In this document: in pieces, positions 1 through 64,000 of the stretch
Layout of the letters: the number at the start of each line of letters is the position of its first letter
Numbering within the stretch: the first letter of the stretch is position 1
Origin: Octopus sinensis
Lineage: Eukaryota
Direction of reading: 5' to 3'
Assembly: GCF_006345805.1 (NCBI RefSeq)
Contig: NC_043006.1
Location: 66,278,001-66,342,000, forward strand
DNA length: 64,000 bases
Position numbers and translations under genes: made by a program
Notes under the pieces: model-generated
Told to the model about the DNA's origin: nothing
The model's database searches: none
What the model saw: the letters and a program-made list of their open reading frames with translations, nothing else

Positions 1-175
1 AATGTTCCTCGACTGTATAATGAAATGGTGAAAGCAGTGGACATGTTTCAATCTATTTAGATCTCTTCAGGGAAGTATATTTAATTGGTGTTGGCTAGAA
101 TGGTCAGATTATATATATAGGAAAGAAGGAATTTACTATATTGTGTGGCAACAGTATACATACATACAGTGTGTG

Positions 176-267
<92 letters not shown>

Positions 268-327
268 CATCTATCTATCTATCCATCCATCTACCTACCT
301 ACCTACCTATCTATCTATCTATCTATA

Positions 328-399
<72 letters not shown>

Positions 400-440
400 C
401 ATCCATCCATCTACGTATCTAGCTATCTACCTATCTACCT
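176..440. repeat. (TATC)n microsatellite
   Basis: Long tetranucleotide run; explains the 'IYLS' ORFs. Similar tracts lie at about 5930-6540, 15420-15570, 22700-22790, 43680-43745 and 49400-49480. Confidence 0.95.
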
Positions 441-454
441 AGGTTTACATATAC

Positions 455-575
455 TTTAGCATTTCTTCTGTCTTCATGTTCTGAGTTCAGATACCGCCGA
501 GGTCGACTGTGCTTTTGATCCTTTCGGGGTTGATAGAATAAGTACCAGTTGAGCTTTTGGGGTCGATGTAATCCA
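455..575 (+). mobile_element. tRNA-derived SINE fragment, family 1 (Meta-domain-like)
   Basis: gttctgagttcaga..cgccgaggtcgactgtgcttttgatcctttcggggttgatagaataagtaccagtt matches the fuller copies at 5078-5490. Confidence 0.75.
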
Positions 576-702
576 TGTCTGTGCAAAGGAAAACTCTGAA
601 GTTTGTGGAAGAGAGCATAAACAAAATGAGTAAGGTTACTTTTAAGTGGAAAGGAATTTACGCAGAGTGAATTGCAAAAGGTCGTACCATTATTATTATT
701 AC

Positions 703-774
<72 letters not shown>

Positions 775-1584
775 CCAGTAGTTTTATTTTTATAGCGTGC
801 TTTCACTTCACTACCGAGCGCAGCTCTGTGTGCCTTAGGTATGTGCTGTGATTTGTTGTGATGCTCTGATGGTTATTGTATGGAAAGTGTTCTGCGTATG
901 ATGTGTGCAGTGCCTGGTAGTGCAATTTTCTGTATGTTATATGTGTTTGTAAGTCCTGTGTTTTTGTTATGTATTTGTCTGAATATTTTTTTATCCTGCC
1001 TAATGCACCTACTATGATAGGAATTGTTTCTGTTTTTAGATTCCACATTCTGGTTACCTCTATTCCAGGTCTTTGTATTTTGAAAGTTTCTCTATTTCTT
1101 TTAGAGACACGTTGTCATCTGCCGGTATTGATACACAATTAGAAAGCATTTTTTCTTCATGGTCTCTGACAACTATATCTGGTCTGTTGGCCTTAATTTC
1201 TCTATCTGTGTGTATCGGCATATCCCAGTGTATGGTTGCCTTCTCGTTTTCTGTGACCTTTTCTGGTATGTGCCTATACCATCTTTTTTCTGTTGTTATT
1301 CCATAATGTTGGCATAGCTTCCAGTGTATGTAGGTTTCAACTCTGTCATGTCTGTGAATATATTCCTTCTTAGCCAGGACTGGGCAGCCAGAGATAATAT
1401 GATATATTGTTTCCTGTCCATCTCCACATATTCTGCAGTTACTTGTTATATTTCTTTTCATTACATGTTTTTGGTAATTTCTGGTGGGGAGGCTTTGGTC
1501 TTGTGCTGCAATTAAAAATCCCTCGTCTCTGCTTTGAGTCCTGAGCTCTTCTACCATTGCTGGGATTTTTCTTTGTCTATTTCT
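775..1584 (-). mobile_element. 5'-truncated RLE non-LTR retrotransposon (R4/Dong-like), 3' end
   Basis: CCHC knuckle CRICGDGQETIYHIISGC, RHD motif, RLE motif RPDIVV...KLSKY and IPIIVGALG; frameshifted; (TAA)n on both sides. Confidence 0.9.
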
Positions 1585-1603
1585 TTATTATTATTAATTA
1601 TTA

Positions 1604-1641
<38 letters not shown>

Positions 1642-1664
1642 TATTGTTATTATTATTATTATCA

Positions 1665-1700
<36 letters not shown>

Positions 1701-1729
1701 TTTATTATATTATTATTATTCATTATTGC

Positions 1730-1782
<53 letters not shown>

Positions 1783-1806
1783 TATTATTATTATTATTAT
1801 ATTATT

Positions 1807-2886
1807 GCACCTAACATTCTCAGCTTGTTCCTGAAAGTGCCATTACATTCGCATGAACTCAGCTTGTACTTTCTTTTCAAGTCTCGAGAACTTTCCAGAA
1901 GATTCCTTCCTTGCACTGCCAAGTAATGCTGCATTCTTCATGTGTCCTAATTTCCATTTTTATTCTTATCTTTTCCCACCAATTTCTAATTTCTTTGCTC
2001 TCAATATCTCGTCCACCAATAATTATTGGCACAATGTATATCTTTTTCATCGACCATAGCTTTTTGATTTCTCTCTTTAGAGCTTCTTATCTCGCCAGTT
2101 TTCTCTTTTCTTTTTTCTCGACGAGTTTTCTGTCTCCAGGGCAAGCTGCCTCCTTGGAAGATTCCATCTTTGATGTTAACAGAACCCAACCTTTGTCTTC
2201 TTGATGTGATTCCAGTCGACCTTTTATTCATAGTTTGATTCTGCAGATTCACGATATTGTGTGCAATTCCAAATATTTTCAAGCACTCCAGGATCCACGA
2301 ATGAGGAATCATATAATATGCTTTCCATAAGTCTATGAGGGGTTGTTCAGAACTCCCTGGCATTAAGACTATCGCGAAAGGTCTGGTTGGACGCCCAACC
2401 TTCCGAATATATCAACAGGGCTTAGAAAAAACTGAAGGACCAAGTGTGTAAATCTGAAAGGGGGAAATGTTGAAGAAAATCATTATTAACAGATCCTCCT
2501 GTATTTTGTTTTGCTCAAAGCCAGAAACTTTTCAGCACCACCACGTATTCACACCACCCCCAATTTCGTTTTGCACTTTTTGCAACCTTTCGGTTCTGTC
2601 TTGTCTATCAATATTTGATCGTCGTCTGTTCCTCTGCATCCTCGTTCGCATCCTTTTTGCTCTTCCGGTAAGGTGTTATTCTGATCCATAAATTCGTAGA
2701 TTGCATCTGCCCATATTTCGGTTAACAGCTTCCACATGATGAGTAAAGATGCTAATTGGCCTGAAGCTGTCAACAGTTTACCTTGACACTTCTTACTGAC
2801 TGTTCTGCCTCTGGCTAATCAGCTTGGGATTTGTGTGTCATTATTATTAAAATAAATCATCATCATCAACATTATTATTATTATTA

Positions 2887-2923
<37 letters not shown>

Positions 2924-2942
2924 GTTATTATTATTATTATCA

Positions 2943-2998
<56 letters not shown>

Positions 2999-3015
2999 TA
3001 TTATTGCTTATTATA

Positions 3016-3057
<42 letters not shown>

Positions 3058-4145
3058 CATTATTATTATTATTATTATTATTATTTGCACCTAACTTCTC
3101 AGCTTTTTCCTGAAAGTGCCATTACATTCGCATGAACTCAGCTTGTACTTTCTTTTCAAGTCTCGAGAACTTTCCAGAAGATTCCTTCCTTGCACTGCCA
3201 AGTAATGCTGCATTCTTCATGTGTCCTAATTTCCATTTTTATTCTTATCTTTTCCCACCAATTTCTAATTTCTTTGCTCTCAATATCTCGTCCACCAATA
3301 ATTATTGGCACAATGTATATCTTTTTCATCGACCATAGCTTTTTGATTTCTCTTTAGAGCTTCTTATCTCGCCAGTTTTCTCTTTTCTTTTTTCTCGACG
3401 AGTTTTCTGTCTCCAGGGCAAGCTGCCTCCTTGGAAGATTCCATCTTTGATGTTACAGAACCCAACCTTTGTCTTCTTGATGTGATTCCAGTCGAACCTT
3501 TTATTCATAGTTTGATTCTGCAGATTCAGATATTGTGTGCAATTCCAAATATTTTCAAGCACTACCACTCCAGGATCCACGAATGAGGATCATATAATAT
3601 GCTTTCCATAAGTCTATGAGGGGTTGTTCAGAACTCCCTGGCATTAAGACTATATCGCGAAGGTCTGGTTGGACGCCCAACCTTCCGAATATATCACAGG
3701 GCTTAGAAAAAACTGAAGACCAAGTGTGTAAATCTGAAAGGGGGAAATGTTGAAGAAAATCATTATTAACAGATCCTCCTGTATTTTGTTTTGCTCAAAG
3801 CCAGAAACTTTTCAGCACCACCACGTATTCACACCACCCCCAATTTCGTTTTGCACTTTTTGCAACCTTTCGGTTCTGTCTTGTCTATCAATATTGATCG
3901 TCGTCTGTTCCTCTGCTGCATCCTCGTTCGCATCCTTTTGCTCTTCCGGTAAGGTGTTATTCTGATCCATAAATTCGTAGATTGCATCTGCCATATTTCG
4001 GTTAACACTCCACATGATGAGTAAAGATGCTAATTGGCCTGAAGCTGTCAACAGTTTACCTTGACACTTCTTACTGACTGTTCTGCCTCTGGCTAATCAG
4101 CTGGGATTTGTGTGTCATTATTATTAAAATAAATCATCATCATCA
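1807..4145 (-). mobile_element. Tandem duplication (about 1.28 kb period) of decayed non-LTR RT fragments separated by (TAA)n
   Basis: 1807-2870 nearly identical to 3086-4145; RT motifs EQKGCERGCRGT..QILID, IPHSWILECLKIFG and GIFQG. Confidence 0.85.
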
Positions 4146-4169
4146 ACATTATTATTATTATTATTATTA

Positions 4170-4220
<51 letters not shown>

Positions 4221-4221
4221 G

Positions 4222-4986
4222 CCTTTGCACAGCTTCTAACGCTGGAGATGTATTACAGTGTTAGCTGTTCACTACCAAGGAACTAAGGTACCACCTCTTA
4301 TTTTTCGAGCAGCTTCCAGAGTATTCGAGCAGTTCCAAGCAGTGCTGTTTTCAGCAAGTGTTTTCTTATTGCAGTCCCTATTTGTTGCACGGGCTTCTCA
4401 AGATTTTTGCTCAATGTTCCGAGGGCTCAGACAATTATTGTTTCTACTGTTACCTTCTTCATCGACCACAACTGCTTAACTTTCCAAGCTAACCTGTCAT
4501 ATCTCTCAACTTTTCTTTCTTCCTTATCGCATACCTTGTTGTCAGATGGGCATGCTATATCTATGATCAAGCATAGTTTGTTTTCTCTCTCAAGTAAGAC
4601 TATGTCTGGCTTCCCATTCTCTATCTCATGGTCGCGCTGAATCATAAAATCACATAGGATTTTTACATTTCTATTTTCGTCGATGCTTTCAGGTTTGTTA
4701 TCGTACCAAATTTTTGCCCTGTCAAGTCCATACTTTTTGCAGAGTGTCCAATGGACAAGCCTGGCTATATTGTCGCTGCGTCTCTTACATTCCTTCTGGG
4801 CTAGTGGCGTACATTGGCTGGTAATATGCCATACGGTTTCACCGTTTTGTCCATAGATTCTGCACTTATCACTTTCTGCTGTGTTGTCTTGTCTGTATTT
4901 TATGTAGTTTGTTCTTAGTGCTTGCTCTTGGGCAGCACAAATTAGAGCCTCCGTTTCCGGTTTTAAATCACTTTTAGTCATCCACA
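4222..4986 (-). mobile_element. 5'-truncated RLE non-LTR retrotransposon, second family, 3' end
   Basis: ETEALICAAQEQAL, CRIYG...HITSQC, KPDIVL...IIDIACPSD..KEERKVERY; flanked by (TAA)n at about 4150-4220 and 4987-5077. Confidence 0.9.
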
Positions 4987-5016
4987 TTATTATTATTATT
5001 ATTATTATCATTATTA

Positions 5017-5077
<61 letters not shown>

Positions 5078-5490
5078 GAGGTGCTGAGCTGGCAGAATCG
5101 TTAGCATGCCGGGCAAAATGCTTAGCGGTATTTCGCCTGCCGCTACGTTCTGAGTTCAAATTCTTGCCTTTCATCCTTTCGGGGTCGATAAATTAAGTAC
5201 CAGTTGATCACTGGAATCGATGTAATCGACTGGTCACCCCCCCCGCCAATTTCAGGTATTGTGCCTATAGCAGAAAGGATTATTATTATTATTTTCAAGG
5301 CGGCGAGCTGGCAGAACCATTAGCAGCCGGGCCAAATGTTTAGCGTCATTTCGTCTGTCTTTATGTTCTGAGTTCAAATTCCGCCGAGGTCGACTTTGCC
5401 TTTCGTTCTTTCGTTAATCATTGACATCGAAGTGAACGACTTGACCCCAAAATTGCTGGCCTTGTACCAAAATTTGAAGCCATTAACATT
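5078..5490 (+). mobile_element. Two tandem family-1 SINEs (Meta-domain-like)
   Basis: Head ggcggcgagctggcagaatcgttagc, B-box-like gagttcaaat, central gcctttcatcctttcggggtcgataaattaagtaccag and an (ATT)n tail. Other copies at about 10825-10960(-), 31487-31690(+), 39838-39960(+), 44780-45000(-), 59188-59375(-) and 60715-61050(-). Confidence 0.85.
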
Positions 5491-5922
5491 ATTACGCTAA
5501 ACTTCTCGATTACCTTCGTCACCCATGAGAAACGAACCTGAGATAAGTAGTGAATGTAATTCGAAACCAGATCGCTTCTCAAGTGGCAATAAATACCCAT
5601 CGTTCTCATCACCACTAACAACCACCAACAACGGCCATTTTAATTCATTACTATCAAAACCAAACTACCCACAAGTGGTGTTGGTGTTGGTGTTGGTGGT
5701 GGTGGTGGTGGTGGTGGTGGTGGTGGTGGTGGTGGTGGTGGTGTTGGTGTTGGTGGTGGTGGTGGTGGTGGTCGTGCTGCTGCTGCTGCTGCATCGCCAG
5801 TACAAACACCATTATCAAGACACTACTGCCTCCACTCATATCACCACCACTCTTATTCTCATTGCTACAAACCTGAACGCTTTGTTATCGCACGTCGCTC
5901 GATACGTATCATTATTATCTAT

Positions 5923-5971
<49 letters not shown>

Positions 5972-6015
5972 CCTACCTATCTGTCTGTCTGTCTGTCTGT
6001 CTGTCTCTCCCCTCG

Positions 6016-6051
<36 letters not shown>

Positions 6052-6078
6052 GTCAATCTGTCTGTCTATCTTTGTCTG

Positions 6079-6129
<51 letters not shown>

Positions 6130-6284
6130 CTGTCTATCTATCTATTTATCTATCTGTTTGTTTGTCTATCTGTCTGTCTGTCTCTTCCTTTCTCTCTCTC
6201 TCTCTCTCTATCTATTTATCTATCTGTCTGTCTGTCTGTCTATCTGTCTATCTGTCTGTTTGTCTTTCTCTCTCTCTCCATTTC

Positions 6285-6360
<76 letters not shown>

Positions 6361-6364
6361 ATCG

Positions 6365-6437
<73 letters not shown>

Positions 6438-6488
6438 AGTCTGTTTGTCTATCTATCTATCTATCCATCTGTCTGTCTGTCTATCTGT

Positions 6489-6535
<47 letters not shown>

Positions 6536-6565
6536 CATCTACCTATATTTCTATATATTTCTATG

Positions 6566-6604
<39 letters not shown>

Positions 6605-6924
6605 ACGCGCGCATGTGAATGTAAACACGTACGTTTGAAAGTATGTGTGTGCGCGTGTGTGCGCGCGCGTGTGTGTGGCGTGTTCTTGCGGAATTTACTT
6701 AACAGGTTAAATGACAGATTGACCTGTTTTATTGTTGGGTCTTTTTTTTTCATATCTTAAAAAGTCTTTCCTCTTTACTTTTCTGTGTCTCAATCCCTCA
6801 CTCTTTCTTCTTTTCCTCCCTCCCCTTCTCTCTCTCTCCCTCCCATTTCTCCCCCCCCCCCCACATTCACCACCCCCTCCATATTCCACCCTCCAACTCT
6901 CAAAGTCACGACCAATCTCCTACC

Positions 6925-7660
6925 CGGTCGTCGCCACCACCACCACCCACCACTTGCCACCACCACACACCACCACCACCACACCACCACCACACCACCA
7001 CCACCACCACCACCACTGCCCCAACCACCACCACCACTGCCACCACCACACAGATCCACAGTATGTCACCAAGTTTTGATTTATACACCTTTGGGCCACA
7101 CTGCAGAACACCAAGCTGGCGTTGTGCTCACCACCCCACCACCACTGTGCTGCTGTTGCTGACTGTGTTATGATTGCTGCTGTTGTTGTTGTGCTGCAGT
7201 GCACGTTGCTGTTGTGTTGCTTGTGATGCCGTTGCTGCTGCTGTTGTGCTATTGCGCTGCAGTTGATGATGCTGCTGCTGCTGCTGCTGTTGTTGTTGTT
7301 GCTGCTGCCGTTGCTGCTGTTGCTGTTGTTGTTATTGTCGTTACTGCTGCAGCTGCTGTTGTTGCTATTGTCGTTACTGCTGCAGCTGCTGTTGTTGTTA
7401 TTGTCGTTACTGCTGCAGCTGCTGTTGTTGTTATTGTTGCTGTTGTTACTGTTATTGCTGCTGCTGCTGTTGCTTGTTACTATTGTCGTTGCTGTTGCAG
7501 CTGCTGCTGTTGCCGTTGTTGCTGTCATTGCTACTACTGTTGTCGCTGTTGCTGCTGTTGATATTGTTGCTGCTGTAAGTGATAGTGGTATTGTTCTCGC
7601 TGCAGTTGTTGCTGCTGCTACTGCTGCTGCTGCTGCTGTTGTTGTTGTTAGTGGTGGTGA
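6925..7660. repeat. Cryptic (CAC)n then (GCT/GTT)n trinucleotide tract
   Basis: Mixed triplet repeats with a 33-bp higher-order unit repeated about 3 times at 7331-7430. Confidence 0.85.
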
Positions 7661-9049
7661 CGTTGATGTCGTGCAGTTGTGTGCCCCGTCGCCTTTCACA
7701 TTCAATCAGTTCTGATGCAGCAGACATTTGACAACGCTTAACCAAACACATGTGACCCCCACACGTCCCCAACCCAAGATCTCCTATGCCTCTCTTCATT
7801 TGTCCACTACATTCTACCAACCGATTTGCACGGGTTAAATGTATGCAGTGCAGAAGTACAATGGTCGTTGCCTGCTGTGTATATTGTACTTACGCCATCG
7901 TCCAGTCTGTTTTTGTATCTGTGTTGTGGGGGTATGAGACGTTTTGGCACAGGCATTTTGGCGCCGCTTACTTAGCGTCGCTGATTCGACGCTGACTTAT
8001 TTGACATCAGACGTTTAAATCTTTCTCTCCTTTTCTCCCTCCTCTCTTTCTCCTACTGCCTCTCTTTGTTGTGTGTCGGCATAATTCTTTTTATGCATAT
8101 GAAAGGTAAAGTGTTTATGTCAATCGATTTCAACTAATAAATTGTTCTATCTCTCTCTTTCTCCCCACGCCTCTCTCTCCTTCTCTCTCCCCCTCTCTCT
8201 TCTCTCCCCTCTCTCTCTCTGAGTGTGTTTATGTCTCTGGGCATATTTCTCTATTGTATGTGGGTTGCATGATTTTGTATGTGAATTCGTTTGGTGAAAC
8301 ATTTTGAGAAAGACAAGGATACCGTAACGCCAATAATAAACACGCACTGGCTCAATGTCACTTCAGTATTTATTTGTTAATATGTTGTTGTTATTTATCC
8401 ATGGGTAATCCCTGATTTGTCAGGTCTATGACCCCAAAAGGCACAAGAAATGACTATCACGTCTTCTATGTGCATCTAGTAACATATTCTCTCAATATAT
8501 GTTTTCTGGGTTAAAACGGTAGCGGTTGATTTGTTGGTTCATGAAGATGGACTCGTGCACGAAATGGAGAGAGCAAATGAAGAGTCAGAAGAAGATTTGG
8601 ACTCGGAATTGTTACATGATGGAAACCACTCGTTAATTTTATAGTGCTACTACTGCTTGCAGGAACTTGTTCCATACTTGTGGTGTCTATTGAGAACAAA
8701 ATAGATGGGTTATGTGGAAGGTGTATACATACATGAATGCACACATACACACATACATACATACATTCATATATACACACATACATGTATGTATACATTC
8801 GTACATATATTCACACATACATACAAGCATGTATGCGTACATACATATATTCATACCTACATACATACATACATACATACATACATACATACATACATAC
8901 ATACATACATACATACATACATACATACATACGTACACATGCATATACATCATATATTTTATATTTTAACGAGAGCATCTATATATATATATATATACAC
9001 ATACATGTATTTATATATTTATATAAAAAGTAATCTAACTATATATATA

Positions 9050-9098
<49 letters not shown>

Positions 9099-9277
9099 CA
9101 CATATTTACATGCATATATATGTTAATATATGTGTATGTTTTGTGTGTGCGTGTCTGTGTACATTCATATACACATACACTTATACATGTATACACATAT
9201 TTACATACACATACACAAATATATAAATACAAACATACATATCTGTGTGTGTGCATGTGTGCGTACGAGTGTGTCTA

Positions 9278-9341
<64 letters not shown>

Positions 9342-9351
9342 TACAAGAAAT

Positions 9352-9385
<34 letters not shown>

Positions 9386-9914
9386 GGCCATCATAAAAAG
9401 CAACACACTACCAGAAAGCCAGGCGAAAAAAAGCTGAAGATACGAACGAAGCAACGCAGTAAATACATAAATGAAAACAGTTTTTTATATATTTTTTACT
9501 CCGCTACAGAAGAGTTCCTGTCAAGAAAAGAACAGCAAATGAAAACGAAAACCGCTTCGAACAGAAATGCATGATAAAACGTTACTTCATCAATCGAGTT
9601 GATTTGCTGTTGAGTAATAAATTTAAGATCTACGGCGTTGCTTATATTTAATCGCGATTAATCTTTGAGAGATTATGATTGATAGTTATGCTATGTAACC
9701 GAACACACACAATTTTATAACAATTTCTTGTTTGCTCATTCCAGCTTCTTCTGATAAATCGGAATATTTGAGAGGAAAAGAAGTGATAGTAAATTGTTTT
9801 TAAGATACTTTAAGCTATGCAGTGAAAAAAAGTTACGAGCGCTTGGCAAAACCTAATGTCGACCCAAGTGTGGTCGGGTTGCCCTGAAGGTGTTTTTTTT
9901 ATCTAGTTGCTCTT

Positions 9915-10158
9915 TAACTTGTTTGTTTCATTCATTTGACTGCAGCCATGCTGGAGCACCGCCTTTAGTTGAACAAATCGACCCCAGGACTCATTCTTTT
10001 GTAAGCCTAGTACTTATTCTATCGGGTCACTTTTTGCCGAACCGTTAAGTTACGTGGACGTAAATACACCAGCATCGGTCGTCAAGCGATGGTGGGAGGA
10101 CACAGACAGACGAACAGGCACACACACACACACACACACACAAACATACACACACACA

Positions 10159-10190
<32 letters not shown>

Positions 10191-10399
10191 TACACACATA
10201 TTACATATAAGAGACCAAAGTGTACCTATGCCGCCATATGTATATAAAAAGGAATACAAAAACAGCCGAAATTGCAAAGATAATCTGGAACTCGACTGAG
10301 GAAAGAAAACTCCGAATGACCCGTCCTTGTTTTTTCTTCTCCCTTTTTTTGTATCATCTGTCTTTGTTTTTTTGCGTTCTTGTCCAATTTCTTGTATTC

Positions 10400-10475
<76 letters not shown>

Positions 10476-10615
10476 CACACGACGGGCTTCTTTCAGTTTC
10501 TGTCTATTAAATCCACTCAAAAGGCATTGGTCTGCCCAAGGTGCTACGCAGTGGAACTGAAACCGGAACAATGTGGTTGGTAAGCAAGCTACTTACCACA
10601 CAGCTATTCCTGCTC
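9915..10615 (-). mobile_element. Bipartite tRNA-derived SINE, family 2 (CORE-like), with an internal microsatellite and a nested insert
   Basis: Head gctgtgtggtaagtagcttgc..ccggttcag, CORE-like caccttgggca, (TA)/(TG) spacer and tail ggtgctccagcatggc..gactgaaacaag. Other copies at 12445-12905(-), 21465-22180(-), 30160-30550(-), 33060-33435(-), 42110-42495(-), 47443-47965(+), 48378-48900(+), 53290-53710(-), 57240-57745(-) and 62735-62880(+). Confidence 0.85.
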
Positions 10616-12681
10616 CTTTAGTTGTACCCTTTTTTTTACTAAAAACAGCAGCGAAATCTTTCTTAAATCCGTCTACTTGTATGAAATGAGGAAGGATACA
10701 TTGGATAATGTAGCCTTAGACATATTAGATCTTGATTGAATAGAAGCAAAAAAGAAAACTAGGTGGCCAAGCCATAAACGCATTAGATTCCAGGCCAGTC
10801 CTCTACATTAGGGTCGACCTGCTGCTAACTGGTACTTATTTAATCGACGCCCAAAAGGACTAAAAGCAAGATCGACCTCGGTGGAATTTGAACTCAGAAC
10901 GTAGCGGCAAACGAAATACCGCCCGGCATGCTAACGATTCTGCCAAGCTCACCACCTTTGTCAAGTAATAAATAATGAGAAAGGAAAAAAATTCCAATTC
11001 CAATTCCAACAGACGTAAATGAATGTTCAGTCACTTAGAAATGACGATAAAGGAAATTAATTGAAAAAGAAAAACAAAAATTGAAGAGATAAAATTCATA
11101 CAAATTGAAAACAGGACGTAACCCTGTTCTATATCATATAACATAAAACTAGAGGGGCCTTATCGGGTAAGCTAATCGTGCTATAGAAATAATTACAGCG
11201 CAAATAAATGAGATAGATATGACGGGGGTATAAAACCGTATAATCTATGCCACAGTGGGTGTATATGTGTATGTAGTAATTAAAGTTGTTGGTGTCGAAA
11301 GCTATGAGGAAACAACAAAAGTAAAACAACGGGTTAAAACTACATTTATTATAGAATCAGAATGGAAACAAAACATTTTCATCGGAGGAGGATATCAACA
11401 GAAAGAAAATGGACGGAGATTAAAAATAAACAATAATGCATAAAAAATATCTGTCAAGGAATAAAAAAAGCTGCTGAGATGATTAAGACTTTAAAAAACC
11501 ACAAAGAAAAAGGAAAAAATTAAAGAAAGAGAAATCTTCGATAAATTATATCAAAATAATAAAACAATATATAAATTAAACATGTGGTGGGCTCTGGTGG
11601 CAAGTTAGCGTAAGGGAGATAATCATTTCTAGATAATACTTGGTGGGATTACAAAGTGTGAATTTGAAATCAAATAATAACGAAGAAAATGCATAGAATA
11701 TACATATTTAATTCTTTTTATTTTATTTTATTTATTTATCTATTTATTTTTTGCTTACCTGTTACGAAAGTCTTTAAATTTCTCGTCTTAGTTAATCGTG
11801 TAAATCTGGGACACAACGTCCAGCTTCACGCTCTCCGGCTCCAACCTCGCTGCATCAGCTGCAGACCCGGGATCGCCGTCCGTCGAGCAGAGCAGAGAAC
11901 AATAAATAAATAAATAAATAAATAAATAAATAGAGGGCTTGGCCAGCCACTATCAGTTTGTTGAGGCCTCAGGTGTTCTCGGACCCCACACTACCTACCG
12001 GTTTCCTCCCCACAATCCTGATAACGGCAGTCCGTCTGAGAAATGAGCTACGCGAGGTGGCATGGCTACTGTAACGAGTGTCGCTGGTCATTCTTCGCGG
12101 CAACGCCATCACGGTCATAAACACAGGGCACGGCTTAACAGACAATTTATTCTGAGAGGTGTGCAGCCCGTTGATCCCACCTCCTCCATCTTCTGTTGCT
12201 TAACCACACCTATTTTTTTCTTTTCCTGTTTCTTTTTTCCCTCGTAACTAAATTGTGATAAATAAAAGTATTTCATTCTTATTTAAAATCCTCAGCATGA
12301 TACAACTCGAGGTAAAGAAATTAGACTAAATTAGACATTTTACGAAACGAATTTCTTACAGATTGGAAATAATTACAGGTGAGAGGAAAATGGAATGCAT
12401 GTGGTTTAGCTTTACTTCTGCATTTTCTTCATGGAGCGTTAATTCTTTTATCTTTTACTTGTTTCAGTCATTAGACTGTGGCCATGCTAGAGCATCAACT
12501 TGATGAACATTAGTCGAACGAATCGACCCCAGCACTATTGTGTTTTTTAAACCTGGTCTTTAATTCTAACGGTGACTTAACCGAACCGCAAGGTTACTGG
12601 GACGTAAACACAAGAGCACCGGTTGTCAAGTGATGGTGGGGGACAAGCACAAAGAAACACACACAGACGCACACACACACA

Positions 12682-12748
<67 letters not shown>

Positions 12749-13031
12749 ATATATATACGACAAGCTTCTTACAGTTTCCGTCTACCACATCCACTCACAA
12801 GGCCTTGGTCGGTTCGAGGGTACGGTAGAAGACTCTTGCCGAAGGTGCCACGGAATGGTACCGAACCCGGAACAACGTGGTTGGGAAACAAGCATGTTAT
12901 CACACACCCACATTATCATTTAGTAAAACAATTAACATGATCCCAGGAAAGATTTCAGAAGAAAGAAAAAAAACAGCGAATTTGAGAGGAAACACAAGTG
13001 TTTGCTGAAAATATGGGTAACAGAACCAATA

Positions 13032-13234
13032 ACAGTTCTATATTTAAGAGATGAGGAATTATGTACATTATTTACATTATTTACATTTGAAAGACATCTG
13101 TCCTCATCTTGTTTGTTGCTAACACTGATATACGCTCCAGCCTTCATCGGGTGTCTTGGGGAAATTTCAAACCTGGGTTCTCATTCCTAAGGTACTTTTA
13201 GATGTTGTTGTTGTTGTTGTTGTTATTATTATTA

Positions 13235-13267
<33 letters not shown>

Positions 13268-13340
13268 AGTCACTGCTTGGAATCGAACTCGGAAACTTAG
13301 GGTTAGTAGCCCGTGTTCTTAACCACTACGCCATAGGCCC
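13032..13340 (-). mobile_element. tRNA-headed SINE, family 3, with a decayed hammerhead-like segment
   Basis: Minus strand reads tggcgtagtgg (A box)...gagttcgattcc (B box), (AAT)n, then the same body as 45232-45540; the HHR core is mutated and partly deleted. A further fragment lies at 13465-13540. Confidence 0.8.
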
Positions 13341-14149
13341 GTAATGTGGTTCAGTTCACATTCTTTTACTGCATTATTTATGCAGTAAATCACTTGACAT
13401 ATTCCAGCACCTCCCCCACCTCTCCCCCAATCCCTACTTCTTTCTTGCTGTTATCTGTTCTCATTTACATTATTTACATTATTTACATTTGACGGATATT
13501 TGTCCTCATCTTGTTTTTGTTAACACAATGTTTCGGCTGATGATGGGGAGGATAATGACAATGATAATGATGACAATGATGATGATGAATACTTAACGAC
13601 CGCAGTGGGGGTGGGATTACAGGAGCGAACTGAAAATCGAAGGGGTTGCATGGATTTAACTATGGAAATAAAACGACAATTAGCGCAGCAGCTTTATTAA
13701 TACATGTCTATCAGTTCCCATTTGTAAATGAGGCAATCACTTCCGGAAAGGACATTGATAGATAACCTGTAAAGGTAGACATAGGCACTTTCCATGAACA
13801 ACAATACTTGCCTTGAACATAAGATCAACAACATCATCATCATTATTACCATCAGCGTCTCATCATCACAACTCCTAACATCACCACAACCACCACCACC
13901 ACCATCAACAACGCCACTCTTATCATAATAGTCGCCGCAACCATTCTCCTCTCCACACCCTCACCACCTTGTCCTCCTCCTCCTTCTCATCACCATCATC
14001 ATCGTCATCAACATCCATCTTCTAACTGTTGTTACGGTTAATGTCATTATTCCGTGACTCTGCGCTGCAATTAAAAAAGAAAATCGATCAATCAATCTAT
14101 TAATCAATCTATCGATAAATCGATGAATCAATTAACCTTATCACCATAA

Positions 14150-14680
14150 ACATCATTATTATATCATCATCACCATCATCACCATCATCATCATCATCAT
14201 TGTCATCATCACCTGCAGCAGCAGCAGAATCATCGTCTTGATCCTCATCATTATATCATCATCGTCATCATCATTACCACCACCATCATCATCATCCTCA
14301 TCATCATCGTCATCATCATCATTATCATCATCCTCATCCACATCATCATCATCATCATCATCACCACCATCACCACCTTCACCACCATCATCGTCACCAT
14401 CATCATCACCTTCATCATCATTATCATCATCACCATCATCATCATCATTATCATCATCATCATCATTATAATCATCATCATCATCAACAACATTATCTTC
14501 ATCATCATCATCATCATCCTCATCATCATCATCATCGTCATCGTCATCAGCAACCGTAGCAGCAATAATCTCTATCATATTCATCATCATTGTCGTCCTC
14601 ACCATCCATCCTCATAACCATCATCCGCATCATAATCCTTAACGTCTCCATCGTCATCATCATCATCATCGTCATCATCT
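14150..14680. repeat. (CAT)n microsatellite tract
   Basis: Imperfect trinucleotide run that produces the poly-D/S/M ORFs. Confidence 0.9.
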
Positions 14681-15416
14681 CGATACCCAAACTGAACTTC
14701 AACCGTATTGATCTCACCAGTTAGGGTTGCTGCAAGATGTATGGGGTTCTCTCTTTCTTCTCTTCCTCTTTCTCCCCCCTCCTTTTCGCCTCCTTCTCCC
14801 CCCCCACCTTCTCTGAACATCATTGAATGACTTCTCAATAAGAAACAAACAAAATAAATAATGTATTCACGGTTTCTAGCTTCGACACAAAACCAGCAAA
14901 TTTAACGAGAGGCGGCCGGTGGGTTGGGGGTAGGGGTGGAGCCTTGCGGGGGAGGGGTTGACTTATTACTTGCTTTACATCGAGTCCCTTTCTTGGTCTG
15001 TGCTTTGTTATATCGATCCCGAAAGAATGAAATGAAAAGCGAAATCAACGTCGGTGGGATTTGATCTCAGAAAGCAGCTAAATTCCGCAATGTAATTTGT
15101 CTGGCCGTAACCAGAGAAAAACTGAAGATGTGCTAACAGCTGGTCTTTGATAAACAAGAAGAATGACAGAGACGACAATGTGAAGCAATAATCGTAATTT
15201 TCATTTTGCGGTGTTTAATGAGATTCAGAATAACACAATGTATATATATATATATATATATATATGACAATTTATATATGGCTGCCGAGACAAGTGGAAA
15301 GAAAGGACGAACTCTCTTTACACTGGAGATATATTTTATTTAGTCTGAACGCTCTCAACAGAGATATGCTGAGAGAGATGAAAGAGAGAGAGAAAGCATT
15401 GTAAAGAGTTGTAAAT

Positions 15417-15452
<36 letters not shown>

Positions 15453-15453
15453 C

Positions 15454-15532
<79 letters not shown>

Positions 15533-15932
15533 GGGATAGATGGATAGATGGATAGATGGATATATAGATGGATAGATAAAAAGAGAGAAAGAAAGAAGAC
15601 AGGAAGAGAGAGAGATGGGAGGTTGATACGGTGGAGGGATACGTAAGAGAATGTGCGTGAGACAGAGAGGGAGAGATAGCACAAGTAAATGAGAAGAGGC
15701 AAACCAAAGAAAGATCATGGAAGGGGTAATTAGAGAGATAACGCGATAAAATAAAATACAGAGAAGAAGTGAATGAGAAGAAGGACGTTAGAGATAAAGG
15801 GAGTGAATGAGAAATTCATATATGCAAATCTCAACAGCTATACACACCCACAGCCCTTCAACCTGTAACTAGTTTGATAAGGACAAATTCACAAAACTCT
15901 CGAACCTTGGGTCACCCTCTTGCTTATATATA

Positions 15933-16333
15933 TAATACAATTAAGGGCCCCTAAATTAGGATGCCGAGTGTTGGGAACACAAACCTCGATGGGAACACAA
16001 ACCTCGTTGGGAACACAAACCTCGAGGCTGCAGACCTCGATTCAATTTAGGCGACTCGCTGATGAAGCCAGCCTTAGCAAACATATTTTGTGTTTTGCTA
16101 GAAACTGATCGGTTCGAGTTGTTAAAGTTATCGGTAAACGTTTTTGATTTTCACTCTCGATAAATTCATCCCCTTTTTGTGTTCCCAACACTCGGCATCC
16201 TAATTTAGGGGCCCTTAATTGTATTACTACATGAATAATATTTTTCTATATGAATAATATTTTGTCTTATGACTAATTCGTCTTTTGTGCTGGGCACCTG
16301 AGTAAATAATATTACTACCTTCTTGTTTATATT

Positions 16334-16337
<4 letters not shown>
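15933..16337 (+). mobile_element. Non-coding HHR retroelement (retrozyme/Penelope-like), family C
   Basis: Perfect 51-bp inverted repeat at 15933-15983 / 16176-16226, three gggaacacaaacctcg units, an internal HHR, and TA runs on both sides. Confidence 0.7.
16050..16123 (+). ncRNA. Type I hammerhead ribozyme motif (C)
   Basis: Stem I ggcgactcg/cgagttgtt; CTGATGA at 16059-16065; 9-nt insert then stem II tagcaaa/tttgcta; GAAA at 16101; quasi-palindromic stem III ctgatcgg; GTT triplet at 16112-16114. Confidence 0.75.
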
Positions 16338-16390
<53 letters not shown>

Positions 16391-16884
16391 CATATATATA
16401 TACATACATACATACATACATACATAATACATACATACATACTGCATGCATACATACATGCATAAATGTATACATGTATATAAATATACCAGAGTAATTA
16501 TATTTGTATGGACGATCATACTGAAGATCTACAGATAAATTGCGTAAGTAAAATTACGTAATTTGTTGATAGTGAAACATTTGTTTATGCTTAATCTATA
16601 TTTTTGTTACTTTTATTTGTCTTGCTCGCTTACGTTTCTGGTGTTTGCTAAATTTTCTAGAGAACAATTCTTAGTGGTAAGACCAAAGCGGATCTTCTTC
16701 TAGCGTAAGGGTTTCCACATAGTGGTAATCCACTTTTATATGTATGTAATACTATTTACTGAACCTCAGTTTTTTAATATGCTAGACCACTGGTGTTAAA
16801 TTGATGTTATCAAATTAATATCCAATTTTTCACCCTCATTTTAATTTTAATATATATGTATATATGTACATTCATACATATGAT

Positions 16885-16925
<41 letters not shown>

Positions 16926-17876
16926 TATGTATGTTATTAAACATATAGAAAGTGGTAATGCAATAACTAGCAGAGATATAGAGAGTGAGTGAATAACGGA
17001 GAGGATGACAGCGGTAAACAAAGAGAGGGAGAGAGAAGCATATAAAGTGGAGCAATGAGGGAGGGAGAGATGAAAGAACTGAGTATGTGAGTCTGTGAAA
17101 ATAATGAGTGATAATGTAGTGAAGACAAAAGAAACATGAACGAAGACGAAATGAAATAAGAAAACTGAGAAAAGCTTGACGTAATATGTGTTAAGTATTA
17201 CTGAAAGGCAGCCGAAAAAAGACCCCGTCATTTTCTACCGGTACTGCACTAGAAATTAATAAAAGTCTTGCGAAATAAAAGTACTGTATACTTGGTGTAT
17301 TATGTAGTATATTTATAAGAAAATAATAAAACTGATATTTGTCAATGGATAAAACCCCATCAGTTTTTACGGGTATTGCTCTAGAAACAAATATAAGTTT
17401 TGTGTAGTTCTCTTTACGTTGTGTAATAAACGGTATGATTATATGAAGACAATAAAATGGATATTCGTCAAAAGATAAATTTATAACCATCATCATGTCG
17501 CCATTTGTAAAAAGAAAAAAATAATAGAGAATGTGCTGCAAACAAGTGAACTGTTAACCAATCATCAATATGATGATTGGCTAACAAATATATATCACAA
17601 GACGCCATTTGTAAACTTTGGATGTGAGATGATAAATGTACATTGTATAGGCCTGGATTTTGAATGGATTGTAATAAATCATAAACCGTTTGAGTTGAAA
17701 TTGTAAAAAAAAAAACCCTCTCACTGTGATTTATAATATGACGACCTTTCGAACTTTATCCGTAAAATATGGCGCATAGAGTTCAAAGCAAACTTCACCA
17801 GTTGAGTGTGAAAGGTAGACAAGTATTATTGCAGGCATAGCTGTGTTTTTAAGAAGTTATACACACACACATACAC

Positions 17877-17910
<34 letters not shown>

Positions 17911-17999
17911 GCACATATATATATATAGATAATACAGATAGATAGATAGATACATACATATATACATACAAACATGTATATATATATATATACACACAC

Positions 18000-18205
18000 A
18001 CTTAAATATAATTAATTCCCAAAAGCAACGGAAAAACACAAGAAAAACAACAACACGAAGATGTGGTACATGCAAAGTATTAATAAAAAGCTCAGGGAAG
18101 GAAAGAAAGGGTCTTTTACGTTTCGAGCAAAGCTCTTCTTCGGAAACAGGAGACAGAAAAAAGTCCAAGAGAAAAGAAAGCCGGAGGGAAAAAATCGCCA
18201 ATAAA
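18000..18205 (-). mobile_element. Penelope-like terminal remnant with a degenerate minimal HHR
   Basis: Minus strand 18112-18148 reads ttt CCGAAGA a gagc-ttt-gctc GAAA cGTA aaa; related to 19480-19765. Confidence 0.55.
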
Positions 18206-18208
18206 ATC

Positions 18209-18237
<29 letters not shown>

Positions 18238-18241
<4 letters not shown>

Positions 18242-19468
18242 AGTTGGGCAAAATAATGGAAACACCTAAAATCATAACATCATAATTATGAAATATCTAT
18301 AAAACCGCCAAAAGTTTGTTTATTTTTATATTTTTGGGTTTATTATTAGTGTTGCTTAATATGTTTAGCTAAAATTGCTGTTTCTTTTTAGGTTATCATC
18401 AGGAAATGGTAATTAAAATTCATTGAAATGACAGATCTATGGGACTTTCAAAGAGGTCAAGCTATTGGTACTCACATGGAAGGCGCTAGCGTAACGAAAA
18501 CAGCTGAAATGTTTAGTGTATCAAGAAGTACTGTGTCGAAAGTAATGACAGCCTTTGAGATAGAGGGAAAAACCTCCTCGTAGAAACAAAACTCGGGAAG
18601 AAAACCAAAAGTTTCAGATAGGGACCGTCGGACTCTTACGCGAATTCTTAGAAAGAATCCCTAAAGTACAGCTTACAAAATTACTGCAGAGCTTCATGAC
18701 TACCTTGAGAACCCAGTTTCCACAAAATTTGTTCGTCGGAAGCTGCACAAAGCCGGATATCACGGGAGGGCTGCAATCAGAAAACCACTACTTTCAAAAA
18801 CAAACGTTGCAAAGCGTTTAGCGTGGAGTAAAAACCTACAGAATTGGTTCCTAGAGCAGTGGAAGAATGTTTTCTCGGACGAGTCATCCTCTACCTTATT
18901 TCCGTTCACCGGCCGAGTATACGTGTGGAGGCAATCAAAAGAAGCATTTGACCCAGACTGCCTTCTTTCAACTGTTAAACATGGAGGAAGATCTGTGACG
19001 ATCTAGGGGGCTATATCTTGGAAATCCGCCGGCCTAATGGTTTTCCTTCATGGCAGAGTTAATAGTCAAGACTATTCAAGCATTTTATCTGATCAAATTC
19101 ATCCCATGGTTGTGGAACTGTTTTCGGAGGGAAACGCAATCTTTCAGGATATTAATGCACCAATTCACACAGCTAAAGTTGTTACTGAATAGCACGAGGA
19201 ACAGTCTAGTGAAGTTGAACAGCTTTTCTGGCCACCACAGTCCTCAGATCTCAATATTATTGAACTTTTTATGGTGCATTTTAGAAAATCAAGTAAGGAG
19301 TCGATATCTTCCACCATCATCACCACAAGAACTAGAGATTGTTTTAACTGAAGAATGGACAAAAATTCCATTGCAAACAAAACAATTCAAACTTTATACG
19401 ATTCCATTCCTATTAAAAGAAATTTGCTTGAAATTTTAAGGTGTTTCCATTATTTTGTCCAACGTCTG
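18238..19468 (+). mobile_element. Tc1-like DNA transposon, full length, decayed transposase
   Basis: TIRs gttgggcaaaataatggaaacacct / aggtgtttccattattttgtccaacgtctg in TA context; FSDES, QDINAPIH and WPPQSSDLNIIE motifs with in-frame stops. Confidence 0.93.
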
Positions 19469-19479
19469 TATATATATAT

Positions 19480-19762
19480 ATAAAACGGGAAGCTTTACAA
19501 AAATAAACAAAAGACGAAGACAGGTGGAGTACAAACAAACAATTGTATTAGTATGGCGCTCAGGAATAGAAATAAAACAAGTCTTTTACGTTTCGAGCCT
19601 ACGCTCTTCAACAGAAAGATACACAGAAAAGAAACACGGAGAGAAACAAGGAGAGAAAAAAATGCGTGCAGGAGCTAACGATTCAGCATGGCGGTCTGAT
19701 TTCAGCCAGAAGTCAGAGATCAGACGTTAGACGCAAGAGGGATAGTAGCGGAGATAACAGGG

Positions 19763-19765
<3 letters not shown>
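19480..19765 (-). mobile_element. Penelope-like terminal remnant with a minimal type I HHR
   Basis: Minus strand 19582-19619 reads tcttt CTGTTGA a gagc-gtag-gctc GAAA cGTA aaaga, with a perfect 5-bp stem I; embedded in (TA)n. Confidence 0.65.
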
Positions 19766-19804
<39 letters not shown>

Positions 19805-19968
19805 ATATATATATATATACAAAAAATGGAATAAGAACGCAACTGACAACACATCCGGATAGGTAGATACAAAGACGGACAGGAAATAAAAAGGACGGAT
19901 CATATATACATACATAAAAGTAAAGAAATATATATACATACATAAATATATATGTATGTACATATGCG

Positions 19969-20000
<32 letters not shown>

Positions 20001-20089
20001 TGTATGTATGTATGTATGTATGTATGTGTGCAGATTTGTATGTTTTATGTATGTATTCTCATGCATATAGTTACATATTTAGACATGCT

Positions 20090-20662
20090 CATATATATTT
20101 AAATGATAAACTCCTGGAAAGTTTTACAGATTTTTACAGTTCCAGTGATGGATTGGATCTGTAGCCTTCGAATTAGCTTTTCCTTTCTGGTTTTGAAAAG
20201 CCTAATTTCTCAAGATTGTTATTTAGACAGTGTGTTACATATCCCAGGGCCCCAATAATTACAGGTATAAACTTGTATTTGTAGTCTGGATAGAGTAACT
20301 GCAGATTTCTCAATAATTCAACATAGGCGTTCTCTTTTTCACTAATCTTCAGATTTATGTTAACATCCGCTGGGCAGCTAATTTCCACAACTGTGCACAG
20401 TTTCCCTTCTATTGTGCTTACATTTTATTGAGGTCTTCACTGGTGCATTCCACCACTACTCCTTGTTAATATGAGTGGGTATTGCTTCTACCATATTGTG
20501 AGTTTTTATTTCTTTGTGCTCGGGATTATCCTCTCGACGGATTTCATTATATAGTGTCCTAGCTACAACATCATGTCTCATCCGTAGATAATACCGTGAT
20601 GACATTTTCGGACAACTGCTTATGATGTGCGTGATATCTTCAGTGTGAACTGCACAAAGTCT
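20090..20662 (-). mobile_element. RLE non-LTR retrotransposon 3' fragment, third family
   Basis: HIISSCPKMSSRYYL..RHD and EISCPADVNI..KE..Y..IPVIIGALG; neighboured by (TATG/CATA)n rather than TAA. Confidence 0.85.
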
Positions 20663-21657
20663 GTCTGTCTGTCTTTCTGTATGTATGTATGTATGTATGT
20701 ATATGCACGAAGCAGTGACAGAAAGTTCAAAAAGATCAGAAATATTTGAACTAAAAGCTTCTCATTGCAGTTAGTCGAAGAACCAAAGAAAGTCTCGCTT
20801 CGGGCAAAAAGGTGTCAAAGCTCAGAGCACCTTCTATTGTTCATAATAAAGTTTGACTCGGCAAGCAAATATTAAATGAAGACTTTTTTCGGAATTCTTG
20901 ATGACACTCCCAAAAGCGTGACTAATGTGATATCGCACAAAATAACTTTTTACATCTGAAAATATCAACTGCTAATTCCTCTGAATTTCTCCAGAGCAGC
21001 ATAAAATGCGTCTTAATTTTATTTACGCTGACCTTGAAATTTAAAGAGAGAGATAACAGAAAAAGTGTTAATGAGTTCGATGAACAACTATGTCTGTGAT
21101 CACTTATTTTTTGTGATGTGTGTAACAAAAATGGATGTGACACTTTCAGGACAGTTATTTTCTATGTCTTCCACACAGTGTAGATATTGAAGACACTTTC
21201 CAAAAATCGATATCTGTTTCGAAAATGGACCCCTTCAACATAAATTTCCAGGTATATAGAGATTTCTTTGGGCATTCTAAAAGCTTTTGAAAACCCGTTT
21301 TGGTTTAACTTTCATAAGAGTGGATCAGTTTGTTGCACTTTATTCTCTCAGCTTTTTACTGACTTCGAACCAAAGGATATATGTCTCAAAAATGGTTGCA
21401 TTCGCGAATAAAAGAATGAGCTGACGGTTCGCAGAATTTAATTCAACTTATTTGTCTCGACTTACTCGTTTACTTGTTTCAGTCATTTGACTGTAGGCAT
21501 GCTGGAGCAGCGCCTTTACTCGAGCAAATCGACCCCAGGACTTATTCTTCCTAAGCCTAGTACTTATTCTATCGGTCTCTTTCCGAACCGCTAAGTTACG
21601 GGGACGTAAACACCAGCATCGGTTATCAAGCGATGTTGGGGAGACAAACACAGACAC

Positions 21658-21717
<60 letters not shown>

Positions 21718-21720
21718 ACG

Positions 21721-21796
<76 letters not shown>

Positions 21797-22694
21797 CATA
21801 TATACGACTGGCTTCTTTCAGTTTCCGTCTACCAAATCCACTCAAAACGTTTTGGTCGAAACTATAGTAGAAGACAATTGCCCAAGGTGCCAGGCAGTAG
21901 TCCAACGTATCGACCCCGGGTGTTTACTTGATCGTTCTCTTTTGCCGAACCGCTATGTTATGGGGACGTAAACACACCAACACAGTTACCAAGCGGTGGT
22001 TGGGGGCAAACACGCACACACACACATACACACACATGTATACGACGAGCTTCTTTCAGTTTCAATCTACCAAATTCACTCGCAAAGCTTTAGTCGGCCC
22101 GTGGCTGCAGGGTGTCACACAGTGGGACTGAACCCTGAACCGAGTGTTTGGGAAGCAAACTTCGTACCACATGGCCACGCCTAGAAAATGGGGAAATATT
22201 GCTATATAGTGGAGGACCAACAACCAGAAACTTACAGATCTTTACAATATGTAGAAAAGAAATAAATTCACATATGCTGTTCATCTCTTTCCCCACTCTT
22301 TGATGTAAATTCATACTTACAAACCCACCACAACTTAATCTAGAAGGGATTGTCTCCCCTTCGATAGTTGACCGCCAGGGGTATATGCACCACGCTATTG
22401 AGACAACTGACAGCCATATTAAAGGGAGCCCTCACTTATGAACACAAGGTAGATTGTGAAAATTATTAGGTGACGTTGAGCCAAAATCGCATCTGTAACC
22501 GTATGAATTAACCACATTTTGGGTAGGTTCCACTCGCACGTTATGTGCAGCCACAAGCCTGGGATTTTTCAAAGTTTGGAGGTCATCTTCATCACCCAAT
22601 CGCTTTATACGCTTCTCTCTGTGTATGTGTATGTGGCATATGTGTAATATGCGTTCATATACACACGTGTATGTGTGTCTGAATGTGTATGCTC

Positions 22695-22788
<94 letters not shown>

Positions 22789-23639
22789 ACATCTATCTGG
22801 ATTATGTATGTATGTTTGAATGTATGTATATATACATATATATATATACGCGCACGCAAATATATATATATATATAATATATGTATGTATGTATATAATG
22901 TGCGCATCATATATATTTATTTATACACACGCACACACATACACAAACATGCACACAAATACACACATATATATTTACATATATACATACATATATATAT
23001 ATATATATATACATACACAAACACACACACATATATGTATATATACATATGTATAAATAATGTGTATATAAATGTATGTATGTATTATGTATGTATGTAT
23101 GTATGTATGTATGTATGTATGTATGTATGTATGCATGTATGTGTGAATGTATGTATACACAGACATACATGCATACATATACCGTACACACAAGCAATTA
23201 ACCTGGCTTTCACATATAATATATATATATATATATGTAAGTTTGTATGTAAGTATAAAATTCGCCCTGCTCACCCGCTTCCCACCACCTCAGCTGTCAA
23301 CAAGTCTGGAGGTTTTGTCTTTATGTTTTGATAACTATCACTAGTGACGTCAATTAAAATGGCAGGCTGAAGTGTTAGCAACAAGATGGCGGCGGCTGTT
23401 ATGTCTGTGTATCTCCCCGATAGGAAGGAATTCGCTCATACATACTTTCTAACTGGACTAATACGATGCATGTGTCTTGCTGAATATAAACTGGGTTTAT
23501 AATACGAGCAGACGGTTGTAAACATCCACATTAAAATATAATTCATTCTAATTTTGGCACAAGGCCAGCAATTTTGAGGGTTGGGGGAAGTCGATTACAT
23601 CGACCATAATATGTAGATTACATATAAAGAAATACACTA

Positions 23640-24340
23640 ATTGGATGCTGTTTTATCTTTTGCGTATTTTTTCTCTTACAATGGCTTATGGAGCACAATA
23701 AGGCTACGCGTTTGCAAGAACTGGAGATTGCTAAGAAATGCCTTATAAACAAAAGGAGACAGTGAAGCCGTTGGAGTTCCAAGATGCAACCGAAAATGTA
23801 GATTATGTCCATATTTTTGTGGGAGGCATCACGCGTATGATTAGCAGCTGCCCCAAAATGTCATCAAGGCACTACCTCTCTATACGACATGACTGTCGCA
23901 AAAACAATAAAATCTATCCAGGAATAAATATAGAGAATCTCACTGTTTTTAAATGCATACACATCACAATACTAGTGGAACATTCCCTTCAAAACAACTG
24001 ACAAGTGTAAGGATAGCAGGTCGGATATTGTTGTTTGGTACAGACATGAGAAGGTATGTACGTTCATAGAGGTCAGCCGTCCTGAATATCTCTTTGAAAA
24101 TGAAAGAAAAAGACGACAACTATGAACAACTGCTTCGAAACCTCCGGCTTTTATATCCAAGTTATAAATTCACATATATATCAATAATAACTGGTGCATT
24201 TCATTTAGTAAGTAAATGCTCAAGTGGGATTTTCAGAAAAAGAAATCTACCAGCTAACTCGTGCATTACAAATGAAATCTGTAAATGGAACCGTAAAAAT
24301 ATGCAAGACATTTCCCAAGTTTAATTGTGATATTTTCATT
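23640..24340 (+). mobile_element. Decayed copy related to the 20090-20662 RLE family
   Basis: ISSCPKMSSRHYLSIRHD, SDIVVW..FIEVS and NYEQLLRNLRLLYPSYKFTYISIITGA. Confidence 0.8.
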
Positions 24341-24445
24341 ATCTACATTGCATCGATGGAGCTTTGTATCTTTGTTAGAAACTAGTTCCTTCCTCAGAAG
24401 AAGAATATAAATAATTAAAAACAGAAGCGAACATACTCGCAAGCA

Positions 24446-24484
<39 letters not shown>

Positions 24485-24869
24485 CCCGGAGCAAAATATG
24501 GCCAACTTGGGTTCTTAGGAAGAAAATGCAATTCCTTAATTCATTCAATCGTGGTGTCTGGAACAATAAAAACATTCAAGATTTTCTTAAGATTTAAAGG
24601 ATAATAAACAAAACAAGATGCTTTCTTTTACAACCTTTGCTATCAAGTGAGTAGCCGGTCAATATGAATTTTAAATTAAAAAAAGGGGAGGGGGTAAGAA
24701 AACATACTTATATACATATACATATACATATGTACATACATGCATATATACACATACTCACACATACTCACATACACACACACACACATACATATATACA
24801 TAACATTCTTCACTGTCCGTATGTAACGGTATGGAAGATTCTGGATTGGCTAAATTATTGTTGATGTCA

Positions 24870-25400
24870 AAGAGAGAGAGAGAGAGAGAGGGGGGAGAAA
24901 CAGAGTGAGAGAGAGAGGATAGAGAGAGAGAAAGAAAGAGAGAGAGGATGGAGAGAGAGAGAAAAAGAGAGAGGATGGAGACAGAGGAGGGATGAAGAGA
25001 GATGGAGAGAGGATGGAGAGAGAGGGTGGAGAGAGAGAACGAGAGAGAGGATTGTGAGTGAGGATGGAGAGAGAGAGAGATAGGATGGAGAGAGAGAGAT
25101 AGGATGGAGAGAGAGAGAAAGAGGTGGAGAGAGAGAGAGAAAGAGAGAGAGTATGGAGAGAGAAGGGATGAAGAGAGAGGATGGAGAGAGAGAGATAGAG
25201 ATAGAGATAGAGAAAGAGGGGAGAGAGAGAGAGAAAGGATGCAGAGATATGATGGAGAGAGAGAAAGAGAGAGATGATGGAGAGAGAGAAAGAGAGGAAG
25301 AGAGAGGGGATAAAGAGAGAGAGAGGGGGGCTAAGAGAGAGAGAGGAAGAGTGAGAGGATGAAAAGAGAGAGGATGAAGAGAGAGACAACCGGAGAGGTA
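24870..25400. repeat. (GA)n-rich polypurine tract with gaggatggag subunits
   Basis: About 530 bp of almost purine-only sequence on the + strand. Confidence 0.9.
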
Positions 25401-25692
25401 GGCAGGCAGAGAAGGTAGGCAGGCAGGTGAGTGGTGAGTCAGCGCGATAAGGAAAGTGAAAGCACAGCGAGAGATCAAACAGATTTTTTTCGACCACGTA
25501 GACCCAAGTTTACATAAAATAAAGGCACAGACACGCACACACACACACGCACACACACAGATACACACACACACGTATATATTGTATATGATAGCATGCG
25601 CGCTCGTATCAGTATGTGAATTCGTGTGTGTGTAGGGAGGAGGCTGTGAAGATGATATATCTACATCAACCTTATACACACATTGTATGCGA

Positions 25693-25729
<37 letters not shown>

Positions 25730-26559
25730 CGTGCGAGCGTTCAAAATGTTATGTTGATACAAGCGTATTAATACAATGTGTTGATGTTCTTCTTTTCCAA
25801 TAACATAGGTAAATCATTATAGGTATAAATACCATTTATATACTGCAACGTGTGTGTGCGTGCGTGTGTGTGTGTGTGGTGTGTGTCTGTGAGTGTGTGT
25901 GTGTGTGTGTGTTGTGTGGAGAGAGTGTATATACCACCATCGCCATCACCATCGGCTACACTTCATGGTAGCCATTTTTTGTTTGTTTTTGTCCTCGTAA
26001 CTTAGCGATTCGGCAATAAATACCTGTAGAATAAGAACCAGATTTAAATATGAAAAACGTAAGTATGGGGCGAATTTGTTCGACTAAAACCCTTGAAGGG
26101 GATGTCCCAGCATGACTGAAACGAATAGAGGATAAATGACGAAAGAGAAAAATATGCCAAAATGACAAGAGTTCTTACTCAAACACTGCGATGTGATGAG
26201 ATTATTTCATATTACACCTGGAACGAAACAAATGGTCAACTTTGGGAAGAAATATGTTCCAGTTGAAGGCTTGAGTTATGTCAGATGGAATTACATTTTG
26301 GGAAATATCAATATTGTTCATGCCAGCCAGCTGGAATTTATCGACAGAAGGAGGCTCTTACGAAAAAGAGGAATAAAATCATTTCACCAGATTCGAACAG
26401 TGAATGGTCGTGTCTGTTACAAAATATTACTCAGTAGGAAGTAACAATGATAAAAGCCCTTTTTTATGATTTTTACAATTACCTTCAAAACTACTAAGCC
26501 TCTTTGCAGTCCTATTAAAACGTGGACTCTCAAAACCTCGATAAATCTAATATGGTGGT

Positions 26560-27100
26560 AATTTAATTTGGTTTAACAAGTAATGATGTTACTTGGAATG
26601 CGCATCTGTTGAAGTTTCTCAGTAAATATACTTATCGTACTTTCCATCATACAAACCGGATTTTTCAGACCCAAATTTATAGACCCACAAAGTAGGTCGA
26701 CTCAGACACGAAGGAGACTTTGGAGGAGGGAAAATTCCATGTGACCAACGAGAGAGAACGTTAGATGGATTTTTGTCTCATTGGGCATTGTCAATAATTT
26801 GTACAAACACCCAGCATAATTAGACGAAAGCAGTCATCGCTGATATATAACGAAGATAGTGATTAAGTAATCACTAGAGATGCAAACAGCCGGCTCGTAA
26901 AAAAAAAATCCGTTTTATGCAACAAACGAATTATTACAATAAAACATCCGTCCACACAAGAAAACACATAGTAACTGAATCCTCAACTTGTTCCATTTGC
27001 CAAAAGGTTTGCAAGACACCAGTAGGCCTCAAGAGACACGTTCGTGTCCATAGGACGTGAGCAATGCTTTATTTTACTGAACTCTTATTATCGCCCACGA
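26560..27100 (+). mobile_element. Old RTE-like LINE 3' end
   Basis: Terminal C2H2 motif CSICQKVCKTPVGLKRHVRVH followed by a stop at 26989-27060; upstream WNAHL and RPKF resemble RTE C-terminal motifs. Confidence 0.45.
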
Positions 27101-27136
27101 CAAGAAATCCATTATATATATATATATAATATATAT

Positions 27137-27173
<37 letters not shown>

Positions 27174-27303
27174 GTAAGAATAATTATTATTCATAAAATA
27201 ATAATGTCACTAGCCGCAAGAGTAAAAGCTGTACACACACACACCACACACACACACAGAGGCAAATAAGAAAACCGGAGAGGATATAAAATCGACAGAC
27301 ATC

Positions 27304-27403
27304 NNNNNNNNNNNNNNNNNNNNNNNNNNNNNNNNNNNNNNNNNNNNNNNNNNNNNNNNNNNNNNNNNNNNNNNNNNNNNNNNNNNNNNNNNNNNNNNNN
27401 NNN
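27304..27403. other. Assembly gap (100 N)
   Basis: Run of N. Confidence 1.
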
Positions 27404-27589
27404 CTTCACTCAACCCTCACACAAACTCCGCACCCTCTTCTGCCCTTCCTCACCTCCTACCACAGTGCTACTGCCATCGCCGCACTTCTTCCTCGTCCGG
27501 CGATTTCGTGTTGGCCTCACTTTTGCTCCCCCTACCGTCCTGATGCTTCGTGAATCCTCCGCACAATGGAAGTTTTTCGCTACCCAGTA

Positions 27590-27785
27590 CAGTAATCCGT
27601 CGCCACATCCCGCGATTCACCAATCACGGTTTATTACTTAAGCTTACATCGATTCCTCCATGGTGTTGTTTTGCATTTATAATAAAATAGATATATGCAA
27701 ATTATAAAAATAACAAAAATATACACTACAGTACTGCTTCTAATTCGCGGATTTTTCACTTATCGTGGTGGGGTTTGGAACTTTA
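27590..27785 (+). mobile_element. Truncated Tigger/pogo-like MITE
   Basis: TA-cagtaatcc start; body matches 29339-29591. Confidence 0.7.
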
Positions 27786-27848
27786 TACATACATACATAC
27801 TACTACATACATACATACATACATACATACATACATACATACATGCTA

Positions 27849-27918
<70 letters not shown>

Positions 27919-28129
27919 ATTAATCAATATAGGGTGGCAAAAAATTTGCCACCAGCGGCCTAGTGGGAAAAAATTAAATAGTCATAGACCATTTTTAAGT
28001 TCAACATCACAATCAAGGAACGGCCATAATAGGCCATTCACCCACTAGAAATAACAGCCAAAAGCTTCAACCGCAAAATAACATCAATTCCGTAAACCAG
28101 GAGAAAATTAAAAAAACATTTACCTTGTA

Positions 28130-28236
28130 ATTTCTTATACGATGCACCGTTTCATCTACTGTTTAATGGTAAACTAACCTGATTAAATTAAATCAAGCCA
28201 ATCTACCATAGGCCCTTAGAATCATCAGTAAGAAAT
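28130..28236 (-). ncRNA. Type I hammerhead ribozyme motif (A, inverted copy)
   Basis: Perfect 8-bp stem I atttctta/taagaaat, CTGATGA, long stem II, GAAA cggtgcatcG TA. Confidence 0.8.
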
Positions 28237-28418
28237 TTTTTGCCACCCTATATTGATTAATTATGAATTTTCTGGTTAATTCCGTAATGGAATCGGCGGC
28301 TTATATTTATTTGCTGCCGATAATTTGGCGCGAGTGCGATGATTTGAAAATTTTAGGTCAGATATTGCCGAGGCAGGGACGGAAATGCCTCGTGAAAAAT
28401 ATCTGTTCCGACTTGGCT

Positions 28419-28524
28419 ATTTCTTACTGATGATTCTAAGGGCCTATGGTAGATTGGCTTGATTTAATTTAATCAGGTTAGTTTACCATTAAACAGTAGA
28501 TGAAACGGTGCATCGTATAGAAAT
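28419..28524 (+). ncRNA. Type I hammerhead ribozyme motif (A, unit 1)
   Basis: CTGATGA at 28427; 19-bp G:U-rich helix at 28446-28464 / 28471-28489; GAAA at 28502; GTA at 28515-28517. Confidence 0.8.
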
Positions 28525-28890
28525 TACAGGGTAAATGTTTTTTTAATTTTCTCCTGGTTTACGGAATTGATGTTATTTTGCGGTTGAAGCTTTTGGCTGT
28601 TATTTCTAGTGGGTGAATGGCCTATTATGGCCGTTCCTTGATTGTGATGTTGAACTTAAAATGGTCTATGACTATTTAATTTTTTCCCACTAGGCCGCTG
28701 GTGGCAAATTTTTTGCCACCCTATATGATTAATTATGAATTTTCTGGTTAATTCCGTAATGGAATCGGCGGCTTATATTTATTTGCTGCCGATAATTTGG
28801 CGCGAGTGCGATGATTTGAAAATTTTAGGTCAGATATTGCCGAGGCAGGGACGGAAATGCCTCGTGAAAAATATCTGTTCCGACTTGGCT

Positions 28891-28996
28891 ATTTCTTACT
28901 GATGATTCTAAGGGCCTATGGTAGATTGGCTTGATTTAATTTAATCAGGTTAGTTTACCATTAAACAGTAGATGAAACGGTGCATCGTATAGAAAT
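28891..28996 (+). ncRNA. Type I hammerhead ribozyme motif (A, unit 2)
   Basis: Same motif 472 bp downstream: CTGATGA at 28899, GAAA at 28974, GTA at 28987-28989. Confidence 0.8.
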
Positions 28997-29121
28997 TAAT
29001 TACAGGGTAAATTTTTTTTTAATTTTCTCCTGGTTTACGGATTGATGTTATTTTGCGGTTGAAGCTTTTGGCTGTTATTTCTAGTGGGTGAATGGCCTAT
29101 TATGGCCGTTCCTTGATTGTG

Positions 29122-29201
<80 letters not shown>

Positions 29202-29338
29202 TATATCATATATAGATATATAGATATATCATATATATATATATATATATATATATAACAATATGTATATACACGCGCACACATACACACACATACAACA
29301 CATAAATACATACATCTCCATACACACAAACATACATA

Positions 29339-29591
29339 CAGTAATCCTTCGCCATATCGCAGTTCACCTATCGTAGTTCACCTATCGCGGTTTACCAATC
29401 GCGGGTTATTATTTAAGCTTACGTCGATTCCTCCGTGGCGTTGTTTTACATTTATAATAAAATAGATATATACAAATCATAAAAAATAATGATAAAATAT
29501 ACAGTACTGTGCTGTTTCTACTTCGCGGATTTTCACCTATCGCGGGAGGCGGGGTTGGAAAGTAACACCCGCGATAGTCGAGGGATTACTG
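29339..29591. mobile_element. Tigger/pogo-like MITE
   Basis: TIRs cagtaatccttcgccatatcgc / gcgatagtcgagggattactg; subterminal ttcacctatcgc repeats. Confidence 0.8.
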
Positions 29592-29656
29592 CATCATTAT
29601 TCTGTACCAACACTGTCATACGATGCGGCCAGCGTTCTCCAACTCCCACTGTGAAT

Positions 29657-29955
29657 ACGCGTAGCTTAGTGGTGAGGGGTATTCGGATCACTATCGTGAG
29701 TTCGATACTCGGCAGGCGCATTGTGTTCTTCAGCATGACACTTTGTTTCACGTCACTCCGAAATGAGTTGCACCTGTATTTCGGAGGAGCAACCTTGTTA
29801 CATTCTGGGCCTTGCTGAAACTCCTTAATCACTACGTCAAGGTTACACGAGTCTGTGGAGCGCTCAGCCACTTGCGCATAAATTTCACGAGCAGGCTGTT
29901 GTTCCGTTGATCGCATCAACGGGAACGCTTGTCGTCGTAACCGACGGAGGGCCAG
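29657..29955 (+). mobile_element. tRNA-derived SINE, family 4
   Basis: A box tagcttagtgg, B box gagttcgatac and tail gtcgtcgtaaccgacggag; related copies at 51730-51940(+) and 56488-56785(-). Confidence 0.75.
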
Positions 29956-30554
29956 TTCTTCCCCAGCTACAGCAATCTTTCTCTCCGCCACAAATCCATT
30001 TGTCCACTACGGGTCTGTTCTATTATCATACTCTTGTTAGCTACAGATATAGAACCGATTTTCCGGACACTGATGATCCGGAATTCATTACAAGCCGCAC
30101 TAATTAACACTGATTGTACAGATATTTCATTTAATTCTTTTATTCTTTCTTTTCCCCCTTTACTTCTTTCAGTCACTTAACTGCGACCATGCTGGAGCAC
30201 CATCATTAGTCGAACAAATCGACGCCAGGACTCATTCTTTGTAAGTAAGCCTAGTACCTATTCTATCGGTCACTTTTGCTAAACCGCTAAGGGACGCTGA
30301 CGTAAATGCACCAACATCGGTTGTCAAGCGATGATGGGGGTGGGGACAAACACAAACACAAACATACACACACATACATATACATATATACGGCTGGTTT
30401 CTTTCAGTTTCCATCTACCAAATCCACTCACAAGACTTTGGTCTACCTGAAGCTATAGTAGAAGACACTTGTCCAAGGTATCACACAGGATTGAACCTAG
30501 AACCATATGGTTGGTAAGCAAGCTACTTACCACACAGTCATTCCTGCGCCTGAT

Positions 30555-31162
30555 ATGAGTTTACGCTGAAGGAAAAGAAGGAGATTATCGATGCTGCGGA
30601 AAACGTTATTGTCGGGCCCCTCGTATCATTAGTAATATCTGATACAAGTTACCGCCCCTTGTATTGTCCGACATGTTTAACTCTAGAAGAAATAGCAAAG
30701 GAGGTAATGCATAACGAAGAGCTGGTGGAAAGTGAAGACGACGAGGTAATTGTGGAAGAGGAATACGTTTCGTTTGCAGATACCCAGAGAGCATGGAGCA
30801 CTATCCGAAAGTTTATGCAGCAGCAGAGCAGCGGAAAACCCAGCGTCATGCAGGCGTGTGATAGGCTAGACAACGAAATGAATGAAATCCGCCGAAAGAA
30901 GATGCGTCAGCCGACAACTTTTGAGAGCTTCGTGATTAACTAAAAGCAATCTGAACTTAATAAACTTGGATGTCTTCTTTTTACCATTGCATTGAACTTC
31001 TTATTGGCCTTACTTCCTACCCTATGGATTTTTATTCGCATGTTCAGTAAATTTTTTGGTTATGTAGTGTTTAGATAACAGACCCTCGGTACTATGTCAC
31101 TCTCGGTACTATGCTACTTTGGCTCAGTCCCGCAGGGTGGCATAGTAGCGAGAGTTGACCGT
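30555..31162 (+). mobile_element. pogo/Tigger-like transposon deletion derivative
   Basis: ORF 30659-30943 has an acidic tract and a KKMRQPTTFESFV C-terminus typical of Tigger transposases; right end tagtagcgagagttgaccgta is followed by TA. Confidence 0.6.
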
Positions 31163-31171
31163 AATATATAT

Positions 31172-31218
<47 letters not shown>

Positions 31219-32118
31219 TATATATAATATATATATATATATACATATATAATATATGTAAAAGTAAAAAAATACAAACTGGGACAAGAAGGTGAAACAT
31301 TAGAAGACGACACAAAAAACACGGACGGGACATTCGAAGCCTTCAATCTTCAGTCAAGAACCGGATCATCCTCGCAATTTGTCAACCAAATCCACTCACA
31401 AGGCTTTGGTCGGCCCGAGGCTAGAGTAGAAGACACTTGCCCAAGGTGCCACGCAGTAAGTAAATTTAACATTTGTTTAACTTAAAAGGCGGTGACTTGG
31501 CAGAATCGTTAGCACGCCGGGCTCGTCCGCCTTTACGTTTTAAGTTCATATTCCAGCGAGGTCGACTTTGCCTTTCGTCCTTCCGGGGTCGATAAAATAA
31601 GTAACAGTTATGCACTGAAATCGATGAGATCAACTTCCCTCCCCTCTCCGAAAATACAGGGCCTGCGCCAAAATTTGAAGCTAATATTTCTTTAATTTAG
31701 AAGGTGCTGAATAAGGTGGCCAACCCGTGCTCGGATAAATAATCCCGAATCGTTTTGAAACCAAAAGCTCTGACTGGGCTCCTCTGTCATAGTGCCGCTT
31801 TGGTACCGTAGTGCTCGCTACGTCATTAGTCCTCTTCCCCATCTCTATCTTTCCCTACCTCGGCTGTAATTTTATCCTGCATCCCAATTCCTGCTCCACC
31901 ACCGCCACCATCGCCATTATCAGAAGCACAACCACCTCCACCAACAAGAGCTTCACTGCTGCCACCGTCCTCACTGTCACCAGCACCATCTCTACCGCCA
32001 CCACCATCACCTCAACGACGTCGGCCACCACCACTATGACGACAACGACGACTATCACCACCTTCAGTACCCCCACTGCTATTCCTGCTGCCACGGCTAC
32101 AATTGTACCCCACTGCTC

Positions 32119-32169
<51 letters not shown>

Positions 32170-32204
32170 GCCTGCCTGCCTGCCTGTCTGCCTGTCTGTC
32201 TGTA

Positions 32205-32240
<36 letters not shown>

Positions 32241-32683
32241 CTATTATCATCAAAGGTTTTATCCTTGTTTTCGCCAAAGTATCTTTCCCGCCATCCTTAC
32301 ATTCTGGTCCAGCTACCGCTATATTATGCACCAGCACCAGCAGCAACAGCAGCAGCAGCACCACCACCGCCACCCACTACCCCCTCCACCGCCACTGTCC
32401 TATACTGCGATTCCCCCCCTATATCACCACCACCACAGTTGTCCCCCATTTCCGCCACAGTCTTGTCTCACTACCGCTAGTCTGGCATTACCCCCCCCCC
32501 CGCTCTCGCCACAGTCCTACTAGATTTCCCAGCACAAATAACGTCCTTTTTCCAATGCTTAGAGCCCTTCCCTGCCAGAATGCAGTCTTACCCCACCAGC
32601 ACAAACACAACCCTGCCCCACCAGCACGAACATAGTCCTGCCCTCACTTTCACCACCGCCCTCAGACCTACAACTACCACCCT

Positions 32684-32734
<51 letters not shown>

Positions 32735-32757
32735 ACAAACACACACACACACACACA

Positions 32758-32797
<40 letters not shown>

Positions 32798-33470
32798 CCA
32801 TCTTAGCAAAACCAGTGTTCTCTCCTCTGTAGTACACAACTCATTCTGTTTGTACAAACCGCTAAATCTTTACAATAAATAACAGCTTTAAACAAACATG
32901 GTGTCGCTACTGATAAATATGCACATCACGTGACAAACTGTCCCCCTCCCCCCCTATCTCTGTCCTTGTTGTTGTGGCTGCTATACTCGTTGTTATTGTT
33001 GTTATAAAGCTTATTGTACTTTGGGTATTTACTGAGGCTGTAGGAAACTATCTTTTGCTCTTTTACTCTCTTGTTTCAGTCATTTGACTGCGGCCATGTT
33101 GGAGCACCACCTTCAGTCGGAGTAATCGATCCCAGGACTTATTATTCTTTGTAAGCCTAGTACTTATTCTATCGGTCTCTTTTTGCCGAACCGCTAAGTT
33201 ATGGGGACGTAAACATGCCAACATTGGTTGTTAGGCGATGGTGGAGGGACAAACACAGATGCACAGACACACACACTCACATATATATGGGCTTCTTTCG
33301 GTTTCCGTCCCCCAAATCCACCCCCAAGGCTTTGGTCGGTCCGAGGCTATAGTCGAAGACACTTGCCCAAGGTGCCATGCAGTGGGACTGAACCCGGAAC
33401 CATATGGTTGGAAGCAAGCTTCTTACCACTCAGTTGTATTTTCTCTTTGTGTTTTCATGTTTGGATTAAC

Positions 33471-33502
<32 letters not shown>

Positions 33503-33516
33503 AATATATATATATA

Positions 33517-34273
33517 TAAGAATGAATGTTTTTATATATAATGAACGTGAAATACAGGAAGGGACGACACGGAACACAGACAAATCATTCGAAGCTTCAA
33601 TCTTCAGTCAGACCACCGAATCATCATAGCAAATTTCGGCTGTTCAATTCTGATATTTGCTCCAACTCGGCCAGCCCCAAGAAAAAAAAAAAAACTAAGC
33701 TGTAAGCATTAGATTTCTTGGTAGAAGACAGGAATGTGAACGCACAAGACGGATGTAAATACAAGAGACGAAAACGAAATTGAAAACAGTAATGAATAAC
33801 AAAATATATATAACGGTGGTTGTCATACGACTTTAGACCAAATGAGACAAAAACAACAACAACATAGCTGGCGTAGAAATAATTACCGTTTCGGTAGCGG
33901 GGACACATGTGGTCGAGATACGATGGCCAACAGAATGGTTTAAGAAGCAGCAGGTTGCAGGAGAGAGAGAGAAAGAGAGCAGAGAGAGAGGGAATCAAAG
34001 AGGGTGGAAGGCAGGGGACAGAATCAGTGACCAAGAGAAAAGAGAAGAAGGGATTAAGGAGGATGGGAGGAAGAGGGGAGGAGGATGGGAGGAAGAGAGG
34101 GGAGAATCGGAGGGCGCCAAAAAGTTTGGTGAAGAAGCAATGGCGGGTAGGAAAGACAGTGTGTATAGAAGTCGTGCAGGGTTTAAAATTGGACAAACAA
34201 ACGGGGGGGGGGGTGCACGTAACGCCGCAATAATATAAGAATGAATGTTTTTATATATAATGAACGTGAAATA
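33517..34273 (-). mobile_element. Non-coding element with a 38-bp terminal direct repeat (Penelope-like)
   Basis: taagaatgaatgtttttatatataatgaacgtgaaata occurs at 33517-33554 and 34236-34273; inside (TA)n; related fragments at 31260-31385 and 10250-10400. Confidence 0.6.
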
Positions 34274-34279
34274 ATATAT

Positions 34280-34311
<32 letters not shown>

Positions 34312-35118
34312 CACATGTATGTATATGTATGTGTGAATATATATATATGTATATGGGCTTATTTGTGCGCAGTGTATAATAAAAGGCGGGTAAGTAGTGA
34401 ACGAAGTGATTAGATCCATGCATAAATGCTGAGAAGGAGGAGCAAGAGGATACAACTCTGCCCGTCCCCTTCTGCACTCCCCTCTTCCTCCGATTTTTGG
34501 AGTGGATTAGCCACATGCAGAGTGGATTAGTTTGATGGAGATGAACGGCGAAGAACGAAGAGACATACCCCACTCATAGCAGCTTTTGACATTGCAAGCA
34601 CATGCGAAACATCGAAGAGAAGCCACCATTTTTAATACACTAAGTGGATCAGTCACACACGAGTGAACCAATTACAATTAAATTTCACAAGAAGTGTAAC
34701 CCACAGGAGGTCTTCTGAAGTTTTTGAACTGAGATTTACCGAAGAGTCTTTTAATTAATTAAATACCAGAAGAGTTTAACCAACCACGGTTGATAGCGTT
34801 CTCTCCAAGAATTCTATCTTAGCAACCAACTAATCCTGACTCATTGTTCGCGCTTGTGCTTACACCAGGAGGATATCGCCGTGTAATATACAATATCGTG
34901 TGACATGGCCAAACAAGCGTCAGACAAGATTGACTGGAATATTATAGTAGGAGCTCTTTTGCTCTGAAGCTAAAGATATTCATGTCATGTCAGAGCGAAG
35001 CGTGAGGGTAATAATACATCTCTTGTTTTCAGGAAAGCCAGAACAAAACACGAGGTAAATACGATATGAGATTATATATATCTATAATGGAATAATTACT
35101 ATGAAGCATTGTGTAGAA

Positions 35119-35240
35119 TATATTGTATAAAGGATCGTGAGTAAGGCCAGAACTATGCGAAGTAAATACAAGGCAAATCCCAAGGTTTATGATTTGCCTT
35201 GCATTTACTTCGCGTTACTCATAATCTTTTATACAGTATA
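35119..35240. mobile_element. Short palindromic (fold-back) MITE-like element
   Basis: gcgaagtaaatacaaggcaaatc / gatttgccttgcatttacttcgc, plus outer arms at 35119-35144 / 35215-35240. Confidence 0.65.
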
Positions 35241-35688
35241 TATATATATATATAACTTTGACAGGTTTCGGTCAGTATATATAGGCCCAGGCTATGTCTA
35301 ACTTAATAGCACCACCTGATGAAATCTTTTTGTCATATATGAGGCATCATGGCCCACTCTAGCAAAGAGTTATTATTGTTGGAGACATATCCGGGTGTAG
35401 GAGGTTGGTCTGGGTTTCTTTGAAGAAATTTGTCGAGTGGACATTTGAATTTCATGGGATCTCTTTCCGTTTTGACATATTTTGGTATGGTATTAAAGAG
35501 AACTAGACCGGTTGAGGTAAAGTAGTTGTGACTTAATGTAGCTATATGTACCGAGTTCGATTTTTGTAGTGGGCGGATAGCACGGGGCCAAGTCTCGGAT
35601 GGATTTTAAAATTGATGCCAACATCATTTGTGCAATATTGATGGAAAATTTTCCACATCACACAAATGATGTCGCACTCCCGGTGGTG

Positions 35689-36633
35689 TTGAACATTTAT
35701 GGTACATTTTAGAAAAACAAGCAAGGAGTCAATATCCTCTACCATCATCACTACAAGAACTGGAGACTGTTTTAGCTGAAGAATGGACAAAATTCCTTTG
35801 GAAACAATTCAAATTTTGTACGAGTCCATACCTCGTAGAATTCAAGCTGTAATTACTGCCAAATAAATTTGTTTGAAATTTTAAGGTGTTTCCATTAATG
35901 ATATAGTTTTCCAATCTTATTGCTTTGAAGGTATGATTTTGGGGAGATAAAAATTGGAGGAAAAAGTTATAGAGGTTTAAAAATTGAAAAAATTGTAATT
36001 TTAGCCAATAGCGAGGCAGAAATTTTCTGCATTTAGCGGGGCGGTGTCAACTTTAAGGTTGTACCCTGTGATATTTATAGTTTATCGTCTGTGAAATGAC
36101 CTCTTCATTGTAGGTTTCTTAATAAACAGAAATACCAAATAAATCAACATCTTACTGTTTCTTTTGTCTCTCATTGATTTTTATTTGTATTTTTTTAATT
36201 TGTTATATTGATATATTTATCTGTATGTGTTTACTTTATGCGTATTTCAGTATTATGTATACCTGTCATGTGTTTGTGTACATCATTAATATATAAATGC
36301 ATGTGTGTGTGTGTGTGTGAAAAGGGGGCGTCTGTCTCCAAGACTACAAAGTTGAGTAACGTTTTCATGCTTGGATTTGTAAACTACAATAAGAATAACA
36401 AAGAATTTGTCTCCAAAATATATGAAATGAAATATATGTAAAAATACTAACACGCAGAAAAAAGCAAAGAAAAATATATAATATACTAACACAGAAAAAT
36501 GAAAACAAAACACGCGGGTGAAAAGAATCTCGTGGTGTGAAGATTCAACACAGAACAACGTGCGGCACAGACACGGGTGAAGTGAAACACAACACAGCGT
36601 GTGGTTGTCATGGTAACAAGCTGCTAATGCCAC
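35689..36633 (+). repeat. About 945-bp dispersed duplicate of 40966-41911 (Tc1 3' end plus flank)
   Basis: Near-identical with a few substitutions and indels; ends exactly at the family B element. Confidence 0.9.
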
Positions 36634-37614
36634 CAGCGTGGGTTAAAATTGACAAACACCATGTATTAACGGTGAAAACCGCAGCATTTAGCAGAGAGAG
36701 ATGAATTATAATTTCAACAATTGAGGGTAAAATTAATTAATTATTAATCAATTTCACCAAGTATTCAGTATGTAAAGGGACCATTATAGGCAAATTCAAA
36801 ATATTACATTATATATAAGGGCTTAGTAAAATAAATTACTTTGCCACATACTGAACTCATTAGAAATAGCAGCTAAAGAAATTTCTTCAGCTATTTCTAA
36901 TACTTAAAGAAGATCTCTCTCAGATTGTGTTTGCCTAAACCAACTCACAAAAGTATGGGGGAAAAAACATTAAAAAATCAAGTGCAAAGGTTATTTGAGA
37001 ACGTACGTTTCTAGATTAGTCAATTCGTAATTAATTAATTTTACCCTCAATTGTTGAAATTATAATTCATCTCTCTCTGCTAAATGCTGCGGTTTTCACC
37101 GTTAATACATGGTGTTTGTCAATTTTAACCCACGCTGGTGGAAAGGGGAGAGCAGAAATTCTTCGCTTGCATATTCGAATTTGATAGCACTTTTAGTTCG
37201 AGCAGAATTCTAGAGGTGATTAGAAGCCGAAAGGGTATGCTCCCGACTTTCAGTGTTCCCAAATCCGATTCAAGGAATTCTGAGCTGAAGAAAGAAATGT
37301 CGAATTGACTAATCTAGAAACGTACGTTCTCAAATAACCTTTGCACTTGACTTTTTAATGTTTTTTCCCCCATACTTTTGTGAGTTGATTTAGGCAAACA
37401 CTATCTGAGAGAGATCTTCTTTAAGTATTAGAAATAGCTGAAGAAATTTCTTTAGGTGCTATTTCTAATGAGTTCAGTATGTGGCAAAGTAATTTATTTT
37501 ACTAAGCCCTTATATATAATGTAATATTTTGAATTCGCCTATAATGGTCCCTTTACATACTGAATACTTGGTGAAATTGATTAATAATTAATTAATTTTA
37601 CCCTCAATTGTTGG
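36630..37614 (+). mobile_element. Non-coding HHR retroelement (retrozyme/Penelope-like), family B: inverted arm plus a 557-bp unit with terminal redundancy
   Basis: 36630-37027 is inverted; the forward unit 37028-37613 begins and ends with taattaattaattttaccctcaattgttg; (TA)n on the right. Confidence 0.8.
37281..37332 (+). ncRNA. Type I hammerhead ribozyme motif (B)
   Basis: tgag CTGAAGA (37285)...weak stem II...GAAA (37317), palindromic cgtacg, GTT at 37326-37328, then ctca. Confidence 0.7.
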
Positions 37615-37616
37615 AA

Positions 37617-37655
<39 letters not shown>

Positions 37656-39280
37656 TATGTATGTATATATATGTATATATGAGCAATAAAAATGGCACTT
37701 AGGCGTTCAGAATTATATCTGGTTTCACTTGAAAAAATCATGGCAAAGTCACGTGCTAAATTATATTTTAACGTGCTATAGTTTGTGTAGGTGTAATACA
37801 TATACAGAGTATACAGTGTGTCAAGAAGAGCAGAGAGCAACATTGAGAGAGAGCAGGAGAAGGAGAAAGATAGTGGGGACAAAAGAAAGAAAGACACAGA
37901 CATTAATAAAAAAGAGAACAGATGGGAAGAATGGAAAGCCCAACGATGGAAGAAGTGGGTAAATATCTTATAAAAGAAAAACCAGAATCTGCTGCTGGGT
38001 CGGATTTGACCAGTTTCTGAGAATGTATTTGCACACATGAGGGTACTGCGAAAAAATTTCTGCTCTTGGGTTCAGGAAGACCCCCCCCCCCACCCAGATG
38101 AAAGGAATTCTATACGATCGTGCGCTTCTTTGCTAAGCAGAGTCTGCATCTCCCGCTGCTTTAAACCTTCGTAAAAATTCTTACAGAAGCGTAACTCATT
38201 AAGGCTCAGCTAACCGAATCTCAATGAGCTGGGTTTCTTTAAGTCACATGTGGCCGAATCAAACTGCTCAACAATAACATATGTAATTCCTGTTAAATGT
38301 GTCAAGCGCCTTTTACTTTTGATTGTCCGTTCACTCGTATATGTAGACATAGTCGCTGTATGTGGGTGTGTGATTGTATGTATGTATGTATATATGTATG
38401 TATGTATAATCTATACGTATATTTGTCTATATACATTCATATATATATATTTGTATGTGTGTCTATGTCTATGTCTATATATATATAGGGTGCGAGCGTG
38501 TGCGCGAATGCATACACACGCACACTCACGCACACACACATGTACATACAATTGCAACGGTCACTATTACCCCAACAACCACAATCCACAACCAGTATCA
38601 TATATACATGCGTACATACATACACACACACTTCCCTCTCTGTCTTCCACGATAATCCAGCGTTTACAATACTTTTTCGTCTGGCGTTAACAGCCCTTCT
38701 TATCTTGTTCTCCTTGTCTTGTCTCTCACTGTTATATATTTATTTTCCACTGTTTATATATATATTTTTACTGTTTATATGTTTGTACTGTCGTTACCGT
38801 CTTGCTTTTTTTTACCCCTCTGCGAAAAGATCTCAGAATTTTAATTGATTTGCTTTTCGCGGGAAGGAATTTTTCTTCGAAGTATACGTCTCGCTTTTAT
38901 CCTTCGAAACGTTTAGTAGATGAAATCTTAGCGACTGAAGAAGGGGATTTTTCGTTGTGCTTATTGTCCTGTATCTCTCCCCTTTTTTTTTGCTTGTCTT
39001 GTTCCTTGGTTTGTGTCGATGTGTTTCGTCTCTCTATGTGTTCGACGTCTTTTTGGTGTCCTGTACACATATATGCGTGTATATGTACATGTAGAGGTAG
39101 GTACGTACATATATGTTTATATATATGCATATATTCTATTTTATTAACATATATATATATATATAGATATATATATATATATATATAAATACATATGTAT
39201 ATATACATATATATATATTTTTATATACATTTTTACATGTCTATATATATATATATATACATACATACATATATGTGGTG

Positions 39281-39314
<34 letters not shown>

Positions 39315-39395
39315 TATATATATACACACATATATATATACACACATATATGTATGTAAGTATGTATGTATATATATATATACATATACGTATAC

Positions 39396-39450
<55 letters not shown>

Positions 39451-39460
39451 ATATATATAT

Positions 39461-39536
<76 letters not shown>

Positions 39537-39653
39537 GTACGTACACATACACACACATATCAACTGGTGATAGTTTATACGTTATAGAGATTTATTTAAA
39601 TCGGGCGTCTTTGTCTGGTGCCAGACTGGCTAAGTGGCTGTTTCAGCACTTTC

Positions 39654-39710
<57 letters not shown>

Positions 39711-39993
39711 ACACATACATATAACCAATACACACTTATGCACCCCCACACAGACATCACATACACAAAAGATATTAGCGCATACGAACATATACGGCAG
39801 CTTAACAAATATTAATATATACGCCAATATTCAAAGCGTCGAACTGGCTGAATTGTTAGCACTGTTTGCAAAATGCTTAACGACATTTCTTCAACCTTTA
39901 CGCTCTGAGTTCGATTTCCGTCGAGGGCCGCTTTTATCCTTTCGGTGTCGATAAAATAAGGGCTTTGTAGCAAAATTTGGTTCCAATATATAT

Positions 39994-41173
39994 GTTGGAC
40001 AAAATAATGGAAACACCTACCATCATAATTTTGTAATATCTATAAAACCGTCAAAAGCTTGTTTATTATTAATGTTGCTTAATATGCTTTGCTAAAATTG
40101 CGGTTTCTTTTCAGATATCATAAGAAAAAGGTAATTAAAATTCATTAAAATGACAGATCTATCAGACTTTCAAAGAGGTTAAATTGTTGGCATGTGCTTG
40201 CGTAATGAAAACAACCGAAATGTTTGGTGTATCGAGAAGTACTGTCTCGAAAGTAATGACAACCTTTGAGAAAGAGGGAAAAATCTCCTCGTCGAAACAA
40301 AACTCCGGAAGGAAACCAAAACTTTCAGACAAGGACCGTCGGGCTCTTACGCGAATTGTTAGAAAGCATCACAAAAGTATAACTCATACAATTACTGCAG
40401 AGCTTAATGACCACCTCGAGAACCCAGTTTCCACAAAAACTGTTCGCCGGGAGCTGCACAAAGCTGGATTTCACGGGTGGGCTGCAATCAGAAAACCACT
40501 ACTTTCAAAAACAAACGTTGCAAAGCGTTTAGAGTGGAGTAAAAACCTACAGAATTGGTTCCTAGAGCAGCGGAAGAATGTTTTCTTGGACGAGTCATCC
40601 TTTACCTTATTTCCGTTCACCGGCCGAGTATACGTGTGGAGGCAATCAAAAGAAGCATTTGACCCAGACTGCCTTTTTCCAACTGTTAAACATGGAGGAG
40701 GATCTGGGGGTGGGGGCTATATCTTGGAAATCCGCTGGCCCTATGGTTTCCCTTCATGGCAGAATTAATAGTCAAGGCTATTTAAGAATTTTATCTGATC
40801 AAATTCGTCCTATGGTTGCAAAACTGTTTCCGGAGGGAAACTCAATCATTCAGGATGATAATGCACCAATTCACTCAGCTAAAGTTGTTACTGAATGGCA
40901 CGAGGAACATTCTAGTAAAGTTGAACATCTTATCTGGCCACCACAGTCCCCAGATCTTAATATTATTGAACATTTATGGTACATTTTAGAAAAACAAGCA
41001 AGGAGTCAATATCCTCTACCATCATTACTACAAGAACTGGAGACTGTTTTAGCTGAAGAATGGACAAAATTCCTTTGGAAACAATTCAAATTTTGTACGA
41101 GTCCATACCTCGTAGAATTCAAGCTGTAATTACTGCCAAATAATTTGTTTGAAATTTTAAGGTGTTTCCATTA
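39994..41173 (+). mobile_element. Tc1-like DNA transposon, same family as 18238-19468, frameshifted transposase
   Basis: HTH and GRKPKL region, FLDES, QDDNAPIH, WPPQSPDLNIIEHLW; partial TIRs at both ends. Confidence 0.95.
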
Positions 41174-42580
41174 ATGATATAGTTTTCCAATCTTATTGCT
41201 TTGAAGGTATGATTTTGGGGAGATAAAAATTGGAGGAAAAAGTTATAGAGGTTTAAAAATTGAAAAAACTGTAATTTTAGCCAATAGCGAGGCAGAAATT
41301 TTCTGCATTTAGCGGGGCGGTGTCAACTTTAAGGTTGTACCCTGTGATATTTATAGTTTATCGTCTGTGAAATGACCTCTTCATTGTAGGTTTCTAAATA
41401 AACAGAAATACCAAATAAAATCAACATCTTACTGTTTCTTTTGTCTCTTCATTGATTTTTATTTGTATTTTTTTAATTTGTTATATTGATATATTTATCT
41501 GTATGTGTTTACTTTATGCGTATTTCAGTATTATGTATACCTGTCATGTGTTTGTGTACATCATTAATATATAAATGCATGTGTGTGTGTGTGTGTGAAA
41601 AGGGGGCGTCTGTCTCCAAGACTACAAAGTTGAGTAACGTTTTCATGTTTGGATTTGTAAACTACAATAAGAATAACAAAGAATTTGTCTCCAAAATATA
41701 TGAAATGAAATATATGTAAAAATACTAACACGCAGAAAAAAGCAAAGAAAAATATATAATATACTAACACAGAAAAATGAAAACAAAACACGCGGGTGAA
41801 AAGAATCTCGTGGTGTGAAGATTCAACACAGAACAACGTGCGGCACAGACACGGGTGAAGTGAAACACAACACAGCGTGTGGTTGTCATGGTAACAAGCT
41901 GCTAATGCCACGCTGTCCGCTGATTGGCTAAAATTACCCAAATTTTCCAACTTCAAATCCAAATAACATCAGATTTTTTAATTAACGAGATAAAGTAATT
42001 GGTTGATCGTAATCAAAATTCAGAGTTGCATCGATACACCAGAATTGAAAGCAATCTGAGCAAAATCAAAAAACGGGTTCATTTTGTGAATGAAAAAGAC
42101 GAGATCCTTCTTTTATTTGTTTCAGTCATTTGACTGCAGCCATGCTGGAGCACCGCCTTTAGTCGAACAAATCGACCCGGGACTTATTCTTTGTAAGCCT
42201 AGTACTTATTCTATCGGTGTCTTTTGCCGAACCGCTACGTTACGGGGACGTAAACACACTAACATCGGTTGTCAAGCGATGGTGGTGGTGGTGGTAGGGC
42301 AAACAGAGACATACAAACACACACACAAATATATACGGCAAGCTTCTTTCAGTTTCCGTCTACCAAATCCACTCACAAGGCTTTGGTCGGCCCGAGGTTA
42401 TAGTAGAAGACACTTGCCTACAGTGCCACGCAGTGGGACTGAACCCGGAATCATGTGGTTGGTAAGCAAACTACTTACCACACAGCCACTCCTATATACA
42501 TATATATACATTCCGCCCCGACATCCGAAACTCGGAGTCTTATTATGGCAACAGAATAATTGTCACATATTATATTACAG

Positions 42581-42625
<45 letters not shown>

Positions 42626-43676
42626 CGATGGTTTTTCACAGTTTTCGTGTATTAAAATCATTCACATGTGTGTTTGTGTGTGTGTATGTGTGTGCGTGTG
42701 TGTGTGTTTGTGCTTGATTTTGTTCTTCAAACTGATTTGCTTACATACCCGAAACCTAGCGGTTCGGCAAAGCCAACGGTCAGAATAAATGCCTGACTTT
42801 AATAAATAGACAAAAACTGTGATTAATTTGTTCGACTAAATCTTTGAAGCCGGTGCCCCAGCATGGCCGCAGTCCAATGACTGAAATAAGTGAAAGAATA
42901 AAAGATGAAAGGATTTTCTCCCATGTCTGCTCAGTCTCTTCCTTATATTCCCCCTCTCTTTTATTTTCCTCTTTCTCTCTCTCTCTCTCTCTGTTTCTCC
43001 GTTTGGCTCTCTGCCTCTCTCTCTCTCTCTCTCTAATTTTTCTTCCTTTGACACCAATGTTTACAATAAACAAGAATGAGATTCCTAACACCGATTTCAC
43101 CACCACCACCACCACCACCACCACCACCACCACCACCACCGCCACCGCCTCCGCCTCCGCCACCGCCTCTTCCACCGCCACCGCTACCTCTACCACCGCC
43201 GCCGCCACCACCGTATCTGTACTGTCAGTATAACAAACATAAGAGAGTGATTTGGCAGACCATTGGAATTACCAAAACATAACATATACACTATCAGGTC
43301 AGGAGGTCAGGAGGTCAGAGGGTATTTCAGATGTCAACCGATCAAATTCCCTAAATTTCAGTAGAGGCAGACGTGGTGGGAAATGGTGGGTGTGAAGTAA
43401 TGTAATTGGCTACTGGGCCGGCCCCGGGTGGATAGGATTGAGGAAAGGGAGAGAGACAGGGAGAGGGACAGTGAGAGGGTGAGAGAGGGAGAAAGAGAGA
43501 GAGAGAGAAGGAAAGAGTGTGTGTATGTATGCATATATATGCATATCTATCTAGTTATCATCCATTCATCCATCCTTTCATCCGTCTCCCTACCAGTCCG
43601 CCTGTCTGCCTGTCTGCCTGTCTGCCTGTCTGCCTGTCTGCCTGTCTGCTTGCCTGCATGCCTGCCTGCCTGTCTG

Positions 43677-43748
<72 letters not shown>

Positions 43749-45207
43749 ACCGCCTGCTTGTCTGCCTGTTTGACTGTCTGTTTGTGTGGTGTGTGTAGAG
43801 TAGAAAGTGTGTCTGTGTGAGTGTATTTGTGGGCAAGGATTAAGGAAGAGGATAAAATGAAAAATAAACGGCGGAAATATGCTTCATCCTCCGCCTCCTG
43901 CGCAATATGATTATCGTTATCATCATCATCATCATCATCGTCGTCGTCGTCGTCATTGTCATCCTCTTCTCTCTCCTCCGCTTTTACTTCCTCTTTCTAC
44001 CTCCTCCTTTTCATCATTATCATAATCATTTTTATTAACGTTAACGTTACTAAGAAGGCCGGCGTTAATACCACCACCATCACAACCACCATCATTAAAA
44101 CCACCATCTTTACTCCCCAACACCACTTCCACCATCATCGTCACTATCACTGAAATAATTTTTATCTTCATCCACGCCTCCATCCTCTTGATGTTGATGG
44201 AAATGATGATGATAAGCATCCTCGTCCTCATCACACCATTATCACAAATGTCATTCATTCTTCTGTTCAGCATGTTTGTCGTCTTCGACGCCGTCGTCGC
44301 CATCATGTTTCTCTTCCTCTTTTTCTTTTTCTCTACCCCCTCAAGATCTGTATCACTGACAAAGAAAAAAAGAACAGAAAAAGAAAAAGTAAATCTCAAA
44401 TTTCTGCAACAAACATTAATGGCATTAAAAACACATTTATGGAACTAATTCAAGAAACAGTCTTACAACCAGAACATAGAAGACTTACCATTCAAAATTA
44501 TACTTAAATCAAATTTGACAGACCTTTCCACAACAGGGGTGGTCTTATATATGTATTAAATATATAGATATCATAAAATGACATTCGTAAACTAGTAGGG
44601 TATATTACTATACATGAAATGCAGGTTTTAAATATAAAAACCAGCAACACTTAGTACATTAATGAGGGCGAATGATTAATTATCTACAGTTTCCAGTTGA
44701 AGCTTGCACTGTAGTGAACAGAGGGAGATTACACCAAAATATTATGAATTGTTACGTGGAAAATCAATAACTCACCTTGTTATAATCCTTTCTAATGGAA
44801 GCACAAGGCATCAACTTTTGGGGAAGGGGGCCAGTCGATTAATCGACCCCAGGGCATAACTGGTACTTATTTAATCAACCCCGAAAGGATGAAAAGCAAA
44901 GTCGAACCCGGCAGAATTTGAACTCAAAATGTAGCGGCAGACGAAACATCGCTAAGCATTTCGCCCGGCGTGCTAACAATTTTGCTACCTCGCCACCTTA
45001 ACCCACCTTATCACAATAAACATGGAAATATCATCAGCGAGCTCATCAATACCGCCACCAGGTTCTATACTCCAATTACAATATTTTAGCATCCTCATAA
45101 ACACTATCACTGGAAGAAACGTTACTAATAATCTAAACATCCAGGCTTGCCAACAATACAGATAACAGCTGAGATCACAGTTAAACTCCCTTTATATAAG
45201 AAACCAT

Positions 45208-45310
45208 CAGTGGTTCTCAACCGGGGTCCATATGGGGTTAAGAGCGCAGGCTACTAACCCCAAGATTTTGAGTTCGATTCCAGGCAGTGACCTGAATAAT
45301 AATAATAATA

Positions 45311-45361
<51 letters not shown>

Positions 45362-45538
45362 CAACAACAACAACAACATCATCGAAAAATAAATTAGGAA
45401 TGAGAGCTTAGGTTGGAAATTTTCCCAAGACACCTGATGAAACGTTGTGTTAACAACAAACAAGACGAGGACATATATCTGTCAAATGTAAATAATGTAA
45501 ATAATGTACATAATTCCTCATCTCTTAGATATAGAAGT

Positions 45539-45606
<68 letters not shown>

Positions 45607-45895
45607 TACATTATTTTGATTTGAGCCCAGGTTCGAAATTTTTCCCAGACACCTGATGAAGGCTGGAGGGTATATCAGCCGAAATGTTGTGTTAACAACA
45701 AACAAGATGAGGACAAATATCCGTCAAACGTAAATAATGAAGATTTGATTCTGTTTTGGGGTCAACGCAAGCAGAGTAGTAAATTGGGGTTTCACGGTCG
45801 TATTTTGGCGGCCCATGAAAAATATTTTGCTTTAATCGTATTTATTACAAGAAACAACAGGGTTTCTTTGTCTAGCGTTTAACAATTTGCAGCCT
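45208..45895 (+). mobile_element. Possible hAT/Charlie-like MITE remnant interrupted by family-3 SINEs
   Basis: cagtggttctcaacc terminus at 45208; apparently resumes after 45740. Confidence 0.4.
45232..45740 (+). mobile_element. Family-3 tRNA-headed SINE copies carrying a minimal HHR
   Basis: B box gagttcgattcc and (AAT)n; HHR gacac CTGATGA a ggctg-loop-cagcc GAAA tGTT gtgtt at 45648-45693; the copy at 45429-45451 lacks stem II. Confidence 0.75.
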
Positions 45896-47320
45896 ACAGT
45901 TCTATATTTAAGAGACGAGGAATTATGTACATTATTTACATTCAAACAAGATGAGGACAAATATCCGTCGAATGTAAATAATGTAAATAATGTAATTAAC
46001 TTAGCAGCCTCTTTCTGGCTACTGAAACAAGTTTTTTCTCAGTGAGTGCTATTGGAAACGTATATAAGTGAACGGGCGAAAAACAAAAGAATTTCGAAGG
46101 AAGTGTCTATAGAACTAGTTTTTAAACAGCGATTGGCTATGGGGCTCCACCAAAAGAAAATAGCAATGAAAGGGGTTCCCTTTCTCTTTCTGTCTGCCTT
46201 GATCCCTATCTCACACACATATACATTCAAACACATACAGATACTCACAGACGTATACTTAATATATGTGAATGCATATACATATACAGACACACACACT
46301 CGCATATCTCGATACCGAAGACAGTGTTTTGAACTGTTTCTTTTCGACAGCCATGTTGTTGCAAAAGATAAGCCTCCTTAACCTATTGGCCGCCGCCGCT
46401 GCCACCACCACCACTGCCACCACCACCACTGCCACCACCACCACCGCCACCACCACCACCACCACCACCACCACCACCACCACCACCACCACCACCACCA
46501 CCGCCACCACTACCAACACCGACACTATCACTACCACCATCACCACTGACGCTACTGCTGTACCGTCTCTTTACAACCACCACAACTACCACCACCACCA
46601 CCACCACCACCACCACCACAACCAACACTACCAACACCGACACTATCACTACCACCATCACCACCGACGCCACTGCCATATCTTCTCTTCACCACCATCA
46701 CAAGCACCACTACCACCCCCACTAACATCGTTACCGCTAGTGGACCACCACGACAACTACCATCGCAGCTCCCACAACGACCAGAGCTGCCACGACGACG
46801 ACGACAACCACCACCACCACCACCACGAAAACTTCCCCATGTCCCCACATCTTCAACTTACACAACCAGTGCATCTCACCGCTGCAGCCCTCCTCGAACC
46901 TCAATGCCCACTCTTCGTCCTCCTCGACGACGAATGCTGAAGAGTGGACGAAGAAGACAGCAGATGAAAGACAAGATGGCGTGTTAATGTCGTTTATTCG
47001 ATAATGGCGGAATCTTACCGCCGTTTTATTCGATAATGGCATAGCCTTTGAGGTCTCTCTCTCCTTCTCTTTCTCGTTCTCTCTCCATCTCTCTATTACA
47101 CACATACACATACACCCGCGTACACACTCACACGCAGACACACACGCACGCACACACATACACACACACACCCTCTCTCTCTCACACACACAATTTCTCT
47201 GCGTCTCTACTTCTCAGTCCATCTATCATCGATCTTTGTCTATCTGACACTATTTTTATGTCCGCAATCTCTCAACGTTATGTATACATACATGCATACA
47301 TACATACATACATACATACA

Positions 47321-47329
<9 letters not shown>

Positions 47330-47354
<25 letters not shown>

Positions 47355-47381
47355 CACTCATATATGTAGGTATGTGTGTGA

Positions 47382-47430
<49 letters not shown>

Positions 47431-47699
47431 ATATATATATAGACCGCAGGAATGGCTGTGCGGTAAGTAGCTTGCTTACCAGTCACATGGTTCCGGGTTC
47501 AGTCCCACTGCGTGGCACCTTGGGCAAGTGTCTTTTACTATAGGATCGGGCGACCAAAGCGTTGTGAGTAGATTTTGGTAAACTGAAAGAAGCCCGTCAT
47601 ATATATATATATATATAATATATATATATATATATCATTTTTTCATTTTTCATCTAGTTTCAGCTCACGAGCTGTGGCCATGCTGGGGCACCGCCATTC

Positions 47700-47735
<36 letters not shown>

Positions 47736-48153
47736 ATGTGTGTGTGTGTGAGTGTGCGTGTGTGTCTGTGTTTGTCCAGACCACCATCACTTGACAACCG
47801 ATGATTGTATTTTTACGTCCCCATAAACTAGTGGTTCGACAAAAGAGACCGATAGAATAAGTACTATGCTTATAAAGAATCAGTCCAGAGGCCGATCTGT
47901 TCGACTGAAAGGCAGTGCTCCAGCATGGCCGCAGTCAAATGAGTGAAACAAATAAAATAATAAAAGAATATGCGTGTATGTTATTTTCTCTCTTAGGTTT
48001 CGTATGTCTGGATCGACAAGTATGGCTTCCGGACCTGATTACATTAAACCCTCCGATTCTTAACTTCGTTTCTTTCTCTTCCTCGCGCATTCCTCTCCTT
48101 CCTCTCGTCATATGTATGCACGCATGTGTGTAGATGTGTCTCTCTGTGTGAGC

Positions 48154-48223
<70 letters not shown>

Positions 48224-48257
48224 TGTATATATTTATTTATATAAAATAGATATACAT

Positions 48258-48288
<31 letters not shown>

Positions 48289-48315
48289 CACTCATATATG
48301 TAGGTATGTGTGTGA

Positions 48316-48379
<64 letters not shown>

Positions 48380-48633
48380 CGCAGGAATGGCTGTGCGGTA
48401 AGTAGCTTGCTTACCAGTCACATGGTTCCGGGTTCAGTCCACTGCGTGGCACCTTGGGCAAGTGTCTTTTACTATAGGATCGGGCGACCAAAGCGTTGTG
48501 AGTAGATTTTGGTAAACTGAAAGAAGCCCGTCATATATATATATATATATAATATATATATATATATATCATTTTTTCATTTTTCATCTAGTTTCAGCTC
48601 ACGAGCTGTGGCCATGCTGGGGCACCGCCATTC

Positions 48634-48667
<34 letters not shown>

Positions 48668-49085
48668 ATGTGTGTGTGTGTGAGTGTGCGTGTGTGTCTG
48701 TGTTTGTCCAGACCACCATCACTTGACAACCGATGATTGTATGTTTACGTCCCCATAAACTAGCGGTTCGACAAAAGAGACCGATAGAATAAGTACTATG
48801 CTTATAAAGAATCAGTCCAGAGGCCGATCTGTTCGACTGAAAGGCAGTGCTCCAGCATGGCCGCAGTCAAATGACTGAAACAAATAAAATAATAAAAGAA
48901 TATGCGTGTGTGTTATTTTCTCTCTTAGGTTTCGTATGTCTGGATCGACAAGTATGGCTTCCGGACCTGATTACATTAAACCCTCCGCTTCTTCACTTCG
49001 TTTCTTTCTCTTCCTCGCGCTTTCCTCTCCTTCCTCTCGTCATATGTATGCACGCATGTGTGTAGATGTGTCTCTCTGTGTGAGC

Positions 49086-49157
<72 letters not shown>

Positions 49158-49193
49158 TGTATATATTTATTTATATAAAATAGATATACATAT

Positions 49194-49200
<7 letters not shown>
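47330..49200. repeat. Tandem duplication, about 935-bp period, containing a family-2 SINE
   Basis: agaccgcaggaatgg at 47441 and 48376; units differ by scattered substitutions. Confidence 0.9.
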
Positions 49201-49244
<44 letters not shown>

Positions 49245-49398
49245 CAAAGAGATATGTCTACACATTGGTATATGAATGTGTGTATGTATATATGTATGTA
49301 TATTACATACATATATATGTATATATATAAACGTATATATGTAATTTAATCATATATGCCTATATAGTTTATAAGCTTCTCTCCATATATATGTGAAA

Positions 49399-49480
<82 letters not shown>

Positions 49481-50016
49481 TGTGTGCGTTAATGTGTGTG
49501 TGTGTATGTATGTCTCTATATCTGTGTGTATACATGTGTGTATATAGCAGGTTTTGTGTGTGTGTATTTATATATATATGCCTATGTCTGTGTATCTTTT
49601 ATTTTATTTTCCCTAGGAGCAGGTTTCAAATTGTATTTCAAATAAATAAGTAAATAAGCAAAAAATAGAACTATATAAAAAAATAAAAATGCATAAAATA
49701 AGGCAAAATAAAAGTGGACGAAATGTAAAACGATTGAAGAGAAAATTTGATTATGGCCATGAATTCTCATTGGCCTGTCTGCCTGTCTGCCTGTTTGTCT
49801 GTCTGCCTAGCTGCCTGTTTGTCTGTCTACCTGTATGCCTGTCTGCCTATCTGTATATCTGTGTGGGGTCTTCGGCTCTTTCCATTAGTCGATCTTTCTA
49901 CTAGTCTGTCTGTTAGACTATCTCTGTCTGTCCTTTTCATTCTGTTCACTTGGTTCTCTCTATTAATCTCTTTGGCTAAATGCATTTCTGTCTCAGTCTG
50001 TCTGTCTGTCTGTCTG

Positions 50017-50070
<54 letters not shown>

Positions 50071-50267
50071 TTCTCTCTCTCTACTCAGAACTTTCTGTCT
50101 GTCTGCCACTGCTTACATAGCTGCGTGTCTGCTCGTCCACGTAACTTTCTGTCTACTTTTAATTTTTCTGTCCAAATGTGGCCATGTTTGACCTTTTTTT
50201 CCTTGCTGGTTTTCGTCCATATTAAACACATGCGCGCTCAAGTGTCTGCAGGTGCACATGCATTACA

Positions 50268-50308
<41 letters not shown>

Positions 50309-50309
50309 G

Positions 50310-51325
50310 GTGCGTAAGATATTTGAGGACAGATTTATGTTCATAAAGAAAAAAGCAGAAATATAATAACAGATGATAACTTTATTTATCAAAAAATTCC
50401 ATGAGGATAAAAATAAACCTTCTTTTCTATAATGTTATTCAATTAAGCCTCCTTCAGCTTCAACAACTGCTTCTATATGAGATCTGAACCATCTACATGC
50501 TCGAATCAAGTGGTCTGGGTTCATTTTGGACATTACTCTGACTATGGCAGCTTTCAAAGAATCTTTGGTGTTATGGGTGTGTTCATTGACCTCTCTCTCA
50601 ACAACGCTCCACATACAATAGTCCAATGGTTTGATATCTGGGGACTCAGGGGGCCAAATGTTAGTTGTTATGCGATTATGAAAATTTTCAGCCATCCATT
50701 CCTGTGTTACTAGAGCCATGTTTGATAGTGCAGTCCTACCGAAACAGATATAGCCTTCCATTGCATACACTGTCTATCCAAGGCTTAACAATTATTTTCA
50801 AGACCTCAATGTAGGCGGCAGAGTTAACTTTAAGACCTTGTAGAAAGAAATAAGAAAGCATCACATGTCCTTCATTGCTGACAACCCTTAAAACCATGAC
50901 AGTTGCAGGAAATTATGTATGCGTAACACTTAGAACTTCAGAAGGGTCTGCACATAAACATCTGTCATTTCTTGTGTTAACTTTTTGATCTTCGTCGAAG
51001 TTTTTCTCGTCTTCTACTGGATTTTTTAGTTTACTTAAAGAGCCTTTTAGATCTGATGTAATTTTCTTTTTTTTTTTCTGACAAATTGACCTTTCCTCAT
51101 CATATAAAACTTATATCTGATGTCTTCATAGACGGACAACATTTCTGATTGTTTCTTTTGGAATTAACCTCATGGACTTTCTGGTATTGTAATGAATAGT
51201 CTGTTGAACTTGCTGGACATAGTCAGGTGTTCTTATAATTTCAGAGTATTTAGAATGCTTTTTATGCTTTGATGCTGGTGATACGTTTCCATTTTTTGTT
51301 TCTAACTCCTTACAAACTTTGTAGA
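50310..51325 (-). mobile_element. maT/DD37D-like mariner remnant
   Basis: TQEWMAENF...WPPESPDIKPLDYCMWSVVE, ending EAVVEAEGGLIE. Confidence 0.75.
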
Positions 51326-51329
51326 CGAT

Positions 51330-51730
51330 ATATATGCCATTTTTGAAGAAGCTTTCATCCCGTTGCGCAAAAAAGTTAACAACAGCAGACAAGATATTAT
51401 CATCACTCTCATAATGGTTCCAAGCCAAGTGTTTTTTTTATATATATTGGGGAACAGACGGTAATCAAATGGGGCCAGAGTAGGAAAACAGGAAGCGTGA
51501 TCAACGATTTTAAAACCACAGTGATGCCATACAGCAGCCATTGAAAGCGAGGACTTGTGTGCTGGGGGTTTGTCCTAATGACACAAAACCTCTTTCGTCA
51601 GTTTTCAAGGCCGTTTGGTCCTGATAGCTATTCGTAACTGCCTCAGTAAGTTCACAGAGTACTTTGAATTGGTGTGGCCCTTTTGCATCCCCCAAGACTG
51701 AGGCGATCACATTCCCTGCAGATGAAACGA
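51330..51730 (-). mobile_element. mariner (DD34D-type) remnant
   Basis: SAGNVIASVLGDAKG and HASCFPTLAPFDYRLFP resemble SAGKVMASVFWD and HPPYSPDLAPSDY. Confidence 0.7.
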
Positions 51731-52376
51731 ACCTTATTTCACGTTGCTTCAATCCACTCAGCTGGCAAAAATGTGGCCAGCCTTGTTACATTCTGTGTCA
51801 CGCTGAATCTCCCTGATAACTATGTTAAGAGCACACATGTCTGTGGAGTGCTCAGCCACTTGTACGGTCATTCCACCAGCAGGTTGTTCCGCTGATCCGA
51901 TCAACTGGAACCCTCGTCGTCGTAACCGACGGAGTGCTAGTTAGCCACTCGGTTCGGTCCAGTTTGTCTACTCTGTTTATTTGATTCTGTCCGCTAGTTC
52001 CTTGCCAGACTGTCCACTCGGCTCTGTCCAGTCTACACACTTGACCACATTCTCTCTCATTCCATTAACCACCCAAATCCTATCATAGTTTAATGGCTGC
52101 CGTCTTCATTCTGGCTTTGTTTAGATTACGAAAAGAAACGGAAGTGGAGAGATTTCAGTTGTGATAATAACTTTCCCCAAACCGGAAGCTCTTTGCAATA
52201 TATTTTCTTTACGATCTTTTTCTTAAATTTTTTTTTTTAGATTTTATATTTTTCATCAGTTCGTTGTCGTTGAATTGTATCTACAATCAGTCTGTTGTCA
52301 TGTAAACTCAATAACAAATTGATAGAAATGATGAGTGAGAAATGCTTAGATAGAGATATAGAGATAGATAGACAAC

Positions 52377-52447
<71 letters not shown>

Positions 52448-52451
52448 TGTG

Positions 52452-52491
<40 letters not shown>

Positions 52492-52700
52492 AGAGAATGA
52501 AAGAGAACGGGCGGGAGAGAGGAAACATAACAGACAGACAAGAATATAATAAAAAAATCAACGCAGAAAGATAACTAACTAGTGAAATAAATATGGTGGC
52601 ATGTGTGTGTGTCTGTCTATCCCTCCGTCCGTCTGTCCGTCCATCTATCCATCCATCCATCCATCCATCCATCCATCCGTCCGCTGTCTGTCTGTCTGTC

Positions 52701-52744
<44 letters not shown>

Positions 52745-52779
52745 TCATATTTTTAACGAGGGTGAGAACCCTCTCCACA

Positions 52780-52950
52780 GTCTGATTAAAGAAGGCTCCC
52801 TCGGCTGTGAAACTATGAACGTTTTCTTGGGCGTCTGATTAATGACAGCTCCCTCGGGCTTCTGGATAATCAAAGCTTACTCAGTCGTCTTCATTAATGA
52901 AGTCTCCTTGACAGTCTGGTTAACGAAGGCTCCTTCAGTCGTCTGGTTAG
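52780..52950. repeat. Degenerate 27-bp minisatellite (about 6 units)
   Basis: gtctg(a/g)ttaatgaaggctccctc-like units at 52780, 52833, 52860, 52887, 52914 and 52941. Confidence 0.7.
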
Positions 52951-53492
52951 TAATTAAAGGGATTCCGACACCATAAGAAATAGCGACCTAAATTACGGTT
53001 GCCCTTGGACATGCTTGTCCATATAAATTCTTCTATTATCATTATCATCGTCGTCGTCGTATTCGGCGTCATCGTTCTCTTTCTCCTCCTCCTCATTATC
53101 CTCCTTATCGTCACTATCGTCATCATCATCATCATCATCATCATCAATATCATCCTCACCACCACCACCACCACCACCACCACCACCACCATCAGCTTGT
53201 GACAACGACTTCTTCCAATACTTTGTGAGTAGAATTCGATAGATAGAAACTGTGCAGAAGCCTCTGTGTGTGTGTGTTCGATTTTTATATTCTGTTACTT
53301 GCTTCAGTCTTTTGACTGTGGCCATGCTGGGGCACCGCTTTTTAGTCGAGCAAATCGACCCCAGGACTTATTTTTTGTAAGCCTAGTATCTGTTCGATCG
53401 CTTTTTGCCGAACCGCTAAGTTACGGGGACGTAGACACACCAGCATCGGGTTTCAAGCGATGGTGAGGGGACAAACACAGACATACAAGCAT

Positions 53493-53576
<84 letters not shown>

Positions 53577-54499
53577 ACGTATATATATATATATATACGA
53601 CGAGCTTCTTTCAGTTTCCGTTTACCAAATCCACTCACTAGGCTTTGATCGGCCTGAGGCTATAGTAGAAGACATACCAAAGGTGCAATGCAGTGGGACT
53701 GAACCCATGCTAATGTATTGATATGATTAATTCCGTCTGTGACTCGTGTCTTTTGTGCCAGGAACCCATGCACTTTCTTCTCAGTGAACTTATCCGTTCC
53801 CCACCCCTTTTGTTGCTGTGATCAGATTTACTATTAGTTCTTTTTCTTTATATCTCCACTACCTTCTGATCTTAGAAGAAGAAATAGTCAATGAAGATGT
53901 CATGGAATTAGTGACGAAAGAATTCTGACAAATAAACAATAACTAATAATAAAAAAAACCCAAAGTGAAGATCGAGTAAACCGTGCGTGTGTTTATTGGC
54001 AAAGTGACCGTCCTCACATATAATAAAATCTATTCATTGTTTTCCGCTTGTAATCTGCAGATTTATATCTTAATTATTCAGCTGTAGCTGGTAGCTGTTA
54101 GCTCTTGTTTCAGCAGAAGAATTTTGGAATCTAACGTTTGAGATTTTGAGCCTCCAATCTGCTTTCCTGGTTTGTCGTTTAACCATTTTTGATGTTTTGT
54201 GAATTGACTGGTGGTGTTGAATGTTCTCTTTCTCTTTTTGATTTTCAGTAAATTTGGGTTGGTAGACTATTTCGGAACAAGGTTGTGAAGGAAAGCCTCT
54301 TGTTTTGTTCATTATCTCTTAAAGCTTAAGAAGGTCTTTGCATTTTTATAGTCCCAGATATCGCGATTATTTGTAGTGCATGAATGTATGTATGTATGTA
54401 TGTATGTACGTATGTATGTATGTATGTATGTATGTATGTATGTATGTATGTATGTATGTATGTATGTATGTATGTAGGTATGTATGTATGTATGTGACA

Positions 54500-54855
54500 T
54501 TTAAGGACTGTATCAAGTCCCTATTTAAGGCCTGTGATATGTAGGTGACTGACTGGGAGAACAGTACCTGTCATCGCCACACATGGAGGAAGCAGGTTAA
54601 GGAGGGGGTGGGCACTTTTAAGAGAGCACGTATTCTGCATGAAGAACTTAAGCGTGCTGCTCGAAAGCGCACTGCTGGTGTGAATGAGGAAAGCTTGGTT
54701 TGCAATGTTTGCAGTCGTGAATGCTTGTCAAGAGCAGGGCTCATTAGCCACCAACGGAACCGTAAATGAAAAATATAAGTTAGTCCTAGAGCGCACAATG
54801 TTCCTGAAGGTCAGCAATGGTCTTCCTCGGTCACGAGTGGACGGCCATCATCATG
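54500..54855 (+). mobile_element. RTE/BovB-like LINE 3' end
   Basis: WE....R..WR..V..G followed by C2H2 CNVCSRECLSRAGLISHQR; (CAT)n tail; inside (TATG)n. Confidence 0.75.
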
Positions 54856-55224
54856 TATGTATGTATGTATGTATGTATGTATGTATGTATGTATGTATGT
54901 ATGTATGTATGTATGTATGTATGTATGTATGTGTGTATGTATGTGCGTCATGTGAAGGTTCGCTAAGACAATACTGTGACACCATCGTTGCCAAATCAAT
55001 GCAAAAAATTGTAAGTCTCCAGCAGGACGGAAAATCCTCATCTGTGCTGCTTATGTTTAAGAAACAATCAAGCGACGGAATCATTCAAAATCAGGTTGCG
55101 GCAATCATGCCCGCCTGCTTGCCCATCTGCTAGCCCGCCAGCCTGCCTGTCTAGTTGTCTGTCTGTCTGTATGTATGTAGGTATGCATGACTGTATGAAC
55201 GTATGCATGTGTATCTGTGTGTAC

Positions 55225-55256
<32 letters not shown>

Positions 55257-57180
55257 CTATGAATGCTGGTGTGAATCCGTATGTTGAGGCGTATCTGTGT
55301 CCAACTCGTAATTCAGTCATTCGATAAATACAGATCGATGATGTAGCAGAAACTAAAGTGAAATACATACAGAGAGACGAGACCAATATGACCGTCAAAA
55401 ATCCATGATGGCGGTGGTCTAGCTTGGCCGAAGAAAATCAATAAACGATTAGAAAATGATAATAACACCACCACCACCACCACCAACAACAACAACAATA
55501 ATAATAATAATAATAATAATAAAACCACAAACCAAAAGGCGTATGAGCGCTTGGCTGTACGTATGTGAATACAACTGAGAGCGATCAAATTTAACAAACG
55601 TTATAAAATGAGGCCTAATATTAAAATGAGCATTAAGATAGAAATACATAAATCAATATTATATACATTTGTACTTGCAAAACACATACATGTATGCACG
55701 TGCGTATGGGAGTTAAGTTTGCAAATGCATTTTGTATATATTAAGTAATGGAATTCGGCAAAAGTTAATTTTGCTTGTTTATCGAAAATTGATCTCCGAC
55801 CCTAAAATCCTATGACCTATTCTGCTAAATTAAGTTTTCGATGACCATAGCTACATTGTTGCTGTTAGTTTGAAAGGTCAGTGATGATGTCATTAGAGAT
55901 TAACGAAAGTTACTGGCAGTGATGTAACGTGGGATACGTGGACTGGAAATCTGGTTGTAATATGCTGTCTGCTCCTTCTTTTTGGCCATTAGATACGCTG
56001 TAATGTTTTTAATCCGCTCCTCTTTCTTATTTAGTTCCTGTACACAGAAATTTTCTGTGTGCAACTGAAGCAGTATTTATTCAAAATAGACATTTGTGTG
56101 TGATGAAAATTCGTCCCAACAGCGGCTAGCGATAATGCCGGACGCATTTCGGCCGCTACGAGGAACAATTTTCATCTTTCTCCGATATTTATTGCTTTTC
56201 TTTTTTAAACGCAACACATACGAGGTATCATTTCAAGACAAATACAGCAGTAACTGGCCTATCAACAATGTATATACCACTAAGTATGATACATAAGGGG
56301 CTATCACTAATTATAGTTTGAGTAGGAAGAAGGTTTGTGACTGGCTGAAGTTTAGAATATTTGGTTTTATGATTGGTTGGAAAGAAATCGGAAGTAGTTC
56401 TGTTAAGAGTTAAAAATTATTGGCATGAAAGACTGATGGTATTCTGCCTTGTCAAACACTAAAAAAAAAAAGACAAAAACGAAACAAATGGCACTCCGTC
56501 GTTACGACGACGAGTGTACCAGTTGATCGGATCAACGGAACAGCCCGCTCGTGAAATTAATGTGGAAGTGGCTGAGTACTCCACAGGTACGCGCACCCTA
56601 AACGTAGTTCTCAGGGAGATTCAGTGTGACATAGAATGGGACAAGGCTGGCCCTTTGAAACACAGGTACTACTCGTTTTTGCAAGCTGAATGGACTGGAG
56701 CAACGTGGAATATAGTGTTTAGCTTAAGGCCACAACGCATCTTATGATTATGAGCCAAATACCCTATCCATTAAGCCACGCATCTTCAATGTAGCAGGGA
56801 ATTCATGAGTTTCAAACGCTCAGACGTTTCAAAGCCATCTGTTCTTCAGTGCAAGAGATAAAGAGAGGGAGGGGAGAGTGCGTTTGACTTCTCTGGTCGA
56901 TAACTGATGAAGAATTGGTGACCTCCTGTGTTTTCTGTCCGTCTGTGTATATGTTCGTTTGTTTATTCATGACCTATTTTTAAAAATTATATAAATAGGC
57001 AGGTCATATTTTCAGTTTGTTGTCTTTTTATTTAATCTTGAAATATATATGTAATTAAAACTTTAATCTTGAAATATATATATACTTAAAAAATTTTCCC
57101 CGTATGAGGTTTTTCACGCGCGCTACTTAAGAAATTCTTATAAAGATTTTATCGTATTTTAAAATTACATATATTATATA

Positions 57181-57227
<47 letters not shown>

Positions 57228-57515
57228 ATATATCGTTATCTTTTACTTCTTGTTTCAGTCATTTGACTGCGACCATGCTGGGGCACAACCTTGAACCTTT
57301 TTTTATTAGAATGAATCGACCCCAGTATTTCATTTTTTTAAAAGCCTTGTACTTATATTCTATCGAACTCTTTTGCTGAACCGCTAGGTTACGGAGACGG
57401 AAACACAGCAACACTGGTTGTCAAGTGGTGGTGGGAGGACAAACACAGACACAAAGGCACACGTACACATATAGATACATAGATAATACATATACATATA
57501 TATATATATATATAA

Positions 57516-57576
<61 letters not shown>

Positions 57577-57888
57577 CATATACATATATATATGTATAAG
57601 TGGCTTCTTTCAGTTTCCGTCTACCAAATCCACTCACAAGACTCGAGGCTATAGTAGAAGGCACTTGACTAAGATACCACACAGTGGGACTGAACCTAGA
57701 ACCATGTGGTTGGGAAGCAAGCTTCCTACCACACAGCCACACCTGTACCTATACATATACACTTCCTAACCACGTTTCCAGGTTCAGGCCTTGGGCCATC
57801 GGCTTCTGTGATAGCCTCGGGCCGACCAAAGCCTTGTGAGTGGATCCGGATCCGGTATTCGGAAATCGAAAAAAAGCCCATGCTACAT

Positions 57889-57927
<39 letters not shown>

Positions 57928-58195
57928 TGTGTATGTGTATACATGTATACAGTCATACACACAACTATAAGCACACACGAACACGCACATACACACAAAC
58001 ACACCCAAATACACACACATATGTACGCATATATGTGGTGTGCATCTTTAAGTTTGTGTTTACATATAAATATGTGCGTATATATATGTGTAAATGTACG
58101 TATACTTATACACATTTGTGTATGTATATGTATTTATTATCATACATGTATGCACGAGTGTACGCATGTGTGATTTTGTATATGTGCTCATGTGC

Positions 58196-58235
<40 letters not shown>

Positions 58236-59610
58236 AGAGAGAGAGATAGAGAGAGAGAGATTGAGGAAGAGAATGCGAGAGAGAGACGCTACTTATATAT
58301 ATATGTGTGTGTGTGTGTGTGCATTCAAATTCATGAAGACATGCATATACTTATATACATATCTATAGACGTATACATATATATATGTATGTATGTATAT
58401 ATATATATAATATATATATATATATATGCATGTTTGTATACATGTGTGTTTGTGTGTGTGTGTTAGCATATTTGCACAGACACCACGTTTACCGTATATA
58501 ATAATATAAAATGACCCGATTCTTTAACGTGATATTTTTTGTGTCTATCTTTGTTCTTTTATCAATTTTCCTTAGAGTAATACAGTTTTTTTTGTCTCTC
58601 CAATGATTTCCCTCCGGGTTTGGACACTTTTAATATTCGCTTCCTTCACGCTTCACTTACTAAGAAAGTCGAAAATATCGAATATGCATTAATTTTTTTT
58701 TTCCCCAATCAAATCCTAAATTTTTAGAATTAAATTATTAAGTATTTGTAAAGAATTTGCGAATACTTTATTTTCATTCGTTCGTAAAAACTGCTACAAT
58801 AATCTAGTTTTATTCATAGAGTAAATTGCAAGCATCCTTACGTGAGAGACATTTTAGTTCTGATGGTTGATTTCTCTCATTTGTAATGTAACATCTCTTA
58901 TGAATATTTTCCTTTGAATTCTATTTACGAATATTTTTGTTATCTTGTTTGAGAATTACGGTCAAAACTTCGATCCGTCGAGTTGTCGGGCCTCGTATGT
59001 TAAGCACTAGGAAGCCCTTAATTATTTTGTGAGTAAGACTAAAAGGATATTCGTTATTAGAATTAATTAATGGAATAAAATGAATAAATTGATCTGCTTG
59101 ACGTGATGTTGCGTAATTTGTTTCTCTTTAATCTGTGAAAACATATTTTTAATTGAGTGAACTAAATTTACTTTACGAGTTCATATTGGTTTCAAATTTT
59201 GGCATAAAGCCAGCAAGTTTAGGAGGGGGAGGGGGCGTAAGTCGATTACATCGACCCCAGTGCTCAACTGGTACTAATTTTATCGACCTCGAAAGAATGA
59301 AAGGCAAAGTCAACCTCGGCGGAATTTGAACTCAGAACTTAAAGACGGACAAAATGCTGAGCATTTTGCCAGCCGTACCCAGTTCACCCAGTTCGACGCT
59401 TTCCGTTTTACGAGTTCATATTACTACAACACAATTCTACCTCAAACAAAGAAAACTTTGAAGCGGTCGCTCGACCTTCTGGAAAAATCAACCAAATCTC
59501 TCTCATATCACTGTCTATTTTCTTTAAAAGGACAAACACGTTAGATAATATAATCACAATTAATTGATGTTGAACCAGTGCGTGTGTTATTATTATTATT
59601 ATTATTATTA

Positions 59611-59920
59611 CTTGTTTTTTCTTCTTTCAAATTTGCTTCCATTTCTTGTCGAGTGTCTTCCCGACTCCTAGGGCAAAGAAACTCATACTATACATTGGTA
59701 GGCCATTAAACCAAACTCAGTATTCGTTCATTTTTTTTTTTTTTTTTAAGTTAAATTAACTACATGAGCAGACAACAGTTCTCACATCGACAATGCTCTT
59801 CTCAATACGTGTGATGTACCAGTTAAGACAATTTTGCACTTCTTGCAGGGATGGTAAGCCAGGGATCATTCTCATATAATTTTCGGTCCCTTCTTGATCA
59901 TTCCTAGTGCTCTAATAATA
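59611..59920 (-). mobile_element. Very short R4/Dong-like 3' end in (TAA)n
   Basis: IIRALGMIKKG...LQEVQ.IVLTGTSHVLRRALSM* across frameshifts. Confidence 0.7.
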
Positions 59921-59923
59921 ATA

Positions 59924-59968
<45 letters not shown>

Positions 59969-59996
59969 ATTATTATATTATTATATTATTATTTCA

Positions 59997-60096
<100 letters not shown>

Positions 60097-61184
60097 GATG
60101 TAATGAACTTCCCAAGACAAAACAAAATCACAGACTGTACAACAAAAAAAGACGAAAGGGAAACGTTCAGAAATCTTCAGGCTAAACCACGATTCACCTC
60201 TTTTATCACAAACGCATATTCGACCTCTTTCTCTCTCTCTCTCTCTTTCTCTCTCTCAGAACAACACTAAAACACTAACCTGAGACACATCTGCGTCACA
60301 GAGTAAGATGGCATGGGTTGGTGTTGGATTGGTTGGTTAATTTATAATTAGGTTTTTCATATCAGTGAAGCAGCTGTAGCTTAATTTAATGTTGCTTCTA
60401 ATAAATAATTTACTTTAACGGTGGTCGACTAAGAAATGGTTGTAATTAAAACCTATGAAAAATTGGTTTTCTTTTTTGCTTTGTATGGTTTAGCATTTAC
60501 TGATAAAACAAAAAGTAAATCAGACGATAATCCGATCTGTAAACGTATAAAGGATTATATGAGAATGAGGGTATATTTAATTTTATCTTAATGATAAAAT
60601 TAGATATTATGGAACAGTTGTATCGAGGTTACATTTTATGATAAAAAATGCATGAAAGACTGCTGTTAATACCATGTATCTAACAGTACTTGACTGGTGC
60701 TATATGTTCTTTGATTCATAAAGGGATGAAGGGTAAAGTTGACCTCAGCGGGATTTGAAAGCAGAACAGTAAGAGTCGGAAGAAATGTCGCAAATGATTT
60801 GTCTGATGCAATAACAATTCTGCCAGATCACCGCCTTTCAGGTTATTTAATATCGGTTTCAAATTTTGGCACAAAGCCAGCAATTTCGGTGAGGTTGTGA
60901 ATTGATTACAGTGCTCAACTGTTACGTATTTCATCGACCTCCGGAAGGATGTAAGGCAAAGTCGACCGCGGCAGGATTTGAACTCAACGCAAAGACGGAC
61001 GAAATGCCGCTAATTATTCTGCCCGGTGTGCTGCCGGTTGTGCCAGCGCACTGCCGTCTGGTTACTTCATATTGGGGTGAATAATATTTGTGTAAGAGGT
61101 CGATTTTTGTTGTTGTTGCGTGATGATTATCAACGCCCCACCCCAGTATGTGAAACTCTTAGTCACGATGTATTATCGCTAACA

Positions 61185-61224
<40 letters not shown>

Positions 61225-61271
61225 ACACACATTCACACACACGTATATATTTATATATACATGTACATATT

Positions 61272-61312
<41 letters not shown>

Positions 61313-61916
61313 GTATATATATATGTATAATCTATGTATATATATGTATATTATAATATGTGTGTGTATATATATATATGTATATATATATATACCATAT
61401 ACATATATATACATATACATATATATATGTATATATAAATATGCGCCGCGCGCGTGTGTGTGCGTGTGGGTGCGTGTGTGTGCGTGTGTGTGTGTATGTA
61501 TATATGTATGTATGCATACTCACAGCCGTACACACCAAATCAAACAGACTAAAACTTGATATGTTATATAATTAATCTTATCAGACATTCTTATCAAGAT
61601 TAGTCTTTTAGGTCCATTGTTTTTCTTGTGTTTTTTTTAAAAAACATTTTAAATGTCTTACAATTTATTTTATACTAGCGATATTGTTGTTATCCTCCTC
61701 CTCCTCCTCCTATTCACCAAACTTGTCGGCAACGTCATCGACATCATCATCCTCACGTCGTCATTATTATTATTATTATCATTATTATTATTATTATTAT
61801 TAATCTGATTGGTAATTTATCTTTTATGCAGCGGATATTGCTCTGTGTGTTGAAGTATGTTTAGAAATTGTTGCTTACTTTTTTATTTGTCTATGTATTA
61901 TGGATATTAAACAACT

Positions 61917-61994
<78 letters not shown>

Positions 61995-61996
61995 AA

Positions 61997-62061
<65 letters not shown>

Positions 62062-62373
62062 GTATATGTATGTATATGTATATATGTATGTATATGTATA
62101 TATGTATGTATATATGTATGTATATATATATGCATATGTATATGTATAATGTATATATATATGCATATGTATATGTATATATATATATGTATGTTTATAT
62201 ATATATATATATATTTATATATGTATATATATATATATATACATATACGCAGGTAGGTATGTATGTATATATATATGTGTATACATCAGTATAAACATAC
62301 ATACATATACATATGTATGTGTGTGCGTGTGTGTAAGTATGTATGCATGTTTATGTATGTTCATATATCAGTA

Positions 62374-62407
<34 letters not shown>

Positions 62408-62880
62408 GGTATACACACACACACATATATATATATATGATATGCAAGCATACCAATACATAGGCTCATATACATATACCGAGAGAGAGAGAGAGAGAGA
62501 GAGAGGAGGGGGAGGAGAGAGTTAAGCACAGTTAAGAAAAAAAGAACGCGAGAAGAGAAGATGAGAGTTAAAGAGATTGGGTAAACGAAGAAGATAAACA
62601 ACTGTGTGTGTGTGTGTATATGGGTATACACACATATATGTAGGTATCTATGCATATATATGTACTTTATATATCAATACACACACATACACGCACACAT
62701 ATATATGTGTATATATACACACATACACATACATGTGGCTGTTTGATAAGAAATTTGCTTCCCAACCTCATAGTTTCGGGTTCGGTCTCACTACGTGGCA
62801 CCTTGGGCAAGTGTCTTCTACTATAGCCTCGGGCCGAATAAGGCCTTGTGAGTGGATTTGATACTCAAAGAAGCCCGTCG

Positions 62881-62960
<80 letters not shown>

Positions 62961-62986
62961 TAACAATAACAACAACAACAACGACA

Positions 62987-63032
<46 letters not shown>

Positions 63033-63039
63033 TGATGAC

Positions 63040-63089
<50 letters not shown>

Positions 63090-63097
63090 GGATGATG

Positions 63098-63141
<44 letters not shown>

Positions 63142-63142
<1 letters not shown>

Positions 63143-63384
63143 GGCAGAAATTCAAAAGATAGTGCTCATGGGAACTGCTCATATCCTACGCAAAATACTT
63201 TCTATGTAATCTCAAGGTTTAAAACAAACATTTTTTTTTAGACATCCACCAGCACAACACAAAAAACAACCAAATATATGGCATACTAGGCATAACAACA
63301 ACGTGAACTTCCAACCTGTTGTCTCTTGAGGTCTCCGGGTGAGACTTGGAGCCAAATTGTACAAATATAAAGCAAAAGTCAAAC

Positions 63385-63387
<3 letters not shown>
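63142..63387 (+). mobile_element. Very short R4/Dong-like 3' end plus 3' UTR in (TAA)n
   Basis: AEIQKIVLMGTAHILRKILSM*, homologous to the C-termini at 775-1060 and 59611-59920. Confidence 0.75.
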
Positions 63388-63461
<74 letters not shown>

Positions 63462-63463
<2 letters not shown>

Positions 63464-64000
63464 CATGTTTATCTACTACCTATAAGATCTTGACATCTAT
63501 TCTAGTAGAGAAAACATATACGTTTATGGAAGAGAATAACCTCTTTCCCACTGAACAAAAAGGATGCAGACGAGGCTCATACGGATGTAAAGATCAGCTC
63601 CTAATTAATCGCATGATACTTGAGAACTGCCATAACAAGCGCAGAAATCTCAGCTCTTCATGGGCTGATTATAAAAAAGCCTTTGGCAGCATACCACATT
63701 CGTGGATTCTGAAATGGCTGGATATTTTCAAAATTTCTCCTGTGATTTCAGATATTTTAAAGTATAATATGTCACTATGGAACACGAAGCTCCAATTATA
63801 TCATTCTAATGGAGTATTGCACTCAAACAACATTAGCATAAACTGTGGAATTTTCCAAGGTGACTCACTTTCACCACTAATATTCTGCATAGCACTAATA
63901 CCACTCTCAAATGAACTGAATAGAACAGGATATGGCTACAAAATTGACAACAAGAAAATTAAGCCATCTATTTTATATGGATGACTTAAAGCTATATGGC
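63462..64000 (+). mobile_element. Non-LTR retrotransposon RT domain (R4/Dong-like), runs off the window
   Basis: EQKGCRRGSYGCKDQLLIN, DYKKAF.SIPHSWI, GIFQGDSLSPL and a frameshifted YMDDLKLY; preceded by (TAA)n. Confidence 0.92.

What the first reader, a model, noticed from the sequence alone, without database searches (positions are those of the whole stretch)
15933..37614. Three distinct non-coding hammerhead retroelement families share one architecture
Seen: elements C (15933-16337), A (27917-29123) and B (36630-37614) have different sequences and no useful ORF. Each has an inverted partial copy on the left, a type I HHR with a (quasi-)palindromic stem III (ctgatcgg, cggtgcatcg, cgtacg), a TA-microsatellite flank, and a motif at or near unit ends: gcccttaattgtatta / accctatattgatta / accctcaattgttga. 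A and B also share tgYtatttctaRtgRgt (28598, 37457) and cgctggtgg. Known: Penelope-like elements (PLEs) carry type I HHRs and insert as inverted-plus-tandem repeats, and metazoan non-LTR retrozymes are tandem HHR repeats that give circular RNAs. Inference: this is a diversified retrozyme-like group mobilised in trans by a PLE RT/GIY-YIG protein that recognises the shared motif. I do not know of a description in cephalopods, but I cannot check that.
Basis: partly seen in the sequence, partly recalled or inferred. Interest (0 to 1): 0.9.

Follow-up and report, generated by a model that had tools for sequence, protein, structure and literature searches.

The report
Hammerhead retrozymes sharing a start-site fold
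Three unrelated-looking, protein-free repeats here are copies of abundant jumping elements that carry a self-cutting-RNA motif and insert as two back-to-back arms ending at two fixed points; a small predicted RNA fold at those points, shared with one protein-coding Penelope-type jumping gene, likely tells the borrowed copying enzyme where to start.

Summary
A (~489 nt), B (~557 nt) and C (~445 nt) are dispersed non-coding families (2,273, 959 and 321 exact hammerhead-core matches; controls 0). They form tandem arrays up to 17 units in (TA)n. Each family has two fixed 3' ends, E1 and E2, 100-115 nt apart. All 67 two-armed insertions with both ends canonical (including a fourth family, D) use E1 on one arm and E2 on the other. 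Of seven autonomous Penelope-like families tested, only a young Hydra-clade family (960-aa ORF) has it. Corrections: window copy C lost part of stem II; B's left end is a rearrangement; A, C and D are distantly homologous; the shared 9-mer is not homologous. The general idea (retrozymes are non-autonomous Penelope-like elements; internal start sites make the tail) is published, and this scan noted it earlier elsewhere in this genome. New here: the cross-family fold and a named partner candidate. Cleavage, expression and circles are untested.

The parts
15933..15983 (-). Family C inverted arm, 3' end at site E1, in TA run
15972..16025 (+). Three 18-bp repeats at the arm junction
16027..16337 (+). 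Family C forward arm (0.7 unit), 3' end at site E2, then TA run
16050..16123 (+). C hammerhead; this copy lacks the 3' strand of stem II (10-nt deletion); predicted cut after 16114
16194..16226 (+). C E1 module: predicted G-C-closed hairpin, CT, AT-rich spacer
16295..16337 (+). C E2 module, degenerate in this copy (small deletions against family)
27917..28236 (-). Family A inverted arm, 3' end at E2, in TA run; holds a hammerhead with intact stem I (core 28228-28222)
28233..29123 (+). Family A forward arm, 1.9 units of 472 bp, 3' end at E1, then TA run
28419..28525 (+). A hammerhead 1 (core 28427, GAAA 28502, GUA site 28517; U.U at base of stem II; 1-nt deletion in stem I)
28891..28997 (+). 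A hammerhead 2 (core 28899, GAAA 28974)
28606..28693 (+). A domain: predicted closing helix (28606-28613 with 28686-28693) enclosing the E1 hairpin (28615-28636) and E1 site
28694..28738 (+). A E2 module: linker, GGU..ACC hairpin (28700-28720, loop shortened in this insertion), CT, 15-nt spacer
36630..37027 (-). Family B inverted arm; non-canonical end joined to a duplicated genomic segment
37028..37617 (+). Family B forward arm (1.05 units), 3' end at E2, then TA run
37281..37332 (+). B hammerhead (core 37285, GAAA 37317, GUU site 37328; A.A at base of stem II)
37473..37564 (+). B domain: predicted closing helix (37473-37482 with 37555-37564) enclosing the E1 hairpin (37483-37508) and E1 site
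37565..37617 (+). B E2 module: linker, 15-bp GGU..ACC hairpin (37570-37602), CT, spacer
16521..16851 (+).
   Evidence: blastn 72%, E=2e-8; nhmmer E=2e-7

Best explanation
A, B and C are high-copy non-coding hammerhead repeats that sit in (TA)n as head-to-head arms ending at two fixed sites, and they are likely copied there by the reverse transcriptase-endonuclease of a Penelope-like element, most likely of the Hydra clade. Shown: dispersed families, tandem units, variable 5' ends, two fixed 3' ends used one per arm, TA targets, conserved cores, and young intact Hydra ORFs with the same insertion rule. Predicted: each unit folds a domain with a hairpin + CT + 10-16 nt ahead of each end. Inferred: the protein (predicted dimer in PMC11167929) binds this domain, nicks both strands of a TA repeat, and primes one strand at E1 and the other at E2 inside the RNA. 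Two 5'-truncated cDNAs are then joined head to head. Tandem units come from a multimeric or circular template; the palindromic stem III would let neighbouring units cleave as dimers and release monomers. Odds: PLE-mobilised 0.9; Hydra clade 0.65-0.7; the 960-aa family F6 or a close relative 0.45.
For: Copy numbers. 67 of 67 two-armed insertions with both ends canonical are E1+E2, none E1/E1 or E2/E2; 196 of 199 canonical ends are TA-flanked. The same rule holds in autonomous Hydra-type families F6 3/3, F7 9/9, F8 8/8. F6-F8 carry the Hydra diagnostics of PMC8557442 section 11. Module met at 8 of 10 non-autonomous ends and 1 of 13 autonomous end contexts (F6 E2); shuffled null 21/1380. In a scan of 2,906 TA-run starts, 103 had the strict module: 78 A/B/C or B-like, 11 F6 or relatives, 2 family H, 12 others, none at a sense-strand end of F1, F2, F4, F5, F7, F8. 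Opposed extra bases at the base of stem II (U.U in part of A, A.A in B and C) also occur in F8 and in most published Hydra hammerheads. C stem III changes sequence and length but stays self-complementary. Tails of 97-130 nt are nearer Hydra F6-F8 (about 70-170 nt) than Neptune-type F1 and F4 (about 30 and 56 nt, few copies). Both arms share array-specific variants.
Against: No sequence homology between A-D and any autonomous 3' region. F6 meets the module at E2 only, and family D failed at both ends (its E2 hairpin did fold). With a 1.5% null, one hit in 13 contexts has about an 18% chance under the loose test. Hydra F7 and F8 lack the module. A Neptune-type family (F2) also has U.U at the base of stem II, and Neptune-type families also target TA with intact ORFs. 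Only 150 of 11,583-19,342 Hydra-like candidates were scored per search, so the true partner may be unsampled. My prediction that family H would have GGU..ACC at E2 failed; it has a GAC..GUC hairpin. B and C stems II are weak (B fold -4.3 kcal/mol; C's did not form in the MFE), and B cuts at a GUU triplet. One 17-unit A array mixes two unit types, which a single monomer circle does not explain.
Confidence: 0.68

Rival explanations
1. Same mechanism, but the protein comes from a Neptune-type or other non-Hydra PLE (F1, F2, F4, F5); the hairpin-CT module serves RNA folding or stability, not recognition.
For: These families are young, have intact RT + GIY-YIG ORFs and end in TA; F2's hammerhead has U.U at the base of stem II.
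Against: 0 of 7 end contexts have the module; tails are shorter where measured; the module sits at a fixed distance from both ends in unalignable families.
Confidence: 0.2
2. The units are ordinary pseudo-LTRs, or truncated 3' ends, of autonomous PLEs not yet sampled.
Against: Arrays of up to 17 units run from E2 to the next hammerhead with no ORF between; no Hydra ORF abuts an arm in the loci screened.
Confidence: 0.06
3. DNA-level amplification (satellite, rolling-circle DNA element) or fold-back assembly artefact; the hammerhead is a passenger.
For: Array homogeneity also fits local expansion; no RNA evidence was obtained.
Against: Arms end at two different fixed sites with unrelated flanks; junctions vary; the same rule holds in RT-encoding elements; stem III stays palindromic across variants.
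Confidence: 0.04

Closest known systems
Metazoan non-LTR retrozymes (PMC7229834; bioRxiv 10.64898/2026.07.22.740005)
   Same: Non-coding, low-GC tandem units with one type I hammerhead each; highly paired predicted monomer (circular-fold z -6.5, -6.1, -2.1 for A, B, C); coexist with PLEs; a U.U stem II base is described for axolotl.
   Different: Units 445-557 nt (170-400 nt in PMC7229834; 51-972 bp in the preprint); stem II up to 68 nt. Head-to-head arms, TA targeting and paired ends are not in the PMC7229834 main text (0 hits for inverted or microsatellite). No homology to an autonomous pLTR was found, unlike 24 of 57 Xenopus families that matched known TEs, nearly all PLEs.
Hydra-clade PLEs (PMC8557442, incl. 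Hydra-1_Obim)
   Same: (TA)n target, inverted 5'-truncated copy, hammerhead near the 3' end with opposed extra bases at stem II; published Hydra-1_Amil ends in a motif like C's E2.
   Different: A-C have no ORF; the supplement has no hit for nonautonomous or non-autonomous; the tail is about 100 nt rather than 30-40 nt; F6 is about 5.6 kb against under 3 kb.
Poseidon_Ac internal initiation (PMC11167929)
   Same: Two internal RT start sites define the tail; AT-rich target; predicted dimer.
   Different: That study saw no difference in start site between strands in vitro; here the two arms use different sites in 67 of 67 cases, and each site has its own hairpin.
Non-autonomous Chlamys elements such as MRC1 (PMC8557442)
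   Same: Non-autonomous PLE derivatives with head-to-tail insertions.
   Different: They share 3' sequence with autonomous families, and most Chlamys lack canonical hammerheads.

Membership tests
Non-LTR retrozyme | Tandem non-coding units of a few hundred bp | tested here: met
Non-LTR retrozyme | Type I hammerhead core in consecutive units | tested here: met
   CUGANGA in 86/86 A, 58/61 B, 48/53 C copies that matched the flanking anchors; not detected by Rfam
Non-LTR retrozyme | Self-cleavage in vitro | not testable with these tools
   needs transcription assay
Non-LTR retrozyme | Expressed as circular and linear monomer RNA | tested here: inconclusive
   only assembled contigs were available
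Non-LTR retrozyme | Highly self-paired monomer | tested here: met
   weak for C (z -2.1)
PLE-type insertion | 5' truncation, partial tandem, inverted copy, one-sided tail | tested here: met
Autonomous PLE | RT + GIY-YIG ORF | tested here: not met
   longest stop-free frame 56-62 aa
pLTR of a known or sampled autonomous PLE | Sequence homology to an autonomous terminal repeat | tested here: not met
   seven families; Dfam/Repbase not available
Hydra clade (for partner F6-F8) | RWK-like, DKT, CxCX5C linker, CxxC and CxH around E and N, (TA)n target | tested here: met
   F8 has EKT and a degenerate linker; no phylogeny with published sequences was run
Non-autonomous partner of Hydra PLE | Mobilised in trans by the Hydra protein | not testable with these tools
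   inferred from shared module, hammerhead type and insertion rule

The most novel reading that the evidence does not exclude
Unalignable retrozyme families keep a sequence-independent RNA domain with two hairpin-CT start modules, like the template-defining part of telomerase RNA. A dimeric Hydra RT-endonuclease reads it to prime both strands of a TA repeat from one, possibly circular, RNA, each strand at its own module. This fold, not sequence, is what lets a non-coding RNA hijack one PLE lineage.
Probability: 0.35. Interest if true: 0.75.

Novelty: new variant of a known kind. Interest (0 to 1): 0.52.

Why it matters
How PLEs build inverted insertions with a one-sided tail, and how retrozymes get reverse-transcribed, are named as open in PMC8557442 and in the 2026 preprint. 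These families give short natural substrates, a strict end-pairing rule from many insertions, a candidate recognition fold that varies in sequence across families, and young intact candidate enzymes. One in vitro assay of the kind in PMC11167929 could test it. PLE RTs are sister to telomerase, so a structure-defined internal template would be of wider interest.

Tried and rejected
Rfam: no hammerhead match. Expression: no RNA holder listed; contigs of guessed-RNA runs cover A and B but cannot show strand, ends or circles; no verdict. Partner by homology: none among F1, F2, F4-F8 3' regions or the decayed Hydra-1_Obim-like family. F3 was only read, not tested for the module. A B-like arm head-to-head with an F7 copy (L268) looked like co-mobilisation, but a TA spacer lies between, so it was set aside. 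B-like copies beside F1 copies (L106, L113) were read as nested TA insertions (L113 read; L106 from match coordinates only). The hammerhead-like match at 19348 lies at the end of a Tc1-like transposon and was taken as chance. Circle versus linear multimer template is not resolved. No covariance model or R-scape test was run; cross-family covariation rests on predicted folds. In one search the 5'/3' labels of minus arms were swapped in print; counts come from the corrected. Literature searches: searches found no paper on cephalopod retrozymes or non-autonomous Hydra elements; subscription journals and the preprint's supplements were not visible and may bear on this.
Full report
Observation. The three elements are at the stated places. 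Each has an inverted arm on the left and a type I hammerhead pattern. Searches of the own genome (G000, 2.7 Gb) show dispersed families with 92-100% identical best copies (about 1,300 candidates each, 39-40 scored). Exact core patterns give 2,273 (A), 959 (B) and 321 (C main variant) matches with 0 reversed controls, plus 22 matches to a pattern for longer C stems. Units are about 489, 557 and 445 nt with no stop-free frame over 62 aa. Arrays reach 17 units. The window copies are imperfect: C lost the 3' strand of stem II, A's forward units have a stem I deletion, and B's left end is fused to a 945-bp duplicate of 40966-41911.

Hammerheads. Among copies matching the flanking anchors, CUGANGA is intact in 86 of 86 A, 58 of 61 B and 48 of 53 C. 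Stem III is self-complementary; C variants change its sequence and length but keep this. Predicted self-duplexes are -9.8 to -17.5 kcal/mol against about 0 for hairpins. This fits the dimeric metazoan type (PMC4209133, passages). The base of stem II is A-U or U.U in A and A.A in B and C. PMC4209133 reports an extra base between positions 9 and 10.1 in PLE hammerheads, and the Hydra table of PMC8557442 shows extra bases on both sides in most rows (supplement part 2). Rfam does not detect them. B and C stems II are marginal in folding, so activity is uncertain.

Insertion rule. Each family has two fixed 3' ends: A 147 and 251, B 204 and 301, C 123 and 237 in unit coordinates. A fourth family D (535 nt; 1,568 matches, 1 control) has ends at 174 and 304. 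In 129 merged loci holding 133 insertions (best hits plus positional samples), 67 were two-armed with both ends canonical and all 67 pair E1 with E2; 19 had one other end (4 of these a recurring C site at 96-102 paired with E2), 7 ran off the fetched DNA, and 40 were single-armed. The D sample was anchored inside the tail, so it could miss short E1/E1 pairs; the A, B and C positional samples were anchored at the hammerhead. 196 of 199 canonical ends are TA-flanked. This is the PLE signature: PMC8557442 (passages) describes an inverted truncated copy and a tail at one end, and PMC11167929 (parts 1-2 of 4) shows that the tail lies between two internal RT start sites.

Shared fold. Folding the four units shows the same layout: an 8-10 bp helix of different sequence in each family encloses an E1 hairpin and the E1 site; a short pyrimidine linker follows, then a hairpin closed by GGU..ACC, then CT and 13-15 nt to E2. 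A fixed test found the module at 8 of 10 non-autonomous ends (A, B, C and a fifth family H at both ends; D at neither) against 21 of 1,380 shuffles. The module was defined on A-D, so H is the only independent case, and its E2 hairpin is closed differently than I predicted. A, C and D are distantly homologous; B is not detectably so.

Partner. The genome holds young autonomous PLEs with intact ORFs. Four are non-Hydra (F1, F2, F4, F5; Pfam RVT_1 + GIY-YIG; 'Neptune-type' is my label from the zinc-finger linker, recalled, not tested by phylogeny). Three are Hydra-type (F6 960 aa, F7 717 aa, F8 727 aa) and carry the diagnostics of PMC8557442 section 11. F6, F7 and F8 obey the same end rule in 3 of 3, 9 of 9 and 8 of 8 two-armed insertions. 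Only F6's E2 has the module (1 of 13 contexts), and F6 relatives keep the hairpin with changed loops. In 2,906 TA-run starts across all held loci, which are enriched for these families by design, 103 had the strict module: 78 A/B/C or B-like, 11 F6 or relatives, 2 H, 12 others. F6 also has a long stem II and palindromic stem III. F8 has the A.A stem II base but not the module. No unit is homologous to an autonomous 3' region and no Hydra ORF abuts an arm. The partner is therefore inferred, not shown.

Template. Units within an array, and both arms of an insertion, share array-specific variants (A: 0.009 within arms, 0.027 between loci; C: 0.005 and 0.031; B too young to tell). This fits one source per insertion. 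One 17-unit array mixes two unit types, so a single monomer circle cannot explain all arrays. Read data gave no verdict.

What is known. PMC7229834 (parts 2-3 of 6 and passages) defines non-LTR retrozymes. bioRxiv 10.64898/2026.07.22.740005 (parts 1-3 of 5; supplements closed) argues that they are non-autonomous PLEs, in 35 genomes of vertebrates, insects and one coral. Five searches found no cephalopod retrozyme paper. Earlier notes of this scan, consulted after my analysis, report similar families, paired ends and Hydra links in this genome and a tail hairpin in another; they are not independent support.

Verdict. A real feature and a new variant of a known kind. PLE mobilisation is very likely, a Hydra partner likely, F6 a candidate. 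The cross-family start-site fold is the part worth testing. Interest 0.52.

Noticed in passing
window 35689-36633: About 945-bp near-exact copy of 40966-41911, joined to B's left arm at a 4-nt microhomology and starting inside a Tc1-like element; likely a templated repair event that replaced B's normal end.
   Followed up: partly
window 16521-16851: Decayed relative of family D with a hammerhead-like core, 180 bp from C.
   Followed up: partly
window 28326-28352; also in C and D units: A motif TTTGGCGCG...ATTTGAA is kept in A, C and D between E2 and the hammerhead. It resembles E2F and CHR cell-cycle promoter elements (recalled, untested) and may be an internal promoter.
   Followed up: no
window 18243-19452 and 39994-41173: Two Tc1/mariner-like copies, 84% alike, with broken transposase frames.
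   Followed up: no
L231-L235 (e.g. L232 1249-4131): Young Hydra-type family F6: 960-aa ORF with long Asn-rich inserts, 2.6-kb 3' region, 85-nt stem II; about twice the published Hydra length; no Pfam hit at E<0.1.
   Followed up: partly
L121-L125 (L121 1374-2813): Family F1 has a separate upstream ORF of 479 aa with no Pfam match, and no canonical hammerhead was detected in its 3' region.
   Followed up: no
L263-L277: F7 hammerhead core reads CCGAAGA (U4 to C) in all young copies read, CUGAAGA in an older one (L242).
   Followed up: no
L123 6637, L124 1351, L126 944, L128 8021 and 8416, L137, L190 7896, L266 4700-7501: Many further hammerhead families with palindromic stem III turned up by chance in flanks; H (L266, about 477-nt unit) has the same two-armed layout.
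   Followed up: partly
L268 2129-4620: B-like arm ending at E1 head-to-head with a truncated F7 copy ending at E2, separated by about 15 nt of TA; nested insertion or mixed-template event.
   Followed up: partly
L194 (17-unit A array): Two unit types alternate irregularly, with some recombinant units.
   Followed up: partly

What the first reader, a model, noticed from the sequence alone, without database searches (positions are those of the whole stretch)
27917..29123. Family A: tandem HHR units predict a 472-nt self-excised, possibly circular RNA
Seen: two identical sense HHRs have predicted cleavage after 28517 and 28989, 472 nt apart, and a third antisense HHR lies in the inverted arm. Stem II is unusually long: a 4-bp base, a 7x7 internal loop and a fully paired 19-bp helix with six G:U pairs. 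G:U pairs only work on one strand, which points to selection on RNA rather than a DNA palindrome. A U-U mismatch closes the core. Sense copies have a 1-nt shorter stem I (tagaaat) than the inverted copy (taagaaat). Inference: read-through transcription releases a monomer that could be ligated into a circle.
Basis: partly seen in the sequence, partly recalled or inferred. Interest (0 to 1): 0.85.

Follow-up and report, generated by a model that had tools for sequence, protein, structure and literature searches.

The report
Two-armed Penelope-type hammerhead retrozyme copy
This is one slightly damaged copy of a roughly 490-base non-coding repeat, present thousands of times in this animal genome, that carries a conserved hammerhead ribozyme motif predicted to cut itself; its back-to-back insertions suggest it is likely pasted by a Penelope-type enzyme, probably from an RNA circle, which makes it a new member of the known animal 'retrozymes'.

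Summary
The three type I hammerheads and the 472-nt spacing are real; the long helix has five G:U pairs, not six. The locus is one insertion of a dispersed family: 3,410 exact core matches, usual unit 484-496 nt. The 472-nt length comes from a 15-nt hairpin-loop deletion whose exact junction occurs only here, once in each arm. The short stem I is a rare lesion (20 matches). Stem I and the base of stem II covary; the long helix shows no two-sided change. Insertions sit in (TA)n as two tail-out arms, one ending about 131 nt and one about 236 nt after the cleavage site (24 of 24 resolved). This is the Penelope 'tail' signature, with a tail near 105 nt against 30-40 published. Copies within one insertion are more alike than copies between insertions, which favours one template. 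Cleavage, circles, expression and the partner enzyme are not shown. Verdict: new member of the metazoan non-LTR retrozymes. This scan already reported what appears to be the same family at other loci.

The parts
27851..27915 (.). (TA)n target microsatellite, left side
   Evidence: (L001 flank)
27917..28236 (-). Inverted arm; its outer end is 'site B', 235 nt after the cleavage site in family coordinates
28130..28236 (-). Type I hammerhead with family-typical 8-bp stem I; predicted cleavage at 28138/28137; the arm begins at the 5' strand of stem I
27933..27953 (-). Terminal hairpin with the private 15-nt loop deletion (copy in the inverted arm)
28233..28236 (.). Inner junction of the two arms (family positions 392 and 205, about 4 shared bases; not a fold-back palindrome)
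   Evidence: L001
28233..29123 (+). Sense arm, 1.9 units; its outer end is 'site A', 131 nt after the cleavage site
28419..28524 (+). Type I hammerhead 1: bulged stem I, U-U closure, extended stem II, near-palindromic stem/loop III; predicted cleavage after 28517
28446..28489 (+). 19-bp distal helix of stem II with five G:U pairs
28518..28989 (+). Predicted 472-nt monomer between the two cleavage sites
28700..28720 (+). Terminal hairpin with the same private 15-nt loop deletion (copy in the sense arm)
28891..28996 (+). Type I hammerhead 2; predicted cleavage after 28989; a 4-nt insertion follows stem I
29122..29257 (.). (TA)n target microsatellite, right side

Best explanation
This is one insertion of a dispersed, non-coding, hammerhead-bearing tandem repeat (a metazoan non-LTR retrozyme) whose two tail-out arms end at two fixed sites inside (TA)n, likely because a borrowed Penelope-like reverse transcriptase-endonuclease copied one RNA template, probably a circle, from both cut DNA strands. 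Shown: the family, the ribozyme fold and its covariation, the two fixed ends, the target, the likeness of copies within an insertion, and the seamless passage through the cleavage site. Inferred: tandem transcripts self-cleave, probably as dimers through the palindromic stem III; the monomer is ligated by a host ligase (from PMC7229834); the enzyme nicks both strands of (TA)n and starts at site A on one strand and site B on the other (from PMC11167929); each cDNA runs a variable number of laps; the inner ends are joined. This particular copy probably cuts less well than the family norm.
For: 3,410 cores genome-wide; 34 loci among the first 100 listed cores, on C1. Helix I has two-sided changes at 4 of 8 pairs and the stem II base at 1 of 5; 21 cells with two-sided change against 4.8 in shuffles and at most 1 in slid controls. 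A sister family keeps the layout with different letters in all three stems. Ends: 24 of 24 two-armed C1 insertions with both ends resolved pair A with B (10 further loci were one-armed or unresolved); among 35 top-hit insertions 25 pair A with B, 1 is an exception, 9 are unresolved or one-armed. Within-insertion distance 0.0073 against 0.0131 between, 0 of 300 permutations; opposite arms 0.0068. Repeated variants occur in both arms 169 times and in one arm only 26 times. The window's deletion junction occurs twice in 2.7 Gb, once per arm. Indels at the cleavage site 20 of 245 against a median of 7.7% per 12-nt window. Arrays reach 17 units. Open RT plus GIY-YIG frames of 775-781 aa exist in the genome.
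Against: No cleavage, circle or transcript was observed. In the one Penelope-like element tested in vitro, cleavage was not needed and uncleaved RNA was the main template (PMC11167929). Eight of nine Xenopus retrozyme dimers did not cleave in vitro (bioRxiv 10.64898/2026.07.22.740005). 69 variants are shared by some but not all units of an array, which one circle alone does not give. In this window the two arms differ at the cleavage junction (TAAGAAAT against TAGAAAT twice). No sequence link to an autonomous element was found in 42 GIY-YIG-selected loci. The assembly is rich in one-base indels, and conversion or polishing between neighbouring copies could even them out.
Confidence: 0.62

Rival explanations
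1. Same element and same borrowed enzyme, but the template is an uncleaved linear read-through transcript of a donor array; no circle is needed and the ribozyme has another job, such as trimming 5' ends.
For: Uncleaved RNA was the dominant substrate for the anole element (PMC11167929). A seamless junction is expected here too. Partly shared variants inside arrays, 69 cases. Weak stem III and a predicted self-blocked core.
Against: Arrays could then only shrink at each round, yet 13- and 17-unit arrays exist. The window's deletion would need a donor with at least two deleted units, and the exact junction is found nowhere else in the assembly, although a circle also needs one donor unit or an RNA-level origin. 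Variants present in all units of an insertion outnumber partly shared ones 252 to 69 (these include subfamily differences).
Confidence: 0.25
2. Short copies insert by a Penelope-like route and then grow and even out as DNA by slippage, unequal exchange or conversion; likeness within an insertion says nothing about the RNA template.
For: This is the route favoured in the discussion of the 2026 preprint. Scattered shared blocks in the 17-unit array (5 of 17 units) look like exchange between units.
Against: Opposite-strand arms are as alike as units of one arm (0.0068 against 0.0074). Both arms often exceed one unit while keeping exact A and B ends.
Confidence: 0.09
3. The tandem or the inversion at this locus is an assembly artefact.
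For: Many one-base indels in the assembly; an N gap 500 nt upstream; no listed contig bridged the deletion or the inner junction.
Against: The same layout recurs with different inner junctions at dozens of loci. Contigs from runs under three organism labels run from site A into TA repeat.
Confidence: 0.04

Closest known systems
Metazoan non-LTR retrozymes (PMC7229834, parts 2-4 of 6 read; bioRxiv 10.64898/2026.07.22.740005, parts 1-3 of 5 read)
   Same: Non-coding tandem repeats with a type I hammerhead in each unit, GC under 50%, thousands of copies, no LTR, a structured monomer, coexistence with Penelope-like elements; U-U closure of stem II as in axolotl HHR_Amex2.
   Different: Unit about 490 nt (150-450 bp in the 2020 paper, within the 51-972 bp range of the 2026 survey). 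Stem II extended by a 7x7 loop and a 19-bp helix. The parts of these papers that I read do not describe two-armed insertions with paired fixed ends. Circles are shown for coral, mussel and axolotl, not here.
Endonuclease-bearing Penelope-like elements and their pseudo-LTRs (PMC8557442 and PMC3846280, passages; PMC11167929, parts 1-2 of 4)
   Same: Partial tandems, an inverted 5'-truncated arm, a 'tail' on one end only, microsatellite or AT-rich targets, ends lying downstream of a hammerhead, two internal start sites for reverse transcription.
   Different: No reading frame. The tail is about 105 nt (about 86 in the sister family) against 30-40 bp. The hammerhead is a full type I, not the minimal form. 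No homology to the 3' ends of the autonomous copies examined.
Dimer-forming type I hammerheads of newt satellite DNA and Penelope-like elements (PMC4209133 and PMC3088659, passages)
   Same: Short stem III with a palindromic loop; the 12-nt stem/loop III self-pairs fully (-17.5 kcal/mol as a dimer against -0.2 as a hairpin), and sister families keep a palindrome with other letters.
   Different: Loop III is 6 nt on a 3-bp stem, longer than the 1-2 bp and 2-4 nt described; stem II is much longer than 4-8 bp.

Membership tests
Metazoan non-LTR retrozyme | Type I hammerhead with the conserved core in each unit | tested here: met
   by motif and covariation, since Rfam gave no hit
Metazoan non-LTR retrozyme | Short tandem units, at least two consecutive hammerheads, many genomic copies | tested here: met
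Metazoan non-LTR retrozyme | Non-coding, no LTR, GC under 50% | tested here: met
   no stop-to-stop frame of 120 aa over 27917-29123; region GC about 38%; primer-binding site and polypurine tract were not searched for
Metazoan non-LTR retrozyme | Stable self-paired monomer | tested here: met
   z -5.66, 0 of 100 shuffles; the antisense strand also scores z -5.26
Metazoan non-LTR retrozyme | Self-cleavage of the RNA | not testable with these tools
   needs in vitro transcription
Metazoan non-LTR retrozyme | Linear and circular unit-length RNA in vivo | tested here: inconclusive
   only contigs were available, which cannot show ends, strand or circles
Non-autonomous Penelope-like element | Tandem plus inverted 5'-truncated arms with a tail on one end, AT-rich target | tested here: met
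Non-autonomous Penelope-like element | 3'-end or pseudo-LTR homology to an autonomous partner | tested here: inconclusive
   no match in 42 loci, but these came from the best 150 of 5,029 candidates and were dominated by one family
Autonomous Penelope-like element | RT plus GIY-YIG reading frame | tested here: not met
   no such frame in or beside 33 C1 loci

The most novel reading that the evidence does not exclude
A Penelope-like enzyme, acting as a dimer, grips one circular retrozyme RNA at a conserved ~105-nt folded head and starts rolling-circle reverse transcription from both cut DNA strands at once, one subunit at each of two fixed sites; the deletion found only in this locus's two arms is a record of that single circle.
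Probability: 0.35. Interest if true: 0.68.

Novelty: new member of a known kind. Interest (0 to 1): 0.4.

Why it matters
How animal retrozymes spread, and how Penelope-like elements make their tandem and inverted ends, are named as open questions in the papers read (PMC7229834, PMC8557442, the 2026 preprint). A young family with about a thousand insertions, two sharply defined ends and a strict one-of-each pairing gives the RNA sites and the template to use in an in vitro assay. The class, the link to Penelope-like elements and the one-ended tail are already published, and this scan has already reported what appears to be this family, so this locus adds mainly one marker: the deletion shared by both arms.

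Tried and rejected
Rfam: no hit at gathering score, four unrelated chance hits at E 6-7. Expression: no RNA holder listed; the runs guessed to be RNA are contigs only and say nothing for or against expression. One guessed-RNA run lacks cover across the cleavage site while two others have it; not used. The lay at 100% likeness listed no contig bridging the deletion or the inner junction; its table was cut, so this proves nothing. Autonomous partner: none found by BLAST or by a profile of four related families in 42 loci. Template jumping across cleaved monomers: no excess of indels at the junction. Fold-back origin of the inverted arm: the inner ends of the two arms usually differ by tens to hundreds of nt and are near-equal in only a few loci, such as L047 and L055. 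Target-site duplications cannot be read inside (TA)n. One search used a mis-registered structure string and is superseded. Literature: five searches listed no paper on a cephalopod retrozyme; I opened no supplements, and those of PMC7229834 could list one.

Full report
Observation. The three hammerhead cores, the 472-nt spacing, the U-U closure, the 7x7 loop, the 19-bp helix and the shorter stem I in the sense copies are all present. The helix holds five G:U pairs, not six. Rfam does not detect the motif, probably because of the long stem II (inference). The region has no long reading frame and lies between two (TA)n tracts. The host is a 2.7-Gb genome; earlier scan notes call it an octopus, which I did not test.

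Family. The 15-nt 3' core occurs 3,410 times, against 1 for the reversed control. The first 100 listed cores fall in 34 loci on C1, which extrapolates to roughly 1,100 insertions (estimate). Of 85 distinct units cut between cleavage sites, 81 are 484-496 nt. The window's unit lacks 15 nt from the loop of a terminal hairpin and two single bases. The exact deletion junction matches twice in the whole assembly, at window 27933-27953 and 28700-28720, once in each arm. The short stem I matches 20 times; the 18 matches outside this locus are all singletons.

Ribozyme. I aligned 28 hammerheads, each a distinct core taken from a different insertion; these were 28 of 37 family rows, and I left out 9, mostly those with indels. 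Under the hammerhead structure 95.8% of cells pair. There are 21 cells with two-sided change against 4.8 in shuffles, from 5 pairs: 4 in stem I and 1 at the base of stem II. The number of such pairs is not above shuffles (106 of 500), and related rows inflate the cell count. The variable core position takes T, A or C. Stem III is invariant partly because I selected copies on it. The long helix shows three one-sided changes from G:U to Watson-Crick, no two-sided change, and one pair broken in 16 of 28 rows, so it is kept but loosely. A sister family at about 75% identity keeps the layout with other letters, including a shorter A-U-rich distal helix. Stem/loop III self-pairs as a dimer far better than as a hairpin in three families, as described for dimer-active hammerheads (PMC4209133). 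Folding predicts that the core is partly blocked in the monomer, more so in the window's sense copies than in most family copies tested. This is a model result.

Insertion anatomy. Insertions are tail-out pairs of arms in (TA)n. Outer ends fall at 128-136 (A) or 231-241 (B) nt after the cleavage site; inner ends vary. The chance under independent choice is 6e-8. Of the other 10 loci, 5 end at A and 5 at B. Among 35 top-hit insertions, 25 pair A with B, one pairs A with an end at 182 in a GT repeat, and 9 are one-armed or unresolved. The window is B-left, A-right. The sister family also has two ends, about 86 nt apart, and four related families align with their ends in register. Penelope-like elements are known to form partial tandems with an inverted arm and a 30-40 bp tail on one end (PMC8557442; PMC3846280). 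The anole enzyme cuts and extends both DNA strands at AT-rich sites and starts at two internal RNA sites that define the tail (PMC11167929). The match is close, with a longer tail here.

Template. Among 168 copies of at least 200 nt from 36 insertions (two diverged side segments left out), distance is 0.0073 within and 0.0131 between insertions, 0 of 300 permutations; opposite arms are as alike as one arm. Over 66 loci, 252 variants are in all covering units of an insertion, 69 in some, 333 in one; repeated variants are in both arms 169 times and in one arm 26 times. The cleavage site is crossed without extra indels. This fits one continuous template for both arms. A circle explains long uniform arrays and the window's deletion most simply. 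An uncleaved multimer from a uniform donor is not excluded, nor is later conversion or polishing. Against a single clean circle: the partly shared variants, and the different junction letters in this window's two arms.

Partner. A GIY-YIG search found open RT-endonuclease frames of 775-781 aa; their zinc-finger linker suggests the Neptune clade (recalled motif, consistent). Their 3' ends run into (TA)n, and some carry short hammerhead-like motifs. None of 42 loci matched the retrozyme. The partner is unidentified.

RNA data. No holder is on record as RNA. Contigs under three organism labels hold the family, and some pass from site A into TA repeat, which supports the end but not expression.

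Comparison and verdict. All testable features of a metazoan non-LTR retrozyme are met; cleavage and circles were not testable. The link between retrozymes and Penelope-like elements is argued in PMC7229834 and the 2026 preprint. Earlier notes of this scan describe what appears to be the same ~490-nt family and the paired ends at other loci; I had reached the paired ends before reading them (note). New member of a known kind; interest 0.4.

Noticed in passing
L075:745-1215 (-); L114-L143: Sister retrozyme family of about 465-480 nt at about 75% identity, older (about 90% between copies), with the same hammerhead layout and two ends about 86 nt apart.
   Followed up: partly
L151:6970-7630; L150:6270-7370; left flank of L042: Two more related two-armed families whose ends align with sites A and B; one sits at the AT-rich 5' edge of an intact RT-endonuclease element, and a family A copy in L042 directly abuts the end of the other.
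   Followed up: partly
L148:674-4375; L151: Penelope-like element with an upstream 479-aa frame with no Pfam match before the RT-GIY-YIG frame; its 3' end has a hammerhead-like motif with an altered core.
   Followed up: no
L059:2949 onward: A retrozyme copy is cut inside its hammerhead by a LINE-like fragment, and the two-armed insertion appears duplicated locally with the same inner junction.
   Followed up: no
L150:6037 (+): Another long-stem-II hammerhead of an unrelated-looking family, ending in (TA)n about 35 nt after the predicted cleavage site.
   Followed up: no
window 1060-1584, 4427-5155, 63463-63984; 40154-41129: Fragments that read like non-LTR retrotransposon proteins, and a broken Tc1/mariner-like transposase (recognised by eye, not tested).
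   Followed up: no
window 27604-27710 and 29379-29485: Two 87% identical copies of another short repeat flank the insertion at a distance; probably separate dispersed repeats.
   Followed up: no

What the first reader, a model, noticed from the sequence alone, without database searches (positions are those of the whole stretch)
36630..37614. Family B: the inverted arm reads through the unit junction, implying a circular or multimeric template
Seen: the forward unit is 557 bp with a 29-bp terminal redundancy. The reverse complement of 36630-37027 runs from the HHR to the unit end and continues for more than 100 nt into the unit start, further than the forward copy does. The arms differ by several substitutions, which argues against a read-chimera artefact. 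The HHR has a perfect palindrome aacgtacgtt across stem III, as in dimer-acting HHRs. Extra long stems include attagaaatagc/gctatttctaat and ttcagtatgt/acatactgaa.
Basis: partly seen in the sequence, partly recalled or inferred. Interest (0 to 1): 0.75.

Follow-up and report, generated by a model that had tools for sequence, protein, structure and literature searches.

The report
Two-armed Penelope-type hammerhead retrozyme copy
This is one partly damaged copy of a common non-coding repeat with a hammerhead-ribozyme motif that sits in TA microsatellites as two back-to-back arms ending at two fixed sites; it is likely copied by a Penelope-type retrotransposon enzyme from a repeated, probably circular, RNA, a known kind of element.

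Summary
The 557-nt unit belongs to a young family (352 exact hammerhead cores) in (TA)n. Across 75 loci the sense 3' ends are fixed at unit positions ~37 and ~500. All 55 two-armed copies are back-to-back, and 47 carry one end of each kind (none 37+37). This matches the Penelope pattern of tandem, inverted 5'-truncated arm and one-sided tail, here with a ~94-nt tail. Arms reach 13 units and cross the predicted cut 208 times, and both arms share haplotypes (68 vs 2), so the template is repeated. Circle versus uncleaved linear multimer is unresolved. The hammerhead is non-canonical (A·A at 10.1/11.1, GUU) and untested. A conserved ~190-nt stem-loop domain carries both ends in several sister families. 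No protein-coding partner with this domain was found. The window's left arm is truncated against a 945-bp local duplication. Verdict: new member of the animal non-LTR retrozymes; the scan noted this architecture before on other DNA.

The parts
36630..37027 (-). Inverted arm = u274-557 + u1-114. Its distal end at u114 is atypical (family arms paired with a u37 end normally end at ~u500 in (TA)n), so it is likely truncated
37028..37621 (+). Forward arm = u1-557 + u1-37 (1.07 units), ending at the family's u37 site
37027..37028 (.). Inversion junction between the two 5'-truncated arm starts (u274 and u1), no gap
37281..37332 (+). Type I hammerhead motif: stem I UGAG/CUCA, CUGAAGA 37285-91, A·A at 10.1/11.1, GAAA 37317-20, 2-bp stem III with GUAC loop, GUU with predicted cut after 37328
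   Evidence: sequence; numbering from own knowledge of hammerheads; activity untested
37319..37328 (+). 10-nt palindrome across stem III, predicted to pair between two copies (duplex -11.6 kcal/mol)
37426..37470 (+).
37472..37565 (+). Multiloop stem (ttcagtatgt/acatactgaa) with inner GG...CCC hairpin, enclosing the u~500 end site (~37518-37530)
37528..37621 (+). ~94-nt 'tail' between the two fixed ends, with the GG...CCC hairpin 37570-37602 just upstream of the u37 end
37618..37680 (.). (TA)n target microsatellite on the right flank
35689..36633 (+). 945-bp segment nearly identical to 40966-41911 (4 mismatches, 3 gap columns), standing where the left (TA)n and the distal part of the inverted arm would be; joined to the arm at a CCAC microhomology

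Best explanation
This is one copy of a non-coding, hammerhead-motif repeat family whose copies sit in (TA)n as back-to-back arms with two fixed ends, likely inserted by a Penelope-like reverse transcriptase acting in trans that would prime both nicked target strands on a repeated RNA template, most likely a circle. Shown: the family, the TA target, the two fixed ends, their one-of-each pairing, multi-unit arms, shared haplotypes between arms and a conserved stem-loop domain around both ends. Inferred steps: (1) tandem copies are transcribed; (2) the hammerhead cuts weakly, probably as a dimer, and part of the RNA is ligated into circles; (3) a PLE RT-endonuclease dimer binds the ~190-nt end domain and nicks both strands of (TA)n; (4) one nick primes at u~37 and the other at u~500, each 3' of a GG...CCC hairpin; (5) each cDNA runs back through the repeated template for a variable length; (6) the two 5'-truncated ends are joined, giving the divergent palindrome. 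In this copy the u500 arm was later cut back to u114 by a local rearrangement or misassembly. Confidence in 'PLE-mobilised retrozyme with two start sites' is about 0.85; in 'mainly a circle' about 0.5.
For: 55 of 75 loci are two-armed, all divergent; 47 of 55 end u37+u500, 0 end u37+u37, 1 ends u500+u508, 7 have one other end. Flanks are TA-rich at most ends. No stop-free stretch in the unit exceeds 62 codons. The predicted cut is crossed 208 times; only 4 of 130 arm 5' ends lie within 5 nt of it. Family alleles appear in both arms 68 times and in one arm only 2 times, and a 10-allele haplotype is nearly uniform over 7-9 passes in L164 (8 of the 10 in all passes, 2 in 6 of 7). Sister families at 82-95% identity use the same two ends. 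The end-domain motif has 10,079 hits against 0 control, with 5 pairs changed on both sides and 97% of cells paired. An abundant RT+GIY-YIG PLE in the same genome also ends at two sites 28 nt apart in (TA)n. Literature: tandem, inverted arm and one-sided tail (PMC8557442, passages); two internal RT start sites equal the tail, both strands are extended, the protein is a predicted dimer (PMC11167929, parts 1-2 of 4); retrozyme circRNAs (PMC7229834, parts 3-4 of 6 and passages).
Against: No protein-coding element sharing the end domain was found. The hammerhead has A·A at 10.1/11.1, a GUU site and a 4-bp stem I, and its catalytic fold (-2.6 kcal/mol) is not the minimum-energy fold (-4.5), so cleavage and circle formation may be inefficient. 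Ten rare alleles in 7 of 40 informative loci occur in both arms but in only some units (chance mean 2.7, maximum 9), which a monomer circle cannot give without later gene conversion. Periodic alleles in L051, L039 and L041 show that arrays also grow at DNA level or in assembly. In PMC11167929, hammerhead cleavage was not needed for insertion in vitro. The sample is biased toward long copies and copies that contain the core.
Confidence: 0.7

Rival explanations
1. Same element and enzyme, but the template is an uncleaved linear read-through transcript of genomic arrays; arrays are kept long by DNA-level duplication and homogenised by conversion, and no circle is needed.
For: Weak hammerhead core. 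Subset alleles lie in the same unit order in both arms of L032 and L046, and in the terminal unit of both arms of L067 and L069. Periodic duplications. PAc uses unprocessed RNA (PMC11167929).
Against: 120 of 156 alleles seen in two or more passes are in every pass, which points to repeated one-unit bottlenecks. Related animal retrozymes accumulate as circles (PMC7229834).
Confidence: 0.35
2. The copies are 5'-truncated ends (pLTRs) of an autonomous Penelope element, not an independent non-coding element.
For: The architecture is that of PLE insertions; the scan found this for other hammerhead repeats in this genome (e1-9820579, e1-10336371; not tested here).
Against: Arms run through up to 13 units head-to-tail with no ORF between them. 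PLE ORF pieces beside L032, L061 and L119 are separated from the unit by (TA)n; none of 20 further domain-bearing loci had a PLE ORF.
Confidence: 0.08
3. The palindrome is a read or assembly fold-back artefact, or DNA-level fold-back of a satellite.
For: The left junction of this copy is atypical and abuts a 99%-identical local duplication; no listed contig bridged it (tables cut).
Against: The arms are out of register and differ at 7 sites; 47 other loci show the same build with a fixed pair of different ends in (TA)n, and either arm can be the longer one (L032 vs L039).
Confidence: 0.04

Closest known systems
Animal non-LTR retrozymes (PMC7229834, parts 3-4 of 6 and passages read; bioRxiv 10.64898/2026.07.22.740005, parts 1-2 of 5 read)
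   Same: Non-coding, low-GC tandem units with one type I hammerhead each, highly self-paired, many dispersed copies, co-existing with PLEs. A mismatch at the base of helix II is known (U·U in axolotl HHR_Amex2), and units of 51-972 bp are reported.
   Different: The unit is longer than the 170-400 nt of the tested circles. The core has A·A and GUU. Inverted arms and paired fixed ends are not mentioned in the parts read ('inverted' occurs 0 times in PMC7229834). RNA and cleavage were not shown here.
EN+ Penelope-like elements, e.g. Naiad/Neptune insertion structure (PMC8557442, passages) and PAc of Anolis (PMC11167929, parts 1-2 of 4)
   Same: Partial tandems, inverted 5'-truncated copy, tail at one end only, (TA)n or AT-rich target, hammerhead, two internal start sites.
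   Different: No ORF. The tail is ~94 nt rather than 30-40. The one-of-each pairing is near strict (47 of 48 classed pairs), whereas PAc showed no difference in start site between strands in vitro.
Non-autonomous Chlamys PLEs such as MRC1 (PMC8557442, passage)
   Same: Non-coding, multicopy head-to-tail insertions mobilised by PLEs.
   Different: Those generally resemble an autonomous partner at the 3' end; no such partner was found here.

Membership tests
Animal non-LTR retrozyme | Tandem repeats with a type I hammerhead motif in each unit | tested here: met
   the core deviates at 10.1/11.1, and Rfam gave no gathering-level match
Animal non-LTR retrozyme | No protein coding; no LTR/PBS/PPT organisation | tested here: met
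   longest stop-free stretch 62 codons; arrays have no internal unique region; PBS/PPT were not searched separately
Animal non-LTR retrozyme | Highly self-paired RNA | tested here: met
   linear z -5.56; circular z -5.3 against 40 shuffles
Animal non-LTR retrozyme | Self-cleavage by the hammerhead | not testable with these tools
   folding only
Animal non-LTR retrozyme | Expressed as linear and circular monomer RNA | tested here: inconclusive
   only contig-level runs whose RNA status is guessed
PLE-mobilised insertion | Inverted 5'-truncated arm and tail at one end | tested here: met
   55 of 75 loci two-armed; 47 with one end of each kind
PLE-mobilised insertion | Microsatellite / AT-rich target | tested here: met
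   (TA)n at most ends
PLE-mobilised insertion | Sequence similarity to the pLTR of an autonomous partner | tested here: inconclusive
   none to the one abundant PLE family tested (30 loci by BLAST; 13 loci by model); other PLE families not surveyed
Autonomous Penelope-like element | RT + GIY-YIG ORF between pLTRs | tested here: not met
   no ORF within or contiguous with the arrays
Viroid-like ambisense ribozyme circle | Ribozyme in both polarities | tested here: not met
   no hammerhead core on the minus strand; no Rfam ribozyme match; other unlisted ribozyme classes not excluded

The most novel reading that the evidence does not exclude
One RT dimer docks on a conserved twin stem-loop RNA domain and copies a single RNA circle from two fixed sites onto both target strands, and the circles carry alleles that no genomic parent has (233T in L067 and 274G in L046 occur only at their own loci), meaning they vary or replicate at RNA level: a viroid-like replicon recorded in an animal genome.
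Probability: 0.08. Interest if true: 0.8.

Novelty: new member of a known kind. Interest (0 to 1): 0.4.

Why it matters
The class is known, but how Penelope-type enzymes make tandem and inverted insertions is still open (PMC8557442 says so). This family gives a small, protein-free substrate with a near-strict rule: one arm starts at each of two sites in a conserved ~190-nt RNA domain. That makes the dimer, two-strand priming model and the circle-versus-linear question directly testable in the published in vitro PLE assay. Sister families with canonical (G-C, GUC) and degenerate (A·A or U·U, GUU) cores allow a test of whether self-cleavage matters for spread.

Tried and rejected
Rfam scan of the window at gathering scores: no match. 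RNA evidence: no RNA holder listed on record; runs guessed to be RNA are contigs only and cannot show strand, ends or circles. No listed contig bridged this copy's junctions, but those tables were cut. The hammerhead cut as template 5' end: 4 of 59, 0 of 63 and 0 of 8 arm starts lie within u297-307, against ~1.2, 1.2 and 0.2 expected, so it is not a main stop. Simple fold-back of one arm: rejected because either arm can exceed the other. Autonomous partner: the abundant RT+GIY-YIG family has no similarity to the unit; none of 20 further domain-bearing loci had a PLE ORF; a genome-wide search with the RNA model was not available, so the survey is incomplete. Pol III promoter: an A-box-like word at u109 lies in a conserved stem, and a loose B-box word occurs in 1 of 6 representative units, so it is not supported. 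Periodic alleles as evidence for dimer circles: rejected, because in L051 the other arm lacks them. L113 as an RT jump between families: a later deletion between neighbouring insertions fits equally. Paper searches: 'retrozyme' + 'twin priming' gave 0 papers; 'octopus' + 'hammerhead ribozyme' listed nothing on this family. These cover only the held library, and bioRxiv supplements could not be seen. The by-sequence and near-place look-ups of earlier findings were empty.

Full report
OBSERVATION. Unit coordinates u1-557 are window 37028-37584. The forward arm continues with u1-37 to ~37621; its first 29 nt repeat exactly, then it merges into (TA)n. The reverse complement of 36630-37027 is u274-557 plus u1-114, with 5 differences in 284 nt and none in 114 nt. 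The hammerhead motif lies at 37281-37332 with the palindrome at 37319-37328; the inverted arm begins inside stem II. Rfam gave no gathering-level match.

FAMILY. The window is G000:C10:66278001-66342000 in a 2.7-Gb genome. A DNA search gave 177 matches from 39 scored of 1402 candidates, and the exact 43-nt core occurs 352 times with 0 in the control. I mapped 75 loci: the window, 37 (L049 dropped as a duplicate of L039; L041 and L042 merged), 5 and 32. Stray pieces of under 40 nt in L038 and L170 were dropped. The sample is biased toward long copies and copies containing the core. Median divergence from the family majority is 0.64%.

ARCHITECTURE. 55 of 75 loci have two arms, always divergent, so both outer ends are sense 3' ends. 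47 of 55 end at u~37 on one side and u~500 on the other; none end u37+u37, one ends u508+u500, and 7, including the window, have one other end. Of 20 one-armed loci, 11 end at u500, 8 at u37 and 1 elsewhere. Most ends run into (TA)n. Inner (5') ends are scattered, with some excess in u484-40 (17 of 59 and 22 of 63, against ~12 and ~13 expected). So 37028 is a breakpoint, and the 29-bp 'redundancy' only means that this arm is 1.07 units long. The 94 nt between the two ends correspond to the Penelope tail, described as 30-40 bp and often present at one end only (PMC8557442, passages) and explained as the stretch between two internal RT start sites (PMC11167929, parts 1-2 of 4).

TEMPLATE. Arms reach 13.45 units and cross u301/302 208 times; 4 of 130 arm starts lie within 5 nt of the cut. 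The template is therefore ligated or uncleaved there. Family alleles are present in both arms 68 times and in one arm only twice. Of 156 alleles seen in at least two passes of a locus, 120 are in every pass, 35 in a subset and 1 is arm-specific; 231 are singletons. This fits one source unit copied repeatedly, as on a circle. Against a pure monomer circle: 10 rare alleles in 7 of 40 informative loci are in both arms but only in some units (chance mean 2.7, maximum 9), in L032 and L046 in the same order, and L051, L039 and L041 show 2-, 3- and 4-unit periodicity. Heterogeneous multimers, later conversion and DNA duplication all remain possible. Two array-wide alleles occur only at their own locus (5 matches each), and a third occurs at 6 loci. 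Missing parents can be unfixed insertions, conversion, or RNA-level change.

RNA STRUCTURE. The unit folds far better than shuffles (z -5.56 linear; -5.3 circular). Both ends lie in a ~190-nt domain (u384-u46) conserved in sister families of ~540-600 nt, some down to ~69% identity; its motif has 10,079 hits against 0 control. On 15 sequences, 97.2% of cells pair and 5 of 43 pairs change on both sides (1 of 500 shuffles). The structure was derived from that alignment and the sequences are related, so this is moderate support. Each end lies 3' of a GG...CCC-closed hairpin. For the u37-type end the distance to the TA run is 12-14 nt in 21 of 30 cases; for the u500-type end it is blurred by TA-like template sequence. 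That these hairpins set the start sites is inference.

HAMMERHEAD. Core CUGAAGA...GAAA, 2-bp stem III with GUAC loop, 4-bp stem I, GUU site, and A·A where G-C is usual (numbering from own knowledge). Sisters have U·U or G·U; the 599-nt family has G-C and GUC (counts there include overlapping loci). A U·U base of helix II is known from an axolotl ribozyme that cleaves weakly as monomer and better as dimer (PMC7229834). The catalytic monomer fold is -2.6 kcal/mol against -4.5 for the minimum; two copies pair through the palindrome. Short palindromic stem III and dimer action are known for PLE hammerheads (PMC6765202, passages). Cleavage is untested, and there is no core on the minus strand.

PARTNER. 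An RT + GIY-YIG element (Pfam E 4.7e-08 and 1.3e-05) is abundant, with several open frames of 791 aa among 150 scored of 20,669 candidates. It also ends at two sites 28 nt apart in (TA)n, with one of each in L136 and L144. It shares no detectable sequence with the unit, so it is a candidate by behaviour only; 'Neptune-like' is my recalled label from its cysteine motif, not a tested placement. PLE pieces next to L032, L061 and L119 are separated from the unit by (TA)n.

THIS COPY. The inverted arm stops at u114 with no (TA)n and joins, at CCAC, a 945-bp segment that differs from 40966-41911 by 4 mismatches and 3 gap columns. A later rearrangement or a misassembly removed the u115-500 part; the runs available did not settle which.

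MECHANISM AND RIVALS. Most likely, a PLE RT-endonuclease acting in trans nicks both strands of (TA)n, primes once at each of the two sites on a repeated RNA, and the two truncated cDNAs are joined. A circle is about as likely as not the main template; uncleaved linear multimers are the chief rival. Truncated ends of an autonomous PLE and an artefact are unlikely.

NOVELTY. New member of the animal non-LTR retrozymes (PMC7229834; bioRxiv 10.64898/2026.07.22.740005, parts 1-2 of 5). I found no paper joining 'retrozyme' and 'twin priming' in the held library, but the scan's own unchecked notes describe the same paired-end build in this and other genomes; no note matched this sequence. Interest 0.4.

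Noticed in passing
window 27917-29123: A second TA-flanked element with an inverted arm and a 472-nt tandem unit, two different ends, and a hammerhead motif with U·U at 10.1/11.1 and GUA (28420, 28892); same build, different family.
   Followed up: partly
L113:2823-3389 / L182 (G000:C1:18220100-18226200): A family-B palindrome is fused at a short microhomology to an array of a distant 599-nt hammerhead unit; both outer ends are of the u500 type. Template jump or later deletion.
   Followed up: partly
L183-L202: The 599-nt sister family is young (254 matches from 40 scored of 1079 candidates) and keeps a canonical G-C/GUC hammerhead with a long stem II, unlike family B.
   Followed up: partly
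L119:2917-6140; L120-L149: Very abundant PLE family (RT + GIY-YIG, some 791-aa open frames) in (TA)n with two fixed ends 28 nt apart.
   Followed up: partly
window 39994-41173 and 18243-19452: Decayed Tc1/mariner-like transposase copies, 84.5% alike (family label recalled from the DDNAP...PQSPDLN motif).
   Followed up: no
window 35255-35688: A repeat beside a (TA)n run, with high contig depth in part, that ends abruptly at the 945-bp duplication; not identified.
   Followed up: partly
window 47442-48156 and 48377-49088: Near-identical ~930-bp tandem duplication (98-99.6%), a second local duplication in this window; real or assembly-made.
   Followed up: no
L064:1884-1986: 103 nt of an unrelated repeat lie between the two arms at the inversion junction.
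   Followed up: no
L040: The two arms differ at a family allele (59T, with 437C), suggesting two different templates in one insertion.
   Followed up: partly
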